Shown here: positions 1-64,000 of the stretch, piece after piece
How positions within the stretch are numbered: the stretch's first letter is position 1
How the letters are laid out: each line of letters starts with the position of its first letter
Source of the DNA: Deinococcales bacterium
GTDB taxonomy: Bacteria > Deinococcota > Deinococci > Deinococcales > JAAFIG01
Assembly: GCA_013298185.1 (NCBI GenBank)
Contig: JAAFJQ010000002.1
Location: 9,591 to 73,590 of the forward strand
Direction: 5' to 3'
DNA: 64,000 nucleotides
Position numbers and translations under genes: made by a program
The notes under the pieces: generated by a model
The model's input: the letters and a program-made list of their open reading frames with translations, nothing else
Told to the model about the DNA's origin: nothing
Database searches by the model: none

Positions 1-2276
1 TAGAACTCGAGGGGCTGGCACGAGATGGGATTAAACGGCGTTACAAGCCCGAACAGCACAAAGCTGCCCTAAAACTGATGAGCCATGAACTCGAGGTGAT
101 TGAAGAACTGGGCTTGGCTGAGTATTTCTTGGTGGTGCATGAAGTCATCGAAGCAGCTCGAGCTTTGAAGATTCGCACGGCAGGGCGGGGGAGTGCTGCC
201 TCGAGCATTGTGGTTTATGCGTTGGGGATTGCCCACGCTGACCCGCTTAAGTTTAGGTTGAGATTTGAGCGGTTCTTAAACACTGGGCGTTTTGTGAACA
301 AGCGCGAAGCTCCAGACATTGATGTGGATGTGCAATCAGAACGCCGCCAAGAACTGATTGAATGGGTGACGCAAAGGTTTGCTGGTCAGACGGCAATGGC
401 TGCCAACATCAACACGTATGGACTTCGCGGCGCAACCAGAGACGCGGCGCGGCTGCTGGGCTGGACACATGACCAAGCTGGGGAGTTGACTCGAGTGCTG
501 CCGTATTCGGGCAGACCACGGAACATCAGGAGGCATACAAACGAACTCGAGAGAGTGGCAGGACAAAGTGTGCTGCTCGAGGTGCTGCTGAGCCTTGTGG
601 AGCGCCTGGACGATTGCCCGAGGGATTTAGGACTTCACTCAGGGGGAATGTTGTTGGCTCGAGATTCGATTCTCAGTCACAGTGCAGTCAAACGCAGTGC
701 CAATGGAACGCTTCAAACATTCCTGGATAAACGCACCGCCGAACACGCAGGGCTGGTCAAACTTGACCTTTTGGGCTTGCTGACTTTGGATGTGCTACAA
801 ACAGCCGTTGAATTACTCGAGGCTCAAGGGATGATCTTAGACCTCGAGAACGTGGATTTAGACGATGCACAGATTTATGCTGGCTTAAAAGATGGCAAAG
901 TGATTGGGCTGTTTCAAGTGGAATCACCAGCCCAACAAGCCCTGATTGCCCAACTGCAACCCGAGAATTTTCTTGACCTTGTGGCGCAAGTTGCACTGAT
1001 TCGCCCCGGACCAATCCAAGCCCAATCGGTGCGCCCGTACATCAAACGGCGCAAAGGACTCGAGAAAGTGACATACCCACACTCGAGCCTCGAGCCAGTC
1101 TTGCGCCAGACATATGGGGTGATGGTTTTTCAAGACCAAGCGATTGAGACAGCTCAGACCATTTGTGGGATGAGCATTGACGAAGCCGATAAGTTTAGAA
1201 AATTGGTATCCAAGGCTCGAGACCGTGAGGACATGGAATCTATGCGGGAGGTGTTTACAACTCGAGCGAAAGAAACCCATGCGGACATTGACGATGAAAA
1301 AGCCAATGCTGTTTTCGAGATGGTAGCAGGGTTCGCAGGTTATGGTTTTCCACTTTCGCATTCGGTGGCGTTCGCAACCACAGCCGCGCACACGGCGTAT
1401 TTGAAGGCGCTCTATCCTGCTGCTTTTTTATGTGCGGTCTTGGAGCATGAACCCGGTATGTATCCGAGGCTAACGATTACCCAAGAAGCGCGGCGCATGG
1501 GTATCCCTGTGCTGCCCGTGAACCTCGAGGAAAGCAGTCATCGGTATAGGCTCGAGAAGGTGGATGAAGCTCTTGGTATCAGGCTGGCATTCTCTGCCGT
1601 GGATGGCATCAGTGAAACAGCAGCTCGAGGGTTGGTGCTGGGCAAACCATACTCGAGTTTGGAGGATTTGGTACGACGATCCAAGCTGGCTCGAGATGCG
1701 CTTATGAATCTGGCTCGGAGTGACGCGCTGGCAACGTTTGGAACACGGCGCGATGTGCTTTGGGAGTTGGGGGTACTGGGCAACCGATTGGGTTTGGTTC
1801 ACTCGAGTCCAGAAATGCTTTTACCGATTCATACCGTGACAGCCGAGGACATGGCTTGGCTCGAGGAATTAACAATCGAGGAAGCGCTCGAGTGGGACTT
1901 AGAGGTGACACGCACCAGTGGGGTTCACCCACTTGCACCGTTGCGCCCGATGCTCGAGGTCATGGGAGTGCGGCGCATGGACAAGATTTTTGATGGGCAG
2001 CGCTGCACCGTGGCAGGGTTAGTGGTGGCTCGGCAGCGACCAGAGACCGCGAAAGGGGTGGTTTTCTTGCTGCTCGAGGATGAAAGTGGGCATGTCCAAG
2101 CGATTGTGAAGAGTGACACTTGGCTCGAGCAGCGCCAGATTTTGCGCTCGAGGGCGTTGTTGGTAACTGGACGAGTGCAAAGGTTACGGGGATGGAAAAC
2201 AATCATGCTCGAGGAAGTGGAAGTTCTCGAGACAGCACAGGTGAGGGAAGCTGAGATGGCGTACTTTGTGCGGTGA
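1..2276 (+). CDS. dnaE2: Error-prone DNA polymerase III alpha-type subunit (DnaE2/ImuC-like); 3' ~757 codons, 5' end off the left edge
   Basis: The frame is open from base 3 (ELEGLARDGIKRRYKPEQHKAALKL precedes the first Met at 78). PolIII-alpha motifs: GRGSAASSIVVYALGI, GLVKLDLLGLLTLDVL, ALIRPGP, VFQDQAIE, GYGFPLSHS. The C-terminal OB fold RCTVAGLVVARQRPETAKGVVFLLLEDESGHVQAIV is as in DnaE2. Confidence 0.85.
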   Translation, partial: ELEGLARDGIKRRYKPEQHKAALKLMSHELEVIEELGLAEYFLVVHEVIEAARALKIRTAGRGSAASSIVVYALGIAHADPLKFRLRFERFLNTGRFVNKREAPDIDVDVQSERRQELIEWVTQRFAGQTAMAANINTYGLRGATRDAARLLGWTHDQAGELTRVLPYSGRPRNIRRHTNELERVAGQSVLLEVLLSLVERLDDCPRDLGLHSGGMLLARDSILSHSAVKRSANGTLQTFLDKRTAEHAGLVKLDLLGLLTLDVLQTAVELLEAQGMILDLENVDLDDAQIYAGLKDGKVIGLFQVESPAQQALIAQLQPENFLDLVAQVALIRPGPIQAQSVRPYIKRRKGLEKVTYPHSSLEPVLRQTYGVMVFQDQAIETAQTICGMSIDEADKFRKLVSKARDREDMESMREVFTTRAKETHADIDDEKANAVFEMVAGFAGYGFPLSHSVAFATTAAHTAYLKALYPAAFLCAVLEHEPGMYPRLTITQEARRMGIPVLPVNLEESSHRYRLEKVDEALGIRLAFSAVDGISETAARGLVLGKPYSSLEDLVRRSKLARDALMNLARSDALATFGTRRDVLWELGVLGNRLGLVHSSPEMLLPIHTVTAEDMAWLEELTIEEALEWDLEVTRTSGVHPLAPLRPMLEVMGVRRMDKIFDGQRCTVAGLVVARQRPETAKGVVFLLLEDESGHVQAIVKSDTWLEQRQILRSRALLVTGRVQRLRGWKTIMLEEVEVLETAQVREAEMAYFVR

Positions 2277-2449
2277 ATATCTGCTCGAGACTCGGCTTTT
2301 AACCGCGAAGCGGATACAAGGTTTTTGATGCGAAGCATGGAGCGAAGCGACGAACTGGGTTAGGGTTGCCTCAAGCCTTGGCTTGTTAAGCATATACAAA
2401 TGGTTTTCGTAAAGATGCGTTAGAATCGAAAGCAAACAGGAGTTGACCA

Positions 2450-3991
2450 ATGACAAGCGAAGCACAACGCGCCGCACTACAAGCCCAAATCTGGAAAATA
2501 GCCAATGATGTACGCGGTTCTGTGGACGGATGGGATTTTAAGCAATTCGTACTGGGTAGCCTTTTTTATCGTTTCATCAGCGAGAATTTCACACGGTACA
2601 TTGAAGGCGGCGACGACAGCATCAAATACGCCGAGATGCCCGATGAGCTGATGACCGCAGCCATCAAAGATGACGCAATTAAAACCAAAGGGTATTTTAT
2701 TTACCCAAGCCAACTTTTTGTGAACATTGCCGCCAAAGCCAAAGACAACGAGAACCTGAACACCGAACTCAAAGAAATTTTTACCGCCATTGAAAGCAGC
2801 GCCAATGGCTACCCTTCTCAAGACGACATCAAAGGGTTATTTGCTGATTTTGACACCACCAGCAACCGCCTTGGCAACACCGTCAAAGACAAAAACAGCC
2901 GCTTGACTGCGGTTCTAAAAGGCGTAGCTGGTCTGAGTTTTGGTGATTTTGAAGACAACCAGATTGACCTCTTTGGTGATGCCTACGAGTTCCTGATTTC
3001 CAATTATGCGGCTAACGCGGGCAAATCTGGTGGTGAGTTTTTCACACCGCAACATGTTTCTAAACTGATTGCACAACTGGCAATGCACAACCAAACAACG
3101 GTCAATAAAATCTATGACCCTGCGGCTGGATCAGGTTCTTTGCTGCTCCAAGCCAAAAAACACTTTGATGCCCATGTGATTGAAGAAGGCTTCTACGGGC
3201 AGGAAATCAACCACACCACTTATAACCTAGCCCGAATGAACATGTTTTTGCATAACATCAATTACGACAAATTCAGCCTAGCCCTTGGTAACACGCTGCT
3301 AGACCCGCATTTTGGTGATGAAAAACCCTTCGATGCAATCGTTTCAAACCCGCCGTATTCGGTCAATTGGATTGGCAGCGACGACCCAACCCTAATCAAC
3401 GATGATCGCTTTGCCCCTGCTGGTGTGTTAGCCCCAAAATCCAAAGCTGATTTTGCTTTTGTCCTCCATGCCCTAAGTTACCTTTCTGCCAAAGGACGAG
3501 CCGCGATTGTTTGCTTTCCCGGTATTTTTTACCGAGGCGGCACAGAACAAAAAATAAGGCAGTATTTGATAGACAACAATTTTGTTGAAACCGTGATTTC
3601 ATTAGCCCCAAACTTGTTTTATGGCACAACCATTTCAGTATGTATCTTGGTGTTATCCAAGCACAAGCCAGACACCAAAACCCAGTTTATAGATGCCAGT
3701 GGACTTTTCAAAAAAGAAACCAATAACAACACCCTGACCGATGACCACATAACCCAGATTATGCGGATTTTTGAGAGCAAAACCGATATTGAACACTTAG
3801 CCAAATCGGTTGACCTCGAGAAGATAACCGCCAATGATTACAACCTTTCGGTGAGTTCGTATGTCCAAGCCAAGGAGAAAAGGGAAGTGGTGAACATAAC
3901 CACCCTGAACAAAGACCTAGAAACCACTGTAGCCAACATAGACCGCCTTCGCACTGAAATAGATGCGATTATTGCGGAGATAGAAGCATGA
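2450..3991 (+). CDS. hsdM: Type I restriction-modification system, N6-adenine DNA methyltransferase subunit (type IC, EcoR124-like)
   Basis: 513 aa. HsdM N-terminal motif [35 protein letters not shown], AdoMet motif [13 protein letters not shown], catalytic NPPY ([10 protein letters not shown]). ATGA overlap with hsdS at 3988-3991. Confidence 0.95.
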
Positions 3992-5169
3992 GCCAGCCAA
4001 CCTTTATGGAGCGACTGCTCGAGGGTGTGACGGTGGAATGGAAGCCGTTGGGAAGCGTAGCTGATTATGAACAACCGACAGAGTATCTCGTTAAGACAAC
4101 TAACTATAGCGACGACTTTGAAACTCCAGTTTTAACCGCAGGAAAAACTTTCATCCTTGGTTACACTGATGAAACAGAGGGTATTTATAAAGCTTCACTA
4201 AAACCTGTAATTATTTTTGATGACTTTACAACAGCCAACAAATGGGTAGATTTTGACTTTAAAGCCAAGTCTTCAGCAATGAAAATGATTACATCTATTG
4301 ATGAAACCAAAGTTTCATTAAGATATGTCTACCATTGGTTAAACACATTGCCCACAGAATTAATTGATGGAGACCATAAACGTCAATGGATTAGCAATTT
4401 TGCTAATAAAAAAATTCCCATCCCGCCCCTCGAGGTTCAAGCGGAAATTGTTCGTATATTGGATACATTCACCGAGCTTACAGCCGAGCTTACAGCCGAG
4501 CTTACAGCCCGCAAAAAGCAATACACCTACTACCGCGACCAGCTTTTAACCTTTGAAGAAGGGCATGCAGAATGGAAAACATTGGAAGAAGTCGCAATAT
4601 ACCGCCGAGGCTCTTTTCCCCAGCCATACGGCGAAGATAAATGGTACGACGGTGAGGGCGCAATGCCGTTCGTGCAAGTTGTTGATGTTGGTGCAAATAT
4701 GCGACTTGTAGAAATTACAAAAAACAAAATATCAAAGTTGGCACAGCCCAAAAGTGTTTTTGTAAAAGAGGGAACAGTCATTGTAACTCTACAGGGCAGC
4801 ATTGGGCGTGTTGCTATCACTCAATATGATTGTTTTGTGGATAGAACTTTGGCAATATTTGAAAAATTCCAGATAGAAATTGATACCAAGTATTTTGCTT
4901 ATCAACTTCAAGCAAAATTCGGAATTGAAAAAGAGAATGCACGCGGTAGCACAATAAAAACAATCACAAAAGAAGAATTTTCCAAGTTTAAAATCCCCAT
5001 CCCGCCCCTCGAGACTCAAGCCCGAATCGTTGCTATCCTCGATAAATTCGATGCCCTAACCAATTCCATCACCGAGGGCTTACCTCGAGAAATTGCCTTG
5101 CGTCAACAGCAGTACGAGTATTACCGTGAATTACTTCTTAGCTTCCCTAAACCAGAGGCAGGGGTCTGA
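3988..5169 (+). CDS. hsdS: Type I R-M specificity subunit
   Basis: 393 aa. Two target-recognition halves, each followed by the conserved helix KIPIPPLE(V/T)QA(E/R)IV(R/A)ILD. Central ELTA x3 repeat; C-terminal [11 protein letters not shown]. Confidence 0.9.
4474..4509 (+). repeat. 3 x 12-bp perfect tandem repeat GAGCTTACAGCC (ELTA x3) in the central conserved region of hsdS
   Basis: Read directly: units at 4474-4485, 4486-4497 and 4498-4509. Confidence 0.95.
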
Positions 5170-5173
5170 ACCC

Positions 5174-5680
5174 ATGAGTAACGCGCCGCGTTTTACGATT
5201 ACTTCCGATATTCTTAATTTGGTGGCTGGTATCAGCGAACAAGTCGGTAGGCTTAACGCCAGTGCTTTAAGTCTGTCGCCGCAGTTACGCAAACAAAATC
5301 GGATTAAAACCATTACGGGAACACTGGCAATTGAAGGGAACACACTGACCGAAGAACAAGTCACGGCGATTCTCGAGGGTCGGCGGGTCTTGGGGAGTGT
5401 GCAGGAAAATGCCCCTGTAAATGCCCCTGTAAATGCCCCTGTAAATGTGGTGGGGTTGAAAACACCAGATGCCATTTTGCTTTTGATTCAAGATAACCCT
5501 CGGCTTACTCGGCAACAAATAGCCAGTACCTTACAAAAAGATGTGCGAACCATTGGACGTGTCATAACCCAGTTACAACAGGCAGGCAACTTAAAAAGAA
5601 TTGGTTCTGATAAGGCTGGTCATTGGGAAGTCAACCCAACGTGGCAACTATCGGCAAAAAGGATGCAGACTCATGAATGA
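5174..5680 (+). CDS. Fic-family N-terminal domain + C-terminal winged-HTH protein lacking the Fic catalytic core
   Basis: Start ATG 5174 (MSNAPRF). Fic_N-like region with inhibitory-helix-type motif [15 protein letters not shown]-terminal wHTH-like [34 protein letters not shown]. No HxFx(D/E)GNGR motif anywhere; an APVN x3 repeat sits where the core would be. Stop overlaps the hsdR start. Confidence 0.6.
5408..5447 (+). repeat. ~3.3 x 12-bp tandem repeat AATGCCCCTGTA (NAPV repeats) inside the Fic-like gene
   Basis: Read directly: units at 5408-5419, 5420-5431 and 5432-5443, plus a partial unit. Confidence 0.9.
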
Positions 5681-8600
5681 ATTTAAACCAATCGCAGAAG
5701 CCAACACGTTTATTGTTCTCGAGAAATACACCAAAATCGAGCAGCTAAACGGCGGATACCAAAGCGAAGCCGATTTAGAACGTGAATTGATTCAAGACTT
5801 ACAGAATCAGGGTTATGAGTACCTGCCCACGCTGACCAGCCCTGAAACCATGCTGGCGAATGTGCGGGTGCAACTAGAAACCCTGAACAACATGCGCTTT
5901 AGTGATGCTGAGTGGTTGCGTTTTATCGAAGAGTATTTGGATAAACCCAGCGATGGCATGACCGAAAAAGCCAAGAAAATTCATGATAATTACATTCACG
6001 ATTTTGTGTTTGATGATGGGCATATTCAAAACATTTACCTTGTAGACAAAAAGAATACGGCTCGGAATAAACTACAAGTGATTCGGCAATTTGAACAAAA
6101 AGGCACACAAGCCAATCGGTACGATGTTACGATTCTGGTCAACGGCTTACCGTTGGTTCAGGTTGAACTGAAAAAACGTGGCGTGGCAATACGTGAAGCT
6201 TTTAATCAAGTGCATCGGTACAGCAAAGAGAGCTTTAACTCGAGTAATTCGCTTTATAAGTACATTCAGATTTTTGTGATTTCCAATGGCACGGACAGCC
6301 GTTATTTTGCCAATACCACCAAGCGCGATAAGAACAGCTTTGATTTCACAATGAATTGGGCAAGAGCCGATAACACCTTGATTAAAGACCTAAAGGATTT
6401 TACTGCAACTTTTTTTGCAAAAAACACCTTGCTGCAAGTCCTGCTGACCTATTCGGTGTTTGATATTGGTGAAACTTTGCTGGTGATGCGTCCATATCAG
6501 ATTGCTGCGACTGAACGAATGTTATGGAAGATTAACAGTTCGTATCAGGCTAAAAAATGGAGCAGCACCGAAGGCGGTGGCTTTATTTGGCACACGACTG
6601 GTTCGGGTAAAACCCTAACGAGTTTCAAGGCGGCGCGGTTAGCCACTGAACTCGAGTTTATTGAAAAAGTCTTTTTTGTGGTGGATCGCAAAGACCTTGA
6701 TTACCAAACGATAAAAGAGTACCAGCGTTTTTCACCTGATAGTGTCAACGGTTCGGACAGCACGGCGGGCTTAAAAAGCAATATCGAAAAAGATGACAAT
6801 AAAATCATTGTCACCACGATTCAAAAGCTGAATAACTTACTAAAAACCGAGGCGAATTTAGCGATTTACGATAAGCAAGTGGTGTTTATTTTTGATGAAG
6901 CCCACCGCTCGCAATTTGGTGAAGCTCAAAAAAACTTAGCAAAAAAATTCAAAAAGTTTTATCAGTTTGGTTTTACTGGCACACCGATTTTTCCTCAGAA
7001 TGCCTTGGGAGCTGACACCACCGCCAGTGTCTTTGGTCGTGAGTTGCATTCTTATGTGATTACTGATGCGATTCGGGATGAAAAAGTTTTGAAGTTTAAG
7101 GTTGATTATAACGATGTACGTCCTAAGTTTAAGGCGATTGAATCCGAGCAAGACGAGCAGAAACTCTCGGCAGCCGAGAACAAAGAAGCCTTGCTGCACC
7201 CTGAGCGAATCAAAGAGATTGCGCGGTATGTACTCAGTAATTTCAGGCAGAAAACCCGCCGGTTACAAGCTGGCGGTAAGGGCTTTAACGCCATGTTTGC
7301 AGTCAGCAGCATAGACGCTGCCAAACTGTACTACGAGGCTTTGCAGAACCTACAAAAAGACAGTGACAAACCCCTGAAAATCGCCACGATTTATTCTTTT
7401 GCCGCCAACGAAGAACAAGGCGCGATTGGTGAAATTCTCGATGAGGGTTTTGAACCCTCGGCGCTCGAGAGCAGCGCCAAAGAGTTTTTAAGCGCTGCAA
7501 TTGCTGATTACAACGCCATCTTCAAAACGAATTTTAGTGTTGACAGCAAAGAGTTCCAGAATTATTACCGCGACCTTGCCAAGCGAGTCAAAGACCAAGA
7601 GATTGATTTGCTGATTGTGGTTGGGATGTTCCTGACTGGTTTTGACGCGCCGACGCTGAACACCTTATTTGTGGATAAAAACCTGCGGTATCACGGTTTA
7701 ATTCAGGCTTTTTCGCGCACCAATCGGATTTTTGGTGCGACCAAAACCTTTGGGAATATTGTGCTGTTTCGGAATTTAGAACAAGCCACAAAAGATGCAC
7801 TGACGCTTTTTGGCGATAAGAACACCAAAAACATTGTGCTGGAAAAAAGTTACAAAGAGTACATGGAGGGTTTTACCGACATCTCCACTGGTGAGGCACG
7901 GCGCGGTTATTTGGATGTGGTGCAGGAATTACAGGAGCGCTTTCCTAACCCTGACGAGATCATCACTGAAAAGGACAAAAAAGACTTTGCCAAGCTGTTT
8001 GGTGAATACCTGCGGGTTGAAAATATTTTGCAAAACTACGATGAGTTTGCTGGTCTAAAAGCCCTGCAAGACGTGGATTTGAGCGACCCTGCGGCGGTAG
8101 AAGAATTCAAAACCAAGCACTTTTTAGACGATGACGAACTCGAGCGGATGCAGCAAGTGAAAATACCAAAAGAGCGCACGATTCAAGATTACCGTTCGAC
8201 TTACAACGACATTAGGGACTGGTTGCGCCGCGAGCAAACTGGCAAAGAAAAAGCCGCCTCGAGTGTAGACTGGGATGATGTTACTTTTGAAGTGGATTTG
8301 CTCAAATCCCAAGAGATCAACCTAGACTATATTCTTGAACTGATCTTTGAACACAAGAAAAAACTCAAAGATAAAACTGCTCTGGTCGAAGAAGCCAGCC
8401 GCTTGGTACGTGCCAGCGTCGGCAACCGCGCCAAAGAGAGCTTATTGGTTGACTTTATCAACCGAACTGACCTTGATACAATCCAAGACAAAGCCAGCAT
8501 CATTGAAGCATTTTTTACTTTTGCACAAGGTGAACAGCAACGCGAAGCACAAGACTTAATTGCATCTGAGAACCTGAATATTGAAGCCGCCAAACGATAC

Positions 8601-8771
8601 ATCGTCGCATCCTTAAAACGAGAATACGCCAGTGACAGCGGTACGGAACTGAGTGAGTTGCTACCCAAAATGAGTCCGTTGAATCCGCAGTACCTAACCA
8701 AAAAGCAAAGTGTTTTCGGAAAAATAGCGGCTTTTGTTGAAAAGTTTAAGGGAGTTGGTGGGCAGATTTAA
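5673..8771 (+). CDS. hsdR: Type I R-M restriction (helicase-nuclease) subunit
   Basis: 1032 aa from ATG 5673 (MNEFKPIAE; the track start at 5601 is an upstream extension). SF2 motifs [10 protein letters not shown] (I), [10 protein letters not shown] (II, DEAH), FGFTGTP (III), QAFSRTNR (VI). Confidence 0.93.
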
Positions 8772-8917
8772 GTGCTGTGTTTAGCAAGCTCGAGCAGGCA
8801 AAAAAAACACGCCACTTCTGGGCGCTGATAGAAACAAGCATACGGCATTATTCTGTATTCGTCAAGTTTATGCACTTGGATTCGTGTATAACAGTGTTTT
8901 TACTGATTTCCAACCAC

Positions 8918-9031
8918 CTATTTCTTAACTTCTTCAAACACTGGCACATCCCCAAGCAGTGGCTCGAGACCCGCGTAGCGCCGTTGCCAATGCTCGAGCC
9001 GAGCATGTAAATAGCCAAAGCCTTTAGACGG
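8918..9031 (-). repeat. HNH-gene 3' tail fragment, copy A (HARLEHWQRRYAGLEPLLGDVPVFEEVKK-stop) plus a 26-nt junction block
   Basis: The minus strand translates to the C-terminus of the HNH protein at 12004-12279. No start codon, and an in-frame stop lies just upstream. ~95% identical to copy B at 10722-10834, including the non-HNH 26-mer TGTAAATAGCCAAAGCCTTTAGACGG (9006-9031). Confidence 0.85.
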
Positions 9032-9060
9032 GCTTTAACCGACTTTTTTATTGAGTTATT

Positions 9061-9095
9061 TAACTGTAAGCATTTTTGTGATATGCTTACAGTTA
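9061..9095. promoter_or_regulatory. 13-bp perfect inverted repeat (TAACTGTAAGCAT-N9-ATGCTTACAGTTA) at the abiEi 5' end; candidate AbiEi autoregulatory operator
   Basis: Arms 9061-9073 and 9083-9095, read directly. Overlaps the first ATG (9083); a second ATG at 9095 is the alternative start. Confidence 0.5.
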
Positions 9096-9709
9096 TGAAC
9101 CAAGCATCTCACCTCGAGCAATTACTCGAGCAGAACCACGGGTTAATCGAACGCCATGCACTTAACAAAGCTGGTATTCAACCACGCACCATAACCCAAT
9201 GGCTCGAGACTGGACGACTTGAGCGGCTGCACCGTGGGGTTTATCGGGCTACAGATTCATTTATTCAGCATTCAGATTTACTCGAGGCATGGTTGGTTGC
9301 GCCTTACAGTGTAATTTGTTTGATTTCAGCTTTACAATTCCATGAGTTAGGCACGGCTCTGGCTGGACGGGTGTACTTAGCCGTGAATCGAACCCATCGC
9401 GCTCCTAAGCTCGAGTTTCCACCGCTTGAGGTGCATCATTTTCCAACGGCTATTTTTAAGGCTGGGATTGAACAGCATTTAATCGGTGGGCGGCTTGTGC
9501 CGATTTATAGCCCCGAAAAAACGATTGCTGATTTACTGCGGTATGAACGGTTTACTGGGCGAGATGTGTTCTTAGAAGCCTTACAGTATTACTTGAAGCG
9601 CAAGTCTCGAAATATAAGTAAGTTGCTCGAGATGGCACGGGTTTGTAAAGTAGAAAGTAAAATCCAGATTTATGTTGAAGCCCTTGTGAATAACAGCTTG
9701 GATTACTAA
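9083..9709 (+). CDS. abiEi: AbiEi-family type IV toxin-antitoxin antitoxin (start may be 9095)
   Basis: N-terminal wHTH pattern AGIQPRTITQWLETGRLERLHRGVYR. C-terminal AbiEi-type domain ICLISALQFHELG...IYSPEKTIADLLRY. Followed by abiEii. Confidence 0.8.
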   Translation: MLTVMNQASHLEQLLEQNHGLIERHALNKAGIQPRTITQWLETGRLERLHRGVYRATDSFIQHSDLLEAWLVAPYSVICLISALQFHELGTALAGRVYLAVNRTHRAPKLEFPPLEVHHFPTAIFKAGIEQHLIGGRLVPIYSPEKTIADLLRYERFTGRDVFLEALQYYLKRKSRNISKLLEMARVCKVESKIQIYVEALVNNSLDY

Positions 9710-9797
9710 GTATCTCCCACTTTCGTTTTAGAATTTCCAAAAAGCGTCAATTCTGTCACTTCAGCGTGAGATACGTTGCCGTTACTCCTTTTAGTCG

Positions 9798-9830
9798 GAA
9801 ATGTTTTAGCAAAAAACTCTAAAACATTTC
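9798..9830. repeat. Perfect 12-bp-stem hairpin GAAATGTTTTAG-N9-CTAAAACATTTC between abiEi and abiEii
   Basis: Read directly. The arms closely resemble the hairpin at 26762-26794. Confidence 0.8.
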
Positions 9831-9845
9831 ACAGGTGTACTTAAA

Positions 9846-10694
9846 ATGAAAGACCATATTAAGAACAAAGCCCAATCGGTACTTGACCGTCTGCGTAACC
9901 TTGCCAGACTCGAGCAACGCGAATTCCAAGCAATGCTGCTTTTATACGCCCAAGAACGTTTTTTAGCTCGGATGTCAAGCAGTCCGTACAAACAGCACTT
10001 TGCCCTTAAAGGTGGGATGTTCTTATACAGCCGTTACCAACAAAGCGCTCGTCCGACCCAAGACATGGATTTTGCAGGACGAAATACCAGTAACCAAATC
10101 GAGGATATTCTCGAGCAAATGCGTGAAATTCTAGGCTTAGACTTAGATGATGGGGTGGTTTTTGACACAAGCAATTTAAGCGGCTCGAGGATTGCTGAGG
10201 AGAGCAAATACGCTGGGGTACGCATCAAAACCGAGGCACGAATTGTCCAAGCCAAATTACCCATCATTTTAGATGTTGGTTTTGGTGATGTGATTAGTCC
10301 TGCGCCGGTATTACAAAGCTATCCGAACTTATTGAACAACTCACCTTTTGAGCTTTTCACCATTACCCTCGAGACCCTGATTGCCGAGAAATTCCAAGCG
10401 ATGGTGATGCTTGGGGAGCGCAATACTCGAATAAAAGATTTCTACGACCTGTACCGCATTGCCAGTACCGAAACCCTAAATCCAGAAAGCCTTCGCACAG
10501 CCCTTGAACGCACTTTCAAGCAACGCGAAACGCGTTTAGAAGCAGCTCAGGCTTTTCTAGCCCAAGGTTACGTGAACAGCACCAACCGACAACAGCTATG
10601 GGAAGGGTATTTACGACGTTCCAAACTTGAAGCACCAACAGATTTTAACGAGATTATGCAGGGTATTCGTGCCATGATAGACAAGGTGCTTTAA
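9846..10694 (+). CDS. abiEii: AbiEii/AbiGii-family nucleotidyltransferase toxin
   Basis: 282 aa. Family-typical N-terminus IKNKAQSVLDRLRNLA...LLLYAQERFLARMSSSPYKQHFALKGGMFL...RPTQDMDFAG. Confidence 0.85.
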   Translation: MKDHIKNKAQSVLDRLRNLARLEQREFQAMLLLYAQERFLARMSSSPYKQHFALKGGMFLYSRYQQSARPTQDMDFAGRNTSNQIEDILEQMREILGLDLDDGVVFDTSNLSGSRIAEESKYAGVRIKTEARIVQAKLPIILDVGFGDVISPAPVLQSYPNLLNNSPFELFTITLETLIAEKFQAMVMLGERNTRIKDFYDLYRIASTETLNPESLRTALERTFKQRETRLEAAQAFLAQGYVNSTNRQQLWEGYLRRSKLEAPTDFNEIMQGIRAMIDKVL

Positions 10695-10721
10695 GTTATC
10701 TTCAATTCGCGTTATAAGCCT

Positions 10722-10834
10722 TTATTTTTTGACTTCCTCGAACACTGGCACATCCCCAAGCAGTGGCTCGAGACCCGCGTAGCGCCGTTGCCAATGCTCG
10801 AGCCAGCTTGTAAATAGCCAAAGCCTTTAGACGG
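10722..10834 (-). repeat. HNH-gene 3' tail fragment, copy B, plus the same 26-nt junction block
   Basis: The minus strand reads ...LEHWQRRYAGLEPLLGDVPVFEEVKK-stop. The junction 26-mer lies at 10809-10834 and ends one base before the RES gene stop codon (10836-10838). Confidence 0.85.
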
Positions 10835-10835
10835 A

Positions 10836-11420
10836 TTACGACAAAATTTGAATGGTTGGCAGGACATTCTCAGGGTCAAATAAGGTCAGTGTGCAATTAT
10901 GCTGCGTGGCAACACTTGGGAAAATAATTAGATTTTTACCGTTATCTGCTCGAGCGCTTTCGGCAATGAACGCAGCAAAAAGTTGGTGTTCGATGTTCAT
11001 TCGCCCTAGAGCCTGAGTGGGTGATTCAAGACCACGGTTTTGCATTCGGATAAAATTCCCACTGAGTTCTTGTGTGTTTGTTCCAAGAGCTGCTTGAACA
11101 GTTGTACTGGTTAAATCCAAGGCGCGGATGTTGGTGCTTTCTAAGGTCAGGATGCTCGAGGGTCTGAAACGCCCCGCCAGTCTGGGATCGGTGTGCGCGT
11201 AATGTTGCATTTCGGCGATCATGGTTTCAATTTCAAGGCTGGTGTATAACGCCTCGAGCTTCTTTGGGTTAAATCGCCCACCTGCAAGAGCGCTTCCCAA
11301 CGCATTGAGTGGATTTTCGATGTACTTGAGGTTGGTACTGCGAAACGAGAGGTAATCTTGGGGTTGGGTTTGCTTCAACAATTTTTTAAGGGTACTTAAA
11401 AGTTGTTTTTCTGAGTTCAT
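10836..11420 (-). CDS. RES-domain toxin (NAD+-targeting family)
   Basis: 194 aa. GGRFNP motif, ALYTSLEIETMIAEM. 4-nt overlap with the upstream Xre/DUF2384 antitoxin gene. Confidence 0.8.
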   Translation of the reverse strand: MNSEKQLLSTLKKLLKQTQPQDYLSFRSTNLKYIENPLNALGSALAGGRFNPKKLEALYTSLEIETMIAEMQHYAHTDPRLAGRFRPSSILTLESTNIRALDLTSTTVQAALGTNTQELSGNFIRMQNRGLESPTQALGRMNIEHQLFAAFIAESARADNGKNLIIFPSVATQHNCTLTLFDPENVLPTIQILS

Positions 11421-11824
11421 GCGGTTTGTCCTCGCTCGAACATCTCGAGCAAGTCATTTACACTGGCTAAATCGCCTTCTAGGATGCAATCCATTGGGGT
11501 TTGATAATCGAGGTCTGGGTGCGGTGCGCGTAGCCAAATTCGGGTGTACTCGAGTGAGTTGTCTAGTAACGCTTTGAGGCGTTGAGCGATGATGGAGAGT
11601 TGTAAAAACTTTTTTTGGTAATTGTTTGAATTTGGTGTTTTGCGTAAGGCACTGTCTGAGACGCTTAAATACCGTGCCATTTCGGTCACGGTTAAGCCGA
11701 GTGCTGTGGCAAGTTTAAGACCATCGAAACGCCCTGTTTCAGGTTCTTGAGCTTCAAAAATGACGTGTGCTGTGAGGATGTTTGAATTGATGGGTGACAT
11801 AATTCTCTCTTTGTTTCTATACAT
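11417..11824 (-). CDS. Xre/MbcA/ParS-type antitoxin with C-terminal DUF2384 toxin-binding domain (start may be 11800)
   Basis: HTH region LGLTVTEMARYLSVSDSALRK. DUF2384-type C-terminus WLRAPHPDLDYQTPMDCILEGDLASVNDLL. Confidence 0.8.
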   Translation of the reverse strand: MYRNKERIMSPINSNILTAHVIFEAQEPETGRFDGLKLATALGLTVTEMARYLSVSDSALRKTPNSNNYQKKFLQLSIIAQRLKALLDNSLEYTRIWLRAPHPDLDYQTPMDCILEGDLASVNDLLEMFERGQTA

Positions 11825-12003
11825 AGTATTTAGGGTTTAAAAATTCATTCGTATTTTTTTAAGGTAAGACATTTTCAGTGTTTTTTTAGACTCCTTTGCA
11901 AGATAGCTGGCGAATGCTCGAGCTGAACAAAGTTTAGTCTTTGGTTTTGTTTCTGTCAAGTTTTAGTTGTTTTTTTGTTGTGAAAAGGTTTATTGAAAGA
12001 TAT

Positions 12004-12279
12004 TCACTTTCTGACTTCTTCAAACTCTGGTAAGTCCCCCAATAGTGGCTCGAGACCCGCATAACGCCGTTGCCAATGCTCGAGCCGAGCGTGTTCGGAT
12101 TGACTTGGCATGATGACCAGATTCTCGGGGGAATTATCGAGCTTATCGCCATTCTTGTGATGCACCACTTCTCGAGGGTCAAGAGAGCGCCCTAGCTTTT
12201 GTTCGGCTGCTAAGCGATGGGCATAACGGGGGTTCTGACCGCGTTCTGGACTATGGACTCGAGTTCGTTTGTATCTCAT
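12004..12279 (-). CDS. Small HNH endonuclease (intact family member)
   Basis: 91 aa. HNH core VVHHKNGDKLDNSPENLVIM...H. GGAGG RBS 7 nt upstream. Related fragments at 8918-9031, 10722-10834 and 45425-45616. Confidence 0.85.
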   Translation of the reverse strand: MRYKRTRVHSPERGQNPRYAHRLAAEQKLGRSLDPREVVHHKNGDKLDNSPENLVIMPSQSEHARLEHWQRRYAGLEPLLGDLPEFEEVRK

Positions 12280-12340
12280 GATGATTCCTCCGAGATAAAC
12301 ACCAACGACGGCAAAATTGCAGCCACACTGACGGCTTGAT

Positions 12341-12979
12341 TCATGCGCTGACCATCGCTTCGAGGTATGGGGTGATGATGTTTTGCACTCGGCAGGCTCG
12401 AGCCATGTTCCAGAGTTGGTCTTGGGTGAAGCGTTTTTCAGTTAAGCATTGTTTCAGGGCTTCCAAGGCAACATCCAAACCGATTTGATGACGGAACTTA
12501 AAGCAATCAGCCACAGTACGGGCAGGGGAATAGATTTGCACTGATACACCGTCTATGTATACAGTCTCGAGACCCGTGTGGAAGTGTTTAGCATCAAAGT
12601 GATGAACTTTGACCCCGAGGGTCTGAGGATCACGGGTGCGGGTGGGTATGGCAACCCATGTTTCATAGGGCATTTGCGTGGTGATTTGGTGGTACTCGAG
12701 GGCTGAAATCAGGCAGATGGCAGCTTTAGGGATTTGTAAGGCAATTTCAGCGAGGCGTTGATGGGCGCTGGTGGGGATGTTGGGATTGAGGTACATTCCT
12801 CTGGCAAGTCGCTGTAGTCGACCTTGTTTGACCATACGACCAATGGCGGTGCGTGAGTAGCCTTGCTGCTCGAGGGTTTGGGTGTTGAGCAGTGGCGGTA
12901 AGTTGTTATCTGTTACAGTTTGCTTACTGTTATTCACAAGTATCAACATATTGTAACACAAAACTTTGTGGCGAAACAA
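12341..12979 (-). CDS. AbiEi-family antitoxin paralogue with no abiEii partner
   Basis: Same architecture as 9083-9709 (GRMVKQGRLQRLARGMY; ICLISALEYHQIT; IYSPARTVADCFKF). The downstream gene is the HNH endonuclease, not a nucleotidyltransferase. Confidence 0.75.
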   Translation of the reverse strand: MFRHKVLCYNMLILVNNSKQTVTDNNLPPLLNTQTLEQQGYSRTAIGRMVKQGRLQRLARGMYLNPNIPTSAHQRLAEIALQIPKAAICLISALEYHQITTQMPYETWVAIPTRTRDPQTLGVKVHHFDAKHFHTGLETVYIDGVSVQIYSPARTVADCFKFRHQIGLDVALEALKQCLTEKRFTQDQLWNMARACRVQNIITPYLEAMVSA

Positions 12980-13011
12980 GTGTTAAGTATCTCCTAACAA
13001 CAGATGTAGTT

Positions 13012-13056
13012 AGTACACTGTCAACAAAAATCTACGATTTTTGTTGACAGTGTACT
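13012..13056. repeat. Perfect 21-bp inverted repeat AGTACACTGTCAACAAAAATC-TAC-GATTTTTGTTGACAGTGTACT
   Basis: Read directly. Lies between the divergent abiEi paralogue and the PIN fragment, so it is an operator or an element end rather than a terminator (no T-run). Confidence 0.85.
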
Positions 13057-13059
13057 TAA

Positions 13060-13320
13060 TTGAGCAAGCTCAAGAACTTGGTTAGGAAGTTTGTAACCTT
13101 AAACCTTTGGGATTTTCCAGCTTCTCTACTTGAACCATTCGGCATTCAGGCGGTGTATCCAGATGATTTTGTGCTTGAACTGATAGACTTCGATTTACCT
13201 CAGGTTGTGCAGGCATTGATTGCCCGTCAGGAGCGATTCAAAAATACGCAGTCTGAAAACCCACCTCGAGCGGTTATGGCACTAACCACGAAGCAACTCA
13301 AAGATAGCTTGAAGAGTTGA
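13060..13320 (+). pseudogene. 3' fragment of a PIN-domain toxin gene
   Basis: The 86-aa ORF starts at TTG. VTLNLWDFPASLLEPFGIQAVYPDDFVLELIDFDLPQVV...KN matches, from memory, the C-terminal part (xTFNxKDFP...PDEFL) of a PIN-toxin family. The N-terminal catalytic half is absent. Confidence 0.45.
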
Positions 13321-13375
13321 ATCAGTGGGGGCGCTATTCATAATCACCTCATTTCGGATTGTTTATAGGTTGCTT

Positions 13376-14671
13376 TCAGCTTGGTGTTAAGTTCTTACGG
13401 CTCGAGTACATAAAGGCTTCTGCTATCATTGGTTCTGAAAGTAAAAACCCTTGTACAAACTGACAATCTTGTTCTTTCAGCCAAGCGAGTTGAGTTTCTG
13501 TTTCTACCCCTTGAGCCACCACCTCCAGACCAAATTGCTTAGCAATGAAGAACATGGTCTTTAACAGTATTTTTATTTGTGGTTGCTCGAGTTCTTGAAT
13601 GAATCGTCGGTGAATTTTGAGTCGTTTAAAACCAAGTTCTTGGAGCAACGCAAGGTTGGTTGCACCTACTCCAAAGTCATCGAGTGATACATCAATCCCG
13701 TATGCTGCTAAAGATTGTATGGTCGTGGCGTTACTTATATGGTTGGCTGTTTCAGAAATTTCTAAGGACAGGACATGGCTAGGCAAATGATGGTTTTGGA
13801 GGGCTTTTTTGACACTTTCCGCGAAGTCTTTTTGTAGAAAACGCTGTGATGAAACATTGACGAAAAACTGTAGATTTGGCTCGAGTTTGCGCCAAGAGGC
13901 GCAGCGTTTGAGTACCTCTGAAATAACCCAATCGTCGAGTTGGGCAGCCAATCCAAGTGATTGCAACAGCGGCAAAAATTCGGCTGGAGTTAGTAAACCA
14001 AGACTTGGGTGCTGCCAACGAAGTAAAACTTCATAACCACTGACACGGTGCGTGCGAAGGTCTATCTGAGGTTGAAAATATAGGCAAAATGATTTTTCAG
14101 CGCAGGCTTTAATCACTTCTCGACTCAGTGCTAAACGTTGGTCAAGCATTTGCTGAAGTTGCGGTGTAAACCATTGGCTTTGCCGTTTGCCTAAGCGCTT
14201 GACGTGATACAGCGCGACATCAGCCGCGTGGAGCAGCGTTTTTGAAGAACGCCCATTGTCTGGAAATAAGCTGATTCCGATACTAATGCCAACGTAAACG
14301 GTTTGCTCGAGCCGAAATGGTGCTTCAAAGACCTCGAGCAGACGGTCAGCCAGTCGTTGCACTACGGCAATGTCAGTAAGATTGGGTAGGACGATCACAA
14401 ATTCATCGCCACCCCACCGACTTAACAAGTCCGTTGGGCGAATGTTTTCTTGTAATCTACGAGCTACAGCTTGTAGGATTTGGTCGCCAAATTGATGCCC
14501 CCAAGTGTCGTTGATTTGCTTAAATCCATCCAAATCCAAGAACAAAACTGCCAGTTGATCTGGCACGGTGGTGTGTTTTTGAATCCACTGCTCGAGTTGG
14601 CTTTCAAATTGTTCGCGCCGAGGCAGTAAGGTCAGGGTTTCGGGTGGTAAAGCGTGGGATATGTGCATCAT
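13376..14671 (-). CDS. GGDEF-EAL dual-domain c-di-GMP turnover protein with no N-terminal sensor domain
   Basis: Start ATG 14671 (MMHISH) behind an AAGGAG RBS. GGDEF motif RWGGDEFVIVL. EAL-domain motifs YEVLLRW, LEISET, DDFGVG, QGVETE, VQGF. Confidence 0.9.
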   Translation of the reverse strand: MMHISHALPPETLTLLPRREQFESQLEQWIQKHTTVPDQLAVLFLDLDGFKQINDTWGHQFGDQILQAVARRLQENIRPTDLLSRWGGDEFVIVLPNLTDIAVVQRLADRLLEVFEAPFRLEQTVYVGISIGISLFPDNGRSSKTLLHAADVALYHVKRLGKRQSQWFTPQLQQMLDQRLALSREVIKACAEKSFCLYFQPQIDLRTHRVSGYEVLLRWQHPSLGLLTPAEFLPLLQSLGLAAQLDDWVISEVLKRCASWRKLEPNLQFFVNVSSQRFLQKDFAESVKKALQNHHLPSHVLSLEISETANHISNATTIQSLAAYGIDVSLDDFGVGATNLALLQELGFKRLKIHRRFIQELEQPQIKILLKTMFFIAKQFGLEVVAQGVETETQLAWLKEQDCQFVQGFLLSEPMIAEAFMYSSRKNLTPS

Positions 14672-14684
14672 AAGGCTCCTTGAT

Positions 14685-14740
14685 CTCGAGATAAATAATG
14701 CTAGCACTATTTATCTCGAGATTGGGTGCAAAAATCACAT
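14685..14740 (-). promoter_or_regulatory. Promoter/operator module A: 36-bp palindrome CTCGAGATAAATAATGCTAGCACTATTTATCTCGAG plus GTGCAAAAATCACAT box
   Basis: Palindrome 14685-14720 (one mismatched pair). Core TAATGCTAGCACTA 14696-14709. Box 14726-14740, upstream relative to the minus-strand GGDEF-EAL gene. Shared with modules B, D and E. Confidence 0.6.
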
Positions 14741-17034
14741 CAAGGCAGGGTCCCGCTGTAGAGCTTGGTTTCATCGCGGTAACTGGGCAGGTTTCTGTAC
14801 CAGTCTTTGGACTGAACACCACTGCTTTGCGACCAAGGGTCAAATTGTAAATAACCATTGCGAATATCTTCGCCCAGACTGACCCAACCACTGGGTTGAT
14901 TGAGGTGTTCTTTGAGGTGTGCAAAACGAGTTGGCATATTCAGCGCCCAAGGGCGATTATTGCTGTCTTTGTAATACCTGCCTTGGGAGGGGTTGCTGGT
15001 ATCGTCTTGTGTGCCAAATAGACTCTGGTTGGCTTTGCTGGTCGGGGCAAACCCGGGTAAGTGGACTTCAATATCCCGAATTCTGCTGATCATAAATTGG
15101 TCATTGACGAAACTCACAGGGTTGACAATGATAAATGGGTTGTAAGGGACACTCTCGATGGCGCTCAGGGCAACAGGGTTGGTTAAATTGATGGTCACAC
15201 GGACTTTACCGGGGGTCTTGACGGGTTCATCGTCTGCGACATTGCTGTAAAATGGGCGATTGACCAACGAGGGCGGGGTAACGTCATAGCCATCTTCAAA
15301 GACAACAATGGTGGCTTTTTGATGACCGGATTCCAGACCGTTGGCAGCGTACTGAATTGTGCCATAACGCGGTGGTGTTCCAGCTTGTTGTACACCTGAT
15401 TTTTCCCATTGGTAACTGACCGAAGCCACTTGACTGGGCAACAAATTGGTCTGAAAGGCAAAGCCATTGTGGTAGCCACCGCCCAAGGCTTTGACCGTAT
15501 ACTCACCGACAATTTGCACCAGTTGGTTGCTGGCATTGGTGACATGGGTGATGTTGTAATCAATCACCATGTCGTTAAAGTCATAATCGCCGCGTGTGGG
15601 CCAGAGGTCTTCAAACAGCAATGTACCGTAATCGTTTTTGGCAGGAAAGTAACTGTTAAGGGCTTTGCTTGGATCGTTGGGATAATCATCGAATGCGTCA
15701 CTGATACCATCCCCGTCGGAATCGGCGGCTTGCGGGTTGTTGACAGGCGAAAGTGCCACGTTACGCACCACATCGGTGTTCTGGGGGTCTCTGACGGCTA
15801 CGGTGCTGGCAACCGCCGAGGGTGGATTGGCTTGAATCAGTAAAATCGCATCGTTGAAGTCTTGGTCACCGCCTTGGTAGCGTAAAATATCTTCGATTCC
15901 AAGTAGCATACTTTTTTTACCTTCAGCATCGGTGTTGTTGTCGAGTAGCACCGTCTGAGCACTTTTTTCTACGGTCATACCTGCGTTACTTTGGTAAAGT
16001 TGATAGTTGATGGCTTGATCAGAAAAAACGGTTTGTTGTGGTGAGCGTTCGACCACGCTTGTGCCATTCCAACCATTGGCAACCAAAAACCAACCAATGC
16101 CTGTGCCTGCGGGGAAGGTGTCGCTCCATTGTTGGGCGGTGGGTTGTGTGGGGTCGTAATACCGCAGTTGGACTCGCTTACCAGTGCTGAGTCCTCCGCC
16201 TGCATTGGTAAATGAAGCATTTGGGTATGCAATCACCATGCGGTTTTTAATGTCATGGACACTGCTTGGCGGGTTGGCAGCATCGTATAAGTAATAACCC
16301 ACCGAGTTTCGATAACCCGCCCCTTCGTGAATGAAGGTCATCCAGACTTGACCACTTTGCTCCATCACAAGGTTGCTGGCTGCACCTCGAGCAATGTAGT
16401 TTTTAAGTTTGGGGTTATCGGGCAGGGCAATGCCTTCTGGCAAACTGGCGTTGATGGTTTGTAGGGTACTCGAGTTGATGGTTTGGTCGCCATAAAAGTA
16501 ATTGGGTAGACCGGCGTTGGTTCCACTGCTAAAACCACCTAAGTAATTCAGGACTGTGCCACTTGGTAGGTATTGGGGTTTAAGATTGGCTTTAGGGGTT
16601 TGGTTGGCGGTTGTCAGTAGGTTAATTTGCTGGTCGTTGAGTGACAGGCTGACTTTATTGCTGCGAATTGGAATTTCGATCAATTCACTGGTTAAACCAA
16701 TGTAATTGACTTTGACATAGATTTTGTTCAGGTCGGCTGGGATGACCAGTTTCTGGGTGTACAGTCCAGTTGAGTTGGTTAGCCCTCGCAAAACTTCTTT
16801 TTCACCAACTTCTTGGGTGCTGTTGCCTAAATCAATGGCTTTTTTGCTTTGGTAGACAACAAATGGGGCTGCTTTGGCGGGTGCGCCTGCGGCTTTGGCA
16901 CTGATTTGCAAATCCACTTGTTGTGTGGTTGCGTAGTTAAATGCCACGCTTTGTGGTGGGGGGCTTTGGGTTTGCTGACATGCAATTAAACCCATGGTTG
17001 AGGTCAGTGCTGAAAACACGATTGCTTTTTTCAT
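14740..17034 (-). CDS. LruC-domain (DUF4842) surface lipoprotein with a DUF4114-like region
   Basis: 764 aa. Lipobox MKKAIVFSALTSTMGLIAC. WMTFIHEGAGYRNSVGYYLY. DSDGDGISDAFDDYPNDP followed by FEDLWPTRGDYDFNDMVIDY. Confidence 0.75.
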   Translation of the reverse strand: MKKAIVFSALTSTMGLIACQQTQSPPPQSVAFNYATTQQVDLQISAKAAGAPAKAAPFVVYQSKKAIDLGNSTQEVGEKEVLRGLTNSTGLYTQKLVIPADLNKIYVKVNYIGLTSELIEIPIRSNKVSLSLNDQQINLLTTANQTPKANLKPQYLPSGTVLNYLGGFSSGTNAGLPNYFYGDQTINSSTLQTINASLPEGIALPDNPKLKNYIARGAASNLVMEQSGQVWMTFIHEGAGYRNSVGYYLYDAANPPSSVHDIKNRMVIAYPNASFTNAGGGLSTGKRVQLRYYDPTQPTAQQWSDTFPAGTGIGWFLVANGWNGTSVVERSPQQTVFSDQAINYQLYQSNAGMTVEKSAQTVLLDNNTDAEGKKSMLLGIEDILRYQGGDQDFNDAILLIQANPPSAVASTVAVRDPQNTDVVRNVALSPVNNPQAADSDGDGISDAFDDYPNDPSKALNSYFPAKNDYGTLLFEDLWPTRGDYDFNDMVIDYNITHVTNASNQLVQIVGEYTVKALGGGYHNGFAFQTNLLPSQVASVSYQWEKSGVQQAGTPPRYGTIQYAANGLESGHQKATIVVFEDGYDVTPPSLVNRPFYSNVADDEPVKTPGKVRVTINLTNPVALSAIESVPYNPFIIVNPVSFVNDQFMISRIRDIEVHLPGFAPTSKANQSLFGTQDDTSNPSQGRYYKDSNNRPWALNMPTRFAHLKEHLNQPSGWVSLGEDIRNGYLQFDPWSQSSGVQSKDWYRNLPSYRDETKLYSGTLP

Positions 17035-17116
17035 ATCTTTCTCCTAAGAACTTTCCTAATTTGGTTTTGGTGTGAAAATTGCACACTGTAGAACTTTGAA
17101 ATCAGGTAGTCTTCTA

Positions 17117-17161
17117 TAGTGCTAGCACTTAAGATTCTTGGAAGTTGTGCAAAAATCACAC
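17117..17161. promoter_or_regulatory. Promoter/operator module B: TAGTGCTAGCACTT plus GTGCAAAAATCACAC in the divergent region
   Basis: Core 17117-17130, box 17147-17161. On the minus strand the order is box, 16 nt, core, LruC gene. On the plus strand TATAGT (17115-17120) faces the gene at 17185. Confidence 0.55.
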
Positions 17162-17184
17162 AGGGGATATTTAGACCTCGGTAC

Positions 17185-18291
17185 ATGCCCATTGTTTTGA
17201 TTGGGCTGCTGATTGCGCTCAACACTGGTTTTTACACTTTTTTATCCCCTAATCTAATTCGGGAAGCTGTTGGCAAATTGCCATATTGGGATTTGCTCGA
17301 GCGTCCAGATTTGGAGTGGATCACGGTCAGTGGTCAGCCGAAACTCGAGCAGGGAATTTGGGTCGCAAATCAAAAAACTCAAGCTCAAATGCCTTTGATG
17401 CTTTTACCCAATCAAGCCTACCGCGTCAAAATCCCTATTCGGCTCGAGCCGAACGGTGTGGTTGAAATTTGGTTCAATGTCCAGCAAAAGCACCGATTGC
17501 AATCAAGCCACCTGCTGAAACTCGAGTCCAAGCACCAGCGCTTCTACTTGACGGCATGGGTTTACAACCGCTTAGGGGAGCTTCGGATTCTCGAGTCAGC
17601 CGAAGTGGCGGCACAAAATGCGGTTCTGGAGTTACAGGTCAATACTCGGTATTTTCGGGTTTGGTTTGCTCAGCAATGGCTCTTCACCGCCCCTCTCAGC
17701 TATTTAGGCGGGATTCTTGGTGTGGGATTGGAACGTGCCAGTTTGGAGGAGGTTCTGGTGGTCACTGACCCAACACCCATCCCTTCCAATCAGCCTTGGC
17801 AGCTTGTCTCGCCCATATGGCAAGCCCTTGGTGGGACTTGGCGGATTCAGAACGGAGTTCTCGAGCAGATTGACCCACGGGATTTTGATCAATTACTGGT
17901 CTGGCAAAAACCACTGACCGCGCTGCGCTCAATTGAAGTTGAACTCTCGGGTTTTGGGGCTGGGGTTGTATTTGCTATGCCCAAAGCCAACACGTCTCAA
18001 GGGGGGTACATGGTGCGGTTTTCTGAGGATGGCAAAAACTTATTCTGGGGGCGTTTTGGTCAACAAGGCTTTATTGGAAAAGGCAATCGAAGCATCAACG
18101 CCAAAGCTATTCAAAAGCTGCGGCTCGAGTTTCGGCAAAATCAGTTTGATCTGTACTTGAATCAGCAACGCATTGCCCAAAACATTATCATCAGACAGAA
18201 ACACGGGTTTATGGCATTGACCAGTTCCTTATCGTCGGCTCGATTTTTGCAGCTTCGGGTCAATCAGCAAGCGATAGGTTGGTCAAAATGA
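17185..18291 (+). CDS. Hypothetical membrane-anchored protein
   Basis: The ORF-track start (GTG 17119) lies inside the conserved palindrome. The first ATG, at 17185, gives MPIVLIGLLIALNTGFYTFL (a TM anchor). No recognised motif. Confidence 0.5.
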   Translation: MPIVLIGLLIALNTGFYTFLSPNLIREAVGKLPYWDLLERPDLEWITVSGQPKLEQGIWVANQKTQAQMPLMLLPNQAYRVKIPIRLEPNGVVEIWFNVQQKHRLQSSHLLKLESKHQRFYLTAWVYNRLGELRILESAEVAAQNAVLELQVNTRYFRVWFAQQWLFTAPLSYLGGILGVGLERASLEEVLVVTDPTPIPSNQPWQLVSPIWQALGGTWRIQNGVLEQIDPRDFDQLLVWQKPLTALRSIEVELSGFGAGVVFAMPKANTSQGGYMVRFSEDGKNLFWGRFGQQGFIGKGNRSINAKAIQKLRLEFRQNQFDLYLNQQRIAQNIIIRQKHGFMALTSSLSSARFLQLRVNQQAIGWSK

Positions 18292-19352
18292 AGGTCATTT
18301 CAGCTTTTTGGTTTGTTGTTCTGGTTTTTGTCAGCAGCCGCTGCCTTGTGGGTTTGGCAGCCGTGGTCGGGCAGCATTTTTTGCCATTTCCTGCAACTGA
18401 AGCATTTTACCGAATTCACCCAGAGCTACCACTGCTTGACGCGGCGGCTCGTTGGGACAGTGGCTTTTACCTCGAAATTGCCCAATTTGGCTACCGCATG
18501 AGTCTGGGCGAAATCTCGAGTGTGGCATTTTTTCCGTTGTATTCTTTGCTGATTGCCGTTTTTACACCACTGTTTGGTGAGGCTGTCTTAGCTGGGGTAA
18601 TCATCAGCCACCTGTGTTTTTTAATTGGGCTGGTGTTCCTAGAAAAACTAACCAGACAGGTACTGAACCCATCGGCGGCTCGAGTAGCCGTGATGGCGGT
18701 GGCGTTTTTTCCAACTTCGTTTTTCTTTTCAGCCGTGTACACCGAATCCCTATTTTTTATGCTGACCACCATTTTTTTCTACGCGATTCAAACCAAAAAC
18801 CTGCCATTGGCATCGGTCATGGCTTTACTTGCCAGCAGCACCCGCTTTATTGGCTTACTATTGTGTTTTTTGCTGCTGCTCGAGTTTTGGAAAAACAAAA
18901 AACAATGGCTTTGGGTGTTTGCTTCTGGGCTGGGAACACTGAGCTACATGGGTTTTTTAGCCTATATGTTCCAAGACCCAATTGCTTTTTGGACAGTCCA
19001 ACCTGCCTTTGGACGGCAAGGTTTTGATCCAATAAGTGCCTTGCTGCGCGACCTTGCACCGCTTTTTTTAGGGTACTTTGCTTGGAATGTCATTTTGGAT
19101 CTGAGCGCCTTGGGTTTGGTCATAAGCCAAGTGCCACGCTTGTGGCGCATTCGACCCAGTTACGGTGTGTATGCGCTGCTCAGCTTGTTGATACCACTGA
19201 TGAGCGGTACTGGTAGCTTATCGCGTTATGTGCTGGTGGTTGTGCCATTGCTGGTCTTGGCTTATCGCTTGCCAAGATGGTTGTACTGGTTGTCGGGTGG
19301 TTTCTTGGTGATCTTTACGATGCTGTTTTCAACTTGGACATTTGTTGCTTAA
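18288..19352 (+). CDS. Polytopic GT-C-type membrane glycosyltransferase (PIG-V/mannosyltransferase-like)
   Basis: ATGA overlap with the upstream gene. ~9 hydrophobic segments. AARWDSGFYLEIAQFGY...VAFFPLYSLLI pattern. Confidence 0.55.
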   Translation: MKVISAFWFVVLVFVSSRCLVGLAAVVGQHFLPFPATEAFYRIHPELPLLDAAARWDSGFYLEIAQFGYRMSLGEISSVAFFPLYSLLIAVFTPLFGEAVLAGVIISHLCFLIGLVFLEKLTRQVLNPSAARVAVMAVAFFPTSFFFSAVYTESLFFMLTTIFFYAIQTKNLPLASVMALLASSTRFIGLLLCFLLLLEFWKNKKQWLWVFASGLGTLSYMGFLAYMFQDPIAFWTVQPAFGRQGFDPISALLRDLAPLFLGYFAWNVILDLSALGLVISQVPRLWRIRPSYGVYALLSLLIPLMSGTGSLSRYVLVVVPLLVLAYRLPRWLYWLSGGFLVIFTMLFSTWTFVA

Positions 19353-19362
19353 TAGACTGTAC

Positions 19363-19950
19363 TTAACCAACCAAAACCAGTTTTAATAAATCGGTGATGT
19401 GCTTACCAACAATTGGTTTACACAGAATCAGCACTGGGCATTCTTCAGTACCAAGCAACGGGGTCAGGTCATCTGGAAAACCAGTCAAGGCTGCCACAGG
19501 AAGGCTTGGATAGGTTTGCCTGACTTCTTTGATAAAACCAATCCCATCACGCTTATTTGGCATTCGTACATCGCTGATCACCAAATTGACCGATTCTTTT
19601 TTCAGGATGCTCAGACCCTCGATAGGTGAGGCTGCCTCGAGAACTTCGCAGTCGGCAAGCTCGAGTTCTTCGCGCAGAATTTCTCGGATCATCGGGTCAT
19701 CGTCTGCTATTAGAATGCGTGAACGATAACGAGATCTGACAAATGTGCCACGACCTTGTTCTCGAGAAATTAAGCCTTCGGCTTCGAGAACCGAAAGGGC
19801 ATGACGCACAGTCAGTGGGGCGACTTTGAATTGCAGGGCAATTTCTTTATGTGGTGGTAATTTGAACCCGATGGCTAAACTGCCAGATTTGATCTGACTT
19901 CGTAAGTCACTAACAACTCGCCCTGCTTGTTTGCCTAGTTGATAAATCAT
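19363..19950 (-). CDS. Hybrid regulator: N-terminal GntR-type wHTH + C-terminal receiver (REC) domain
   Basis: LPPHKEIALQFKVAPLTVRHALSVLEAEGLISREQGRGTFV (GntR HTH). Then ILIADDDP...LVISDVRMP...AALTGF...LCKP (REC acidic pocket, Asp, Thr, Lys). Confidence 0.75.
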   Translation of the reverse strand: MIYQLGKQAGRVVSDLRSQIKSGSLAIGFKLPPHKEIALQFKVAPLTVRHALSVLEAEGLISREQGRGTFVRSRYRSRILIADDDPMIREILREELELADCEVLEAASPIEGLSILKKESVNLVISDVRMPNKRDGIGFIKEVRQTYPSLPVAALTGFPDDLTPLLGTEECPVLILCKPIVGKHITDLLKLVLVG

Positions 19951-20213
19951 AATATTTGGCTCATTTCGACCACTGGATTTTACTCTAAAATGTTCGTAAA
20001 TGCCATATCTTCTTAAATTAAAGTAGGTTGCAAAAAATATATGAAAAGAAAAAAAGCCCGATAGGACACAATACTCGGGGTCAAAGAAAAGAGAACGTGT
20101 TTGGTCTCGAGTTCAAAAGTTTTTCAAAAACGTGCGCTGGTTCAGGTTTTTCATGATGATGACTTTCGGGGTTCTGATCACCCATGTCGAAAATGACCAG
20201 CCTCAAAAAAAAA

Positions 20214-20227
20214 TAGTGCTAGCATCA
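20214..20227. promoter_or_regulatory. Solo copy (site C) of the TAGTGCTAGCA palindrome core
   Basis: AAATAGTGCTAGCATCA, located between the GntR-REC gene (minus) and the cohesin/dockerin-alg operon (plus). No adjacent GTGTGA box found. Confidence 0.45.
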
Positions 20228-20370
20228 TTTTAGAAATCTTCAGATTTCCCAAACATTGTTCCTATCTTTTTTGCAAATAAGACCTCAGAAAAGATGGAGT
20301 TCGCGGTGCAGCCAATTGAATCATTGGTTGAGGTCAACAGCCCTATTGTGCTGTACAAAGGAGATTCGTT

Positions 20371-21936
20371 ATGTACAAAATCATATTCACACTTTTCTTG
20401 GCAATGCTCGTCAGTTGCGCCACAACGCCTGCTCCTGCTCCTGCTCCGACCACTGCGCTCAATCCCTTGAAAATCAATATCGAAGCCAGTCAGTCAGCAC
20501 TCGGTTTTAGTGCAGTTGTTCAGTTCGACCCTAAATTGCACCAATTTACAAAACTCGAGAAAGGCAAAGGGGTGCTGGGTGCAGTCAAAGAAACCAGCCC
20601 CGGGCAACTAAAAGTCAGTCTCATCTCGAGTACCTCCATACAGAACACTTGGGGTAGTCTTGAATTCAAAAGTCTTCAAGCAACCAACCAAGCCCCACAA
20701 ATTCAACCCATAGAAATTGTTACACCTGATCGAAAGGTAATCAAGCTAAACAATAACTCACGCCCTCAAGTTGCCGTGCGAACTGCCAAGCATCTAACGT
20801 TTGAGGCTTGGTTTGTGCGGCTACCGTTAGGTGACATTGACCAATCGGGTCATGTGAACATCACTGATGCTATCAACGCACTTTTGATTGATGTTGGAAC
20901 GCTTGTACCCACCAATTTTCAAATCTATATTTCCGATTTATACTCCGATGGCTTAGTGAATCTTGCCGATGCCGTTTGGATTTTGCAAAAAGCGATTAAC
21001 CCAAATTTACCAGCCCAGCCAGTGATTCACCCTGCTTACCATGCTGTTGATCTTGCTGGTGGTGAAGTATGGACGGTTTTAATTGGTAACGCTGGCAATC
21101 TCGCTTTACCTGAAATCAGTTTAACCACCGCCCAAGGTGTGACAACCGAATTGGTATCAGCCAACGCACAACACGCCATGTACCGTTTTACGCTAGACCA
21201 AGCAGCTATTTCAAACCGAATTCTGGTTGAATTTGAAGGTTATTCTCCAATCCCTTTGGTTTACACAATTGTTGATAAAATTGCCCCAGAAATTCAATTT
21301 AACAGTGGTTCGCCTGTCCAGACTGTCAACTCGAGCCGCCAGATCACTTTTGATTTTAGCGTAAGCGATAATCATGAAGTTGAGCAAATATCCATATTTG
21401 ACGGTTCACAATTGCTTCAGAATTTCCCAATCAACACAAGCTACACCTATACATTCAATACAAACCCGCACAACAATGGGGTGCATCCATTTCGTATCCA
21501 AGCTCAAGATAAAGCAGGTAACAAGGCTACTTTACCGCTTCTTATCACTGTGGATATTCAAGCCATCATTGTACACCAAACAAATTGTTATGGTGTGGCG
21601 ATAGGTCAAACTTGTCAGTTGCACGTCCGTAAAACCGGTTCTGGACTTGATTGGAAAGGCTTTGGTTTTGATCTTGACATTCCTGGATTTCAACTGACCA
21701 GTGTGAGCAGCCAAGAAGGTTGCACCACTGATTATGCCACCCTAGCAAGTTATTCATACCGCATCGGCACAATCTGTGATGCGGCTGGTGACAGTAATGC
21801 CGACCTGATGGTACTAAACCTGACCCGCACAACGCTGGGGGAAAGCACGTTTGAAGTACAAAATGCGATTCTGGCAAGTGACACTGTTCCGTCAACTACG
21901 GTCATTGTTGAAGGCGATAGTATGACCATCCAATAA
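20371..21936 (+). CDS. Lipoprotein with cohesin-like and dockerin-like modules and Ig-like repeats
   Basis: Lipobox LAMLVSC. Dockerin-type paired Ca-binding repeats DIDQSGHVNITDAINALL and DLYSDGLVNLADAVWILQ. Confidence 0.55.
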   Translation: MYKIIFTLFLAMLVSCATTPAPAPAPTTALNPLKINIEASQSALGFSAVVQFDPKLHQFTKLEKGKGVLGAVKETSPGQLKVSLISSTSIQNTWGSLEFKSLQATNQAPQIQPIEIVTPDRKVIKLNNNSRPQVAVRTAKHLTFEAWFVRLPLGDIDQSGHVNITDAINALLIDVGTLVPTNFQIYISDLYSDGLVNLADAVWILQKAINPNLPAQPVIHPAYHAVDLAGGEVWTVLIGNAGNLALPEISLTTAQGVTTELVSANAQHAMYRFTLDQAAISNRILVEFEGYSPIPLVYTIVDKIAPEIQFNSGSPVQTVNSSRQITFDFSVSDNHEVEQISIFDGSQLLQNFPINTSYTYTFNTNPHNNGVHPFRIQAQDKAGNKATLPLLITVDIQAIIVHQTNCYGVAIGQTCQLHVRKTGSGLDWKGFGFDLDIPGFQLTSVSSQEGCTTDYATLASYSYRIGTICDAAGDSNADLMVLNLTRTTLGESTFEVQNAILASDTVPSTTVIVEGDSMTIQ

Positions 21937-21948
21937 GCTCAAAGCGAG

Positions 21949-23352
21949 GTGAGTGGTATGAATTTCACATCTTATGCGTTTTTATTTGGGTTCTTACCAC
22001 TCATGTTCTTGGCGTATTGCTGTTGTCCAAAACAATCGCGCTATTTGTTGTTGCTGACGGGTAATTGCGTATTTTACGGATTGCTCGACCCTCGAGCCTT
22101 GATGGTCTTATGGGCAGTGGTTGGGTTGAGCTTTGTGGCAGGCAAAATCATTTTTGTTATCAACCACAAACGGGTTTGGTTGGTGGGTAGTGTTGTCTTG
22201 CTTTTGGGTATTTTAGGGTTTTTCAAATACGCCTACTTTGGACTCGAGATTGCCAGTGGTTTATTTGGCACGACTGAACTTTTGCATGGCTGGGAAATAC
22301 TGCTACCGATTGGCTTGAGTTTTTATGTGTTCAATGGACTGGCGTATGTGGCAGATATTTACAGCCAAAAAGCTGAACCAGAACCAAATTTTTTACGATT
22401 TGCCAGTGGGATGACCTTTTTTGCATCTTTGCTGAATGGTCCATTGTTGCTGTACTCGAGTATTGGTTCGCAGTTGCAGACTCCTGAAGTGAGCGGTCAT
22501 CAAATCCAAGATGGTATCCGGCGGTTTATTCTGGGTTTTTGTAAGAAAGTGATCATTGCAGATGCCTTTGCTCCATTGGTGCGTGAATGTTTTGCTGTTG
22601 AGGCAAGCAGTTTGGACATTTGGTTTGGTGCTTTTGTCTACAGCTTGCAGCTTTACTTTGACTTTAGTGGCTACAGCGATATGGCAATTGGATTGGCATT
22701 GATTTTTGGGATTCATTTGCCTGAAAATTTTAATCAACCTTATGCGGCTAAAAGCATCACTGAATTCTGGCAACGTTGGCACATGAGTTTATCTGCTTTC
22801 TTAAAGCAGTATGTTTATATCGGACTGGGTGGGAATCGTTGCGGTGAGTTACGAACTTATTTGCATTTGTTGTTGACGATGTTGATTGGTGGTTTATGGC
22901 ATGGTGCGAACTGGACGTTTGTCTTTTGGGGCGCTTGGAATGGGGGTTTGTTGCTGCTCGAGCGCTGGCTTGGTGTGAAGCTGAAACGCCCTCCACCTCC
23001 GGTTTGGTACGGCATTACAAAAATGTTTTTACTGGTCATGCTTGGGCGGTTGTTTTTTATTGCACCTGACCTGACCACAGCCTTTTCTTATTTTGCGGCT
23101 TTAACGGGGGAACACGGCTGGTGGCTTGGTTCAAATGTTGTGCTGTTGCTGACCCCCGAGCGATTACTGCTGCTGGTTGTGGCGGTGCTGTTGAGTTTTC
23201 CATGGTTGACATGGTTGAGTCCAAACCGTGTTGTACCACTTGGTTTGTTGGCAAACAGGGCTTATCTAGCATTGTTGTTGCCACTGTTTTGGTTAGCAAT
23301 TGGCTTGGCGGCGGCTCGGCAGGCTGTCCCGTTCTTGTATTACCGATTTTGA
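21949..23352 (+). CDS. algI: MBOAT-family polysaccharide O-acetyltransferase (AlgI-like); start may be ATG 21958
   Basis: Polytopic. FWQRWHMSLSAFLKQYVYIGLGGNR and GGLWHGANW (conserved His) are typical of AlgI/DltB. Confidence 0.85.
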   Translation: MSGMNFTSYAFLFGFLPLMFLAYCCCPKQSRYLLLLTGNCVFYGLLDPRALMVLWAVVGLSFVAGKIIFVINHKRVWLVGSVVLLLGILGFFKYAYFGLEIASGLFGTTELLHGWEILLPIGLSFYVFNGLAYVADIYSQKAEPEPNFLRFASGMTFFASLLNGPLLLYSSIGSQLQTPEVSGHQIQDGIRRFILGFCKKVIIADAFAPLVRECFAVEASSLDIWFGAFVYSLQLYFDFSGYSDMAIGLALIFGIHLPENFNQPYAAKSITEFWQRWHMSLSAFLKQYVYIGLGGNRCGELRTYLHLLLTMLIGGLWHGANWTFVFWGAWNGGLLLLERWLGVKLKRPPPPVWYGITKMFLLVMLGRLFFIAPDLTTAFSYFAALTGEHGWWLGSNVVLLLTPERLLLLVVAVLLSFPWLTWLSPNRVVPLGLLANRAYLALLLPLFWLAIGLAAARQAVPFLYYRF

Positions 23353-23359
23353 GGTGAAG

Positions 23360-24334
23360 ATGAATAAATTTCTGAATTTTGGTTTTGGGCTAACGCTTGT
23401 GATTGGCTTATTTGGATTTTTGGTTGGACAGGATTTCACGAAACATCCTTGGATGGTTCAGACCATCGGTTTTGCCAATGGTTTACGCTACTGGCTTTTA
23501 GCCACTGCTGACGATCAGGTGCATCTGGGTTCTAGTGGCTGGTTATTCTTAAATCAGGAACTGAAACTGCCCGCCGAGCCAATTCGTAACCTCGAGACTC
23601 GTGCCAGCGCGGTGCTGAGTGTGGCTAAGATTTTACAAGCTCGAGGCACAGAACTGATTGTTGTGGTTGTACCTAATAAATCGCGTATTTACCAAGACCA
23701 ACTTGGCTTCGCTTTGCCCAAAATCTTGCAACACGGGTATAGCAGATGGGTGCAAATTCTTGGGGCTAACCAGATCAAAACCGTGCAACTCGAGGTCGTT
23801 TTCTCCAAGGCGGCGCAGCAGCAACAGGTTTTTTTGAAAACCGATACGCATTGGAATACGGCAGGGGCGGCAATTGCCGCTCGAGCGGTAGCTCAGCAAA
23901 TCAAGACAAATAATTTAACTCGAGCCTCTTTTGTGACCCGAAGCCACGCTGCTCAACCATACCTTGGCGATCTGATTCATTTGATGGGTGTGGCGCAGTT
24001 ACCGCCACCTTTTCGCCCCGAGTCCGAGCTTGAAATTTCTACCAGCACCAAAAGTTTGGCGGTTGCCAATCAAGGCTTGTTGGCTGCCCCTCAAAGCCAA
24101 GTGGTGCTGGTTGGAACTTCGTATTCGCTTCGCAGTAACTTTGGGGGTGCGCTCGAGCAGGCGTTGGGTGTGAGGGTGGCAAATCTTGCTCAAGAAGGCT
24201 CTGGCTTTGAGCGGAGCATCAGGACTTTTTTACAAGACCGTGTGCTGCAAGACCACCCACCAAAAATTCTGATTTGGGAATTTGCTGAACGATTCTTGTA
24301 TTTGCCAGTTGAAGATTCGTTGTCGCTACCGTAA
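23360..24334 (+). CDS. algJ: AlgJ/AlgX-type SGNH-like O-acetyltransferase, membrane-anchored
   Basis: Start ATG 23360 (MNKFLNFGFGLTLVIGLFGFLV). GSSGWLFLNQE and TDTHWNTAGA motifs. Confidence 0.7.
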   Translation: MNKFLNFGFGLTLVIGLFGFLVGQDFTKHPWMVQTIGFANGLRYWLLATADDQVHLGSSGWLFLNQELKLPAEPIRNLETRASAVLSVAKILQARGTELIVVVVPNKSRIYQDQLGFALPKILQHGYSRWVQILGANQIKTVQLEVVFSKAAQQQQVFLKTDTHWNTAGAAIAARAVAQQIKTNNLTRASFVTRSHAAQPYLGDLIHLMGVAQLPPPFRPESELEISTSTKSLAVANQGLLAAPQSQVVLVGTSYSLRSNFGGALEQALGVRVANLAQEGSGFERSIRTFLQDRVLQDHPPKILIWEFAERFLYLPVEDSLSLP

Positions 24335-24441
24335 AGAAGAAGATTGGCTATCGTTACCGTAAAGAAGAAGATTGGCTATCGTTACCGTAAAGAAGAAGAT
24401 TGGCTATCGTTACCGTAAAGAAGAAGATTAGCTATCGTGCC
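24311..24441 (+). repeat. 28-bp tandem repeat (GTAAAGAAGAAGATTGGCTATCGTTACC), ~4 copies plus an ancestral partial copy, spanning the algJ stop to the algF RBS
   Basis: Units at 24331-24358, 24359-24386 and 24387-24414 are perfect. 24415-24441 is degenerate. 24311-24330 (the gene's 3' end) resembles the unit's 3' part. Confidence 0.9.
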
Positions 24442-24457
24442 ACAAAGAGGAGGCAAC

Positions 24458-25072
24458 ATGAAACAAATTGTATTGGGTCTGTGCTTGGTTGGTCTGGTTG
24501 CTCAAATCAGCCTCTCGAGTCCGTTGTATGCGCCTGCCCCACCTGCCAATTCAGCTTTTGTACGACTGGTGAGTACCTTGCCACAAACCACAACTTTGAA
24601 TTGGGGTGGTGTGGTGTTGTCGTTAAAGCCGAATCAAGTCAGCCCATACCGAATTTTTAAGCAAGGCAAACACCAATTACAAACGGCTCAAATCAGCCAA
24701 AGTATAGTTCTCGAGGCGGGTTTCTTTTATACAGCGATGTTGTCGGCTCGGGGCTGGTGGTTTAATCAAGACCACAGCAATGCAAGTCTCATCCAAGCCC
24801 GAATTGCGGTTTATAATACCTCGAGCCAAAGTATTCAAGTAAAAACCGCCGATGGTCAGCAGGTGTTGTGGGATCGAGTACAACCACAAAGTTACGTAAT
24901 GCAGCCGGTAAATCCTGTTAAGGTGCGCTTAGCCGTTGGTCTGGGTCAGAAAAACCTGATCTTACCCGAGAGCCAACTCGAGCCGAATAAAGCGTACAGC
25001 ATCTTTGTTTTTGGCAATCAAAAAACCAATCAAGCCATTTGGCTGGAAAACAGCACCGAGGTCAGACCATGA
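24458..25072 (+). CDS. algF: AlgF-like periplasmic acetylation protein
   Basis: Signal peptide. LYAPAPPANSAFVRLVS and VKTADGQQVLWDRVQPQSYVMQPVNPVKVRLAV resemble, from memory, P. aeruginosa AlgF (LYGPQAPKGSSFVRLLN; LKTADGKTEVV...INPVKVSLAL). RBS AGAGGAGG. Confidence 0.7.
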   Translation: MKQIVLGLCLVGLVAQISLSSPLYAPAPPANSAFVRLVSTLPQTTTLNWGGVVLSLKPNQVSPYRIFKQGKHQLQTAQISQSIVLEAGFFYTAMLSARGWWFNQDHSNASLIQARIAVYNTSSQSIQVKTADGQQVLWDRVQPQSYVMQPVNPVKVRLAVGLGQKNLILPESQLEPNKAYSIFVFGNQKTNQAIWLENSTEVRP

Positions 25073-26751
25073 AATCTGTCTTGGTGTTGGTGCTGCTTTG
25101 TGGTTTAGCGGTTGCGACTTCGTTTGGCGAATTTACGCAAACAGGGGTCAGTCAAGGCAAAAATGGTTGGTTGTTTCATATCGCCGAGTTTGGTGCTTAT
25201 CAAAACGAACAACCACAAGACATTGAAGAAAAACTAAACTATATTGCCGCCATAGCTCAGCTTCTGAAAACCCAAGGTACGCAACTTGTGGTCGCGCTTG
25301 TGCCTGCTAAAATTCATTTGTACACCAATCAACTCCCCGATGGTTTGCCGCTGACCAGTACCATCAAAAGTCGGTACGAACGGGCATTGGGGTATTTACA
25401 AAAAGCTGGGGTCACGGCGGTTGACCTCTTGACTCCGATGCGTCAAGGACAACGCCTCCAAGAGGAAACAGTCTATCCGGTCTATCAAAAACTTGATCAC
25501 CACTTCTCGAGTAGAGGGGCGCTGATTGCTGCCAAGGCGGTAGCTGATACGGTGCGGCAGGTGGTGAATTTGGCGCAGTTACCTCGGACACCATTTATCT
25601 TAAAAGCCCAAAGCCAAGAATTTTACGAACAACCCAGCTTACTCGGTCGCTTACCCAAGGTCGAGCAGAACAAATATAAAAAAGAAGCCTTTATTCCCTA
25701 TGAACTGACCCAAACCAGCAATCAGCTTTTGAACAAACCGAGTCCTGCGATGGTTTTGGTTGGTTCATCGGCTTCTAAGGGCGGCAGGTTGTGGCCCTTT
25801 GAATATGGAATTCCGTATTACCTTGGTACGGAAGTTGCCAATGCCGCCCAAATTGGACGCGGACCGTGGTTGCCACTCGAGGAGTATCTGTCTGACCTTA
25901 GTTACCAACAGCAACGTCCAAAAGTAATAATTTGGCAACTCTGGGAGGCATTTTTACTCGATGTTGACCAAGCCGAATTGCCCGAGTATTGGGCAGCTCG
26001 TTTGGGTGCATTGATTGAGGACAAAAGCGGTGGTACGACGTTAAGTGTTGTCAGTCCCACACCAACCAGCCAAGAAATTGCTGTGCCATCAGGGCTGACT
26101 GCCTTGGATTCAATTGTAGTTGAAGTCAGTAGTCAAAAACTCGAGCGTTTGGTGGTCGAATTGGTTGGGGTTGGGCAAGCTCGAAAAGTTATTTTTCGAC
26201 TTGCTGCAAGCAACACCAAACAACGCATCAAAATCCCATTGATGCTCGAGGCGCAAGTGCCAAAGACCATACGTTTACTTGCAGGTGGGCAAAACCTTAA
26301 AGTGCATCGGGCGTATGGGTATGGGCTGCATCCAATCATGGCGGGTTTGCTCGAGCCAAAAGGGCAACAAAATCTTTTGCAGCGCACCAGCCGTGTACAC
26401 CTGACTGGTTTTGCTGAGATTGAAGCCAATGGTGTGCGGTGGGCAGTGGGTCCGGAAACCAGTGTTGGGTTTTTTATCCAGCAAGCCCATCCGATCAGAC
26501 TTGAGCTTGATCTTTACAATCCAATTGCCAACCAAGAAATACGCTGGTATTTCAATGGTCAGTGGCTCGAGACTTGGCAGGCTTTGGCAGCCGGTGAACA
26601 ACGTCAAAGGCAGTGGACACTTCAGCCTGTGCTTGGTAAAAATACCTTAAAGATGATGGTCAAACACCACAATGGTTTTGGTAGTGACTTTGCTCAGGAT
26701 GATCCTCGGCAGCTTTCGGTGATGTTCAATCGTTTTGAAATTGGTTTTTAA
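25069..26751 (+). CDS. AlgX/AlgJ-like SGNH acetyltransferase with a C-terminal beta-rich (carbohydrate-binding-like) domain
   Basis: ATGA overlap with algF. Signal peptide MKSVLVLVLLCGLAVA. GKNGWLFHIAE and LDHHFSSRGA motifs. Confidence 0.65.
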   Translation: MKSVLVLVLLCGLAVATSFGEFTQTGVSQGKNGWLFHIAEFGAYQNEQPQDIEEKLNYIAAIAQLLKTQGTQLVVALVPAKIHLYTNQLPDGLPLTSTIKSRYERALGYLQKAGVTAVDLLTPMRQGQRLQEETVYPVYQKLDHHFSSRGALIAAKAVADTVRQVVNLAQLPRTPFILKAQSQEFYEQPSLLGRLPKVEQNKYKKEAFIPYELTQTSNQLLNKPSPAMVLVGSSASKGGRLWPFEYGIPYYLGTEVANAAQIGRGPWLPLEEYLSDLSYQQQRPKVIIWQLWEAFLLDVDQAELPEYWAARLGALIEDKSGGTTLSVVSPTPTSQEIAVPSGLTALDSIVVEVSSQKLERLVVELVGVGQARKVIFRLAASNTKQRIKIPLMLEAQVPKTIRLLAGGQNLKVHRAYGYGLHPIMAGLLEPKGQQNLLQRTSRVHLTGFAEIEANGVRWAVGPETSVGFFIQQAHPIRLELDLYNPIANQEIRWYFNGQWLETWQALAAGEQRQRQWTLQPVLGKNTLKMMVKHHNGFGSDFAQDDPRQLSVMFNRFEIGF

Positions 26752-26761
26752 GTACCTCCGT

Positions 26762-26794
26762 GAAATGTTTAAGCGTTTTTTGCTTAAACATTTC
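26762..26794. terminator. Perfect 13-bp-stem hairpin GAAATGTTTAAGC-GTTTTTT-GCTTAAACATTTC after the alg module
   Basis: Read directly, 11 nt after the stop at 26751. No downstream T-run, so terminator function is uncertain. Confidence 0.45.
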
Positions 26795-26817
26795 CGACCG
26801 ATGGGAGTAAGGATAGC

Positions 26818-26882
26818 GTATCTACCGCTGTAATGGCAGAATTGCCGCTTTTTGAAAATTCTAAAATGAAAGCGGTAGATAC
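26818..26882 (+). promoter_or_regulatory. Structured leader candidate upstream of the GH-A hydrolase gene
   Basis: Outer 12-bp stem GTATCTACCGCT / AGCGGTAGATAC (26818-26829, 26871-26882). It encloses the hairpin GGCAGAATTGCC + CTTTTT and an alternative AGAATT/AATTCT pairing. Confidence 0.3.
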
Positions 26883-26905
26883 TGAAGTCTTTTGCATGAG
26901 ACAAT

Positions 26906-28438
26906 ATGCCAATGCTCTTTCGTCTGCTTCGTCTTGTGGGTTGGCTGACCCTGCTTGGTTGCCTTGGACTTGGTGTTTGGTTGCTCCTGCCAAGGCTTGA
27001 GCAAGCTGCCCGCCAAGAAGCGGCTCTCTCGGCGCTGAAAACCAAAGAAAAATCGCCAGATGTCTGGCGTTGGAACAACATCAAACCAATGCCGCGTTTA
27101 CTTGAACCGTCGCGGCGTGACCAAATTACAGCAGATTACCAAGCTGCGCTGCGTGAACTGGGTTATGCCAGTCAAAGCGGCGACTCGAGCGGCTTAAGAA
27201 CGTATTTTGAAGCGGCAGCGCTCGAGGATGCGCTTTTAGCTGCTCAGACCAAGCAAAGGCAGAACACTTGGGGTCACGAGTTACAATTGCGTTTCTATGC
27301 TCCTGACGGGGCAACGGTGGCGTTCACCGATTCGGCTTGGCAGGGCTTTATTTGGCAGGACAACTTTGAAGTTCGGTATCAGGTCATGGATGTGGTGATG
27401 AGCCTATCTGATGGTAATTGGCGGGTTTTGCATTGGCGGGTTTTAGAACGAAAAATTCCAGCGCTAACTCGAGCCTCGAGCCTCGGTAGCCAAACCCTGC
27501 AACAATTGCGTGGTGTGAATTATGTCGGACGACTGCACCCATTTAATGATTTTTGGAACAATTGGAACAGCGCCGAAGTTCGCTCGAGTTTTCGTTTAGC
27601 AAAAGCCATGAAGCTAAACACTGTACGCTTTTTTATTCCTTATCCCACGCCAAAAACTGTGTATCAGTACCTACCTGCTTTGCTTGAGATTGCTCGAGAC
27701 GAACAGGTTCAACTGATGCCAACTTTGCTTGATACGTACACCAAATACGCACTCGAGGATATACCAGCCATTTACCAATCTTTTGTACAACTGCTGCCAA
27801 TGCTCAGGCATTCGCAAGTCTTGGCGATTGATCTGAAAAACGAAGCCGAACGCGATGCCGACCAAGCTGGTTGGCACAATATCCGTGGTTTGCTTGGTTT
27901 TTTTGCTGTTTGGCTTGCCGAAAAAACCGCTAAGCCAATCACCGCAGGTTTAAGCGACCCAGACCAAATAGTCTCAAAGTCGCTTGATTTTGTGACCGTG
28001 CATCATTATGGTTCATTGCTCCAACTCGAGACTCGGTTGTTGGCAGCTCAGAAGGTGGGTAAACCTGTGCTGCTGCAAGAATTTGGGTTTCATACCCAAG
28101 TCAATAAGCTACCCGACCCACACACTGAACTCGAGCAAGCCGAGTATATTGCGGGGGTTTTGGCGCTTTGTCAGCGCCTGGGTGTTGGTTGGTTGGTTTG
28201 GAATTTACATGATTTTCGGGCGGGTACGATGCCCAATAACCGTGAAGTTGAGCGGCATTTAGGTTTGGTGCGTGCCGATGGCTCGCTTAAACCAGTCGCC
28301 GAGGTACTGCTTGGTCGAATTGTGACTGGTTCGTGGCAAGATAAACTAAGTAAAGTTCAGGCGCTTTTGAGCTTGTGGTGGCTCGGTGGGTTGTTGCTTA
28401 TTGTTGTTTTGATTTTTCGACACTTTCGGACAGCCTGA
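26906..28438 (+). CDS. Membrane-anchored clan GH-A (GH5/GH39-like, PslG-like) glycoside hydrolase
   Basis: N- and C-terminal TM segments. Acid/base IDLKNEAE and nucleophile LLQEFGF in a (beta/alpha)8-like spacing. Confidence 0.6.
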   Translation: MPMLFRLLRLVGWLTLLGCLGLGVWLLLPRLEQAARQEAALSALKTKEKSPDVWRWNNIKPMPRLLEPSRRDQITADYQAALRELGYASQSGDSSGLRTYFEAAALEDALLAAQTKQRQNTWGHELQLRFYAPDGATVAFTDSAWQGFIWQDNFEVRYQVMDVVMSLSDGNWRVLHWRVLERKIPALTRASSLGSQTLQQLRGVNYVGRLHPFNDFWNNWNSAEVRSSFRLAKAMKLNTVRFFIPYPTPKTVYQYLPALLEIARDEQVQLMPTLLDTYTKYALEDIPAIYQSFVQLLPMLRHSQVLAIDLKNEAERDADQAGWHNIRGLLGFFAVWLAEKTAKPITAGLSDPDQIVSKSLDFVTVHHYGSLLQLETRLLAAQKVGKPVLLQEFGFHTQVNKLPDPHTELEQAEYIAGVLALCQRLGVGWLVWNLHDFRAGTMPNNREVERHLGLVRADGSLKPVAEVLLGRIVTGSWQDKLSKVQALLSLWWLGGLLLIVVLIFRHFRTA

Positions 28439-28441
28439 TTT

Positions 28442-28469
28442 GGGTGTGATTTTGGTCACACCCGTTTTT
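28442..28469 (+). terminator. Intrinsic terminator GGGTGTGA-TTTTGG-TCACACCC-GTTTTT
   Basis: 8-bp stem starting 4 nt after the stop at 28438, followed by a T-run. The stem contains a perfect TGTGA-N6-TCACA. Confidence 0.65.
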
Positions 28470-28498
28470 CTGGTCGTGGTATGATAGTGCTAGCACTT
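28444..28498 (+). promoter_or_regulatory. Promoter/operator module D: GTGTGATTTTGGTCACAC plus TAGTGCTAGCACTT
   Basis: Box 28444-28461, core 28485-28498, 25-nt spacer. GATAGT is a possible -10. Precedes the PAS-GAF-HD-GYP gene. Confidence 0.5.
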
Positions 28499-28543
28499 TA
28501 AGTTTTGGACAAGCCTGAATATCCACAGGCTCTTTGAAAATCC

Positions 28544-31345
28544 ATGAACAGGCTTTCTGTTCTGCTTAAACACAGAATCCACAAACCACGCAAATACCTG
28601 CTACTCGGAGAATTTATGATTGACTTTAGAAATCCACTGCCTCAAAACAAGGGTTCGACTGGTATCCTGACTTTGTTTTCGACCCACAGCCAAGAAAAAA
28701 AGCAGACGAATACACAGCCAGCGTTCAACCATGTCCTCGAGGGATTGCTGGGCGCTCTGCACACCAATGCGGCTGTTTTGGACATGAGCGGTACTGTTTT
28801 AGCTACGAACTTGGCTTGGCAAAGATTTAGCAACCTTGGACGCAATTCGATGTGTGTGGTGAGCCAAAATTACTTTACTTACTTAAAAATCTGCTCGAGT
28901 GACCACCCATTAACCTCAGTGGAATTTGCCAATGCTTTGCGAAGTATTATCCAACAACAAACCCAGATGACAACCATTGAACTTGTTCATCGGGCGGCAC
29001 TGGTTCGGATTCACTTAAAAAAAGTAGATCTGCTCGAGCAGCCATGTGTTTTGGTTCAATTTGAGCAAATTGCCTTACCAGTTTTGCCACAAAGTAAAGA
29101 CCTCGAGTCATTGCTTGAACATTTGCCTGATATGGTTGCCCGCTTTGATGATCAATGTCGCTTTTTGTACATCACCACCAATTTTGAGCAGTGGAGCGGC
29201 TTAAATCATACTTTGCTCATTGGTCAGACCATGCAGCAGGCGGGTTTGTCCGAAGAACTGTGCCAACTCTGGAATTGGATGGTGCTTGAAGTCTTTGCAA
29301 GTGGTTTAAGCAAAACGATTGAATTTGAATTTCTAGGCAGCCCCTATGAGGCTTGCTTTGTACCAGAATTCAATCAATCGCAAAGCGTACAAAGCGTGCT
29401 TGTTTGTACCCGAGGCGTGACCAAGCAACTGCCCCAAACCATTGACCACGCTCGAGAACGCCGTTTCCGCGCCATGATCGAACACAGTGCCGAAGCAATC
29501 ACCTTACTGAGTGGTAAAGGGAAAGTGATTTATGGCAGTCCTTCAACCGAAGAAATCCTTGGACTGCCACTCGAGCAGTTTTTAGGATCGTCTTGCTTGG
29601 CATTTATTCACCCTGACGACCAGCCACAAGCCCAGACTGCTTTTCGTAAAGCCCTGTTAAACCCGCGTTTAGGTATCACCACCGAAGTTCGTTTTTGTCA
29701 TGGCGACGGCGCTTGGATTTGGCTGGCTGGGACATTCACCAATTTGCTTCATGATCCTGATGTTGGGGCAGTTATTGCCAATTACCGCGATGTCAGCCAT
29801 AAGCATGTCCAAGCTGCCGATCTGAAAGCCCGAGAAGAGCATTACCGTTTTCAAGCTGCCTTTGACCAATCGCCAACTGGAATTGCTATTCTTGGACTAG
29901 ATGGTTCATGGAAGCGAATCAATCAGGCTTTTGCAGCCATGTTGGGTTACTCGGTTGAAGAATTAAAGAATTTAACCATTGCAGCAATCTCGCACCCAGA
30001 TGAACACCAAGCTGACCTTGAACGTGGATTAGAATTGACCATCACAGGGCAACTGCATTACGAGAAGCGCTTTGTTCACAAAAATACTTCGGTGGTTTGG
30101 GCAAGGGTTCATTTTTCATTGGTGATTGATGGGGCTAACCATTACATCCTCAAGCAAATTGAGAACATCACCGAAGAAAAGCGCTTTCAGACTGAGGTAC
30201 AACAATTAAATTTTCAACTCGAGAAACGTCTAGCACGACTGAGTGCTTTGCGTGAAATTGATACAGCCCTGGTCTCGAGCCTTGATTTATCATTGACTTT
30301 AGGGTTAATTCTCGATCAAATCTGTAAACAACTTGGGGTTCAAGCAGCTAACGTGATGCTTTACTACCCTGAGTCATTGAGTTTACGTTTTTACATTGGG
30401 CGAGGTTTTCGCACCTCCAGTGTCAGAAACTCTTGGGTACGACTTGGCACGCCACTTGGTGGCTTGGTTGGTTTGGACCGAATGACCATGGTGATTCCCA
30501 ATGTTTTTGTGCGTAAGGATTTAATTGGCAGTTACATGGAATTTTTACAAAACGAAGGCATTCAATCTTTTGTTGGCTTACCGCTTTTAGCCAAAGGTGA
30601 GTTGCTTGGTGTGATTGAAATTTATCACCACACTGCCCTCGAGCCAGACCATGAAATGCTCGAGTACCTTGAATTACTGGCAGGTCAGGCAGCTTTGGCG
30701 ATTGAAAACACCAAAGTGCTTCGAGCCTTGCAGTATTCCAATACCGAATTGGCAATGGCGTATGACGAAACCATCGAAGGTTGGTCTCGAGCGCTTGATT
30801 TACGCGACAAAGAAACCGAAGGACACAGCCGTCGGGTCACAGAAATGACGGTGCGTTTGGCTCGAGCCATGAATATCAATGAAGGCGAAATCATTCAGAT
30901 TCGACGCGGGGCGCTGCTGCACGACATTGGCAAAATGGGAGTCCCAGACGAAATTCTGCTGAAGCCCGGTAAACTGACCGATGATGAATGGGTGATGATG
31001 AAAAAGCATCCTGACTATGCCCATGAATTGCTAGCACCCATTGGATTTTTAGGAGCTGCTTTGGATATTCCATATGCCCACCATGAAAAATGGGACGGCA
31101 CAGGTTATCCGCGTGGTCTTCACGGAGAGCGAATCCCATTGGCTGCCAGAATTTTTGCAGTGGTTGATGTCTGGGATGCCCTAAAATCAGACCGCCCGTA
31201 CCGCTCTGGCTGGACAACTGAGCGGGTCATTGAACACATTGCACAGTCTTCTGGTACGCATTTTGACCCTCGAGTGGTGACAAATTTTCTTGCCTTATTA
31301 AAGCAAGATCAAACCTTGTTATGCGATGAACCCGAGGTCAAATAA
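28544..31345 (+). CDS. PAS-PAS-GAF-HD-GYP c-di-GMP phosphodiesterase (start may be ATG 28616)
   Basis: Multiple PAS-like segments and a GAF region. HD-GYP motifs HDIGKMGVP and HHEKWDGTGYPRGL. Confidence 0.85.
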   Translation: MNRLSVLLKHRIHKPRKYLLLGEFMIDFRNPLPQNKGSTGILTLFSTHSQEKKQTNTQPAFNHVLEGLLGALHTNAAVLDMSGTVLATNLAWQRFSNLGRNSMCVVSQNYFTYLKICSSDHPLTSVEFANALRSIIQQQTQMTTIELVHRAALVRIHLKKVDLLEQPCVLVQFEQIALPVLPQSKDLESLLEHLPDMVARFDDQCRFLYITTNFEQWSGLNHTLLIGQTMQQAGLSEELCQLWNWMVLEVFASGLSKTIEFEFLGSPYEACFVPEFNQSQSVQSVLVCTRGVTKQLPQTIDHARERRFRAMIEHSAEAITLLSGKGKVIYGSPSTEEILGLPLEQFLGSSCLAFIHPDDQPQAQTAFRKALLNPRLGITTEVRFCHGDGAWIWLAGTFTNLLHDPDVGAVIANYRDVSHKHVQAADLKAREEHYRFQAAFDQSPTGIAILGLDGSWKRINQAFAAMLGYSVEELKNLTIAAISHPDEHQADLERGLELTITGQLHYEKRFVHKNTSVVWARVHFSLVIDGANHYILKQIENITEEKRFQTEVQQLNFQLEKRLARLSALREIDTALVSSLDLSLTLGLILDQICKQLGVQAANVMLYYPESLSLRFYIGRGFRTSSVRNSWVRLGTPLGGLVGLDRMTMVIPNVFVRKDLIGSYMEFLQNEGIQSFVGLPLLAKGELLGVIEIYHHTALEPDHEMLEYLELLAGQAALAIENTKVLRALQYSNTELAMAYDETIEGWSRALDLRDKETEGHSRRVTEMTVRLARAMNINEGEIIQIRRGALLHDIGKMGVPDEILLKPGKLTDDEWVMMKKHPDYAHELLAPIGFLGAALDIPYAHHEKWDGTGYPRGLHGERIPLAARIFAVVDVWDALKSDRPYRSGWTTERVIEHIAQSSGTHFDPRVVTNFLALLKQDQTLLCDEPEVK

Positions 31346-31370
31346 ACCTTTTGACCCACCAATACCCGCC

Positions 31371-31423
31371 GTGTGATTTTTGCACACCGATTGATTGCTT
31401 ATCCAGATATAGTGCTAGCACAT
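31371..31423 (+). promoter_or_regulatory. Promoter/operator module E: GTGTGATTTTTGCACAC plus TATAGTGCTAGCACAT
   Basis: Box 31371-31387, core 31410-31423, TATAGT 31408-31413. AAGGAG RBS lies before ATG 31440. Confidence 0.55.
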
Positions 31424-31439
31424 ACCAAAAGGAGTGACC

Positions 31440-32066
31440 ATGGAACAATTATTCAGCACCGCGTTTTCACCATTTATCAGCGAAGCTCAAGGGGAATTCT
31501 CGAGGAACTTGATTGTCCAATTGGCAATTGAACTCGAGGAACGAGGACTCGAGCCTCAAGGACATACCTTACGCATGGTGCGTCTGGCAGAATCTTTGGG
31601 TCAAATGCTTAGCATTTCGGCTGATCACATGGAGGCATTGATTCATGCCGCTTACTTACACGATGTCGGTAAGTTGATGCTGCCCGTTGGCACACTCCTT
31701 AAACCCGATGCCTTAGATCCGCTCGAGTGGGATGTGATTAAAACCCATCCTCGTTGGAGTGCAGTGATTGCGGCTGCCATCAGTTCAGTTCACCCCCGAG
31801 CCGTCGGTGCGGTGCTGCACCACCATGAGCGCTGGGACGGAACTGGCTACCCATTGTATTTGCGCGGCGAGCAAATCCCGTTAGAGTCTCGGATTATCGC
31901 TGTCTGCGATGTTTACGATACCCTGATTTCAAAAAGAAGTTATGGCAGGGCTTGGTCTTGTAACAATGCTTTAAGCGAAATTCAACAAAAGCGTGGTAGC
32001 CATTTCGACCCTCGAGTCGTGGATGCCTTCTTGGAACGCGCCTTAGGCAAATTAACCATGGTTTAG
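31440..32066 (+). CDS. Stand-alone HD-GYP domain protein
   Basis: HDVGKLMLP and HHERWDGTGYPLYL. ATG 31440 lies behind AAGGAG (the track start is GTG 31434). Confidence 0.85.
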   Translation: MEQLFSTAFSPFISEAQGEFSRNLIVQLAIELEERGLEPQGHTLRMVRLAESLGQMLSISADHMEALIHAAYLHDVGKLMLPVGTLLKPDALDPLEWDVIKTHPRWSAVIAAAISSVHPRAVGAVLHHHERWDGTGYPLYLRGEQIPLESRIIAVCDVYDTLISKRSYGRAWSCNNALSEIQQKRGSHFDPRVVDAFLERALGKLTMV

Positions 32067-32096
32067 AGCCATTACGCTCCGAACGATAAGGACACC

Positions 32097-33254
32097 ATGC
32101 CAACCAAACAACAACTTTCACATACTGCCTTGTTAATGCTGATCCAAATTGGCATTCAAGCCGCAACTTACTTGTACTATGCGGTTTTGGCGCGGTGGCT
32201 CGAGCCAACTGAATTTACGGCTTATGTTGGTCTAACGGCTTTTTTTTCGATTTACAGCGTAATTGGAATCAGTTTGCAGCAATCGGCGGCTCGAGCCACA
32301 AGTCTTGGTCAAAGCGTGACCATTCCCAACTACCTGATCTGGCTTGGTGCAGTAGGGGTGGGGTTAAGTATGCCAATTTTAATGGTCTATGCCCATCTGC
32401 CTTGGTATTGGACTTTAGCCCTTGGGTTGATGATCCCTGTCTATATTCGCCTTTCGGTTTGGCGTGGCATTCAATTGGTCCTAGCCCCAAAACAGCTTGG
32501 CTTGAATCTGATGCTCGAGCATGGCAGCAAACTGCTGTTGACTCCCGCTTTGGCTTTAATCTTCGGTCTTGTAGATGCAGCCGCTTTGGTTATCCCAATT
32601 TCAATTGGTTTGGCGGCTTGGCACGTCCGAAAGCAAAAACTAATCCATAGCCCTAAATCAGACTTTGATGGGTTTTTGTTGCACGGTTTTTTTCAGCTCT
32701 TCTTAGCAAACCTTGATGTACTGCTGGCACAAACCCTGCTCGAGCCTGCCCAAGCCAGTGTCTATATACAAGCAGCGCTGCTGGCTCGAGTGATGGGATT
32801 CTTGGCGCTAAATCTGACTCAGGCTTCGACCCAAACCTTAACCACCCAACCATTGGCGGTTTGGCGGGTGATGCTGTGGATTACTGGTGTTGCCATGATT
32901 TATCTGTGCGGCATTGCTTTACTAGGCAACCAAGTGGGGCTGTTGATGTTCGGCACAAAACTCGAGGTCAACCTTTGGATGCTTTTGGTGGTGGCAAGTG
33001 GTTTGTTATCGCTGTGTAGTTTGCTGTTGCAAACAGCTTTTCTCCGAGGACACAAACCAGTTTTGGTGTGGTGGTTGTTTGGTTTGGGCTTACAAATCAG
33101 CGTCATGCTGATTTCGCATCAGTCGGCGTATCAGCTTGCAAGCGGTTTGGTATGGGCTGCTTTACTTTGGCTTGTAGCAATTCTATGGCAACACAAAAAT
33201 CTGGCACAACAAGGAGAAGTGCATGTCTTACCAAAAATTCAAAAAATGGCGTGA
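32097..33254 (+). CDS. Polytopic membrane protein, polysaccharide flippase (MOP/Wzx)-like
   Basis: 385 aa, ~10 or more hydrophobic segments, followed by glycosyltransferase genes. No sharp motif. Confidence 0.45.
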   Translation: MPTKQQLSHTALLMLIQIGIQAATYLYYAVLARWLEPTEFTAYVGLTAFFSIYSVIGISLQQSAARATSLGQSVTIPNYLIWLGAVGVGLSMPILMVYAHLPWYWTLALGLMIPVYIRLSVWRGIQLVLAPKQLGLNLMLEHGSKLLLTPALALIFGLVDAAALVIPISIGLAAWHVRKQKLIHSPKSDFDGFLLHGFFQLFLANLDVLLAQTLLEPAQASVYIQAALLARVMGFLALNLTQASTQTLTTQPLAVWRVMLWITGVAMIYLCGIALLGNQVGLLMFGTKLEVNLWMLLVVASGLLSLCSLLLQTAFLRGHKPVLVWWLFGLGLQISVMLISHQSAYQLASGLVWAALLWLVAILWQHKNLAQQGEVHVLPKIQKMA

Positions 33255-34026
33255 CCACCCCAAAAAACGCCCTAGTCTTTCAATCATTGTTCCAACCTAC
33301 AATGAATTGGTGCGGATTCTTCCCACACTTGGCAGTATTGCAGTTGTGGTTTCGGGTATTGAAGACAATTGGGAATTGATTGTCTCAGATGACGGCAGCA
33401 GTGATGGGACACTAGAAGCCATCGAGAATCTGAAATGGGTAAATTTACGCATCCTCAGACATGCCAACACCGGTAAAGGCGGCGCGGTTCGCCGTGGAAT
33501 GACAGCGGCTCGAGGACAGTATTTGTTATTCACCGATGCCGATAACAGCACTCCTATCGAAGAACTACCGCGTTTTCTCGAAGCACTGCACAAAGCCGAT
33601 ATGGTGATTGGTTCAAGAGCCGTAACTGGGGCAAATGAAAAAAACAAAAGCCTGATCCGCAGCTTTGGTTCTCGGGTTTTACGTGGTTTAACCCAAATGG
33701 TGCTAGGACTCCCCATCCGAGATACCCAATGTGGTTTTAAGTTACTGCGTCGCCATACCGCCTTAAAGCTCTGTGCTTTGCAACGCATCGAAGGGTTTTC
33801 ATTTGACCTCGAGTGGTTGTACTTGGCAAAAAGACTGCAATGTCGGGTGCTTGAACTACCAGTGGGTTGGTTTGATGCACCAGGTAGTAAAGTACAAGGG
33901 TTGCGCGACGGGCTACGTTTTTTGCAGGACATGGGCAGAATTCTGCACAACGATGCCCTTGGTTTGTACCGCCGTTTGGAGGTGAGTCATGCACCTCGTT
34001 ATCATCAGCGCTCTGCCGCCGAGTAA
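33223..34026 (+). CDS. GT2-family glycosyltransferase (polyprenol-phosphate sugar transferase-like)
   Basis: SIIVPTYNE, VSDDGSSDGT, FTDADNS (DxD), IRDTQCGFK. Confidence 0.8.
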   Translation: MSYQKFKKWRDHPKKRPSLSIIVPTYNELVRILPTLGSIAVVVSGIEDNWELIVSDDGSSDGTLEAIENLKWVNLRILRHANTGKGGAVRRGMTAARGQYLLFTDADNSTPIEELPRFLEALHKADMVIGSRAVTGANEKNKSLIRSFGSRVLRGLTQMVLGLPIRDTQCGFKLLRRHTALKLCALQRIEGFSFDLEWLYLAKRLQCRVLELPVGWFDAPGSKVQGLRDGLRFLQDMGRILHNDALGLYRRLEVSHAPRYHQRSAAE

Positions 34027-35164
34027 AGGCACGCTCAACGAATATGGTTTACATCTGATCGAAGCCCTGAGTCAGAAATCAGAGATCAGTCAGATTACAG
34101 TTTTGGCTGACCGAACTGACCAAGCCGAAACACTGCACTTTAAGCACACCACCATTCAGCGTGTTTGGGAGTTTAATCACCCACTGAACTTTTGGCGAAT
34201 TCGCCAAGCCATTGTGCGACTCAAACCCGATGCGGTGCTGTTCAATTTGCAATTCTCAAGTTTTGGTAGCCAAGACTTAGCGGCGGCACTGGGTTTAATC
34301 ACACCTGCCCTGATTCGTTTCATGGGCATTCCAACCATTACCTTGCTGCATAATCTGATGGAAACCGTCAACCTCAAAGAAGCGGGTTTTGGCAGCCATG
34401 CGTGGCGTGAAAAAATCATTCGTTTTGGTGGGCGAATCCTGACCAAATGCCTCTTAGCCAGTCACCGCTTAGCCATTACCATGCCCGAGTACCAGAAAAT
34501 TCTCGAGGATCAATACGCTGCCAAAAATGTTTTCCATGCGCCTCACGGGGCTTTTTCTAAGCGCGAACCAACCCCACTACCAACGAACCGCACAATCATG
34601 ACCTTTGGTAAGTTTGGAACCTACAAACGGGTTGAAGTGCTGATCGAAGCCCATCAACGACTTCTAGCCCAAGACCCAAACCTGCGCTTAATCATTGCGG
34701 GAAGTGACTCCCCGAACCGCCTTGGCTATTTGGCAGCCGTCCAACAACATTTTGCCCATGCCAAAAACATTGAATACACGGGTTATGTTCCCGAAGAAGC
34801 TGTGCCTGCTTTATTCGAGAACTCGAGTGTCGTGGTTTTTCCGTACACTGCCACGACCGGCTCAAGTGGGGTGCTCCATCAAACAGGCGAATTTGCTCGA
34901 GCCGCCGTGATGCCAACCATTGGCGACCTTGAAGCCTTGGTGCAATGTGAAGGGTATCAAGCCGAGTTTTTTGAACCCAACGATGTGTCTGGTTTGGCAG
35001 CAGCCCTTTGGCGGGTACTGGCAAACCGTGAGTACGCCACCCAACTAGGACTGGCAAATCACCGTGCCTCGAGTCAGTTATTAATTTCAGAGGTTGCCGA
35101 GATTTACCTAAATCAATTCCAAAAGCTACGTCGCAAACAACTCACACCAATCATGGAGGTCTAA
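33989..35164 (+). CDS. GT4-family (GT-B) glycosyltransferase
   Basis: 391 aa. C-terminal nucleotide-sugar binding half with FPYTATTGSSGVLHQTGEFARAAVMP, typical of group 1 glycosyltransferases. Confidence 0.7.
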   Translation: MHLVIISALPPSKGTLNEYGLHLIEALSQKSEISQITVLADRTDQAETLHFKHTTIQRVWEFNHPLNFWRIRQAIVRLKPDAVLFNLQFSSFGSQDLAAALGLITPALIRFMGIPTITLLHNLMETVNLKEAGFGSHAWREKIIRFGGRILTKCLLASHRLAITMPEYQKILEDQYAAKNVFHAPHGAFSKREPTPLPTNRTIMTFGKFGTYKRVEVLIEAHQRLLAQDPNLRLIIAGSDSPNRLGYLAAVQQHFAHAKNIEYTGYVPEEAVPALFENSSVVVFPYTATTGSSGVLHQTGEFARAAVMPTIGDLEALVQCEGYQAEFFEPNDVSGLAAALWRVLANREYATQLGLANHRASSQLLISEVAEIYLNQFQKLRRKQLTPIMEV

Positions 35165-35165
35165 G

Positions 35166-35453
35166 ATGGAAATCCGCACTGAATCCCAAGGTTCAACCAC
35201 TTTTTTGTATTTACTCGGGCGATTTGATGCCCACACAACCCAGTTATTTCACAGCAAAACGCTGGATATTCAAGGCAGACTGATCATAGATTTAACCCAA
35301 GTTAATTTTATAGACTCACGCGGTTTAGCCGCCCTGATTGGGTTGTACCATCGCCTTGGGACACTGTTGACGCTACGCGCTCCACAAGATGCGGTGCGCT
35401 TGATTTTTGAAATCACTCGCCTCGACCAAGTGTTTATCTTCGAGCAATCATGA
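35166..35453 (+). CDS. STAS-domain anti-sigma-factor antagonist (SpoIIAA/RsbV-like)
   Basis: 95 aa. VNFIDSRGLAALIGL carries the conserved phosphorylatable Ser. Confidence 0.8.
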   Translation: MEIRTESQGSTTFLYLLGRFDAHTTQLFHSKTLDIQGRLIIDLTQVNFIDSRGLAALIGLYHRLGTLLTLRAPQDAVRLIFEITRLDQVFIFEQS

Positions 35454-36547
35454 CCACCCAGACCAATGAACTTCAAGCGCTGGTGACCACACTTGCTGAC
35501 AGTTTTGACCAAATTGTCTTCCTCGAGCGGGCAGTGCAGCACATCAACACTTGCGAAACCCCCGAGGCGCTGCTACCAATCCTCGAGGAAGCCCGCCTGA
35601 TGTTATCGGCTCAACACGCAGCCTTGTCACTTGGAGGGCAATGGCTGACCCCTGTGCCGCCTTGGCTGGCAGAGCTGGCAACCTATCAAGTACCCATGCT
35701 CCAACCAGCTTTGCTGATACCATTCAGAGGCGGATGGACAGCCTTTTGGGGTAAAGCCCAAGGCTTTGGGGCAGCCGAACGAAAAATTGCTGAAACCCTT
35801 GGGCGTTTAATGGCTGGTTTATACCAAAGTCTCGAGCTGCGCCAAAAACAGCAGCAACAAGCCTTAGAAGCCCATGAACAACGGCTTGCTTCGGATTTAT
35901 GGCGCACGATTATGCTGCAACCTCAAACCCAATTACCAGCTTACCAGTGGCAAGTCTGGTATGAACCAGCCAAAGAGATTGGCGGTGACTTTTACCTGAT
36001 GGATGACAATTGGGTCATGGTTGGCGACATCAGTGGCAAGGGCTTAGCCGCCGCGATGCTCTCGGGGATGTTCCAAGCTGCGGCAAAAGTTGCCTTAAAA
36101 CAAGCCCAACCTTTTAGGCAACTCGAGCAAGCCATGCTGGCTGATTTTCTAAAAACAGGCATGTTTTGTACCTTATTTGCCACACAATTTTTGAGTAATG
36201 GCGAACTTGGTTATTTGAATATGGGGCATCCGCCAGCTTTGCTGATTGATCCTGCTGGCTCGGTGCGGTGTTTATCAGCCACGACTTTACCGTTTGGCAT
36301 TTTTCCAACGCCAGACCTCGAGTTGCAACGGGTTCAACTGGTAGACCAAGAAATTTTGGTTATCCTGACCGATGGTGTCACCGAAGCCAGTCAACACGGT
36401 TTGTTATACGGGCAAGAAAGACTGATTTCTTTACTTAAAAAAACCACGCACCCAAGCCAAGTTATTGCTAAAATAAAGTCAGAACTCAAAAGTTGGCAAA
36501 TCGAAGATGATGTGTGTGTCCTTGCCATCCAATACCAAGCCACTTAA
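35450..36547 (+). CDS. PP2C/SpoIIE-type serine phosphatase with an N-terminal sensory region
   Basis: GGDFYLM, VGDISGKGLAAAML, LTDGVTEA. 4-nt overlap with the STAS gene. Confidence 0.8.
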   Translation: MTTQTNELQALVTTLADSFDQIVFLERAVQHINTCETPEALLPILEEARLMLSAQHAALSLGGQWLTPVPPWLAELATYQVPMLQPALLIPFRGGWTAFWGKAQGFGAAERKIAETLGRLMAGLYQSLELRQKQQQQALEAHEQRLASDLWRTIMLQPQTQLPAYQWQVWYEPAKEIGGDFYLMDDNWVMVGDISGKGLAAAMLSGMFQAAAKVALKQAQPFRQLEQAMLADFLKTGMFCTLFATQFLSNGELGYLNMGHPPALLIDPAGSVRCLSATTLPFGIFPTPDLELQRVQLVDQEILVILTDGVTEASQHGLLYGQERLISLLKKTTHPSQVIAKIKSELKSWQIEDDVCVLAIQYQAT

Positions 36548-36556
36548 AGGACTGTT

Positions 36557-36922
36557 ATGCAGCGTCAATTTCAAGCTATTCCCGCATCTTTGGAACAGAT
36601 TGCACTTTTTTTAAGCGAGGCGGGTGTGGTGCATCCGCGTGTTCTTTTGGTTGTCAATGAGTTAGTCACCAATGCAATTTTACATGGAAAGGCTAAAATA
36701 TTAAAAATTGTGATTCAAAAACAAAAAGAGTCTTTAAAAATCATTATTTCTGATGATGGAATAAAGTTTGATATAACTCAAAATATTTTTTCTTTACCAA
36801 TTCAAATTCAAGAAAATGGCTATGGTTTATATGTGATTCAAAATTTAGTGGATAAAATAAATTACTCAAGAGAAAACAATTGGAATTTCAATGAATTTCA
36901 GTTTACTGAAAACCATGAATAA
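36557..36922 (+). CDS. RsbW/SpoIIAB-like anti-sigma serine kinase (HATPase_c)
   Basis: N-box ELVTNAILHG; ISDDGIKFD; ENGYGLYVIQNLVD. The 3' two-thirds is very AT-rich. Confidence 0.7.
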   Translation: MQRQFQAIPASLEQIALFLSEAGVVHPRVLLVVNELVTNAILHGKAKILKIVIQKQKESLKIIISDDGIKFDITQNIFSLPIQIQENGYGLYVIQNLVDKINYSRENNWNFNEFQFTENHE

Positions 36923-37268
36923 TCAACTGATTGTTGTGTTTTGTAAAGACATTAGCCTTCGATTGCTGATTGATTATATTCTAAAAAGTCGTTATCAAAA
37001 TATTCAATTTATTTCGAGTTTATCAGAATTATCGGGTATTTACAGCCCCAATATTTTTTTAATTATTTTTGATTTTGGTACTGAACCAACCCAAACACTT
37101 CAAGCTATTAAAACAATCAGACAAGTATCTAAAATACCCATTATGGTCATTGAAAACTACACTGAGATTTCCGATGAAATTCATTTGAAAGCCCTTGGTG
37201 TCAACAGTTTTTTAACCAATCCATTCTCTCGAGATCAGTTGCTGGCAGAAGTCAAAAAATATGAATAA
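36915..37268 (+). CDS. Receiver-like (REC) single-domain protein with a degenerate acidic pocket
   Basis: ATG 36915 (MNNQLIVVF) overlaps the previous stop. LIIFDF (Asp), PIMVIEN, NSFLTNPF. The N-terminal DD pair is replaced by KD. Confidence 0.5.
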   Translation: MNNQLIVVFCKDISLRLLIDYILKSRYQNIQFISSLSELSGIYSPNIFLIIFDFGTEPTQTLQAIKTIRQVSKIPIMVIENYTEISDEIHLKALGVNSFLTNPFSRDQLLAEVKKYE

Positions 37269-40257
37269 GTTAATTCAAAAGCACGCCCTTTTTTTTGTTG
37301 CCTTAGGCATTATTTTGCTTTTTCATGGCACATTGTTAGTCAATCAAAGTTTTTATCGCACCTATGATGCGCTGATTCACATTTTTTTTGCTTCGCATTA
37401 TGCCAATGCTTGGTTTGACCCTTGGGAACCTCGGTGGTACACAGGTTTTACAGTTTTTTCTTACCCGCCACTTTCACATCAATTGATTGCGTTGCTCAGT
37501 TGGTTTATGGATTTGCGGCTTGCTTTTGGCTTGGTACAATTTGGCGCGATTTGCGTACTGGCGCTTGGAATTTACCGCTTTTCGCAGCTTTTGGGTTCAA
37601 CCACAGCGGCTGGTTTGGCAAGCCTGCTTTTTGCGGTCTCGAGTAGCTTAACCCAAACTGTGCATGTTTACGGACAACTCCCAACCATTTTATCACTTGG
37701 GTTGTTGCTCAATGCCTTGCCTTTTTTGGTGGACTACATCCGCTTTGGGCGTAAACAGCACCTCTACAAAGCCTTGATTCTGGTGGCTGCCACCACCACG
37801 GCTCATCATGTCACGACTATTTTTGGCAGCGTTTTTTTTATTCTGCCGCTGATGGTTGCTTTTTGGTTGCCAACCGCCAAACAAGCCCGTCCACTCGAGC
37901 CAAGCACCCCGACTTTTTACCGCATGTTACCGACAACCTATAGGTCTGTTATTTTTCTGGGTTGCACCGTGGTTTTTTTGGTACTAACGGTACTACCTTA
38001 CTGGCTTTGGAGTCGCAATGACCCGATCACCCAAACACCCATTCCCCATGCCAGCCGCGATAATTTTATCCAAAACCCCAATGCTGGGTTACTCTTTTTT
38101 GTGATTCCGTGGTCGAGTCTGATTGTCTTCTTACCCAATGCCATCAGCCATGCCCTACGTTCTTGGCGTTGGGCAATTGGGATCAGTCTGATGCTGCTTT
38201 TTATCCTCGGCACGGGTGGCACAACACCATTGCCAAAATTGATGCTGGGTCCTGCTTTTGATATTTTAACCCTCGAGCGTTTTACCTTTTGGGCAACCAT
38301 TCTGATTTTACCATTTGCAGGCATCAGCCTCGAGCGATTGCTGCATAGCGATTTAAGTCCGTTTTCGGATCAACGGCAATTCAAGCTGCTGCTTCTACTT
38401 GGTGGGGTAGCAGTAAGCCTAGGCATTGCCATTTATATTTCTGGGATGACTCGGCTGCGCCAGTTTCAACCAGAGCCAATCAATGTTCAACCAATTGTTG
38501 AATTCATCAACAAAGACGAGCATTGGCGTTACCGTTACTTAACCCTTGGCTTTGGTGACCAAATGGCGTGGTTGTCTGCCAACACCAAAGCCCAGACACC
38601 AGACGGCAATTATCATTCTGCTCGGCGTTTAATTGAACTGACCAAAACCAGTGTCGAGCGGTTGGATGGTGCAAAATTTAGAGGCGTAGATGGCATTGGT
38701 AGCTTAGAAGAATTTCTGACCAACCCTGAGCGCTTTCACCTGAAATTTATTTTTAGCAATGATACCTTCTACGACCCCCTACTGTTTTTTATGGGCTGGC
38801 ACAAAGTCATTCGACTCGAGAATGGGATCATGGTTTGGGAGCGCGAGGACATCCCACCTCTGCCTGAGCGTTTACCGCGTCCAGTCATTGATTTATGGCA
38901 AAGAATTGTCTGGGGCAGTTTACCAATGCTGATTTTGGGCTTGCTCCCCTTGGTGCTGATTCGCCAAGCCAAGCCAGACCGTCTGTATTTTTGGCATCGC
39001 TACACTTGGGGTAAAGGCTGGTTGCGGCGCTTAAAAGCCGATTCCAGCCCAAGGCAACTTGTCGAATCAGAAGCGACTTTTCAACCGATTCGCCGACCTC
39101 GAGTTTGGCTTGGTTTATCTGGTTTGGTTGGTCTGGTTTTGCTTGGCGTTTGGTTATATCCAACCCCAAGCACCCCCGAAAAAACCATTCAAGCCTACTG
39201 GAATGACCTTGATTTTGGACGTTTCAGCCAATCATTTGACTATATTTCAAAACAACAAGGTCTGACTTTAGAACGCTATTTGCTCGAGCGTTCGATTCGT
39301 GGTGGTTTAATTGTCAATTACGCTAAATTGTCCGAAATAAAAACAACCATCATCTCGAGCAGTGCCAATCAAGCTGTAGTACAAGCGGAGATCAGTTGGT
39401 TGACCAGTCTAAGTACACTCACCCGACGCTTTGTCTACCAAATGGTGCTAGAAGCTGGAGCTTGGAAAATCAAGCAATCACCTTCGGTCTTACCGCGTCC
39501 TACCAAGCGTTTTTTCACCGAACCAGCCTTGGAATACGATCGCGCTCCAAGGCGTTTGACCACTTTGACCAGCGATGCTCGAGATATTTTAGACCGCCCT
39601 CAACTCGAGGTGATTTCTGCCCGTTTGGTGACGTGGAAAAACACCACAGGGCAACTTGTTTGGTCCGTGATAGGCGAACTTGAAAACATTGATGCCCGCC
39701 CAGCTGACTGCACGGTCACGGTGGTGCTGCGCGACCAGTATCAACGCCAAATTGCTCAGAGCAATGCTGGAATGACCCTGTTACATAAATTATTGCCAGG
39801 TGAGCGTACAGCCTTTCGGGTTGATTTTACTGCCCTATCAGCACCAATCAATGACTTTGAAGTGATTGCCAAAGCCGTGGTTACCCAAACCGACCTCGAG
39901 CGACCATTGGCAATTTGGGTAAAACAAAAACCTGATCGCTTTGAAGCTCAAATAAGTAACCTCAGCAACCAAAATGTAGTTGTGTCAAGAGCGTTTTTTC
40001 ATTTTTATGACGCATCTGGTTTGGCTTGGTCAGAAAACCAAATTATCGAAAACCAAATTCCACCCTCTAGCAGCCTGCGGCATTCGTTTGTCCTGACAAC
40101 CCCAAAAGAATACCGTGTGCTTGCCATCCAGCGCCAAGTGACTGATGCTCGAGTGGTTTTTGATAATAAAACTGCCCAACGTCCTGCCTCGACCACTGTT
40201 TTCAATCTGCCTTGGTCATACCGCATTCAAATGCAGGCGTTTTTAGGAACGCGATGA
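37261..40257 (+). CDS. Large polytopic membrane protein (GT-C-like N-terminal half, ~440-aa extracytoplasmic C-terminal half)
   Basis: 998 aa. More than 10 hydrophobic segments in the first ~560 aa, and another near residue 620. WFDPWEPRWYTGFTVFSYPPLSHQ motif. Confidence 0.5.
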   Translation: MNKLIQKHALFFVALGIILLFHGTLLVNQSFYRTYDALIHIFFASHYANAWFDPWEPRWYTGFTVFSYPPLSHQLIALLSWFMDLRLAFGLVQFGAICVLALGIYRFSQLLGSTTAAGLASLLFAVSSSLTQTVHVYGQLPTILSLGLLLNALPFLVDYIRFGRKQHLYKALILVAATTTAHHVTTIFGSVFFILPLMVAFWLPTAKQARPLEPSTPTFYRMLPTTYRSVIFLGCTVVFLVLTVLPYWLWSRNDPITQTPIPHASRDNFIQNPNAGLLFFVIPWSSLIVFLPNAISHALRSWRWAIGISLMLLFILGTGGTTPLPKLMLGPAFDILTLERFTFWATILILPFAGISLERLLHSDLSPFSDQRQFKLLLLLGGVAVSLGIAIYISGMTRLRQFQPEPINVQPIVEFINKDEHWRYRYLTLGFGDQMAWLSANTKAQTPDGNYHSARRLIELTKTSVERLDGAKFRGVDGIGSLEEFLTNPERFHLKFIFSNDTFYDPLLFFMGWHKVIRLENGIMVWEREDIPPLPERLPRPVIDLWQRIVWGSLPMLILGLLPLVLIRQAKPDRLYFWHRYTWGKGWLRRLKADSSPRQLVESEATFQPIRRPRVWLGLSGLVGLVLLGVWLYPTPSTPEKTIQAYWNDLDFGRFSQSFDYISKQQGLTLERYLLERSIRGGLIVNYAKLSEIKTTIISSSANQAVVQAEISWLTSLSTLTRRFVYQMVLEAGAWKIKQSPSVLPRPTKRFFTEPALEYDRAPRRLTTLTSDARDILDRPQLEVISARLVTWKNTTGQLVWSVIGELENIDARPADCTVTVVLRDQYQRQIAQSNAGMTLLHKLLPGERTAFRVDFTALSAPINDFEVIAKAVVTQTDLERPLAIWVKQKPDRFEAQISNLSNQNVVVSRAFFHFYDASGLAWSENQIIENQIPPSSSLRHSFVLTTPKEYRVLAIQRQVTDARVVFDNKTAQRPASTTVFNLPWSYRIQMQAFLGTR

Positions 40258-41474
40258 AGTCGGTTATTTTCCTAGTGATGGTTTTTATCCTATCTTCTTT
40301 AGCTGGAGTGGCGTTTTATATTGTTTTCCATGTATTATTTCAACCTTCAACCAAGCAGCTCGAGTTTCGCCCAGAAACCAAAGTGGCAATCACCCAAGCT
40401 GGTATCGTCTTACAAATTGTTGCCCCAAATCAACAGCCTTTCCCTGGTGGACTAACAGCCAAAGTTTGGCTTGAGACTCCCGCCGGGATACTGGTAGCCA
40501 CCAGCATAACCACACAAGAAGATAAGCAAAGCTATTTTTTCCCGTACAAACGAGCTGGCTTGGTGATCTACCAAGTGCAGATCGGTCAGTACCGCAGCTT
40601 TGGTCGTCTGGAGCGCCAGAGCCTCTTACCAGTCAATCCGCTAAAACTCAATGTTGGCGCTCGAGCGGTACGACTTGATACCAGCCGCCCACCTGCTTTG
40701 GTGATTCACCCAACCGATGCCTTGGGCAATGTCAGTGATGCACCGATTCTGGTCACTACCCGAACCCCCAATGGCACAATTCAACAAACAACCATTCGCA
40801 GTCAGCATCTGCTGGCGTGGACTTGGCTGCCTGTTGGACAGCGCCCGGGTTTACTTCATGTTGCCGCCCAAAGCAGTCAGGCTTTTGGTGAGCGAGCCGA
40901 AGTGGATATTCTGGCAGGCGCAACCCAACAAGCCCAACTTGACTCGAATGCCAATATGGTCAACGACCCAACTCGAGATCAAGTCGAACTGTTATTCAAC
41001 AAGGCAATAGATCAATTTGGTAATCCTGCCACCGATGGAGCAGCCGTTGAATTTACCAGTCAGTCAGTGTTAGGTTGGAATTTATTTCTAACCCGCCCGT
41101 TGGTGCGCTCGAGCGCCACTGGCAAGATACCTCTGCTTGGTTCTGGCAAGCTACAAGCTCGAGCCGAAGCGTACCAAAGCCCAAAACAGAGCATCAAAGT
41201 TAAATCTTTGCCTTGGCAGGTCTGGCTGGAAAACAATCAGCTCCTGAGTTCAGTTTTTCGGGATGAACTTGGTTCAACCTTGGATGATGGCACACCGATA
41301 GAGCTAGACCTGATAAACAAAACCACACAACGGCACTTCACAACGTACTTGAAAAACGGTCGTATCGGTTTCCCACTCCCCAATATTGGTGCGTTTAAGC
41401 AACTCGAGGTGACAGTCTATGGCGAGACAAAAACCATTCAACTTAACGATTTGGGAAAAAAAGGCAAACCCTAA
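40254..41474 (+). CDS. Membrane-anchored hypothetical protein
   Basis: ATGA overlap with the previous gene. N-terminal TM MKSVIFLVMVFILSSLAGVAFYIVF. The rest is beta-rich with no motif. Confidence 0.5.
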   Translation: MKSVIFLVMVFILSSLAGVAFYIVFHVLFQPSTKQLEFRPETKVAITQAGIVLQIVAPNQQPFPGGLTAKVWLETPAGILVATSITTQEDKQSYFFPYKRAGLVIYQVQIGQYRSFGRLERQSLLPVNPLKLNVGARAVRLDTSRPPALVIHPTDALGNVSDAPILVTTRTPNGTIQQTTIRSQHLLAWTWLPVGQRPGLLHVAAQSSQAFGERAEVDILAGATQQAQLDSNANMVNDPTRDQVELLFNKAIDQFGNPATDGAAVEFTSQSVLGWNLFLTRPLVRSSATGKIPLLGSGKLQARAEAYQSPKQSIKVKSLPWQVWLENNQLLSSVFRDELGSTLDDGTPIELDLINKTTQRHFTTYLKNGRIGFPLPNIGAFKQLEVTVYGETKTIQLNDLGKKGKP

Positions 41475-43098
41475 AATCGGGTTCAACCTCGAGCCAAATT
41501 CGGGCATGGTTTCGTTCAATGATCTGCTTAACAATATGCAGCCCTATCCCCATTCCATCTTGGGTATTGGTGGTGTAAAACAAATCAAACAAACGCCGAG
41601 ATGATTCTGGGGCTATTGGATTTGTATTGTTGGTGATTTCCAACCAAGTTCCACTTTCAAACGCCATACTGACAATCTGAATCCACGGAGCTTCTTGGTT
41701 TTTCCCTGCAAATTTCACAGCGTTCTGTACCAGATTTTGTAAAACTTGATAAAGTTCGGATTCAGCAAAAAACACACTGGGAGAAGCTAAGTTCAACTCG
41801 ATTTTAACTTGGCGCAATTCAATGTCAGCCTCTAAACTATCAAAAACCTGCTGCAATATGCTTTGCAGTTCCACTTGCCCAATCAAAAGACTTGATTGAC
41901 CTCGAGCCAATTCAAGCATCACATTCAGCATTTCATTCATCCGCACCGCAGCCGTCTGCACTGAGTCGGCAATGCGGGTTAATTGACTGTTGGTTGCACT
42001 CTGCTCTTTGATACGACGACTAGCCGCCAACAAGACACTTAAAGGCGCACGGAGATCATGTGAAGCGCTAAACACAAACGCCTCGAGTTCGATAGTTCGA
42101 TTTCGCAATTCATCGGTACGAGCAATCACTTGCTGTTCGAGATCAAGATTAAAAGCCCTGAGTTTTTCGACCAGTTGAATTCGTTCAATGGTATGAGCCA
42201 AAATCTGGGAGATACTCAAAAATAAATCCATTTCTTCCATAATTTCTTCGGCGCTTTGTTTGGCAAATCCCAATTGAATCTCACCAAATACACCGTCTTG
42301 CGTTACAATTGGCAATAACAAGATGGTTAATAAATTATTTCTATGAAGATAATCAATATCGGCTCGGTTGGCATGTGTTGTGTCTAAAATAACTGGTTTT
42401 TGTGTTTGCAAAACCAATGCAGTTGGAGAATTTTCTCTGGTCATCCAAATGGTTTCAGGTCTACAAGCACTTGATTTTATACCTTCAATAACAATAATTT
42501 TAAGGTATTTTGAACCAACTAAACTTGAAATTTTAATCGATTGATTATTAAAAATTTGATAAATTTTTTGAGTAAAATAACTACAAGCGCCTAAAATTGT
42601 ATAAATATTATTTAATTCAAACGAAGTTTCTTGAAGTAAATATCTTTGTTGATATATTTTTTTATATTTTATAAGTAATTTTACTTGATTATCAATATCT
42701 GTATTTGTTCCAATCCAGTGCGTAATTTCATCATTTTTAACCACTGGCTTAGCTGTAACTTGAAACCATTGCCAAGTATTTTTTGAAGATTTTAATCTTA
42801 CTTGTATGTTTAAATGAATAATTTTTTGTTCAGCCAATTTCCAAGCCATTAAAAAACCCGTAAGATCTTCTGGGTGTATAACACTGTAAAGCCTTTGACT
42901 AGATATTTTACTTTTACCATATAATCCCGTAAAACTTTGCCAATATTTGTTGAAATAAACTATATTTTTTTTAGAATTTAAGACAAACCAGACATGGTGC
43001 GGAATATTTTCAAAAAGTTCTATATTTTCAGGGATTAAAGAATCAAAATCTAACAAGATAAGCCTCCAAGCATGGTTTCCTAAATTCAGAAGCACCAA
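41443..43098 (-). CDS. PAS-GAF sensor histidine kinase (5' boundary uncertain)
   Basis: H-box FSASHDLRAPL, N-box LVQNAVKF, G-box DGMGIGLHIVKQI. The sensor half (about 42250-43098) is very AT-rich. Confidence 0.8.
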   Translation of the reverse strand: MVLLNLGNHAWRLILLDFDSLIPENIELFENIPHHVWFVLNSKKNIVYFNKYWQSFTGLYGKSKISSQRLYSVIHPEDLTGFLMAWKLAEQKIIHLNIQVRLKSSKNTWQWFQVTAKPVVKNDEITHWIGTNTDIDNQVKLLIKYKKIYQQRYLLQETSFELNNIYTILGACSYFTQKIYQIFNNQSIKISSLVGSKYLKIIVIEGIKSSACRPETIWMTRENSPTALVLQTQKPVILDTTHANRADIDYLHRNNLLTILLLPIVTQDGVFGEIQLGFAKQSAEEIMEEMDLFLSISQILAHTIERIQLVEKLRAFNLDLEQQVIARTDELRNRTIELEAFVFSASHDLRAPLSVLLAASRRIKEQSATNSQLTRIADSVQTAAVRMNEMLNVMLELARGQSSLLIGQVELQSILQQVFDSLEADIELRQVKIELNLASPSVFFAESELYQVLQNLVQNAVKFAGKNQEAPWIQIVSMAFESGTWLEITNNTNPIAPESSRRLFDLFYTTNTQDGMGIGLHIVKQIIERNHARIWLEVEPDFRVCLFFPNR

Positions 43099-43163
43099 GC
43101 CAACATCAGCGATTCATGAGATAAAATTTTGAACAAGCTAATAAAAACTCACTGAAACTTCAC

Positions 43164-43203
43164 TGAGAAAGCTGTCTCAAGCCAAAAAGAGACAGCTTTC
43201 TCA
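43164..43203 (-). terminator. Perfect 15-bp-stem hairpin TGAGAAAGCTGTCTC-N10-GAGACAGCTTTCTCA downstream of the TPR-SARP gene
   Basis: Read directly. A third GAGACAGCT copy follows at ~43212. No clean T-run. Confidence 0.45.
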
Positions 43204-43234
43204 GCTTGACTTGAGACAGCTCTATCCAGTCAAT

Positions 43235-45154
43235 TTAATTGATGTGCATATTTCGCTCGAGGCGTTGCAATTCTTGTGGAATTTCATCAAGCTCTTGCAA
43301 AAAACGATTTTGCAAACGAATAAGGGTGCGTTTCGCTGCCAGTTCACCCTCCAAAGCCAGGGTGGCATTGACCATATACTCAGCTAATGCCACATCCAAT
43401 TCTAGCTCGAGCAATCGCTCAGCCAGTGAAATACATTTGTGATATTCACCAAGAGCAGACCATTTTTGTAGGGTTTGTAATCCGATTTTTGTGATTGACC
43501 AAGCCAAAGTATTTCGCTCCCTTTCCGCCCAAAGGCTGGTTGCCTGAGGTAAAAATGGACCCGCCATTTGATCCAAAGCAACCTGAACCTTATTTTCAGC
43601 ATCGCTTCTGAGGATTTGCTGAAGTAAAGTATAGTCCCACTGAAAGTGTTTAGCTTGGTAACTGAGCGAATACGTTTTATGCCGAGCCGAATACTCAAAA
43701 GAAATCACTTTGGTCTTTTGACGCAAATATTTATTGGCTTGGTGAAAGTAATCTATGGCGCGTTTAGGATCGGAATCCGGAAACAAAGCAGCCATGATTT
43801 GCTCGCGTCGGCTGTGCGGGTGAAGCAGCAAGTACGCCATGATTTCAATGGTTCTGACCATATCCAAAGCAATCACTTCGCCATTGATACGCAACTGCAT
43901 TTGCCCTAAAGTCAATAAATCAATCTGCATATCCACTGAACTTGGCACAACATCTTCTTTGGGGATAACAATGTAGCGCCCACTGTGCTTAGCTGGTAAA
44001 GATCGAATCTGCTTACACAATAAACTCAAACCAGATGCTTCAACCAACGTACTGTGTGCATTACCCGCAAAGGCAGTGCGTCCTGCCAGAACCAGACACT
44101 GGTCTATCCGTTCAGATGACTGCCCCAAGCGCAAATAGCCTTCGATTTGATTTAACAAAGCCCAAAGCACTTCTCGAGTTGCGCCCAAACGCCTAAATTC
44201 AGTTTCTGCAAAATTGAGGCGCTCTAACCCTAAAGTATCACCTTCGGCAGTCAGTAAGGCACCTTCACGCAAAGCAAAATAAGCGCTTTCTCGAGCCGTC
44301 ATGGTCGGTAAAGCATTTTTAGCTCGCAACAAATGTAAACGTGCCAGTTCAGTTTCCCCGAGTACCATCAGGGTTGTGACCAAACCAAGCTCGGCATAAA
44401 ATTCGGTGGATGAATCGGGTACTTGTTTAGCAAAACCAGCCGCTTTTAAGTAAGCGCCTTGGGCAGCTTGCCAATCCCCAACGGCTCTTGCCCAAGTACC
44501 AAGTGCATACTCGAGCAGTCCTTCTAAAGTCGGAGTTTCCGAAATACCAATTTTTGCTTGGTTGAGGTCTTGTTGCGCCACATCCAAGTGACCTAAATAC
44601 ACCCGACACAAACCACGGTAAATCAGTAAACGGGTGCGCCTTCCGGGGCGTAAACAATTTAAGCCAAGCGAGTAATAATGCACTGCATGTTCGTAACGCT
44701 CGAGTTGATTGTAGATCATACCCAATGCTTGAGCTATACCTGCTTGTAAAGGTTGAAGCCCTGCATCTGAAAGACTTAAACTCCAAGCCTGCTCGAGACA
44801 TTCAACAGCACATTGATGCTCACCAGTACGAAACGCATGAAGACCAGACTCGCGCCAATACAGGATTTGATTGATCGGCGAAAGTCGGTGATGGTGCAAT
44901 TGATCAAGACACTGTTTTGACTTAGCAGTTTCACCTAAAAAACGGTACATCGTAGCAAGTTCAATGGCGGCTTCTTCACAACCACGGGTTTTGGCTTGAA
45001 GCAGCAAGTCTTTAGCTTGAAGGATTTTTTGTTGATGAAGTAAATATACCCCTCCCCAACGATCATCTTCAGCCGTAGGTTGCTCGAGTTCACAGTAAAG
45101 ACTCCAAGCCAATTCTTCTTCACCACTAAGCAGATGCTTAAAAATTGGATTCAT
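43235..45154 (-). CDS. Regulator with an N-terminal TPR-like helical-repeat domain and a C-terminal SARP module (OmpR-type wHTH + BTAD)
   Basis: 639 aa. ~400 aa of TPR-like repeats. Then LLTLGQMQLRINGEVIAL...IEIMAYLLLHPHSRREQIMAALFPDSDPKRA (wHTH) and a BTAD-like helical tail. Confidence 0.65.
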   Translation of the reverse strand: MNPIFKHLLSGEEELAWSLYCELEQPTAEDDRWGGVYLLHQQKILQAKDLLLQAKTRGCEEAAIELATMYRFLGETAKSKQCLDQLHHHRLSPINQILYWRESGLHAFRTGEHQCAVECLEQAWSLSLSDAGLQPLQAGIAQALGMIYNQLERYEHAVHYYSLGLNCLRPGRRTRLLIYRGLCRVYLGHLDVAQQDLNQAKIGISETPTLEGLLEYALGTWARAVGDWQAAQGAYLKAAGFAKQVPDSSTEFYAELGLVTTLMVLGETELARLHLLRAKNALPTMTARESAYFALREGALLTAEGDTLGLERLNFAETEFRRLGATREVLWALLNQIEGYLRLGQSSERIDQCLVLAGRTAFAGNAHSTLVEASGLSLLCKQIRSLPAKHSGRYIVIPKEDVVPSSVDMQIDLLTLGQMQLRINGEVIALDMVRTIEIMAYLLLHPHSRREQIMAALFPDSDPKRAIDYFHQANKYLRQKTKVISFEYSARHKTYSLSYQAKHFQWDYTLLQQILRSDAENKVQVALDQMAGPFLPQATSLWAERERNTLAWSITKIGLQTLQKWSALGEYHKCISLAERLLELELDVALAEYMVNATLALEGELAAKRTLIRLQNRFLQELDEIPQELQRLERNMHIN

Positions 45155-45232
45155 ACCCTCTCTCAGTGTACACCTCAGTATTCCAACAGAACGTGCTTTC
45201 TAGCATAGCCGCAACCTTAAAGGAGGTTGTGT

Positions 45233-45355
45233 ATGCAAAAAGTATTAAAACTCTTGGCTATGGTTTTTGTGTTACTGGCTGGTGGAATCGCTTTAGCTGA
45301 CCCTGACACTGGGGCAGGAACAGGCATTGGTAATGGCATTACACAAAGACCATAA
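45233..45355 (+). CDS. Unannotated 40-aa secreted peptide precursor (MQKVLKLLAMVFVLLAGGIALA/DPDTGAGTGIGNGITQRP)
   Basis: Not in the ORF track (under 60 aa). AAAGGAGG RBS 7 nt before ATG 45233. Classic signal peptide with an ALA cleavage motif. Followed by a hairpin + T-run. Divergent from the TPR-SARP gene across 78 bp. Confidence 0.5.
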   Translation: MQKVLKLLAMVFVLLAGGIALADPDTGAGTGIGNGITQRP

Positions 45356-45386
45356 ACACAAGTAAATACCATGGATTTTAACAACT

Positions 45387-45437
45387 AGCGGCGCAGATTC
45401 AGGCTTTGACCTCGAGATGCGCCGCTATTTTTGTTTT
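45387..45437 (+). terminator. Hairpin AGCGGCGCA-N22-TGCGCCGCT followed by ATTTTTGTTTTG
   Basis: Arms 45387-45395 and 45418-45426, then a T-rich run. Lies 32 nt after the peptide stop. Confidence 0.55.
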
Positions 45438-45616
45438 GTGCTGCACTTAAATGACGAGTTGATTTGAAAAAAATTGAGCTTATCGCCGTTTCTGTGATGC
45501 ACCACTTCTCGAGGCTCGAGGGAGCGCCCTAGTTTCTGCTCGGCGGCTAAGCGGTGGGCATAACGGGGGTTCTGACCGCGTTCTGGACTGTGGATCCGAG
45601 TTCGTTTGTACCTCAT
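45425..45616 (-). pseudogene. 5' fragment of an HNH endonuclease gene (first ~45 codons homologous to 12004-12279, then unrelated tail)
   Basis: MRYKRTRIHSPERGQNPRYAHRLAAEQKLGRSLEPREVVHHRNGDKL matches the intact copy. Homology ends after GDKL. Confidence 0.8.
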
Positions 45617-45619
45617 GAT

Positions 45620-45985
45620 TTACACCGTTTTGGAATGAATGAGCTGATGGTTTGGGATGGCATGTTGAAGGGATTGAATGGCTTGTGGGCTTAGGTGCTG
45701 GACACGTAAATAATCTTTGATGTTGGGGTCTGTTTTGATGTAACACTTGAGTTCTTCTTGTACTTCGGTAGGCAATTGAGCGCGAAACTCAAAACCCAAA
45801 TCAGTCAGCAGGAGTTCGCTGTAGTGGAGTACCTGAAATGCCCAGTCTGAGTCAAACCAGTACATCATGCAAGACGCACCCCCCGGTGAGTTTTTGGTGG
45901 GTGTTTTAGAAACCAAGTAAATGAAAGTTGGGTTTTGTTCCAACTGGTTTGATTCGTAGAATGCGCCCACTTGAGCTTGAAGCAT
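45620..45985 (-). CDS. Hypothetical 121-aa protein, tightly coupled (3-nt gap) to the HNH fragment
   Basis: ORF only; no recognised motif. Confidence 0.4.
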   Translation of the reverse strand: MLQAQVGAFYESNQLEQNPTFIYLVSKTPTKNSPGGASCMMYWFDSDWAFQVLHYSELLLTDLGFEFRAQLPTEVQEELKCYIKTDPNIKDYLRVQHLSPQAIQSLQHAIPNHQLIHSKTV

Positions 45986-45994
45986 GGTCTTATT

Positions 45995-46627
45995 CTACAA
46001 CCCTGCACTTTGTTTTGCTGCATTATTTGCTGGTGGTTTTGACATGACAGTCCGAACAAGGCTTTGTATTTGTACGGCGTTGACACCATTTTTGAGGCGC
46101 ACAAGTGGCAGCCTGACAGCTTCAAAAGCAGCGTCTTTGGTAGCATCTCGAGTACGTTGTTTTTCTAAAGTGTGGCTCCAGCCATCGAGTTCAATAATAA
46201 AAAGTGGTTGGTGGGTCTGGGCATTGACCACCAAGAAATCGAGGTGCATTCCTCGCAAACGATTCAGGGTTTGTAAACGTGCTGCACCTACGGGGTCAAT
46301 CACATCAAGCACCCGAACCTTTGGGAAGACTCGGTATTCGGTATCTGCAAGGGCTTGCTCGAGCAGCAAAAAGGCTTGGCTTTCTGCATTGGTGAAAAAC
46401 CGCGATCTGAGTTTGACCTCGAGCTGGCTGGTGGCTCGAGCTGGTGAATTGTAGGTTTGGGGTGTTGGGGTTTGCCTGTCTGGTTCGGCATACGAGTAAG
46501 AAGAATTCTCGAGTCGGCTTGACGGCTTTTTCTTTCTTGCCCGATAAACAAAAAAAGCAACCACGGCAGCCCAGAACAAGATGCCAAACCAATTTTTAAT
46601 GAGGTAGTCCATGCTCCAAACTAGCAC
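45995..46627 (-). CDS. Membrane-anchored DUF2726 (restriction-endonuclease-like fold) protein
   Basis: N-terminal TM WFGILFWAAVVAFFVY. FFTNAESQAFLLLEQAL...RVFPKVRVLDVI...HLDFLVV...IIELDGWSH...RD is typical of DUF2726. Confidence 0.65.
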   Translation of the reverse strand: MLVWSMDYLIKNWFGILFWAAVVAFFVYRARKKKPSSRLENSSYSYAEPDRQTPTPQTYNSPARATSQLEVKLRSRFFTNAESQAFLLLEQALADTEYRVFPKVRVLDVIDPVGAARLQTLNRLRGMHLDFLVVNAQTHQPLFIIELDGWSHTLEKQRTRDATKDAAFEAVRLPLVRLKNGVNAVQIQSLVRTVMSKPPANNAAKQSAGL

Positions 46628-46648
46628 GGGATTTTTTTGAGTCTGGGT

Positions 46649-47179
46649 TTATCGCCACAAGCCGCGTTTTGCTGCTCGAGCTTCGCGGCTGGCGGCTAGG
46701 ATTTGCTCGGCGTATCGGACATTTGGCGGGATGGTGAGTGGATCGGCATAGCCTGCTCGAGCAATTTCAACACTCGAGTTCTTGCCATTCACAAGCAAGT
46801 AAGCAAGGTTGCGCTGGTAACGGTCTGTACGTTGTACATCCCATTCAATCGTGACGGTTTTGTTCTCGAGCAAGGATTTGGTGAATGCCTTAGCGCGTTT
46901 ACCTTCAGCCACAATGCTGTCTAAGCTCTGTCCTGTCCGAGCTGCAATTGATTTGGCGCGAGCGTTGCGGCGCGATTCTGGGGTGTCTATGCCGATGAGC
47001 CTAAAGTTCTCTTTGAAGCCCTCGAGATGCACGGTGTCGCCGTCTATGATTCGGGTGACTTTGGCGATTTGGACTTGCTGCGCGTTTGCGGGTTGGAGTG
47101 CTGTCACGAGCTGGTACATGGCTGCACCGATGAGCAATGGAACAGCGAAAATAAGCTGTATTTGCAAACGATTCTTCAT
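46649..47179 (-). CDS. Exported staphylococcal-nuclease (thermonuclease/SNase) family protein
   Basis: Signal/anchor MKNRLQIQLIFAVPLLIGAAMY. IIDGDTVHL...RLIGIDTPE; RYQRNLAYL. Confidence 0.8.
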   Translation of the reverse strand: MKNRLQIQLIFAVPLLIGAAMYQLVTALQPANAQQVQIAKVTRIIDGDTVHLEGFKENFRLIGIDTPESRRNARAKSIAARTGQSLDSIVAEGKRAKAFTKSLLENKTVTIEWDVQRTDRYQRNLAYLLVNGKNSSVEIARAGYADPLTIPPNVRYAEQILAASREARAAKRGLWR

Positions 47180-47250
47180 GATTGACCTCTTAATTCTGTG
47201 AAATTCCCGCTTTGAATGCAGGAATTTCGCATTTTTGATAGAATGAATAC

Positions 47251-48438
47251 ATGGTTACTCGAGAAAAATTATTGGCTCGGATACGCACCGCCCTAAGTCG
47301 CAGTAAAGCCGTGGCATTGGTAGGACCTCGGCAAGTTGGTAAGACCACATTGGCTCGAGCTTTTTTACCCACTAAACATCCCAATTACTTTGACCTCGAG
47401 AACCCAGTGGCACAAGTGCGTTTACAAGAACCAATGACCGCACTCGAGCCGTTAAAAGGCTTGGTGGTGATTGACGAAGTTCAACTTGCTCCCAATCTTT
47501 TTCCTGTCTTGCGGGTTTTAATGGATGATAAACCAGATAACGGACAATTCTTAATTCTAGGCAGTGCCAGCCCCAAATTATTACAGCAAAGCAGCGAATC
47601 TTTGTTGGGACGAATAGAAGTGATTGAGGTGAGCGGTTTTGACATGGAGGAAGTTCCTGACCTTGAGATGCTTTGGCGACGCGGTGGCTATCCACTTTCG
47701 TATTTAGCCAGCAGTGAAGAGAACAGTTTGCAGTGGCGTAGAAATGCGGTCAACCGTTTTGTAGAACAAGACTTAACCCAATTGGGCATTAATGTTGCCA
47801 GTCCTGCAATGCTGCGTTTCTGGACGATGCTGGCGCATTACCACGGTCAAATCTGGAATGCAGCCGAACCAGCGCGGTCTTTAGGGGTCAATGAAAGCAC
47901 CGTTCGGCGCTACTTAGACACACTGACCCAAACCTACATGGTGCGGCAATTACAACCTTGGTTTGAGAACCTTGGTAAACGCCAAGTCAAACACCCTAAA
48001 ATATATTTTTCTGACACGGGTTTACTCCATTATTTACTGGGGATTCGCCAAGCTGATGATTTACTGGTTCATCCACGGCTAGGCGCATCGTGGGAAGGCT
48101 TTGCGCTCGAGCAGGTGATACGGCGGATTCAACCCGACCAAGCCTATTTTTGGTCTACCCACAGTGGCGCAGAATTGGATTTATTGCTCTTCAAGGACGG
48201 GAAGCGATTAGGCTTTGAATTTAAGCGCGGCGATGCGCCAAAACTCACCGCTTCGATGCGAACTTCTTTTGAGGTTTTAGAACTAACGAGTTTACAAGTG
48301 ATTTACCCCGGTGAGATTGCGTACCCATTGGGCGAGATTGCCACAGCCATGCCCCTAAAGCAATTCGGACTCGAGCAAGACAGTCTTGAGGCAAGGCAGG
48401 CTTTGGTCAAGGTTTCGTTGCCTCCTCGAGCAAAGTGA
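47251..48438 (+). CDS. AAA+ ATPase with C-terminal DUF4143
   Basis: Walker A GPRQVGKTT, Walker B VVIDEVQ. C-terminal GASWEGFALEQV pattern. Confidence 0.75.
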   Translation: MVTREKLLARIRTALSRSKAVALVGPRQVGKTTLARAFLPTKHPNYFDLENPVAQVRLQEPMTALEPLKGLVVIDEVQLAPNLFPVLRVLMDDKPDNGQFLILGSASPKLLQQSSESLLGRIEVIEVSGFDMEEVPDLEMLWRRGGYPLSYLASSEENSLQWRRNAVNRFVEQDLTQLGINVASPAMLRFWTMLAHYHGQIWNAAEPARSLGVNESTVRRYLDTLTQTYMVRQLQPWFENLGKRQVKHPKIYFSDTGLLHYLLGIRQADDLLVHPRLGASWEGFALEQVIRRIQPDQAYFWSTHSGAELDLLLFKDGKRLGFEFKRGDAPKLTASMRTSFEVLELTSLQVIYPGEIAYPLGEIATAMPLKQFGLEQDSLEARQALVKVSLPPRAK

Positions 48439-50059
48439 TCTCGAGATTGACACCTTTAGCGGTGACACCACGCACTCGCACTTCTGAGACAAGGGCTTTG
48501 AATGGAGATTTCACCCATTGCTTCTCGAGCGTGCTGTCTGATTGGGCTACTGCGGTTTGAATGGTCAGTTCGGCTTTTTGAATCGTGGTCTCGAGGTGGG
48601 ATTTCTCGCCTGTGTACCGCGATAATTCACGCAGTTGCTCGGCTTTGGTGTCGCGCAGCTTGGCTTGGGCGGCACTGAGTTTGACTCGAGGCTCTGCCCC
48701 TGCACCCACAAGGTACTCGAGGCGTGAGACTTCGGTCTGAGCCGCTTTGATACGCTCCTCGAGCGTGGGTTGGTACGCCACAAACCCCACCCGAAGGCGC
48801 TCGAGGTCAGCTCTACTTTGGGCTACCGTGGCTTTGGCGGTACTGACACGGGCTTTGACTTCCTCGAGGGCGGCATCGTTCACATAACGCGCTAAAGGCT
48901 GACCAGAGACGACTCTATCGCCCGGCTTGACCACCAGACCCGCGATTGATGGCAGATTGGGAATGGGTAGGACATGGGTTCTGGCTCTGGCTTGTTGTTG
49001 AAACTCCAAAGCATCCATGATGCGTTCACCCGGTTTGTACTCGATTCGCACCCGAGCAGTACCGCGATTGATGAAAGCATTCTCTAAACCAAAGAAGTCA
49101 TCTACATGGGCTGAGCGAGCTTGTAACTCGAGGTTGATGCTGGTCACGCGCTTATACCGACCAACACGCGGCGGGGCTGGGAAGGTACGCTCGAGGGTCT
49201 GGAAATTGGCGGTGATCCAGACCCGTTGGCTTCTGGGTAGGGAGTTCAGCAAATCGGATAAGGTACGCCCTGACATTTCCAAGTCATATTCTCGAGCGGT
49301 GACAGGTTCGCCTTTGACACTGAAAATACGGTACGTCGTGAGCTGCGCTCCTCTGGTGATACCAGTGGCGAGCGCTGCGCCCGTTGCATCTTCGACGATC
49401 AGACCTTCTTTAGAAAGAATATCCACCACTTTGAAACGCCCTTGAACGCTTTGCTGAGTTTCGGTGTTAAAGCCTTCGATGTCGGCGAAGACTTCAAACT
49501 TATCTCGAAGCTCGAGGTAATCCGCCACCACACCAGAAGGTGTGCCGAGCCATCGGTTAAAGGCGAAGCTAAAGCCTTCTGTACTGGTTGGCAGGATAAT
49601 CAGTGCCGCCAGTGCAAACCCAAGCGCCCATTGCCATTCGGCTGGGCTGCCATACGGAACACGCCAGCGCCGATTGGAGATAAACCAGAACTGCAACCGA
49701 CTGGGATAAAGCAGTGGTACACCGATGATGTTCATGGTGTCCAGAATCAGGTGAGACGCAAAGCCAAGCAGCAGGTAAAAGTACACACCAGGCATGGCTC
49801 GAGCCAACGGAAAAGCACAGGCGGCGAGGATTGCCATACCAAGCAGACTATGGGTGATGGTGCGATGCCCAAAACGACGCTCGAGGAATCTCGAGACTGG
49901 TTTAACGAACTTCCCAAGCCCTGATTGAGTGGTGTCAATGTCTGGCAGGATAGACCCAAACGCCAGCGCCGCCGCGCTGATTGGTTCGAGCGGCTGACCC
50001 GTGCCTTGGGCAATCACTCCGCACAGGGCAGCAAAAGCAACGTGAGTTCCTGCGATCAT
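48407..50059 (-). CDS. Fusion protein: N-terminal DUF457 (YdjM-type membrane metal-dependent hydrolase) + unknown beta-rich region + C-terminal HlyD/membrane-fusion-protein-like module
   Basis: DUF457-like THVAFAAL...GSILPDIDT...HRTITHSLL...SHLILDTMN. MFP-like lipoyl motif GLVVKPGDRVVSGQPLARYVND, a long coiled coil, and WVKSPFKALVSEVRVRGVTAKG. Confidence 0.6.
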   Translation of the reverse strand: MIAGTHVAFAALCGVIAQGTGQPLEPISAAALAFGSILPDIDTTQSGLGKFVKPVSRFLERRFGHRTITHSLLGMAILAACAFPLARAMPGVYFYLLLGFASHLILDTMNIIGVPLLYPSRLQFWFISNRRWRVPYGSPAEWQWALGFALAALIILPTSTEGFSFAFNRWLGTPSGVVADYLELRDKFEVFADIEGFNTETQQSVQGRFKVVDILSKEGLIVEDATGAALATGITRGAQLTTYRIFSVKGEPVTAREYDLEMSGRTLSDLLNSLPRSQRVWITANFQTLERTFPAPPRVGRYKRVTSINLELQARSAHVDDFFGLENAFINRGTARVRIEYKPGERIMDALEFQQQARARTHVLPIPNLPSIAGLVVKPGDRVVSGQPLARYVNDAALEEVKARVSTAKATVAQSRADLERLRVGFVAYQPTLEERIKAAQTEVSRLEYLVGAGAEPRVKLSAAQAKLRDTKAEQLRELSRYTGEKSHLETTIQKAELTIQTAVAQSDSTLEKQWVKSPFKALVSEVRVRGVTAKGVNLEITLLEEATKP

Positions 50060-50071
50060 TTCAATGCTCCT

Positions 50072-50704
50072 CTAGCAGAACGTCCATGCGGTTTTGCGTT
50101 TGACTTTGACTTTGGCGGGTTTGCTGTTTTGAATCACTCGAGTTTGCCCTGTTTGCACCCACACCTTTTTAGTACCTTGAACTTGCTGTTCAAATTCAAA
50201 TTCTGTTCTTGTGTAGGTGGTGGTGAACTCCTCATACGTGGCACAAGCAGACTTTGAACCTGAGTAGGTCGGTGGGACGGTCACATCTGCACCACTGGCA
50301 CTGGCGGTTTTGGAACTGAACATATAGCCCGTGCTGGATTTGATTTTGAGTTTGTAATACCCGCCAGCCGTGATGTTGAAGGTACTGGTGATGCGCTTGA
50401 CTTCTGTGTTGGTCAGGGTGATGGTTTTATCGGTCTTACCTTTCTTCCATTTCTTCTGCCCTGTGACAGTTAAGACAGCCGCCTCGAGGGTGTCATCTGT
50501 CCAATCCGTGTCGTCTATTTCATTGGCTGGGGTGCTGCCTTCTGAACTGGTGTCGAGGACCGCATCTGGCTCGAGTGTGCCGTCTAAGCTCGAGCGGTCT
50601 TGGGTGATGGTGACTTCGGTGGCGATTTGGTCGCCGTCTTCGTCGAGCAGATTTGGTGCAGCACAGGCTGCAAAAAAGAGTGTGATTAACAAGAGTTTTT
50701 TCAT
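50072..50704 (-). CDS. Lipoprotein, unknown function
   Basis: Start ATG 50704 (MKKLLLITLFFAAC lipobox), 7 nt after the upstream stop. Acidic, Thr-rich. Confidence 0.55.
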   Translation of the reverse strand: MKKLLLITLFFAACAAPNLLDEDGDQIATEVTITQDRSSLDGTLEPDAVLDTSSEGSTPANEIDDTDWTDDTLEAAVLTVTGQKKWKKGKTDKTITLTNTEVKRITSTFNITAGGYYKLKIKSSTGYMFSSKTASASGADVTVPPTYSGSKSACATYEEFTTTYTRTEFEFEQQVQGTKKVWVQTGQTRVIQNSKPAKVKVKRKTAWTFC

Positions 50705-50711
50705 GATTTCC

Positions 50712-52697
50712 TTACCAAGACCAATCCTGAAAGATGTAGTTATTGCTGGTGTTGGCATCTTCGCCCACGGTGTAGAAATAACCTGCCATAGAAGCATTGG
50801 GATTGGTTTCGGCTGTGACTGTGGTTAGGGTTATGGTTTTTTGTTGCCCAGCCGCAAGGCTGATACCAACGCACTCAAAAGCACGTCCGTCGGAGCTGCT
50901 GCAACTTGGGTCACTGCTCGAGAATGTGGCTGCTCCAGAGTAGTACAGCTCTAAATCAGCTGTGCCAGCTTCTGCGCCTGTGTTGCTGAGGGTAATCAGG
51001 TGCTTTGCTCCAACCGCTTGGCTGGCTGGGTCGGGGTCGCTCGAGAGACTGATGGATAAGTCTGCGGCTGGGTAAGTGGCGCTGAGTTGCACAGAGTTGT
51101 TGTTGTAATTGGACTCGAGGGTATTGGTGTAAATCGAAAAGTAATACGTGACATTGGCAGCCGTTTCTTCTTGCTCTGTGGTTAGCGTGACCACTCGAGT
51201 TTCATTACCTGCGATTGTGCCAAGGTCGCAGTAAGAATCTTGGTTGAGGCAACCAGTGTAAACACGCTGGACACTCGAGCCGCCGTCAAACAAGCGGGTG
51301 TTCAAAGCTGGGTTGCTTGAGTTATTCGTGACGGTTAGCGTAAAAACCTGACCCGCATTTTGTTGTGGTGGGCTAGGGTTGGATGACAGACTGACACTGA
51401 CATCCGCAAAGGTGGCGGGGTCTGGTTCAAAAGTAACGCTGGTGGCATCTTGGTTATTCCACACTGGGTCAAGGTCAGAACCACCGTAGACCGCCGCAAA
51501 GAGTTGAATGGTTTCTTGGTAGGTGGTGAAGACCGTCCAAGTCATACTAAAACTGGCATTGGGTGCAATTGGTGGGACAACGCAAGCATAGGTATAATTG
51601 GTGTGCTTAAAACCGCAATTACTGGGGGCTTGGGTGTCGGCAAGTTGTCGGTACATCTGAAAAAACATAGCTCTGGTGGTGCTGGTACTCGAGCCACGAT
51701 TGGTGATGATGAGTTGCAGTGGGGTGAGCTGATTCGATGTGGCTTGAGTTGGTGCAAGCCATTTGACTTCAAGGTTGGCTCGAGTTGGTGCATAAGTTGG
51801 TAGGTTGGCAACCAAAGTGTTGTTGCTGAGGTTGGTTTCAGTCGCGGTGCTGGTGTACGTGACACTGAGCGGCACAGTTTCGAGGGTATCCGGCACATCG
51901 AAAGTCAGGGCTAAGCTGATGACATTCGGAGGCGGTACGCCAGCCATATTGAAGTAAAATCCACCAACGCAGCTCAGACCATCGGGAATCTCGAGACACT
52001 GGGCATTCCATAAGGGCGGTGAGAATTGAAAGTTACTCGCACCAGGCATGGAGATGGTCAGGGTTTCAGTACCAATGGGATTCTGCGGGTTCTGAGGACG
52101 AGTCAGACGCAAAGAAAGGCTCTGCCCGTAATTTCGGTACAGCTTGGTATTACCGCCCAAGGTTATGGCAAGGTCAATTGGGGGTACATCTGGGCAAATT
52201 GGCTCGAGGGACTGGCGTTTGAAGTTCGTACCTAGACTGGTGGTGACATCGAAGGTGATTTGCACACAAGGGCGCTCAGTCGATTTGACTTGAGGGGTTC
52301 GTAGCAATGCACCAAGGTTATTGATGGCGGCTGTGGTGGTGTAAGGCTGCCCTGTGACGTAATTGGTCAGCGGTTCTCGAGTGATGCCATCCAAATACGT
52401 CAGGGTAGCCGTACCAGCCACTTGAACTTTAGAACTGGCAATGACGGTAATCACTGATTTGGTCTTGAATGTACCCGCATCCAAGGCTGCACCAAACCGC
52501 AACCTGACTTCAGGCATGGTGATAACAACATTCTGCAAGCCAAGCCGATTATCCGAAACTGTTTTGATACCTCGAGCCGTCAAAGACAAAGTGCGCCAAG
52601 TAAACGCACCATCGGGCAGTTGCGTATCCTCGAGCAGCACAGGTGCTTGAGAACACGCAAAGAACGCCAAGCAAAGCATGAGGAAAAGGTTTTTCAT
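50712..52697 (-). CDS. Large surface lipoprotein with DUF11/CARDB-like beta-sandwich repeats
   Basis: Start ATG 52697 (MKNLFLMLCLAFFAC lipobox). Repeats of the type ADVSVSLSS...GQVFTLTVTNNSSNPALNT and ADLSISLSS...HLITLSNTGAEAGT. Confidence 0.6.
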   Translation of the reverse strand: MKNLFLMLCLAFFACSQAPVLLEDTQLPDGAFTWRTLSLTARGIKTVSDNRLGLQNVVITMPEVRLRFGAALDAGTFKTKSVITVIASSKVQVAGTATLTYLDGITREPLTNYVTGQPYTTTAAINNLGALLRTPQVKSTERPCVQITFDVTTSLGTNFKRQSLEPICPDVPPIDLAITLGGNTKLYRNYGQSLSLRLTRPQNPQNPIGTETLTISMPGASNFQFSPPLWNAQCLEIPDGLSCVGGFYFNMAGVPPPNVISLALTFDVPDTLETVPLSVTYTSTATETNLSNNTLVANLPTYAPTRANLEVKWLAPTQATSNQLTPLQLIITNRGSSTSTTRAMFFQMYRQLADTQAPSNCGFKHTNYTYACVVPPIAPNASFSMTWTVFTTYQETIQLFAAVYGGSDLDPVWNNQDATSVTFEPDPATFADVSVSLSSNPSPPQQNAGQVFTLTVTNNSSNPALNTRLFDGGSSVQRVYTGCLNQDSYCDLGTIAGNETRVVTLTTEQEETAANVTYYFSIYTNTLESNYNNNSVQLSATYPAADLSISLSSDPDPASQAVGAKHLITLSNTGAEAGTADLELYYSGAATFSSSDPSCSSSDGRAFECVGISLAAGQQKTITLTTVTAETNPNASMAGYFYTVGEDANTSNNYIFQDWSW

Positions 52698-52728
52698 AAG
52701 AAGAAAAGAGAAAAGGTTAAAGGTCAAA

Positions 52729-52768
52729 GAGGAAAGTGAAAGGCATGGTTTTCCTTTTCTCTTTCCTC
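52729..52768 (-). other. Intercistronic purine/pyrimidine-tract hairpin between the two DUF11 genes
   Basis: GAGGAAAGTGAAAGG (52729-52743) pairs imperfectly with CCTTTTCTCTTTCCTC (52753-52768). A TTTTCTCTTTCCTC unit is duplicated just downstream. Confidence 0.35.
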
Positions 52769-52787
52769 TTTTCTCTTTCCTCTGCTC

Positions 52788-54128
52788 TTACGGCTGTACG
52801 TCGCTCGAGACGCTGGTGTTATCGTTTCCGCTGCTCGAGTCTTCGGTCATGCTGCTTAACTCGGCAGTGACACCGACGATGCCAGTAACGCTTGGTGTGA
52901 CCACAAGCGGCAGGGTTAAGGTGGCTGCATTGGCGATGCTTGGCAGGGTGCAAGTGGTGATGTCACCTGTGTTGCTGCACGTCACGCCCGACAAGGTGGC
53001 ACTGCCAAAGGTCAGGCTGCTCGAGCGGTACAGGTTCAAGGTGCGCCCTGCGGTGCTGGCATCAGGTCCGGTGTTGGTAATGGCGATGCTGTAGGTGTAA
53101 CCAACTCCAACTTTTGGAGCTGGGCTGCTTGGTTGAGTGATACCAACAGCCAAGTCAGCACTGATGCTGGCAACGGGAGTGTTGGTGACACTGAAGTTGA
53201 CTGAACCCGAGTTATTGCTGTTAATGGGGTCAATGGTGGCGCTGCTGACCGTGGCTGGAATGGCAATACCACCAATGCTCGAGCCTTTGAAGGAGAGTTT
53301 GATGTCTTTCGAGGACTTGGAGAGTGTGGCAGCATTGCAGGTGATAAACGTGGTTGGGGTGGCGTTCGGGATGCAAGTAAAGAAGGGTTGAGTGGCATTT
53401 GAGCTTGGTGGGACGTACTCCAAGCCGTTGGGTACAGTCACCACAACACTGACATTGGTGGCTGCTTTGGGTCCGTTGTTCCGCACGACAAAGGTGGCTT
53501 GTTTAGCGCTGTTAATCGCAGCACTGATAGAACCCGCGCTGGTGACGGTCAGGTCAGCTACAGCGGGTGGTGGTTGCTTTTGGCAGAACGTGACTTTTTG
53601 GGTTTGGGCAAAAGAATACGCTGGGGTTGCGCCGCCAGTTGAGAGATTCCAAGTCACATCCACACAAAGCGCATCTGTGCCAACCACTTGAGAAGCAGCA
53701 TTGGCGATGTTGCCCGTGTAATTCGCTACGGCATCCCCTGTTTTGTTGCTCGAGACATTGGCAGTGGTGCTACCAAGGACTGTAGCGCTGTTGAGTCGGC
53801 GAGTCTCGAGGGTGACTGCACCTGTCATGGTGGTGGCGGTGTCATCCCATTTGAATGTGCCAGAAGCGATTTTCTCGAGTATACCAGCCGCGTTCTTCTG
53901 GTTTTTGATACGAAGGCGGACTTTTAGAGCTGGGACATCACCATCGGCTAGAAGTTGCAGATTTGATTGAGTCCGAAGAGCGCTCGAAGCTGCACCTGGG
54001 GCTTTAGCAGCAAAGAAGGTTAAGTCGGTGCTGTCATCCTCGAGTAATTCTGTGGTGCTTTGGGTGTTACAGGCGGCTAAGGTTGCTATGGCAACCAAGC
54101 CAAAAGCGATGAGTTTTTTCATGTTCAC
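52788..54128 (-). CDS. Surface lipoprotein with DUF11-type repeats
   Basis: Lipobox LVAIATLAAC. ADLTVTS...QATFVVRNNGPKAATNVSVVVTVPNGLEYV and ADLAVGITQ...YTYSIAITNTGPDAST. Confidence 0.65.
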   Translation of the reverse strand: MNMKKLIAFGLVAIATLAACNTQSTTELLEDDSTDLTFFAAKAPGAASSALRTQSNLQLLADGDVPALKVRLRIKNQKNAAGILEKIASGTFKWDDTATTMTGAVTLETRRLNSATVLGSTTANVSSNKTGDAVANYTGNIANAASQVVGTDALCVDVTWNLSTGGATPAYSFAQTQKVTFCQKQPPPAVADLTVTSAGSISAAINSAKQATFVVRNNGPKAATNVSVVVTVPNGLEYVPPSSNATQPFFTCIPNATPTTFITCNAATLSKSSKDIKLSFKGSSIGGIAIPATVSSATIDPINSNNSGSVNFSVTNTPVASISADLAVGITQPSSPAPKVGVGYTYSIAITNTGPDASTAGRTLNLYRSSSLTFGSATLSGVTCSNTGDITTCTLPSIANAATLTLPLVVTPSVTGIVGVTAELSSMTEDSSSGNDNTSVSSDVQP

Positions 54129-54356
54129 TCCATAAATGTAGAATTGAATGCGGAAACCGAATTGCCTTTTACGAGGGGATTCACTCCTTCCACCCGTCCC
54201 TTTTTCGCTTGCCGGCTGACAGGGGGCGGGGTTTTGATTTAACGAGCAATAAGTTGGCGGCGCTGAACAATTCCAGTGACACCGATGAGGTCAAGGTTAG
54301 CTGTGAAGGCGCTGGACTCGAGGGTTAAAGACACAATGTAAAACCTCTTTGCATAC

Positions 54357-54782
54357 TTACTCCTTTTCGCAGGTTTGAGCTGTGCCTGAAATGGTTTTTT
54401 CATCACCATTTGAATTAAAACCAGTCGCAGTCATGGTCATGACCGCGCAGCGTCTACGGGTTTCAGAAGTGGTGTCGGTGCTGACGGATTTAGAACCATC
54501 TGGTTCAAGGTCAAAATTGGTATCGAAGCGCTCGAGTTCCTCGAGTTTATTGGTGTCAAAGCGGTACAGGGCTACGCTGGTGGTGACACTGGCAGAGTCC
54601 GAACCTGCCCAAGTGAACAGCACCACTGCGAGGGCTTTATCTCCTGCTTGGCGTATCTCGAGTTTGCTCGAGAGTGTGCCAATACCGCTTAGAGACACGG
54701 TTTTATTGGCGCTGGCGGTGATCTTGATTGGCGTGGTTTTACCGCAACCAAGCAGCAACACAGCGAGCAGTAAGAGTCTCAT
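54357..54782 (-). CDS. Small lipoprotein, unknown function
   Basis: Lipobox MRLLLLAVLLLGC. 141 aa. Confidence 0.5.
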   Translation of the reverse strand: MRLLLLAVLLLGCGKTTPIKITASANKTVSLSGIGTLSSKLEIRQAGDKALAVVLFTWAGSDSASVTTSVALYRFDTNKLEELERFDTNFDLEPDGSKSVSTDTTSETRRRCAVMTMTATGFNSNGDEKTISGTAQTCEKE

Positions 54783-55015
54783 GCCTTTGGTAAGTCCTTG
54801 GCTCGAGGGAAGAGTGGTGCTTGGAACGATGTATCCACTTGTACTTGGCGGTACTGGTCAGCAATCGCGGCAGTGAGCGCGTTTTGAGCCGCTATTTCCT
54901 GCTCGAGGTGCTTGGCAATGGCGACAATATCGGGGTCTACCACTGGGCTTTCCAGTAGCACATTCATTAGGGTCAGGAGCTTTTCGGCTCGGCGAGCAGT
55001 CAGGGGCAGATTCAT
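54779..55015 (-). CDS. Hypothetical 78-aa protein
   Basis: 4-nt overlaps with both neighbours. No motif. Confidence 0.4.
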   Translation of the reverse strand: MNLPLTARRAEKLLTLMNVLLESPVVDPDIVAIAKHLEQEIAAQNALTAAIADQYRQVQVDTSFQAPLFPRAKDLPKA

Positions 55016-55680
55016 TTTGTCTCCTTGATGATTCGCTCCAAATCAGCGCTGGTGATGTTGCAAATACGAATCAGGGTGTACTTCGTTTCGATGACTTTGG
55101 TATTGGCAGTGCGAAGGTCGTTATTGGCTCGAGCCGCATTGTCACGCGCTCTCGAGAGATCGGCGGGTGTGGCAGTGCCAGCTTTGAACCTCGCTTCGAC
55201 TTGCTTAAATTCGGTTGTGGCAGTGTCCACAGCGTCCGCCAGTTCCTCGGCTTTCTGGGCTGCCAGCCACCATTGGATATAGGCGTTCAGGGTGTCAGCT
55301 CGGACTCGAGACTCGGCTTCTTGGAGTTTCGCCTCGAGTTCAGGGACTCGGCTGGGTTCGCTCTTCAGTAAACCCGTAAGGTTGAGGCTGACCGAGACTG
55401 AGAAATTCGGATTGACCTGACCATCTGGGAGTTGAGCTAGGTTTCCGCTCGAGCCTGAAATGGTGACACTGGTGTTGTTCAGGAGTTGATTACCAAAGCC
55501 TTCGGCTTGTTTGGCTGTCTCGAGTTCACGTCTGGCACTTCGGACAGCGCTCGAGCGATCTACGGCAAGGTCAGCTAAGGCTCGGACGATTCTTAGGTCG
55601 CGGTCTGTCAGTCCAAACGACTGAGCAGCGGCACTCGAGACGAGACAGATAAGAGTAAGGGCAAGAGCAAGTATTTTCAT
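55012..55680 (-). CDS. Half-size TolC-like outer-membrane protein (single OEP repeat)
   Basis: Start ATG 55680 (MKILALALTLICLVSSAAAQ signal) behind GGAGG. One OEP-type unit (LRIVRALADLAVDRSSAVRSARRELETAKQ ... TEFKQVEARFKAGTATPADLSRARDNAARANNDL). 222 aa, versus ~450 aa for canonical TolC. Confidence 0.55.
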   Translation of the reverse strand: MKILALALTLICLVSSAAAQSFGLTDRDLRIVRALADLAVDRSSAVRSARRELETAKQAEGFGNQLLNNTSVTISGSSGNLAQLPDGQVNPNFSVSVSLNLTGLLKSEPSRVPELEAKLQEAESRVRADTLNAYIQWWLAAQKAEELADAVDTATTEFKQVEARFKAGTATPADLSRARDNAARANNDLRTANTKVIETKYTLIRICNITSADLERIIKETK

Positions 55681-55685
55681 ATGGT

Positions 55686-56651
55686 TTACCTCCGAAGGAG
55701 TGGGCGTATCACCCATGTAGCAACAGTCACAGCCGCGATAACGATGCCTGACAAGACATAGGCGTTCATGTCACCTTGCGCTCGAGCGATGTACCGCCAT
55801 GCGATGGCAAACATGGCGAACGCCGCGACGATGGGCAGGATGGCGATGCCTTTTTCTTCCCTTGCGCCTGAGTGTTCGGACAAGCTGAGAATGTGCTTGG
55901 CGTTCATCACTTCATCAGGGGATTTATAGGTGACGAGCCGCACGACTTCGCCCGGATTACCTTGGGATAATGCCACGATGCGCTCGGTGTAGGCTTCATC
56001 ATCTCGGGTAATGACACGATTTTGCTGCATGACCAGCTTGGTTAATTCTCGGGTGTCCTTTTGGTTCAGGTTCTCGAGCCTGACTTCCTCGAGCCGTTTC
56101 CAGAAACGCCGTGTGTCCTTTTTGTTCATGGCTTCAGGCAGACACGCCACAACCAAGGTCGCAGCCTCGAGCCACGCGATTAAAAAGGGTTGAATACTCG
56201 GGCTGATACCGCCCACGTCCTCGATAACAAGGGTGATTTTTGGATGGTCTTTTTGGTACTCGAGAAACGCCTCGAGCAGACTCTTGGCTTTTTCGTCGTT
56301 GTTAGGGAATGCTTTGCCCCATTCTTTACGGGCGAAATCAATATCTTTGTACCAATCGGTGCGGGGGATATTACGCAGGATGTTCAATGCCTTTTGGTCA
56401 TGCAGTTGCGTGAAAATTTCACGCAGGGCAGCATTCCACGGGCTGACGCGCTCGAGATGTATAACAGCGCTGCGCTCCTCGAGGAGCGGATAGAGTTTTT
56501 GGAGCAATGCGGACTTACCTGTGCCTGAGTCACCAGTGACAAGCACACTGTTTCCGCGCTCGATGTGATTAAACACGGTTCTGGCATAGCTCGAGCGAGC
56601 TATAAGAACTGTGTCCTCGCGTGCTGCAAACACGGTTGGACCCCCTTTCAC
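55686..56651 (-). CDS. P-loop AAA-type ATPase with two C-terminal transmembrane helices
   Basis: Walker A GDSGTGKS, Walker B LVIEDV. C-terminal GIAILPIVAAFAMFAIAW and VLSGIVIAAVTVATWVI. Confidence 0.65.
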   Translation of the reverse strand: MKGGPTVFAAREDTVLIARSSYARTVFNHIERGNSVLVTGDSGTGKSALLQKLYPLLEERSAVIHLERVSPWNAALREIFTQLHDQKALNILRNIPRTDWYKDIDFARKEWGKAFPNNDEKAKSLLEAFLEYQKDHPKITLVIEDVGGISPSIQPFLIAWLEAATLVVACLPEAMNKKDTRRFWKRLEEVRLENLNQKDTRELTKLVMQQNRVITRDDEAYTERIVALSQGNPGEVVRLVTYKSPDEVMNAKHILSLSEHSGAREEKGIAILPIVAAFAMFAIAWRYIARAQGDMNAYVLSGIVIAAVTVATWVIRPLLRR

Positions 56652-56670
56652 CTGGAAGGGAGTTTAGCAG

Positions 56671-56759
56671 ATTGATAGCAAAATGTCATGCTATATTGAT
56701 AGCATTCTATATTTATATATTTTGTTGTTTTAATTTTGATATAATGCTATAATTATATC
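56671..56759 (+). promoter_or_regulatory. AT-rich divergent control region: two ATTGATAGC boxes, TTTGATATAATG block, TATAAT 7 nt before the parA ATG (leaderless-type)
   Basis: Boxes at 56671-56679 and 56695-56703. TTTGATATAATG at 56735-56746. TATAAT at 56748-56753. No Shine-Dalgarno before ATG 56760. Confidence 0.45.
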
Positions 56760-57395
56760 ATGGCTAAGAAAAAACCCTCCTCTCGAGTCGTAGCATTTGT
56801 CAGCCTTAAAGGTGGTGTCGGTAAAACCACGAGCTGCTGGTTCTTTGCTGGTGTCGCCCTCGAGCTTGGCAAATCTGCAAAAATCATAGATGCCGATAAC
56901 GAGCAAAGCACCCTCGAGTGGGGTGCAATCCTCGACGATAAACCCAATAACTTGAGCTTTATAGCTGCCAATGCCCGTACCCTCGAGAAAGTCGCCCAGC
57001 CAATGCCCAATGAAGTGGTGCTGATTGACTGCCCACCGAATCAGCGTGAAGTCTTAAACGTTGCGGCAGAATTGGCAGATGACATTATCTTATGTGTGCG
57101 CCCAACTGGTGTGGATGCCAACCGCGCCCGATCCACGCTCGAGGTACTGGCGGCGCTGGACGAAAAACGGGTCAAAGCTGGTAAGAAAGCCCTACGGGTG
57201 GCAGTGCTGGTGACGCACTTTCAAGGGAATAAGAAACTCCATAAAGAAGCTTTTGCCGCCTTATCCAATGCCCTGCCAACCTTTGAGACACCGATTCGGT
57301 ACTTGACCATGTACGAAGAAGCCTTTGGGCAGATTCCACGCGGTAAGGCACTCGAGGAGTACAGGCAAGTTTGGAAGGAGTTGGAAGACGCATGA
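56760..57395 (+). CDS. parA: ParA/Soj-family partition ATPase (small, type Ib-like)
   Basis: Deviant Walker A SLKGGVGKTT. 211 aa. Followed by an RHH protein. Confidence 0.85.
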   Translation: MAKKKPSSRVVAFVSLKGGVGKTTSCWFFAGVALELGKSAKIIDADNEQSTLEWGAILDDKPNNLSFIAANARTLEKVAQPMPNEVVLIDCPPNQREVLNVAAELADDIILCVRPTGVDANRARSTLEVLAALDEKRVKAGKKALRVAVLVTHFQGNKKLHKEAFAALSNALPTFETPIRYLTMYEEAFGQIPRGKALEEYRQVWKELEDA

Positions 57396-57610
57396 AAACC
57401 AAGATGAAAAGCATCTCGAGTATCCTAGGCACTGCCACGCAAAAAGCCGTGACCACAAGTGAACCCACCAACCAAGAAGACCAAGTGCAATTATTGCTGC
57501 GGATTCCTGCTTCGTTACACAGTGAAGTCAAAGCAAAAGCGGCTGCACAACGTAAAAGCATGAAGGTTGTGGTTGAGGAACTGCTGGGCAATTGGGTCAA
57601 AGGCTTATAA
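57392..57610 (+). CDS. Ribbon-helix-helix (ParG/CopG-like) protein
   Basis: ATGA overlap with parA. C-terminal VQLLLRIPASLHSEVKAKAAAQRKSMKVVVEELL. Confidence 0.6.
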   Translation: MKTKMKSISSILGTATQKAVTTSEPTNQEDQVQLLLRIPASLHSEVKAKAAAQRKSMKVVVEELLGNWVKGL

Positions 57611-57613
57611 GGC

Positions 57614-58336
57614 ATGGCAAAAATCACCCTTGAAATTCTGGGGCAGCACATTCAAAGCATTGCCAGTGGTTACAGCAAGCAAATTTTAGAATTGGAAGAC
57701 GCGGCGTTTCTTGCTGATGATGTCCAAGCCATTCGGATTCAGCTCGAGCAACTGCAACACCAAATGCGGCTCGAGCAGCTTGAGCCTTTAAGGGTAAAGC
57801 ATCCTGTGCATATTGCTTGGTTCACGATTGATGAATTGCCGAAGCCTTTGATTGGAAGGATTCAAAACGCCATCGAAGTATTGCGCTTGCTGTTGCCACA
57901 ACCTCAAGGACACGCGGGTTTCTACCTTGAAGTGCTGCACCGCCCTGAAATGGTCTGTGAGTACAGGTTCGTGAAACCTGACTTTTCGGAAATTTACCTC
58001 CGAAGCGATGCACCAACCAATGTGATTGTGCATGAGCTTGGACACTGGCTCGAGGCTTCGATACCAGGCGCAGAGAAGGCAGCATTTGCCCACCTTCTGC
58101 CTAGGGTGCAAAATGAAGAGCCGCGACACCTTGGACCTGGATACCATGCGCTCGAGTACACGCAGCCAGACGCATTTATCCACCCCTACACGGGAAAGTG
58201 CAAAGCAGACGGCTCGAGGGTGTACACTGAACTGATTAGCATTGGCTTGGAGTACCTGTACCAAGACCCGATGCTCCTGATTGAACAAGACCCACAAACC
58301 ACTGTTTTTCTTTTCAACCTATTGGAGTCCGTATGA
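57614..58336 (+). CDS. Putative zinc metallopeptidase (HExxH)
   Basis: VIVHELGHWLE is the only motif. 240 aa. Confidence 0.45.
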   Translation: MAKITLEILGQHIQSIASGYSKQILELEDAAFLADDVQAIRIQLEQLQHQMRLEQLEPLRVKHPVHIAWFTIDELPKPLIGRIQNAIEVLRLLLPQPQGHAGFYLEVLHRPEMVCEYRFVKPDFSEIYLRSDAPTNVIVHELGHWLEASIPGAEKAAFAHLLPRVQNEEPRHLGPGYHALEYTQPDAFIHPYTGKCKADGSRVYTELISIGLEYLYQDPMLLIEQDPQTTVFLFNLLESV

Positions 58337-58647
58337 CCCTTTCAAGTACCAACAGCAGCAAACAAACCCAGCGCAACCAGAAACGCCCAAAAGGTGGTGT
58401 TCAGACGCTCGAGCAATTAACCGCCCTTGAATACCAAGGCACTCGAGCCGAGTTAAAGCATGGGGTTTGGCACTCGAGCGACGCGGCGTTTGCCAAGCGA
58501 TTGACCGAGTTGAGTTTAATGATTGGTTACACTGCGGCTGACCCAAATCCAGATGCAACCATTGCTCGAGGGATTGCTGCACGGCTTGGGGCGCGATTGG
58601 TACAAGTTGGGGCTGCTCCGAAACGCTCACCCGATGCAATATATTAA
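58333..58647 (+). CDS. Hypothetical 104-aa protein
   Basis: 4-nt overlap with the upstream gene. No motif. Confidence 0.4.
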   Translation: MTLSSTNSSKQTQRNQKRPKGGVQTLEQLTALEYQGTRAELKHGVWHSSDAAFAKRLTELSLMIGYTAADPNPDATIARGIAARLGARLVQVGAAPKRSPDAIY

Positions 58648-58678
58648 AATATCTTTATATCATTATATATTGATAGCT

Positions 58679-59602
58679 TTATATCGGTTTCATGCTGGTT
58701 ATATCTGGCAGCGCGGTGACCGCTGTTTGCAACCGTGCTTGACTTGCATGAACATAAATCTGTGTCGTGGCGATGCTGGCATGACCCAGAATGTCCTTTA
58801 CCTCGTCTAAGCTCCGTCCATGCTCCATCAGTGCTGAAGCAAAACTATGCCGTAACTTGTGAGCGCTCCTCGAGCCTAGCCCAGCCTCGGCTGCTGCGGT
58901 GCGGATAATTTTGTCGGCACTCTGCACACTCATGCGTTTATTCCTCGAGCGCCCTCGGGTGTTCACCCAGACATACGGGTTGGTTAAATCCCCCTCGAGC
59001 TTGCGATGCCGAATCCATTGGTGCAGCGCGGTTTGAGCGGTTGAAGAAAGCGGCACGATTCTTTCTTTGTTGCCTTTACCAATCACTTTGACCGCCACTG
59101 GCAAACCATCTTGGCGAATAATGCTCGCCCCTTCCTCGAGGGTCATGTTTAAGCACTCCGAAATTCGCAAGCCAGAGCCGTACAAAAACGCGATCAGACT
59201 CCAGTTACGGGTTTTCTCGGCTGACCGACAATACTTTAAGACCGCATCCAGCATTTTTGAAACCTCGAGCGGAGTCATCGATTTGGGGAGGCGCTGCGGC
59301 AGTTTGGGTTTGCTGATTTTCGCGGCTGGATTACCATTGATCAGTCCTTCGGCTGCCAAGAATCCCATGAATGACCGCAAAGCAGCCACCACCCGATGAA
59401 CGCGGTGCGGTGAAGCACCCTCGAGCGAAGCTAAAAAACCCCGAATGTCCAAGGTGCTGACTTCTGACCACTGCCAAGCTGGGGCGTTCTTGGTCATGAA
59501 TTTAGAGAATTGCTCGAGGTCGTTGCTGTATTCGGTGATGGTTCGGGGTTGCCTGCCTTTTTCGGTTTTGAGGAAGGTGCGCCAAGTGTCGAGGTGGTTC
59601 AT
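58679..59602 (-). CDS. Tyrosine site-specific recombinase (XerC/XerD-like)
   Basis: Start ATG 59602 behind AAGGAG. GSGLRISECLN (Arg), HKLRHSFA (H-x-x-R), LGHASIATTQIYVH (His...Tyr). Confidence 0.9.
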   Translation of the reverse strand: MNHLDTWRTFLKTEKGRQPRTITEYSNDLEQFSKFMTKNAPAWQWSEVSTLDIRGFLASLEGASPHRVHRVVAALRSFMGFLAAEGLINGNPAAKISKPKLPQRLPKSMTPLEVSKMLDAVLKYCRSAEKTRNWSLIAFLYGSGLRISECLNMTLEEGASIIRQDGLPVAVKVIGKGNKERIVPLSSTAQTALHQWIRHRKLEGDLTNPYVWVNTRGRSRNKRMSVQSADKIIRTAAAEAGLGSRSAHKLRHSFASALMEHGRSLDEVKDILGHASIATTQIYVHASQARLQTAVTALPDITSMKPI

Positions 59603-59796
59603 GGTTCTCCTTATGAATAGGTTAGACCCAAAGGGATGACGGGGGTCTGGCGGTGTCGTCTGGCTCAAAAGTGATTATACCACAAATAATAGTTTGTACA
59701 ACTGAGTTTAAATGCCCGACCAAGACGGTTTAAGGCTGTCTGAGACGATGAATCGCCACCAAAACGCGCTAGGCGATGGTACAGTCAAAGGCTAGA

Positions 59797-59830
59797 ATTG
59801 GATTACAAATAGTCAGATTGGATTACAAAT
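59797..59830 (+). repeat. Two 14-bp direct repeats ATTGGATTACAAAT spaced 20 bp, overlapping the -35 region of a TTTGATATAATG promoter
   Basis: 59797-59810 and 59817-59830, read directly. TTTGATATAATG at 59840-59851. Confidence 0.8.
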
Positions 59831-59848
59831 TATTGATATTTTGATATA

Positions 59849-60259
59849 ATGATAGCAATACATCAAGCTAGAAAGCTATCGAAAATTGTTCAGAGTTGTA
59901 TATTCTTTGGCATGACCCAGAAAAAGCCTAAAACCCTCTCAAGCCTCGGAATCGAACCACGAATGAAGCAATACAGTGTTTTGGAAGCCCAAGCCCTACT
60001 GGGTTACAAAACTCGAGCTTCGATCTACAAATTAATCGCTGATGGATTCCTCGAGCATATCAACCCACAAAAGCATGTTGCCCGAATTACTGGCTCGAGC
60101 TTGATGGATTATTTAGAGGCAACCAATGCTGGGAAGAAGCCACAAGCCAAGTACACCAAAAAAGATGCTCGAGCAGTAGAAGCGGCTGCACCCGTTAGAG
60201 CCGAGAAAGGCTCGAGTGCGGCTGATAAGTTGCGGGAGTGGATGGGACTGAAGAGGTAA
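59849..60259 (+). CDS. Excisionase/MerR-type HTH DNA-binding protein (true start probably 59912 or 59963)
   Basis: YSVLEAQALLGYKTRASIYKLIADGFLEHI. The first ATG lies inside the TATAAT block. Confidence 0.6.
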   Translation: MIAIHQARKLSKIVQSCIFFGMTQKKPKTLSSLGIEPRMKQYSVLEAQALLGYKTRASIYKLIADGFLEHINPQKHVARITGSSLMDYLEATNAGKKPQAKYTKKDARAVEAAAPVRAEKGSSAADKLREWMGLKR

Positions 60260-60299
60260 GACCCCTCGGGTTTGGCTCGAGCCACCAGTATGGGGCTTA

Positions 60300-60440
60300 C
60301 AGCGAACGGCATTTTAGGTATATTTAGTTTTTTACAGAATATACCTATGTAATTTTTGTCAATAACGTAGTATCTAAATCAGCATTATGTTTTTAGCTAA
60401 TGTCACATTAGGTTAATACGTTCAAATAAAAACGCTCAAG
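60300..60440. other. AT-rich region with 10-bp inverted repeat TAGGTATATT / AATATACCTA; origin-of-replication candidate
   Basis: Arms 60315-60324 and 60338-60347. Flanked by the Rep-candidate gene's 3' end. Confidence 0.3.
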
Positions 60441-60486
60441 AATGGCAAAAGCCGCTCGAGCTGCTCAAGATTTTTGAAACTGATTT

Positions 60487-61806
60487 TTAAGCCATCGAAG
60501 GCTTGCCGAGGTGTAAGTCCTCGGTTATTTTCTCGAGCTTCTGCCAATCCAGCCCATTTAAGAGCTTTCTGGCATAGGCTCCCATGTTACGAACCTTCCC
60601 ACTGCTTGACTGCTGTACCAAAGTGCCAACCAAAGCCTCCATAATCAGCTTTTGGGCATCTATGCCGTGGTACACAATGGCTTTTGCGGCTGTCCATGCC
60701 ACGGCTAACCAACCTTCTACAGAATGATGGTCGTTTAGCGCCTGTGAAATGGCATTTGCTATTCTGTCAACCCAAGCAACACGCCCGCGATAACGGGTCG
60801 GGATGGGTTCTTCGAGTGCGTCATTGACAGCGTTAAGCGATTCAAGGTCACATACATTAACTACGATCTTTTCAATAGAAAATACGGGTAACGATAAATA
60901 GAAGAATTGCTTTATGAGTAAAATGTTCGACATATTGCTTTTGTTCCGCTTTGTATGTGACTTATCACCATGAGAAGCGAAATCAGCCGTGTCCGTGGCA
61001 TTCACTTTCCGAGTTTTAGCCTGCTCGAGCAGCAGCGAAGCGGTACGCCCTGCCTCGATGTCTTTGCCCATGTCTCGCCAGACCCGTTTGAAGTCTGCTC
61101 CTCGAGGGCGTGGGGACTTGCCAAGAGGTAGTGGGGTTGGGTGGGTGGTGTAGATCGTGCCGCCAGTGGCTCGAGCGGCTTCGGAGTCCGCTGCGCCCGA
61201 GCTGGCAATCCAGTAATCTGACACCCAAGCCTCACAGCCAATGAGCCGTTTGAAGAATTCACCTTCGGGCTTGGTTCGGATTAAGCGGTAGGTGTGTTCT
61301 CGAGACCAGCCGCACAAGTAAGCAGCCACGTTAAAGGGCAGCACACCGCACAGGATAGCGTTTGATTTGGCTTTGGTGTTCCACATCAGGGTAACGGTGC
61401 GGAGAAGTACAGCGAGGTCAAAGAGGCATCCTAGTTCTTTGTGGTACTGGCTGTACTGCTCGAGCGCTCGCCCTCGAGCCATTGACCAGGCTTGAGAGAA
61501 TTTGTCCACGTTCATGGTGAGGTCTGGGCGTAGGTCGCGGCGTTCAATGCTAGGGAAGATGGTTAGTTTTTGCTGCACCGCGCTGGTGGGTGTTTCTTCG
61601 TCTGGAAGGTCGGTTCTGAGATTGGCTTTAATGCTCTCGAGGAATTGCGGGTTTATAGCGGGTCTCGCTTGAGGTTGGGGGAAGAGCTGGTTTTGGGCTT
61701 TGAGTTGGGCTTTATAGGCTTGGTCTTTGGCTCGAGCAGCGTTTTGGTGCTGACGCACCTGCTCGAGCATGGCTTGCCATTCGGGGGTGTTGGGGGCAGG
61801 GGTCAT
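60487..61806 (-). CDS. Hypothetical 439-aa protein, plasmid replication-initiator candidate by position only
   Basis: No recognised motif. Contains an odd AT-rich internal patch (about 60840-61000, KSNMSNILLIKQFFYLSLPVFSIEKIVV) that may mark a two-domain junction or an internal site. Confidence 0.35.
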   Translation of the reverse strand: MTPAPNTPEWQAMLEQVRQHQNAARAKDQAYKAQLKAQNQLFPQPQARPAINPQFLESIKANLRTDLPDEETPTSAVQQKLTIFPSIERRDLRPDLTMNVDKFSQAWSMARGRALEQYSQYHKELGCLFDLAVLLRTVTLMWNTKAKSNAILCGVLPFNVAAYLCGWSREHTYRLIRTKPEGEFFKRLIGCEAWVSDYWIASSGAADSEAARATGGTIYTTHPTPLPLGKSPRPRGADFKRVWRDMGKDIEAGRTASLLLEQAKTRKVNATDTADFASHGDKSHTKRNKSNMSNILLIKQFFYLSLPVFSIEKIVVNVCDLESLNAVNDALEEPIPTRYRGRVAWVDRIANAISQALNDHHSVEGWLAVAWTAAKAIVYHGIDAQKLIMEALVGTLVQQSSSGKVRNMGAYARKLLNGLDWQKLEKITEDLHLGKPSMA

Positions 61807-61914
61807 GAGTGACCTTTGCTAGACTTGAGTCTAAATACGAGGGGTTTGGGGGGCGAAAAAGTGTATAGCACGGCGACCTCTTTTCTAGGGAGATGGCTGT
61901 TACCAACGTTTTAC

Positions 61915-62058
61915 TATGTGTTGGTATAGCGATATGACGGCAAGGGAGTCCTCTTTTTGGGGAGGCTTGCTAGATTCGGGGTTTATCGCTACACTCGAAG
62001 CAACTCAGGTTTCGATGTGTAGCGCCCCCCATGCTCAAGTGGGGGGTTTGCGCTTTTT
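61915..62058 (+). ncRNA. Candidate structured small RNA ending in an intrinsic terminator
   Basis: Long-range stem GTATAGCGATA (61924-61934) / TATCGCTACAC (61984-61994, one mismatch). Terminator CCCCCCA-N8-TGGGGGG (62025-62046) with outer GCGC arms, then TTTTT (62054-62058). No credible CDS on this strand. Confidence 0.25.
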
Positions 62059-62209
62059 GCGCGGCTGTGATTCACCTACGGCTGGTTCGCCTTGCTCAGG
62101 GGCGGCGGTTGGGTGGGGTCACTGGGTCAATAATATCTCCTTGATTTGTATTGTAATGGATTTGTCAGGCGAGAAGCCCGAGAAGTGTTCTATAAAAAAG
62201 CTGAAGTGT

Positions 62210-63217
62210 TCAGGTAGAAAATAAGCGCTCGAGTTGGTTTAAAAGGGCTTCGGCTTGTTGGCGTTTTTTGGCGGGTAGGGTGTCTATTTGCTTGGCGATG
62301 GTTTGCACTCGAGGTCTGAGTTTTGGAAAGCTGGGCGGTGGGGCTGGGGTCAGGGCTTTTTGGGCTTGGCTGACCAAGGTCTTGATTTGGGTTAGGGGTA
62401 AGGAGAGTTGCAAGACCCGCTCGAGGAGGTCAGCGCGGGTTTTGGGGTCTTTGATCTTGCTGAGTTCTTTGGCTTTGGTGTACTCGAGTTCGCCTCGTTG
62501 CATGACATCGAGGAGGTCTTGGGGTAGTGAGAGGATGGGTAGGCGATTGGTCACAAAGGATTCCCATGTGATGTGATGCGAGTTTTGAAAAACCTCGAGG
62601 ATTTTTGACTCGATTGGGCTACCCATGATGAAGTGATTTGGATTTACAATAACGTTATTGTAAATTTTGGTCTTGCCTCGGAATTCGTTTTGATAACGAT
62701 TGAGTATCTTGGCTACCACAACCCTAATATCATTGTTTTGCTGACACAAAAGTTTAAACTCTGGTAGTGGCTCGAGTTCAACCGATAAAAGGTCTAACCA
62801 ACCAATGGTTTCTTCATAGTCGTTCAGGTCTTGGCGTTGCAGATTTTCCGATAAACCAATGCGGCGGGCTTCTCGGTTGGTCAGTTGGCGGATGTTAGCT
62901 TTGAGGGTGGGCATACCAGCCACTTGCGCGGCTCGGAGGCGGCGTTCACCGACCACGACCTCGAAACGCCCGTTTTCGGTGGGACGAACCATGATCGCGT
63001 GAATTTGACCATTCTCGAGCATGTCCTGTCCGAGGAGTTTGATTTGTTCGGAGTCAAAGTAACGCCGTGCGTTCCACGGGGCGGGGTCAAGCTGATTGAT
63101 GGGCAGGTCATTGACTGGCTCGAGCGGCGAGAGGCTTTTGAGCGGTTCGGATTGGGCAATGTTATCGCGGTAGGTGTCTATGGCGCTGAAGTCTATGCTG
63201 CGCTTGGGCTTGGTCAT
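62210..63217 (-). CDS. parB: ParB/Spo0J-family partition protein
   Basis: ParB N-terminal domain IHAIMVRPTENGRFEVVVGERRLRAAQVAG. 4-nt overlap with parA. Confidence 0.85.
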   Translation of the reverse strand: MTKPKRSIDFSAIDTYRDNIAQSEPLKSLSPLEPVNDLPINQLDPAPWNARRYFDSEQIKLLGQDMLENGQIHAIMVRPTENGRFEVVVGERRLRAAQVAGMPTLKANIRQLTNREARRIGLSENLQRQDLNDYEETIGWLDLLSVELEPLPEFKLLCQQNNDIRVVVAKILNRYQNEFRGKTKIYNNVIVNPNHFIMGSPIESKILEVFQNSHHITWESFVTNRLPILSLPQDLLDVMQRGELEYTKAKELSKIKDPKTRADLLERVLQLSLPLTQIKTLVSQAQKALTPAPPPSFPKLRPRVQTIAKQIDTLPAKKRQQAEALLNQLERLFST

Positions 63218-64000
63218 GGTTCACCTGCTTCGGTGACATCAAGGTCTATTTCAGCTGCAAGTTGGCGGTGTTGTTCGGCAGAGGATGAATCTGGTTGGAA
63301 CTGCCCGAGGGCTTGACCGGTACTGGGTGCTTCGGCGGCTTTTGAGGCTTCGTGGATGATGGTGGCAAAGACGGGTACAGCGAACTTGGGAAGCTGCGAG
63401 ACGACTTCTTTGCATAAGAGCATTCGGGAGTCGTAACGGGTGGCGAGCAAACCCAAGACCCTGAGTTTAGGATTGGCTTCGCGGCGCACCTGTTCGATCC
63501 TCGAGAGCAGCGCGGTTAAGCCTTGGAGGGCGTAGAAGTGGGCTGCCACAGGTACAACCACTTCTTGAGCGGCGCAGAGGACGTTATAGGTAAGTTGCCC
63601 GAAGTTGGGTGGAGAATCCAAGAGGATATAGTCGTAATGCGCCATCAGTTCGGGTGAGATGGCGTTCTTTAAGGTGTTATGACCTCCAAAACGCCCTGTG
63701 AGGGACTGATCCACTTCGGCTAACTCGAGGTGGGACGGAACAATATCGAGGTTTGGGGTGGTGGTGGTCTGCACCACTTCGGAGAGTTTGCGGTCTGGCT
63801 GAGCGAGGATCGCCGCGATGCTGCGCGAAGCGGGGATATTGGCGACACCAAGACCGATGGAGAGGTTGGCTTGGGCATCGCAGTCCACGACCAGCACCCG
63901 ATGACCGCGTTCGGTCAGGGCATGACCAAGATTGGCGGTGGTGGTGGTTTTACCGACTCCTCCTTTTTGATTGGAAAAAGCAATCACTCGAGCGTTACGG
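63214..64000 (-). CDS. parA: ParA/Soj-family partition ATPase; 5' end probably just beyond the right edge
   Basis: Deviant Walker A NQKGGVGKTTT. The frame stays open upstream of the GTG at 63987 through to the window end. Confidence 0.85.
   Translation of the reverse strand, partial: RNARVIAFSNQKGGVGKTTTTANLGHALTERGHRVLVVDCDAQANLSIGLGVANIPASRSIAAILAQPDRKLSEVVQTTTTPNLDIVPSHLELAEVDQSLTGRFGGHNTLKNAISPELMAHYDYILLDSPPNFGQLTYNVLCAAQEVVVPVAAHFYALQGLTALLSRIEQVRREANPKLRVLGLLATRYDSRMLLCKEVVSQLPKFAVPVFATIIHEASKAAEAPSTGQALGQFQPDSSSAEQHRQLAAEIDLDVTEAGEP

Follow-up and report, generated by a model that had tools for sequence, protein, structure and literature searches.

The locus described here raises the question of whether a transcriptional regulator and a very small gene transcribed away from it form a peptide-signalling pair. 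Both lie in a 64-kb stretch of DNA from a Deinococcales bacterium (hereafter the window). A preliminary description, made by reading the sequence, had proposed a 639-aa regulator with N-terminal TPR-like repeats and a C-terminal SARP module (an OmpR-type winged helix-turn-helix [wHTH] and a BTAD domain), accompanied by an untracked, 40-aa secreted peptide. It also named three outcomes that would speak against such a pair: that the small ORF is not conserved or translated, that it is a fragment of a decayed lipoprotein or exported-protein gene, or that homologous regulators lack an adjacent peptide gene. The features of the locus are collected in Table 1.

Table 1. Features of the regulator-peptide locus (positions counted from the first nucleotide of the window)
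Feature	Position	Strand	Details and basis
PAS-HisKA-HATPase histidine kinase gene, downstream of regulator	41443..43098	-	Pfam
Regulator gene	43235..45154	-	639 aa, predicted cytoplasmic; ORF list
BTAD-like helical bundle, residues 507-639	43238..43636	-	Foldseek matches to AfsR (8hvr_I/8k60) and EmbR (2fez)
OmpR-type wHTH, residues 408-506	43637..43933	-	Strand-helix-hairpin topology; aligned to AfsR and EmbR DNA-binding domains
N-terminal TPR-like superhelix, residues 1-395, presumed ligand-binding sensor	43970..45154	-	About 22 AF2 helices
Divergent intergenic region	45155..45232		78 bp
Direct repeat CTCAG-N7-CTCAG, candidate SARP operator of peptide promoter	45162..45178	+	12-nt period
Putative -10-like hexamer TAGCAT	45201..45206	+	22 nt after second repeat; intergenic alignment
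5′-UTR hairpin, 3′ arm with Shine-Dalgarno AAGGAGG (45220-45226)	45210..45231	+	dG -12.5 kcal/mol, z -3.5
Small ORF	45233..45355	+	40 aa, MQKVLKLLAMVFVLLAGGIALADPDTGAGTGIGNGITQRP
Predicted signal peptide, residues 1-22	45233..45298	+	By eye from sequence
Predicted mature 18-aa peptide DPDTGAGTGIGNGITQRP and stop codon	45299..45355	+	Purifying selection, conserved core
Intrinsic terminator of peptide gene	about 45386-45437	+	10-bp G+C-rich stem, then UAUUUUUGUUUUG; dG -27.7 kcal/mol, z -4.35

The small ORF has the anatomy of a gene for an exported peptide. Its Shine-Dalgarno sequence (AAAGGAGG) lies 6 nt 5′ of the ATG, and the signal peptide is laid out as an n-region (MQK..K), a 16-residue h-region and an A-L-A c-region, with a predicted cut between ALA and DP. 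In all 12 distinct peptide homologues examined, [D/N]P or NL follows a site with A at -1 and A, V or S at -3, and their K/R n-regions and 14- to 16-residue h-regions likewise make up a Sec/SPase I signal, as predicted by rule. Across relatives the ORF spans 32 to 52 aa and the predicted mature peptide 9 to 28 aa (the shortest, NPGTGNGGM, has nine residues and comes from locus L027). Directly after the predicted cleavage, the N-terminal core [D/N]P-x-x-G-x-G is kept family-wide; the tail is variable (QRP, TKP, SRP, TRP, APR, TPR), and the D. aetherius propeptide contains an internal duplication in which GGAHDFGQ occurs twice. Searches of Pfam and NCBIfam gave no match for the peptide. We rejected a lipoprotein reading, as position +1 lacks a lipobox Cys (the sole exception being a poor LGVC in one homologue), and also a leader-peptide or uORF reading, as the small ORF is closed by a terminator of its own and followed by variable genes.

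The substitution pattern indicates purifying selection on the protein that the small ORF encodes. In the mature part, pN is 0.05 to 0.29 compared with a pS of 0.47 to 0.94, and variation affects 17 of the 18 third codon positions but only 7 of the first and 6 of the second. Within the ORF, conservation is lowest in the signal peptide (pN of 0.27 to 0.48 between lineages, versus 0.14 to 0.29 for the mature part). Length, stop codon and post-cleavage core are preserved in more than 15 lineages, as are the start codon and Shine-Dalgarno sequence, and a search with the peptide profile found no larger homologous ORF anywhere.

The domains of the regulator were settled by structure, because Pfam and NCBIfam gave only subthreshold TPR and BTAD matches. 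In the window regulator, matches to TPR_8, TPR_12 and TPR_7 were weak and below the cut-off, BTAD reached E=0.25 (12.1 bits, with a cut-off of 22.1), and Trans_reg_C gave no match; the regulator therefore has neither Trans_reg_C nor BTAD above the Pfam gathering score by which a SARP is known from sequence. Among homologues, TPR matches exceed the cut-off in P0002 and P0006, and in the latter so does BTAD (1.1e-5, 26.2 bits). The AF2 model of the full-length protein (pLDDT 88.6) shows a helical-repeat superhelix (residues 1-395), a linker (400-407) and then a beta/helix wHTH with a helical bundle behind it. Foldseek comparison of this model with the PDB returned generic TPR proteins only (e.g., the OGT and LGN superhelices), and the C-terminal 235 aa were therefore modelled separately (pLDDT 90.7). 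All six significant PDB matches of this second model were to AfsR (8hvr_I, 8k60) or EmbR (2fez, 2ff4), with E values of 1.6e-7 to 4.5e-5 and TMq of 0.59 to 0.70, the best being the SARP domain of AfsR (8hvr_I; E 1.6e-7, TMq 0.70); by these matches, the wHTH runs directly into a BTAD bundle, as in a SARP. Profile searches against PDB sequences found no SARP chain with the full-length regulator and nothing meaningful with its C-terminal part. No P-loop or NB-ARC domain was found by Pfam or in the AF2 model, and the N terminus, whose start (MNPIF) lines up with the MNPIL of homologues, has no signal peptide or transmembrane segment. The domain calls are weakly supported by sequence and firmly by the predicted structures. 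Within the close clade, the TPR sensor domain is 51 to 57% identical, compared with 59 to 81% for the rest of the regulator and its DNA-binding module, and this divergence of the sensor is paralleled by variation in the peptide tail.

The regulator family comprises at least 200 clusters at 50% identity (exhaustive search, E≤1e-30), every named member of which belongs to the Deinococcota; full-length members are mostly about 600 to 680 aa. A word-index search badly underreports the family, yielding 7 relatives from the single sequence and, with a profile, 3 further weak partial matches; scans of metagenome and viral contig collections returned no relatives. Homologues down to 29 to 33% identity include plasmids of cultured Deinococcus, and the pair is carried on plasmids in D. 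gobiensis I-0, D. taeanensis TS293, D. aetherius ST0316 and Deinococcus sp. strains KNUC1210, D7000 and QL22.

Peptide gene and regulator are co-inherited more than chance would allow. At the first six homologue loci (regulator identities of 55 to 57%, 31% and 26%), a signal-peptide ORF of 34 to 41 aa lies divergently upstream in every case. When 250 kb of DNA was scanned for signal-peptide-like ORFs bearing the motif [AG][DN]P.{1,3}G.G, 20 were found, and every one of them lies upstream of a regulator homologue in divergent orientation, with no instance elsewhere (the gap being 47 to 172 bp in motif-bearing relatives); one more motif-bearing copy, beyond these 20, occurs in QL22. The peptide profile matched only 6 clusters among 5.8 billion proteins, and on each of the contigs examined from these matches a regulator homologue adjoins the peptide gene. 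All close relatives and most distant ones have the pair, with an adjacent peptide gene beside regulators down to about 29 to 33% identity and more divergent signal-peptide ORFs beside regulators of 22 to 28%. As generic signal-peptide-like ORFs are frequent (1.35 per kb), the candidates at L012, L013 and L029 are suggestive only and not individually significant. There was no recognizable small ORF in the distant members L028 and L031 (the latter IS-flanked) or, within the 478 bp available, in D. murrayi (L011), and at L035 a 142-aa lipoprotein gene takes its place.

The intergenic region offers a candidate link between the two genes. The CTCAG-N7-CTCAG repeat occurs once in the 64-kb window and is invariant in the close clade; it is found exactly once per close-clade locus, and once at L026, always in this intergenic region. 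Repeats of this type recur at two distant loci, as three CTCAGC units at L026 (which also has units spaced by 21 nt) and as three G(C/T)TCAGCRG units with 21-nt spacing in D. gobiensis, and in eight loci the proximal unit begins 58 to 67 nt 5′ of the peptide ATG. The repeats are individually weak statistically (shuffle p of 0.003 to 0.4). At some loci, their opposite strand overlaps -10-like hexamers (TAnACT) in the promoter of the regulator itself. In relatives, TAnnnT stands at the same alignment column as the putative -10 hexamer; a consensus promoter scan reported no promoter in the intergenic region. Transcription of the peptide gene is expected to start about 25 nt 5′ of its ATG. Given the candidate operator in its promoter, the peptide gene is probably a target of the SARP regulator, whether its product serves as a ligand or as an effector. 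The hairpin element (GC)AACCTTAA(A)GGAGGTTG of the 5′ UTR is kept in the close clade without compensatory changes. Hairpins 3′ of the small ORF are present at other loci too; at the window locus, a simple scanner missed the terminator because its loop is longer than 8 nt. Rfam and tRNA scans of the window found nothing.

With this terminator, the peptide gene is monocistronic, and, since the genes that follow it change from locus to locus, its only constant partner is the regulator. The histidine kinase gene is present at L001, L002, L003 and L006 and absent from L004, L005, L026, L027 and the plasmid loci; we rejected it as part of the core module because all distant loci lack it. In other lineages, the genes adjoining the pair encode cell-wall hydrolases, peptidases or an adhesin, and no Opp-type transporter adjoins the pair.

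Most of the preliminary description thus stands. Coordinates and features of the small ORF (strong ribosome-binding site, signal peptide, 18-aa Gly/Thr-rich mature part), the 78-bp divergent intergenic region and the hairpin with its T-run agree with what we found, and the AF2 models and Foldseek matches bear out the domain order with TPR first. None of the three adverse outcomes materialized: the ORF is conserved with a coding-type substitution pattern, its length, stop and core are kept in a way not expected of a decayed fragment, and homologous regulators, down to about 29 to 33% identity, do have a peptide gene as neighbor. The word "untracked" holds in part, since the ORF is missing from the annotation of four RefSeq/GenBank Deinococcus plasmids (D. 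taeanensis, KNUC1210, D7000 and QL22) but is predicted by metagenome gene callers. As for a signalling pair, the interpretation is supported in part: the gene anatomy, the folds, selection on the encoded peptide, strict co-inheritance and the conserved direct repeat are shown, and export, processing, reimport, binding to the TPR domain, the sign of regulation and the regulon are inferred.

On balance, we think it probable, if narrowly so, that the two genes form a Deinococcota peptide-signalling module, an RRNPP-like peptide/receptor loop with a SARP output. The 40-aa prepeptide would be exported by Sec and cut by signal peptidase I after A-L-A, and the resulting 18-aa peptide would build up outside the cytoplasm and then be taken up again. 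It would bind the N-terminal TPR superhelix of the cytoplasmic regulator and so alter the activity of the C-terminal SARP module, which would recruit RNA polymerase to the peptide promoter by binding its CTCAG direct repeats, at about -35 to -50, and so close an autoinduction loop; its regulon may extend to targets elsewhere. Deinococcota have an outer membrane. It counts against the loop that an intercellular peptide must, for this reason, cross that membrane as well as be reimported, with no Opp-type transporter beside the two genes. Conservation of the peptide core is also unusually high for a pherotype-type signal, a further point on the same side, as are the distant family members with no recognizable small ORF and the weak statistics of the individual repeats.

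One alternative, which we consider unlikely though deserving of real weight, is that the peptide gene is simply a target of the regulator, without feedback. The peptide would then be a SARP-controlled effector (a periplasmic or envelope peptide, an antimicrobial or a matrix peptide), and the TPR domain would sense some other input, such as a protein partner or the PAS kinase pathway. The candidate operator in the peptide promoter fits this arrangement, and TPR domains do mostly bind proteins. The kinase that adjoins the regulator in the close clade would also fit, but at all distant loci it is absent while the peptide persists. Similarly, so strong a conservation of the Gly-rich core points to a constraint of structure or function over and above receptor specificity, yet the nine-residue mature peptide of L027 is short for a structural role, and the immunity, modification or dedicated export genes that a bacteriocin would have are lacking. 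One-to-one co-inheritance over regulator identities of 29 to 57%, on plasmids and mobile elements, is moreover typical of cognate receptor-ligand pairs.

Considerably less probable is a form of secretion-coupled sensing, in which the TPR domain would bind the unexported prepeptide or its signal sequence in the cytoplasm, in the manner of TPR class II type III secretion chaperones, so that the activity of the regulator would reflect the state of Sec or of export and not cell density. Neither outer-membrane crossing nor reimport would then be needed, and residues 134 to 200 of the regulator do match LcrH/SycD TPR chaperones in NCBIfam; however, this match (E 0.0047, far below the cut-off) amounts to generic TPR similarity, and it is the signal peptide that is conserved least and the post-cleavage core that is conserved. 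That the small ORF is no real gene, being either an ORF that arose by chance across a conserved cis-regulatory or sRNA element or what is left of a decayed gene for an exported protein, might explain why several RefSeq plasmids leave it unannotated and would suit the abundance of generic signal-peptide-like ORFs in these genomes, but it is scarcely credible when third positions vary while amino acids stay, when start, Shine-Dalgarno sequence, stop and length hold in more than 15 lineages, when signal-peptide architecture is maintained despite sequence turnover, and when no larger homologous ORF emerges from the profile search.

If the signalling loop is the right reading, its closest counterparts are the RRNPP systems of Firmicutes and their phages (Rap-Phr, NprR-NprX, PlcR-PapR, Rgg-SHP, PrgX and AimR-AimP), in which a cytoplasmic TPR receptor likewise lies beside a small gene for a propeptide with a Sec signal and the pair is inherited as a unit, also on plasmids and mobile elements. 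These systems have been defined by a five-criterion signature: a propeptide of 10 to 100 aa, a Sec/SPase I signal, a receptor of 250 to 500 aa, TPRs in that receptor, and genes that are neighbors at -60 to 400 bp (PMC10075063). Our pair shows four of the five, with a propeptide of 40 aa, a TPR-containing receptor (by the AF2 superhelix and Foldseek), direct neighbors at a divergent distance of 78 bp and, as predicted by rule only, the Sec/SPase I signal; at 639 aa, its receptor is too long. Intragenic duplications are frequent in RRNPP propeptides (PMC10075063), and the duplication in the D. aetherius lineage is of this kind; the hydrolase and protease genes adjoining some loci recall NprR-nprA.

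There are also differences. The output here is a C-terminal SARP, not an N-terminal XRE-type HTH; the host phylum is the Deinococcota, with an outer membrane; and the link to solved RRNPP receptors appears to be no more than generic TPR similarity (a PDB-sequence profile search matched RapF with E 8e-4 over about 84 residues and AimR with E 0.2, in single TPR stretches and among many unrelated TPR proteins). RRNPP propeptides free a C-terminal 5- to 10-mer by further proteolysis, whereas here the conserved part is the N terminus of the mature product, so that the signal-peptidase cut alone may suffice. Because the receptor is too long and both DNA-binding domain and phylum differ, we regard the pair as analogous to RRNPP and not as a member.

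Peptide quorum sensing through cytoplasmic receptors is not known beyond Firmicutes and the mobile elements that they carry. We give an even chance to the idea that it arose independently in Deinococcota, by fusion of a TPR sensor to a SARP activation module, with a peptide exported by Sec and built on a [D/N]P-x-x-G-x-G core as autoinducer, that it spread on megaplasmids and mobile elements, and that in some lineages it controls secreted cell-wall hydrolases or adhesins. The literature searched contains no description of such a TPR-SARP/peptide system, as the preliminary description had supposed. Should the peptide be the ligand, RRNPP-style communication would for the first time be known outside Firmicutes, and for the first time in outer-membrane bacteria, and control by a genetically encoded peptide would be new for a SARP regulator; the logic of a TPR receptor with an adjacent propeptide would have evolved more than once, and current detectors, which require a receptor of 250 to 500 aa and are run on Firmicutes, would miss whole families. 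The idea can be tested directly, as cultured carriers exist and the predicted mature peptides are short and easily synthesized. Annotation also gains a conserved small gene absent from several RefSeq records.

The other half of the comparison is with SARPs. These bind direct repeats with a periodicity of about 11 nt (or 22 nt) at the -35 region of the promoters they act on, or close to it, and the conserved CTCAG repeats, a candidate operator with units one or two helical turns apart, sit where such a site would be expected. The wHTH and BTAD fold is shared with the actinobacterial SARPs (AfsR, EmbR and the ActII-ORF4/DnrI type; TM of 0.59 to 0.70 to AfsR/EmbR), although the sequence of the window regulator is too diverged for Pfam thresholds, and the gene is paired with a peptide gene instead of lying inside a biosynthetic gene cluster. 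In Deinococcus, Deide_19260 (COG3947), a REC-SARP response regulator (PMC3564903), likewise has its SARP output at the C terminus; its input, however, is a CheY-like receiver in place of the TPR superhelix, and reports on it mention no peptide gene next to it. The actinobacterial proteins carry the SARP module at the N terminus and, in AfsR and EmbR, respectively, have an NB-ARC ATPase or an FHA domain that is missing here. AfsR-type large SARPs run from SARP through NB-ARC ATPase to a C-terminal TPR region, whereas in the window regulator the TPR superhelix comes first and the SARP module last.

The regulator and the small ORF are divergently transcribed, with 78 bp between their start codons. 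The small-ORF ATG is preceded at 6 nt by AAAGGAGG, and its 3′ flank holds a G+C-rich 10-bp stem followed by UAUUUUUGUUUUG (−27.7 kcal/mol, z −4.35 on folding); because this terminator lies directly downstream, the peptide gene is monocistronic. Coordinates, spacing, ribosome-binding site and hairpin plus T-run were all found again, so that the preliminary description of the sequence was right throughout.

Features of the gene pair and of related loci (window positions unless a locus is named; percentages are regulator identity to the window protein)
Feature	Location	Strand	Description
Regulator ORF	43235..45154	-	639 aa
Small ORF	45233..45355	+	40 aa, product MQKVLKLLAMVFVLLAGGIALADPDTGAGTGIGNGITQRP
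Direct repeat CTCAG-N7-CTCAG	45162-45178		invariant in close clade
TAnnnT hexamer	22 nt downstream of repeat		same alignment column in relatives
5′-UTR hairpin	45210-45231		(GC)AACCTTAA(A)GGAGGTTG, arms CGCAACCUU/GAGGUUGUG; conserved in close clade
Inverted repeat	43166-43203		perfect, 14 bp: GAGAAAGCTGTCTC / 10-nt spacer / GAGACAGCTTTCTC; regulator stop to histidine kinase start
Upstream block	26906-41474		two HD-GYP proteins, GT2 and GT1 glycosyltransferases, SpoIIE phosphatase, anti-sigma-type kinase, receiver protein, 998-aa PTPS-related membrane protein, 420-aa protein with no Pfam match
Region just past peptide terminator	45425-48438		63-aa HNH-endonuclease fragment, 121-aa unknown ORF, DUF2726 protein, staphylococcal-nuclease homologue, AAA_14/DUF4143 ATPase
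Helical-repeat superhelix	regulator residues 1-395		AlphaFold2 model
Disordered linker	regulator residues 400-407		AlphaFold2 model
Strand/helix/hairpin unit, then helical bundle	regulator, after linker		AlphaFold2 model
Small ORF	L004, metagenome (31%)		MKHSKIKSVFVALFVLFLGLASQVAANPSTGGGPGL
Small ORF	L026, metagenome (regulator P0017)		MGRFIRVVAAVLALLCFEGLSYADPAGGMGGTSGAPTAKP, missed by gene-calling pipeline
Small ORF	L027, Meiothermus-type cluster		MKRVFSVRALVYLVALAISVVLANPGTGNGGM
Small ORF	L030, D. taeanensis plasmid (32%)		...SALADPGTVGGGGLKITIPPSAPATSGW
Small ORF	L032, Deinococcus sp. KNUC1210 plasmid (31%)		...LAHADPTAGNGGGLGYQTLVTAPLLA
Small ORF	L033 and L037, D7000 (29%) and QL22 plasmids		...GADPSTGHGPGLKPASPPPPPVCTT(P/S)CG(N/T)
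Small ORF, more divergent candidate	L005 (26%)		MKKIRLIGFRLVILAFAATQFALANLIPTGFGGK
Divergent small protein	L036 2212-2379, D. aetherius pDAETH-1		annotated hypothetical protein; internal duplication, GGAHDFGQ twice
Divergent small protein	L034 1986-2189, D. ficus pDFI1		YPVGSARLTG twice; no signal peptide
Gene after peptide gene	L004	as peptide gene	3530-aa adhesin-like protein
Gene after peptide gene	L033 750-2090	as peptide gene	M23 peptidase
Gene after peptide gene	L037 207-1091	as peptide gene	CHAP-domain lipoprotein
Gene after peptide gene	L032 417-1739	as peptide gene	S8 peptidase
Gene after peptide gene	L012	as peptide gene	HD-GYP protein
Gene upstream of regulator	L028 454-1788	as regulator	S41 peptidase; locus without peptide gene
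Pair and neighbours	L027 1-9923		CBASS-like defence cluster (SMODS/DncV-like NTases, E2/ThiF, JAB) on one side, ArdC/ParB genes on the other
Split regulator	L037 1489-3392, Deinococcus sp. QL22		annotated as two CDS, 484 aa and 155 aa
Double-regulator locus	L013 745-5584		candidate small signal-peptide ORF between genes for two distinct TPR-plus-SARP-like proteins (one of 822 aa; one of 564 aa that apparently lacks most of BTAD)

The association of the two genes is recurrent. All loci of the close clade (regulator 50-57% identical to the window protein) share a divergent ORF of 40-41 aa at this position, of which six sequence variants occur, and ORFs with the family motif, a [D/N]P-x-x-G-x-G core, accompany the distant regulators of L004, L026, L027, L030, L032, L033 and L037. 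Generic signal-peptide-like small ORFs are common (1.35 per kb); the 250 kb of DNA that was fetched contains 20 with [AG][DN]P.{1,3}G.G, each of them upstream of a regulator homologue and in divergent orientation to it. A peptide-profile search of 5.8 billion proteins returned only six clusters, with the regulator adjoining the peptide gene in every contig examined. The most divergent candidates are those of L012 and L013 (regulator 22-28%), D. aetherius and D. gobiensis. The small ORF is thus conserved beside regulator homologues in the close clade and the motif-carrying distant loci, with exceptions in L028 (DUF2726 and S41 peptidase genes upstream of the regulator on its own strand, no peptide gene), L031 (flanked by IS elements), L035 (a 142-aa lipoprotein gene in its place), L034 (no signal peptide) and D. 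murrayi L011 (at a contig edge).

Whether the small ORF is translated had been raised as a question, and its substitution pattern is of the coding type. A Nei-Gojobori comparison of six lineages puts synonymous sites of the mature part near saturation (pS 0.47-0.94), with little non-synonymous change (pN 0.05-0.29); of 18 codons, 17 vary at the third position, 7 at the first and 6 at the second. The signal peptide turns over in sequence and keeps its architecture, with A, V or S at −3 and A at −1 in all 12 distinct homologues examined. Since the conserved core starts at +1 of the predicted mature peptide, and in the shortest versions constitutes the entire 9-10-residue product, signal peptidase alone may suffice to generate the active species. 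The duplications in L036 and L034 resemble multi-copy propeptides, although they could be DNA-level repeats.

Searches of sequence libraries by themselves reveal very little of the regulator: Pfam gave TPR matches below threshold and a BTAD match at E=0.25, and nothing useful came from NCBIfam. The distant homologue P0006 passes the Pfam BTAD threshold. A full-length AlphaFold2 model based on seven homologues was confident (pLDDT 88.6), and its PDB matches were confined to generic TPR superhelices. For the C-terminal 235 residues, modelled separately (pLDDT 90.7), the only significant PDB matches were the AfsR SARP domain (8hvr_I, E 1.6e-7, TMq 0.70; 8k60), as seen in its transcription-activation complexes, and M. 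tuberculosis EmbR (2fez, 2ff4). The superhelix and these matches together give an architecture in which a presumed TPR sensor precedes a SARP module (wHTH plus BTAD), bearing out both the domains first proposed and their order, the reverse of that in AfsR-type SARPs. Close-clade identity is 51-57% for TPR, 59-75% for wHTH and 64-81% for BTAD, a pattern that fits a conserved operator and a diversifying sensor; the C-terminal tail of the peptide varies in parallel (QRP, TKP, SRP, TRP, APR, TPR).

In alignment, close-clade intergenic regions have diverged except for three elements. The 64-kb window contains a single match to the direct repeat (chance expectation 0.1; at least one match in 10 of 100 shuffles), and L026 and all close-clade loci likewise have exactly one, always in this place. 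The CTCAGC unit is present three times in L026, and D. gobiensis has three G(C/T)TCAGCRG units at 21-nt spacing. In eight loci the proximal unit begins 58-67 nt upstream of the peptide ATG, or at about −35 to −50 given a 5′ UTR of about 25 nt; SARPs bind at about −35 to −50 in the AfsR-afsS complex. Single-locus statistics for the repeat are weak (p 0.003-0.4), and phylogenetic conservation is the main argument for regarding it as a candidate operator. The SD sequence of the peptide gene falls within the 3′ arm of the 5′-UTR hairpin (−12.5 kcal/mol, z −3.5 on folding), which hints at translational control or 5′-end stabilisation; the conserved element contains no compensatory changes supporting the fold.

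In the window the pair adjoins a PAS histidine kinase gene, and the inverted repeat between regulator and kinase genes may be a terminator or attenuator. The make-up of the upstream block suggests a regulatory cluster for c-di-GMP and exopolysaccharide. Synteny with the histidine kinase and the large membrane protein is confined to the close clade, outside which the same-strand gene after the peptide gene varies; these genes are candidate outputs, and the secreted hydrolases of L033, L037, L032 and L028 could be either outputs or maturation proteases. Five of six independent Logan contigs stop 213-229 bp beyond the peptide stop codon, suggesting that the region past the terminator is a strain-variable or mobile island; a DUF2726 gene also lies directly upstream of the distant L028 regulator.

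Relatives of the regulator in reference genomes all belong to Deinococcota, where they come from Deinococcales MAGs and from Deinococcus murrayi. Among the named members of its clusters are Deinococcus arboris and 'uncultured Meiothermus sp.', and tblastn against plasmids matched nine from Deinococcus. A word-index search found only seven relatives; an exhaustive profile search found at least 200 cluster representatives at E<=1e-30, the best 150 of them mostly full-length (about 600-680 aa) and alignable end to end. The family is thus sizeable and so far uncharacterised. Many Deinococcus copies of the pair reside on megaplasmids, some beside transposases, and the neighbours of the L027 pair place it on a mobile element. 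The split in the QL22 regulator either stems from a sequencing error or marks a frameshifted pseudogene; the adjoining peptide ORF is intact.

The best-supported reading is that the pair is a peptide/receptor signalling module working like RRNPP systems. A propeptide exported via Sec would be encoded beside its cytoplasmic TPR receptor, itself a transcription factor that probably autoinduces the peptide gene. In the leading alternative, the peptide is no more than a secreted product under the control of the regulator. A search of 8 million full texts found no paper joining RRNPP to BTAD or to Deinococcus, nor any on peptide signalling in that genus; the one Deinococcus SARP discussed there is a REC-SARP response regulator. 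No described precedent for this combination emerged from that literature.

Compared with canonical SARPs, the regulator shares the fold but neither the position of the SARP module nor the sequence signature, and unlike AfsR-type proteins it has no NB-ARC ATPase. The RRNPP-type pairing originally suggested was upheld in part: the pair agrees with four of the five criteria of the RRNPP signature (PMC10075063) and departs from it in receptor length. Because the DNA-binding domain, domain order and phylum also differ, and similarity to solved RRNPP receptors is that of TPRs in general, we treat the putative module as analogous to RRNPP systems rather than as a member, and it was probably assembled independently of them.
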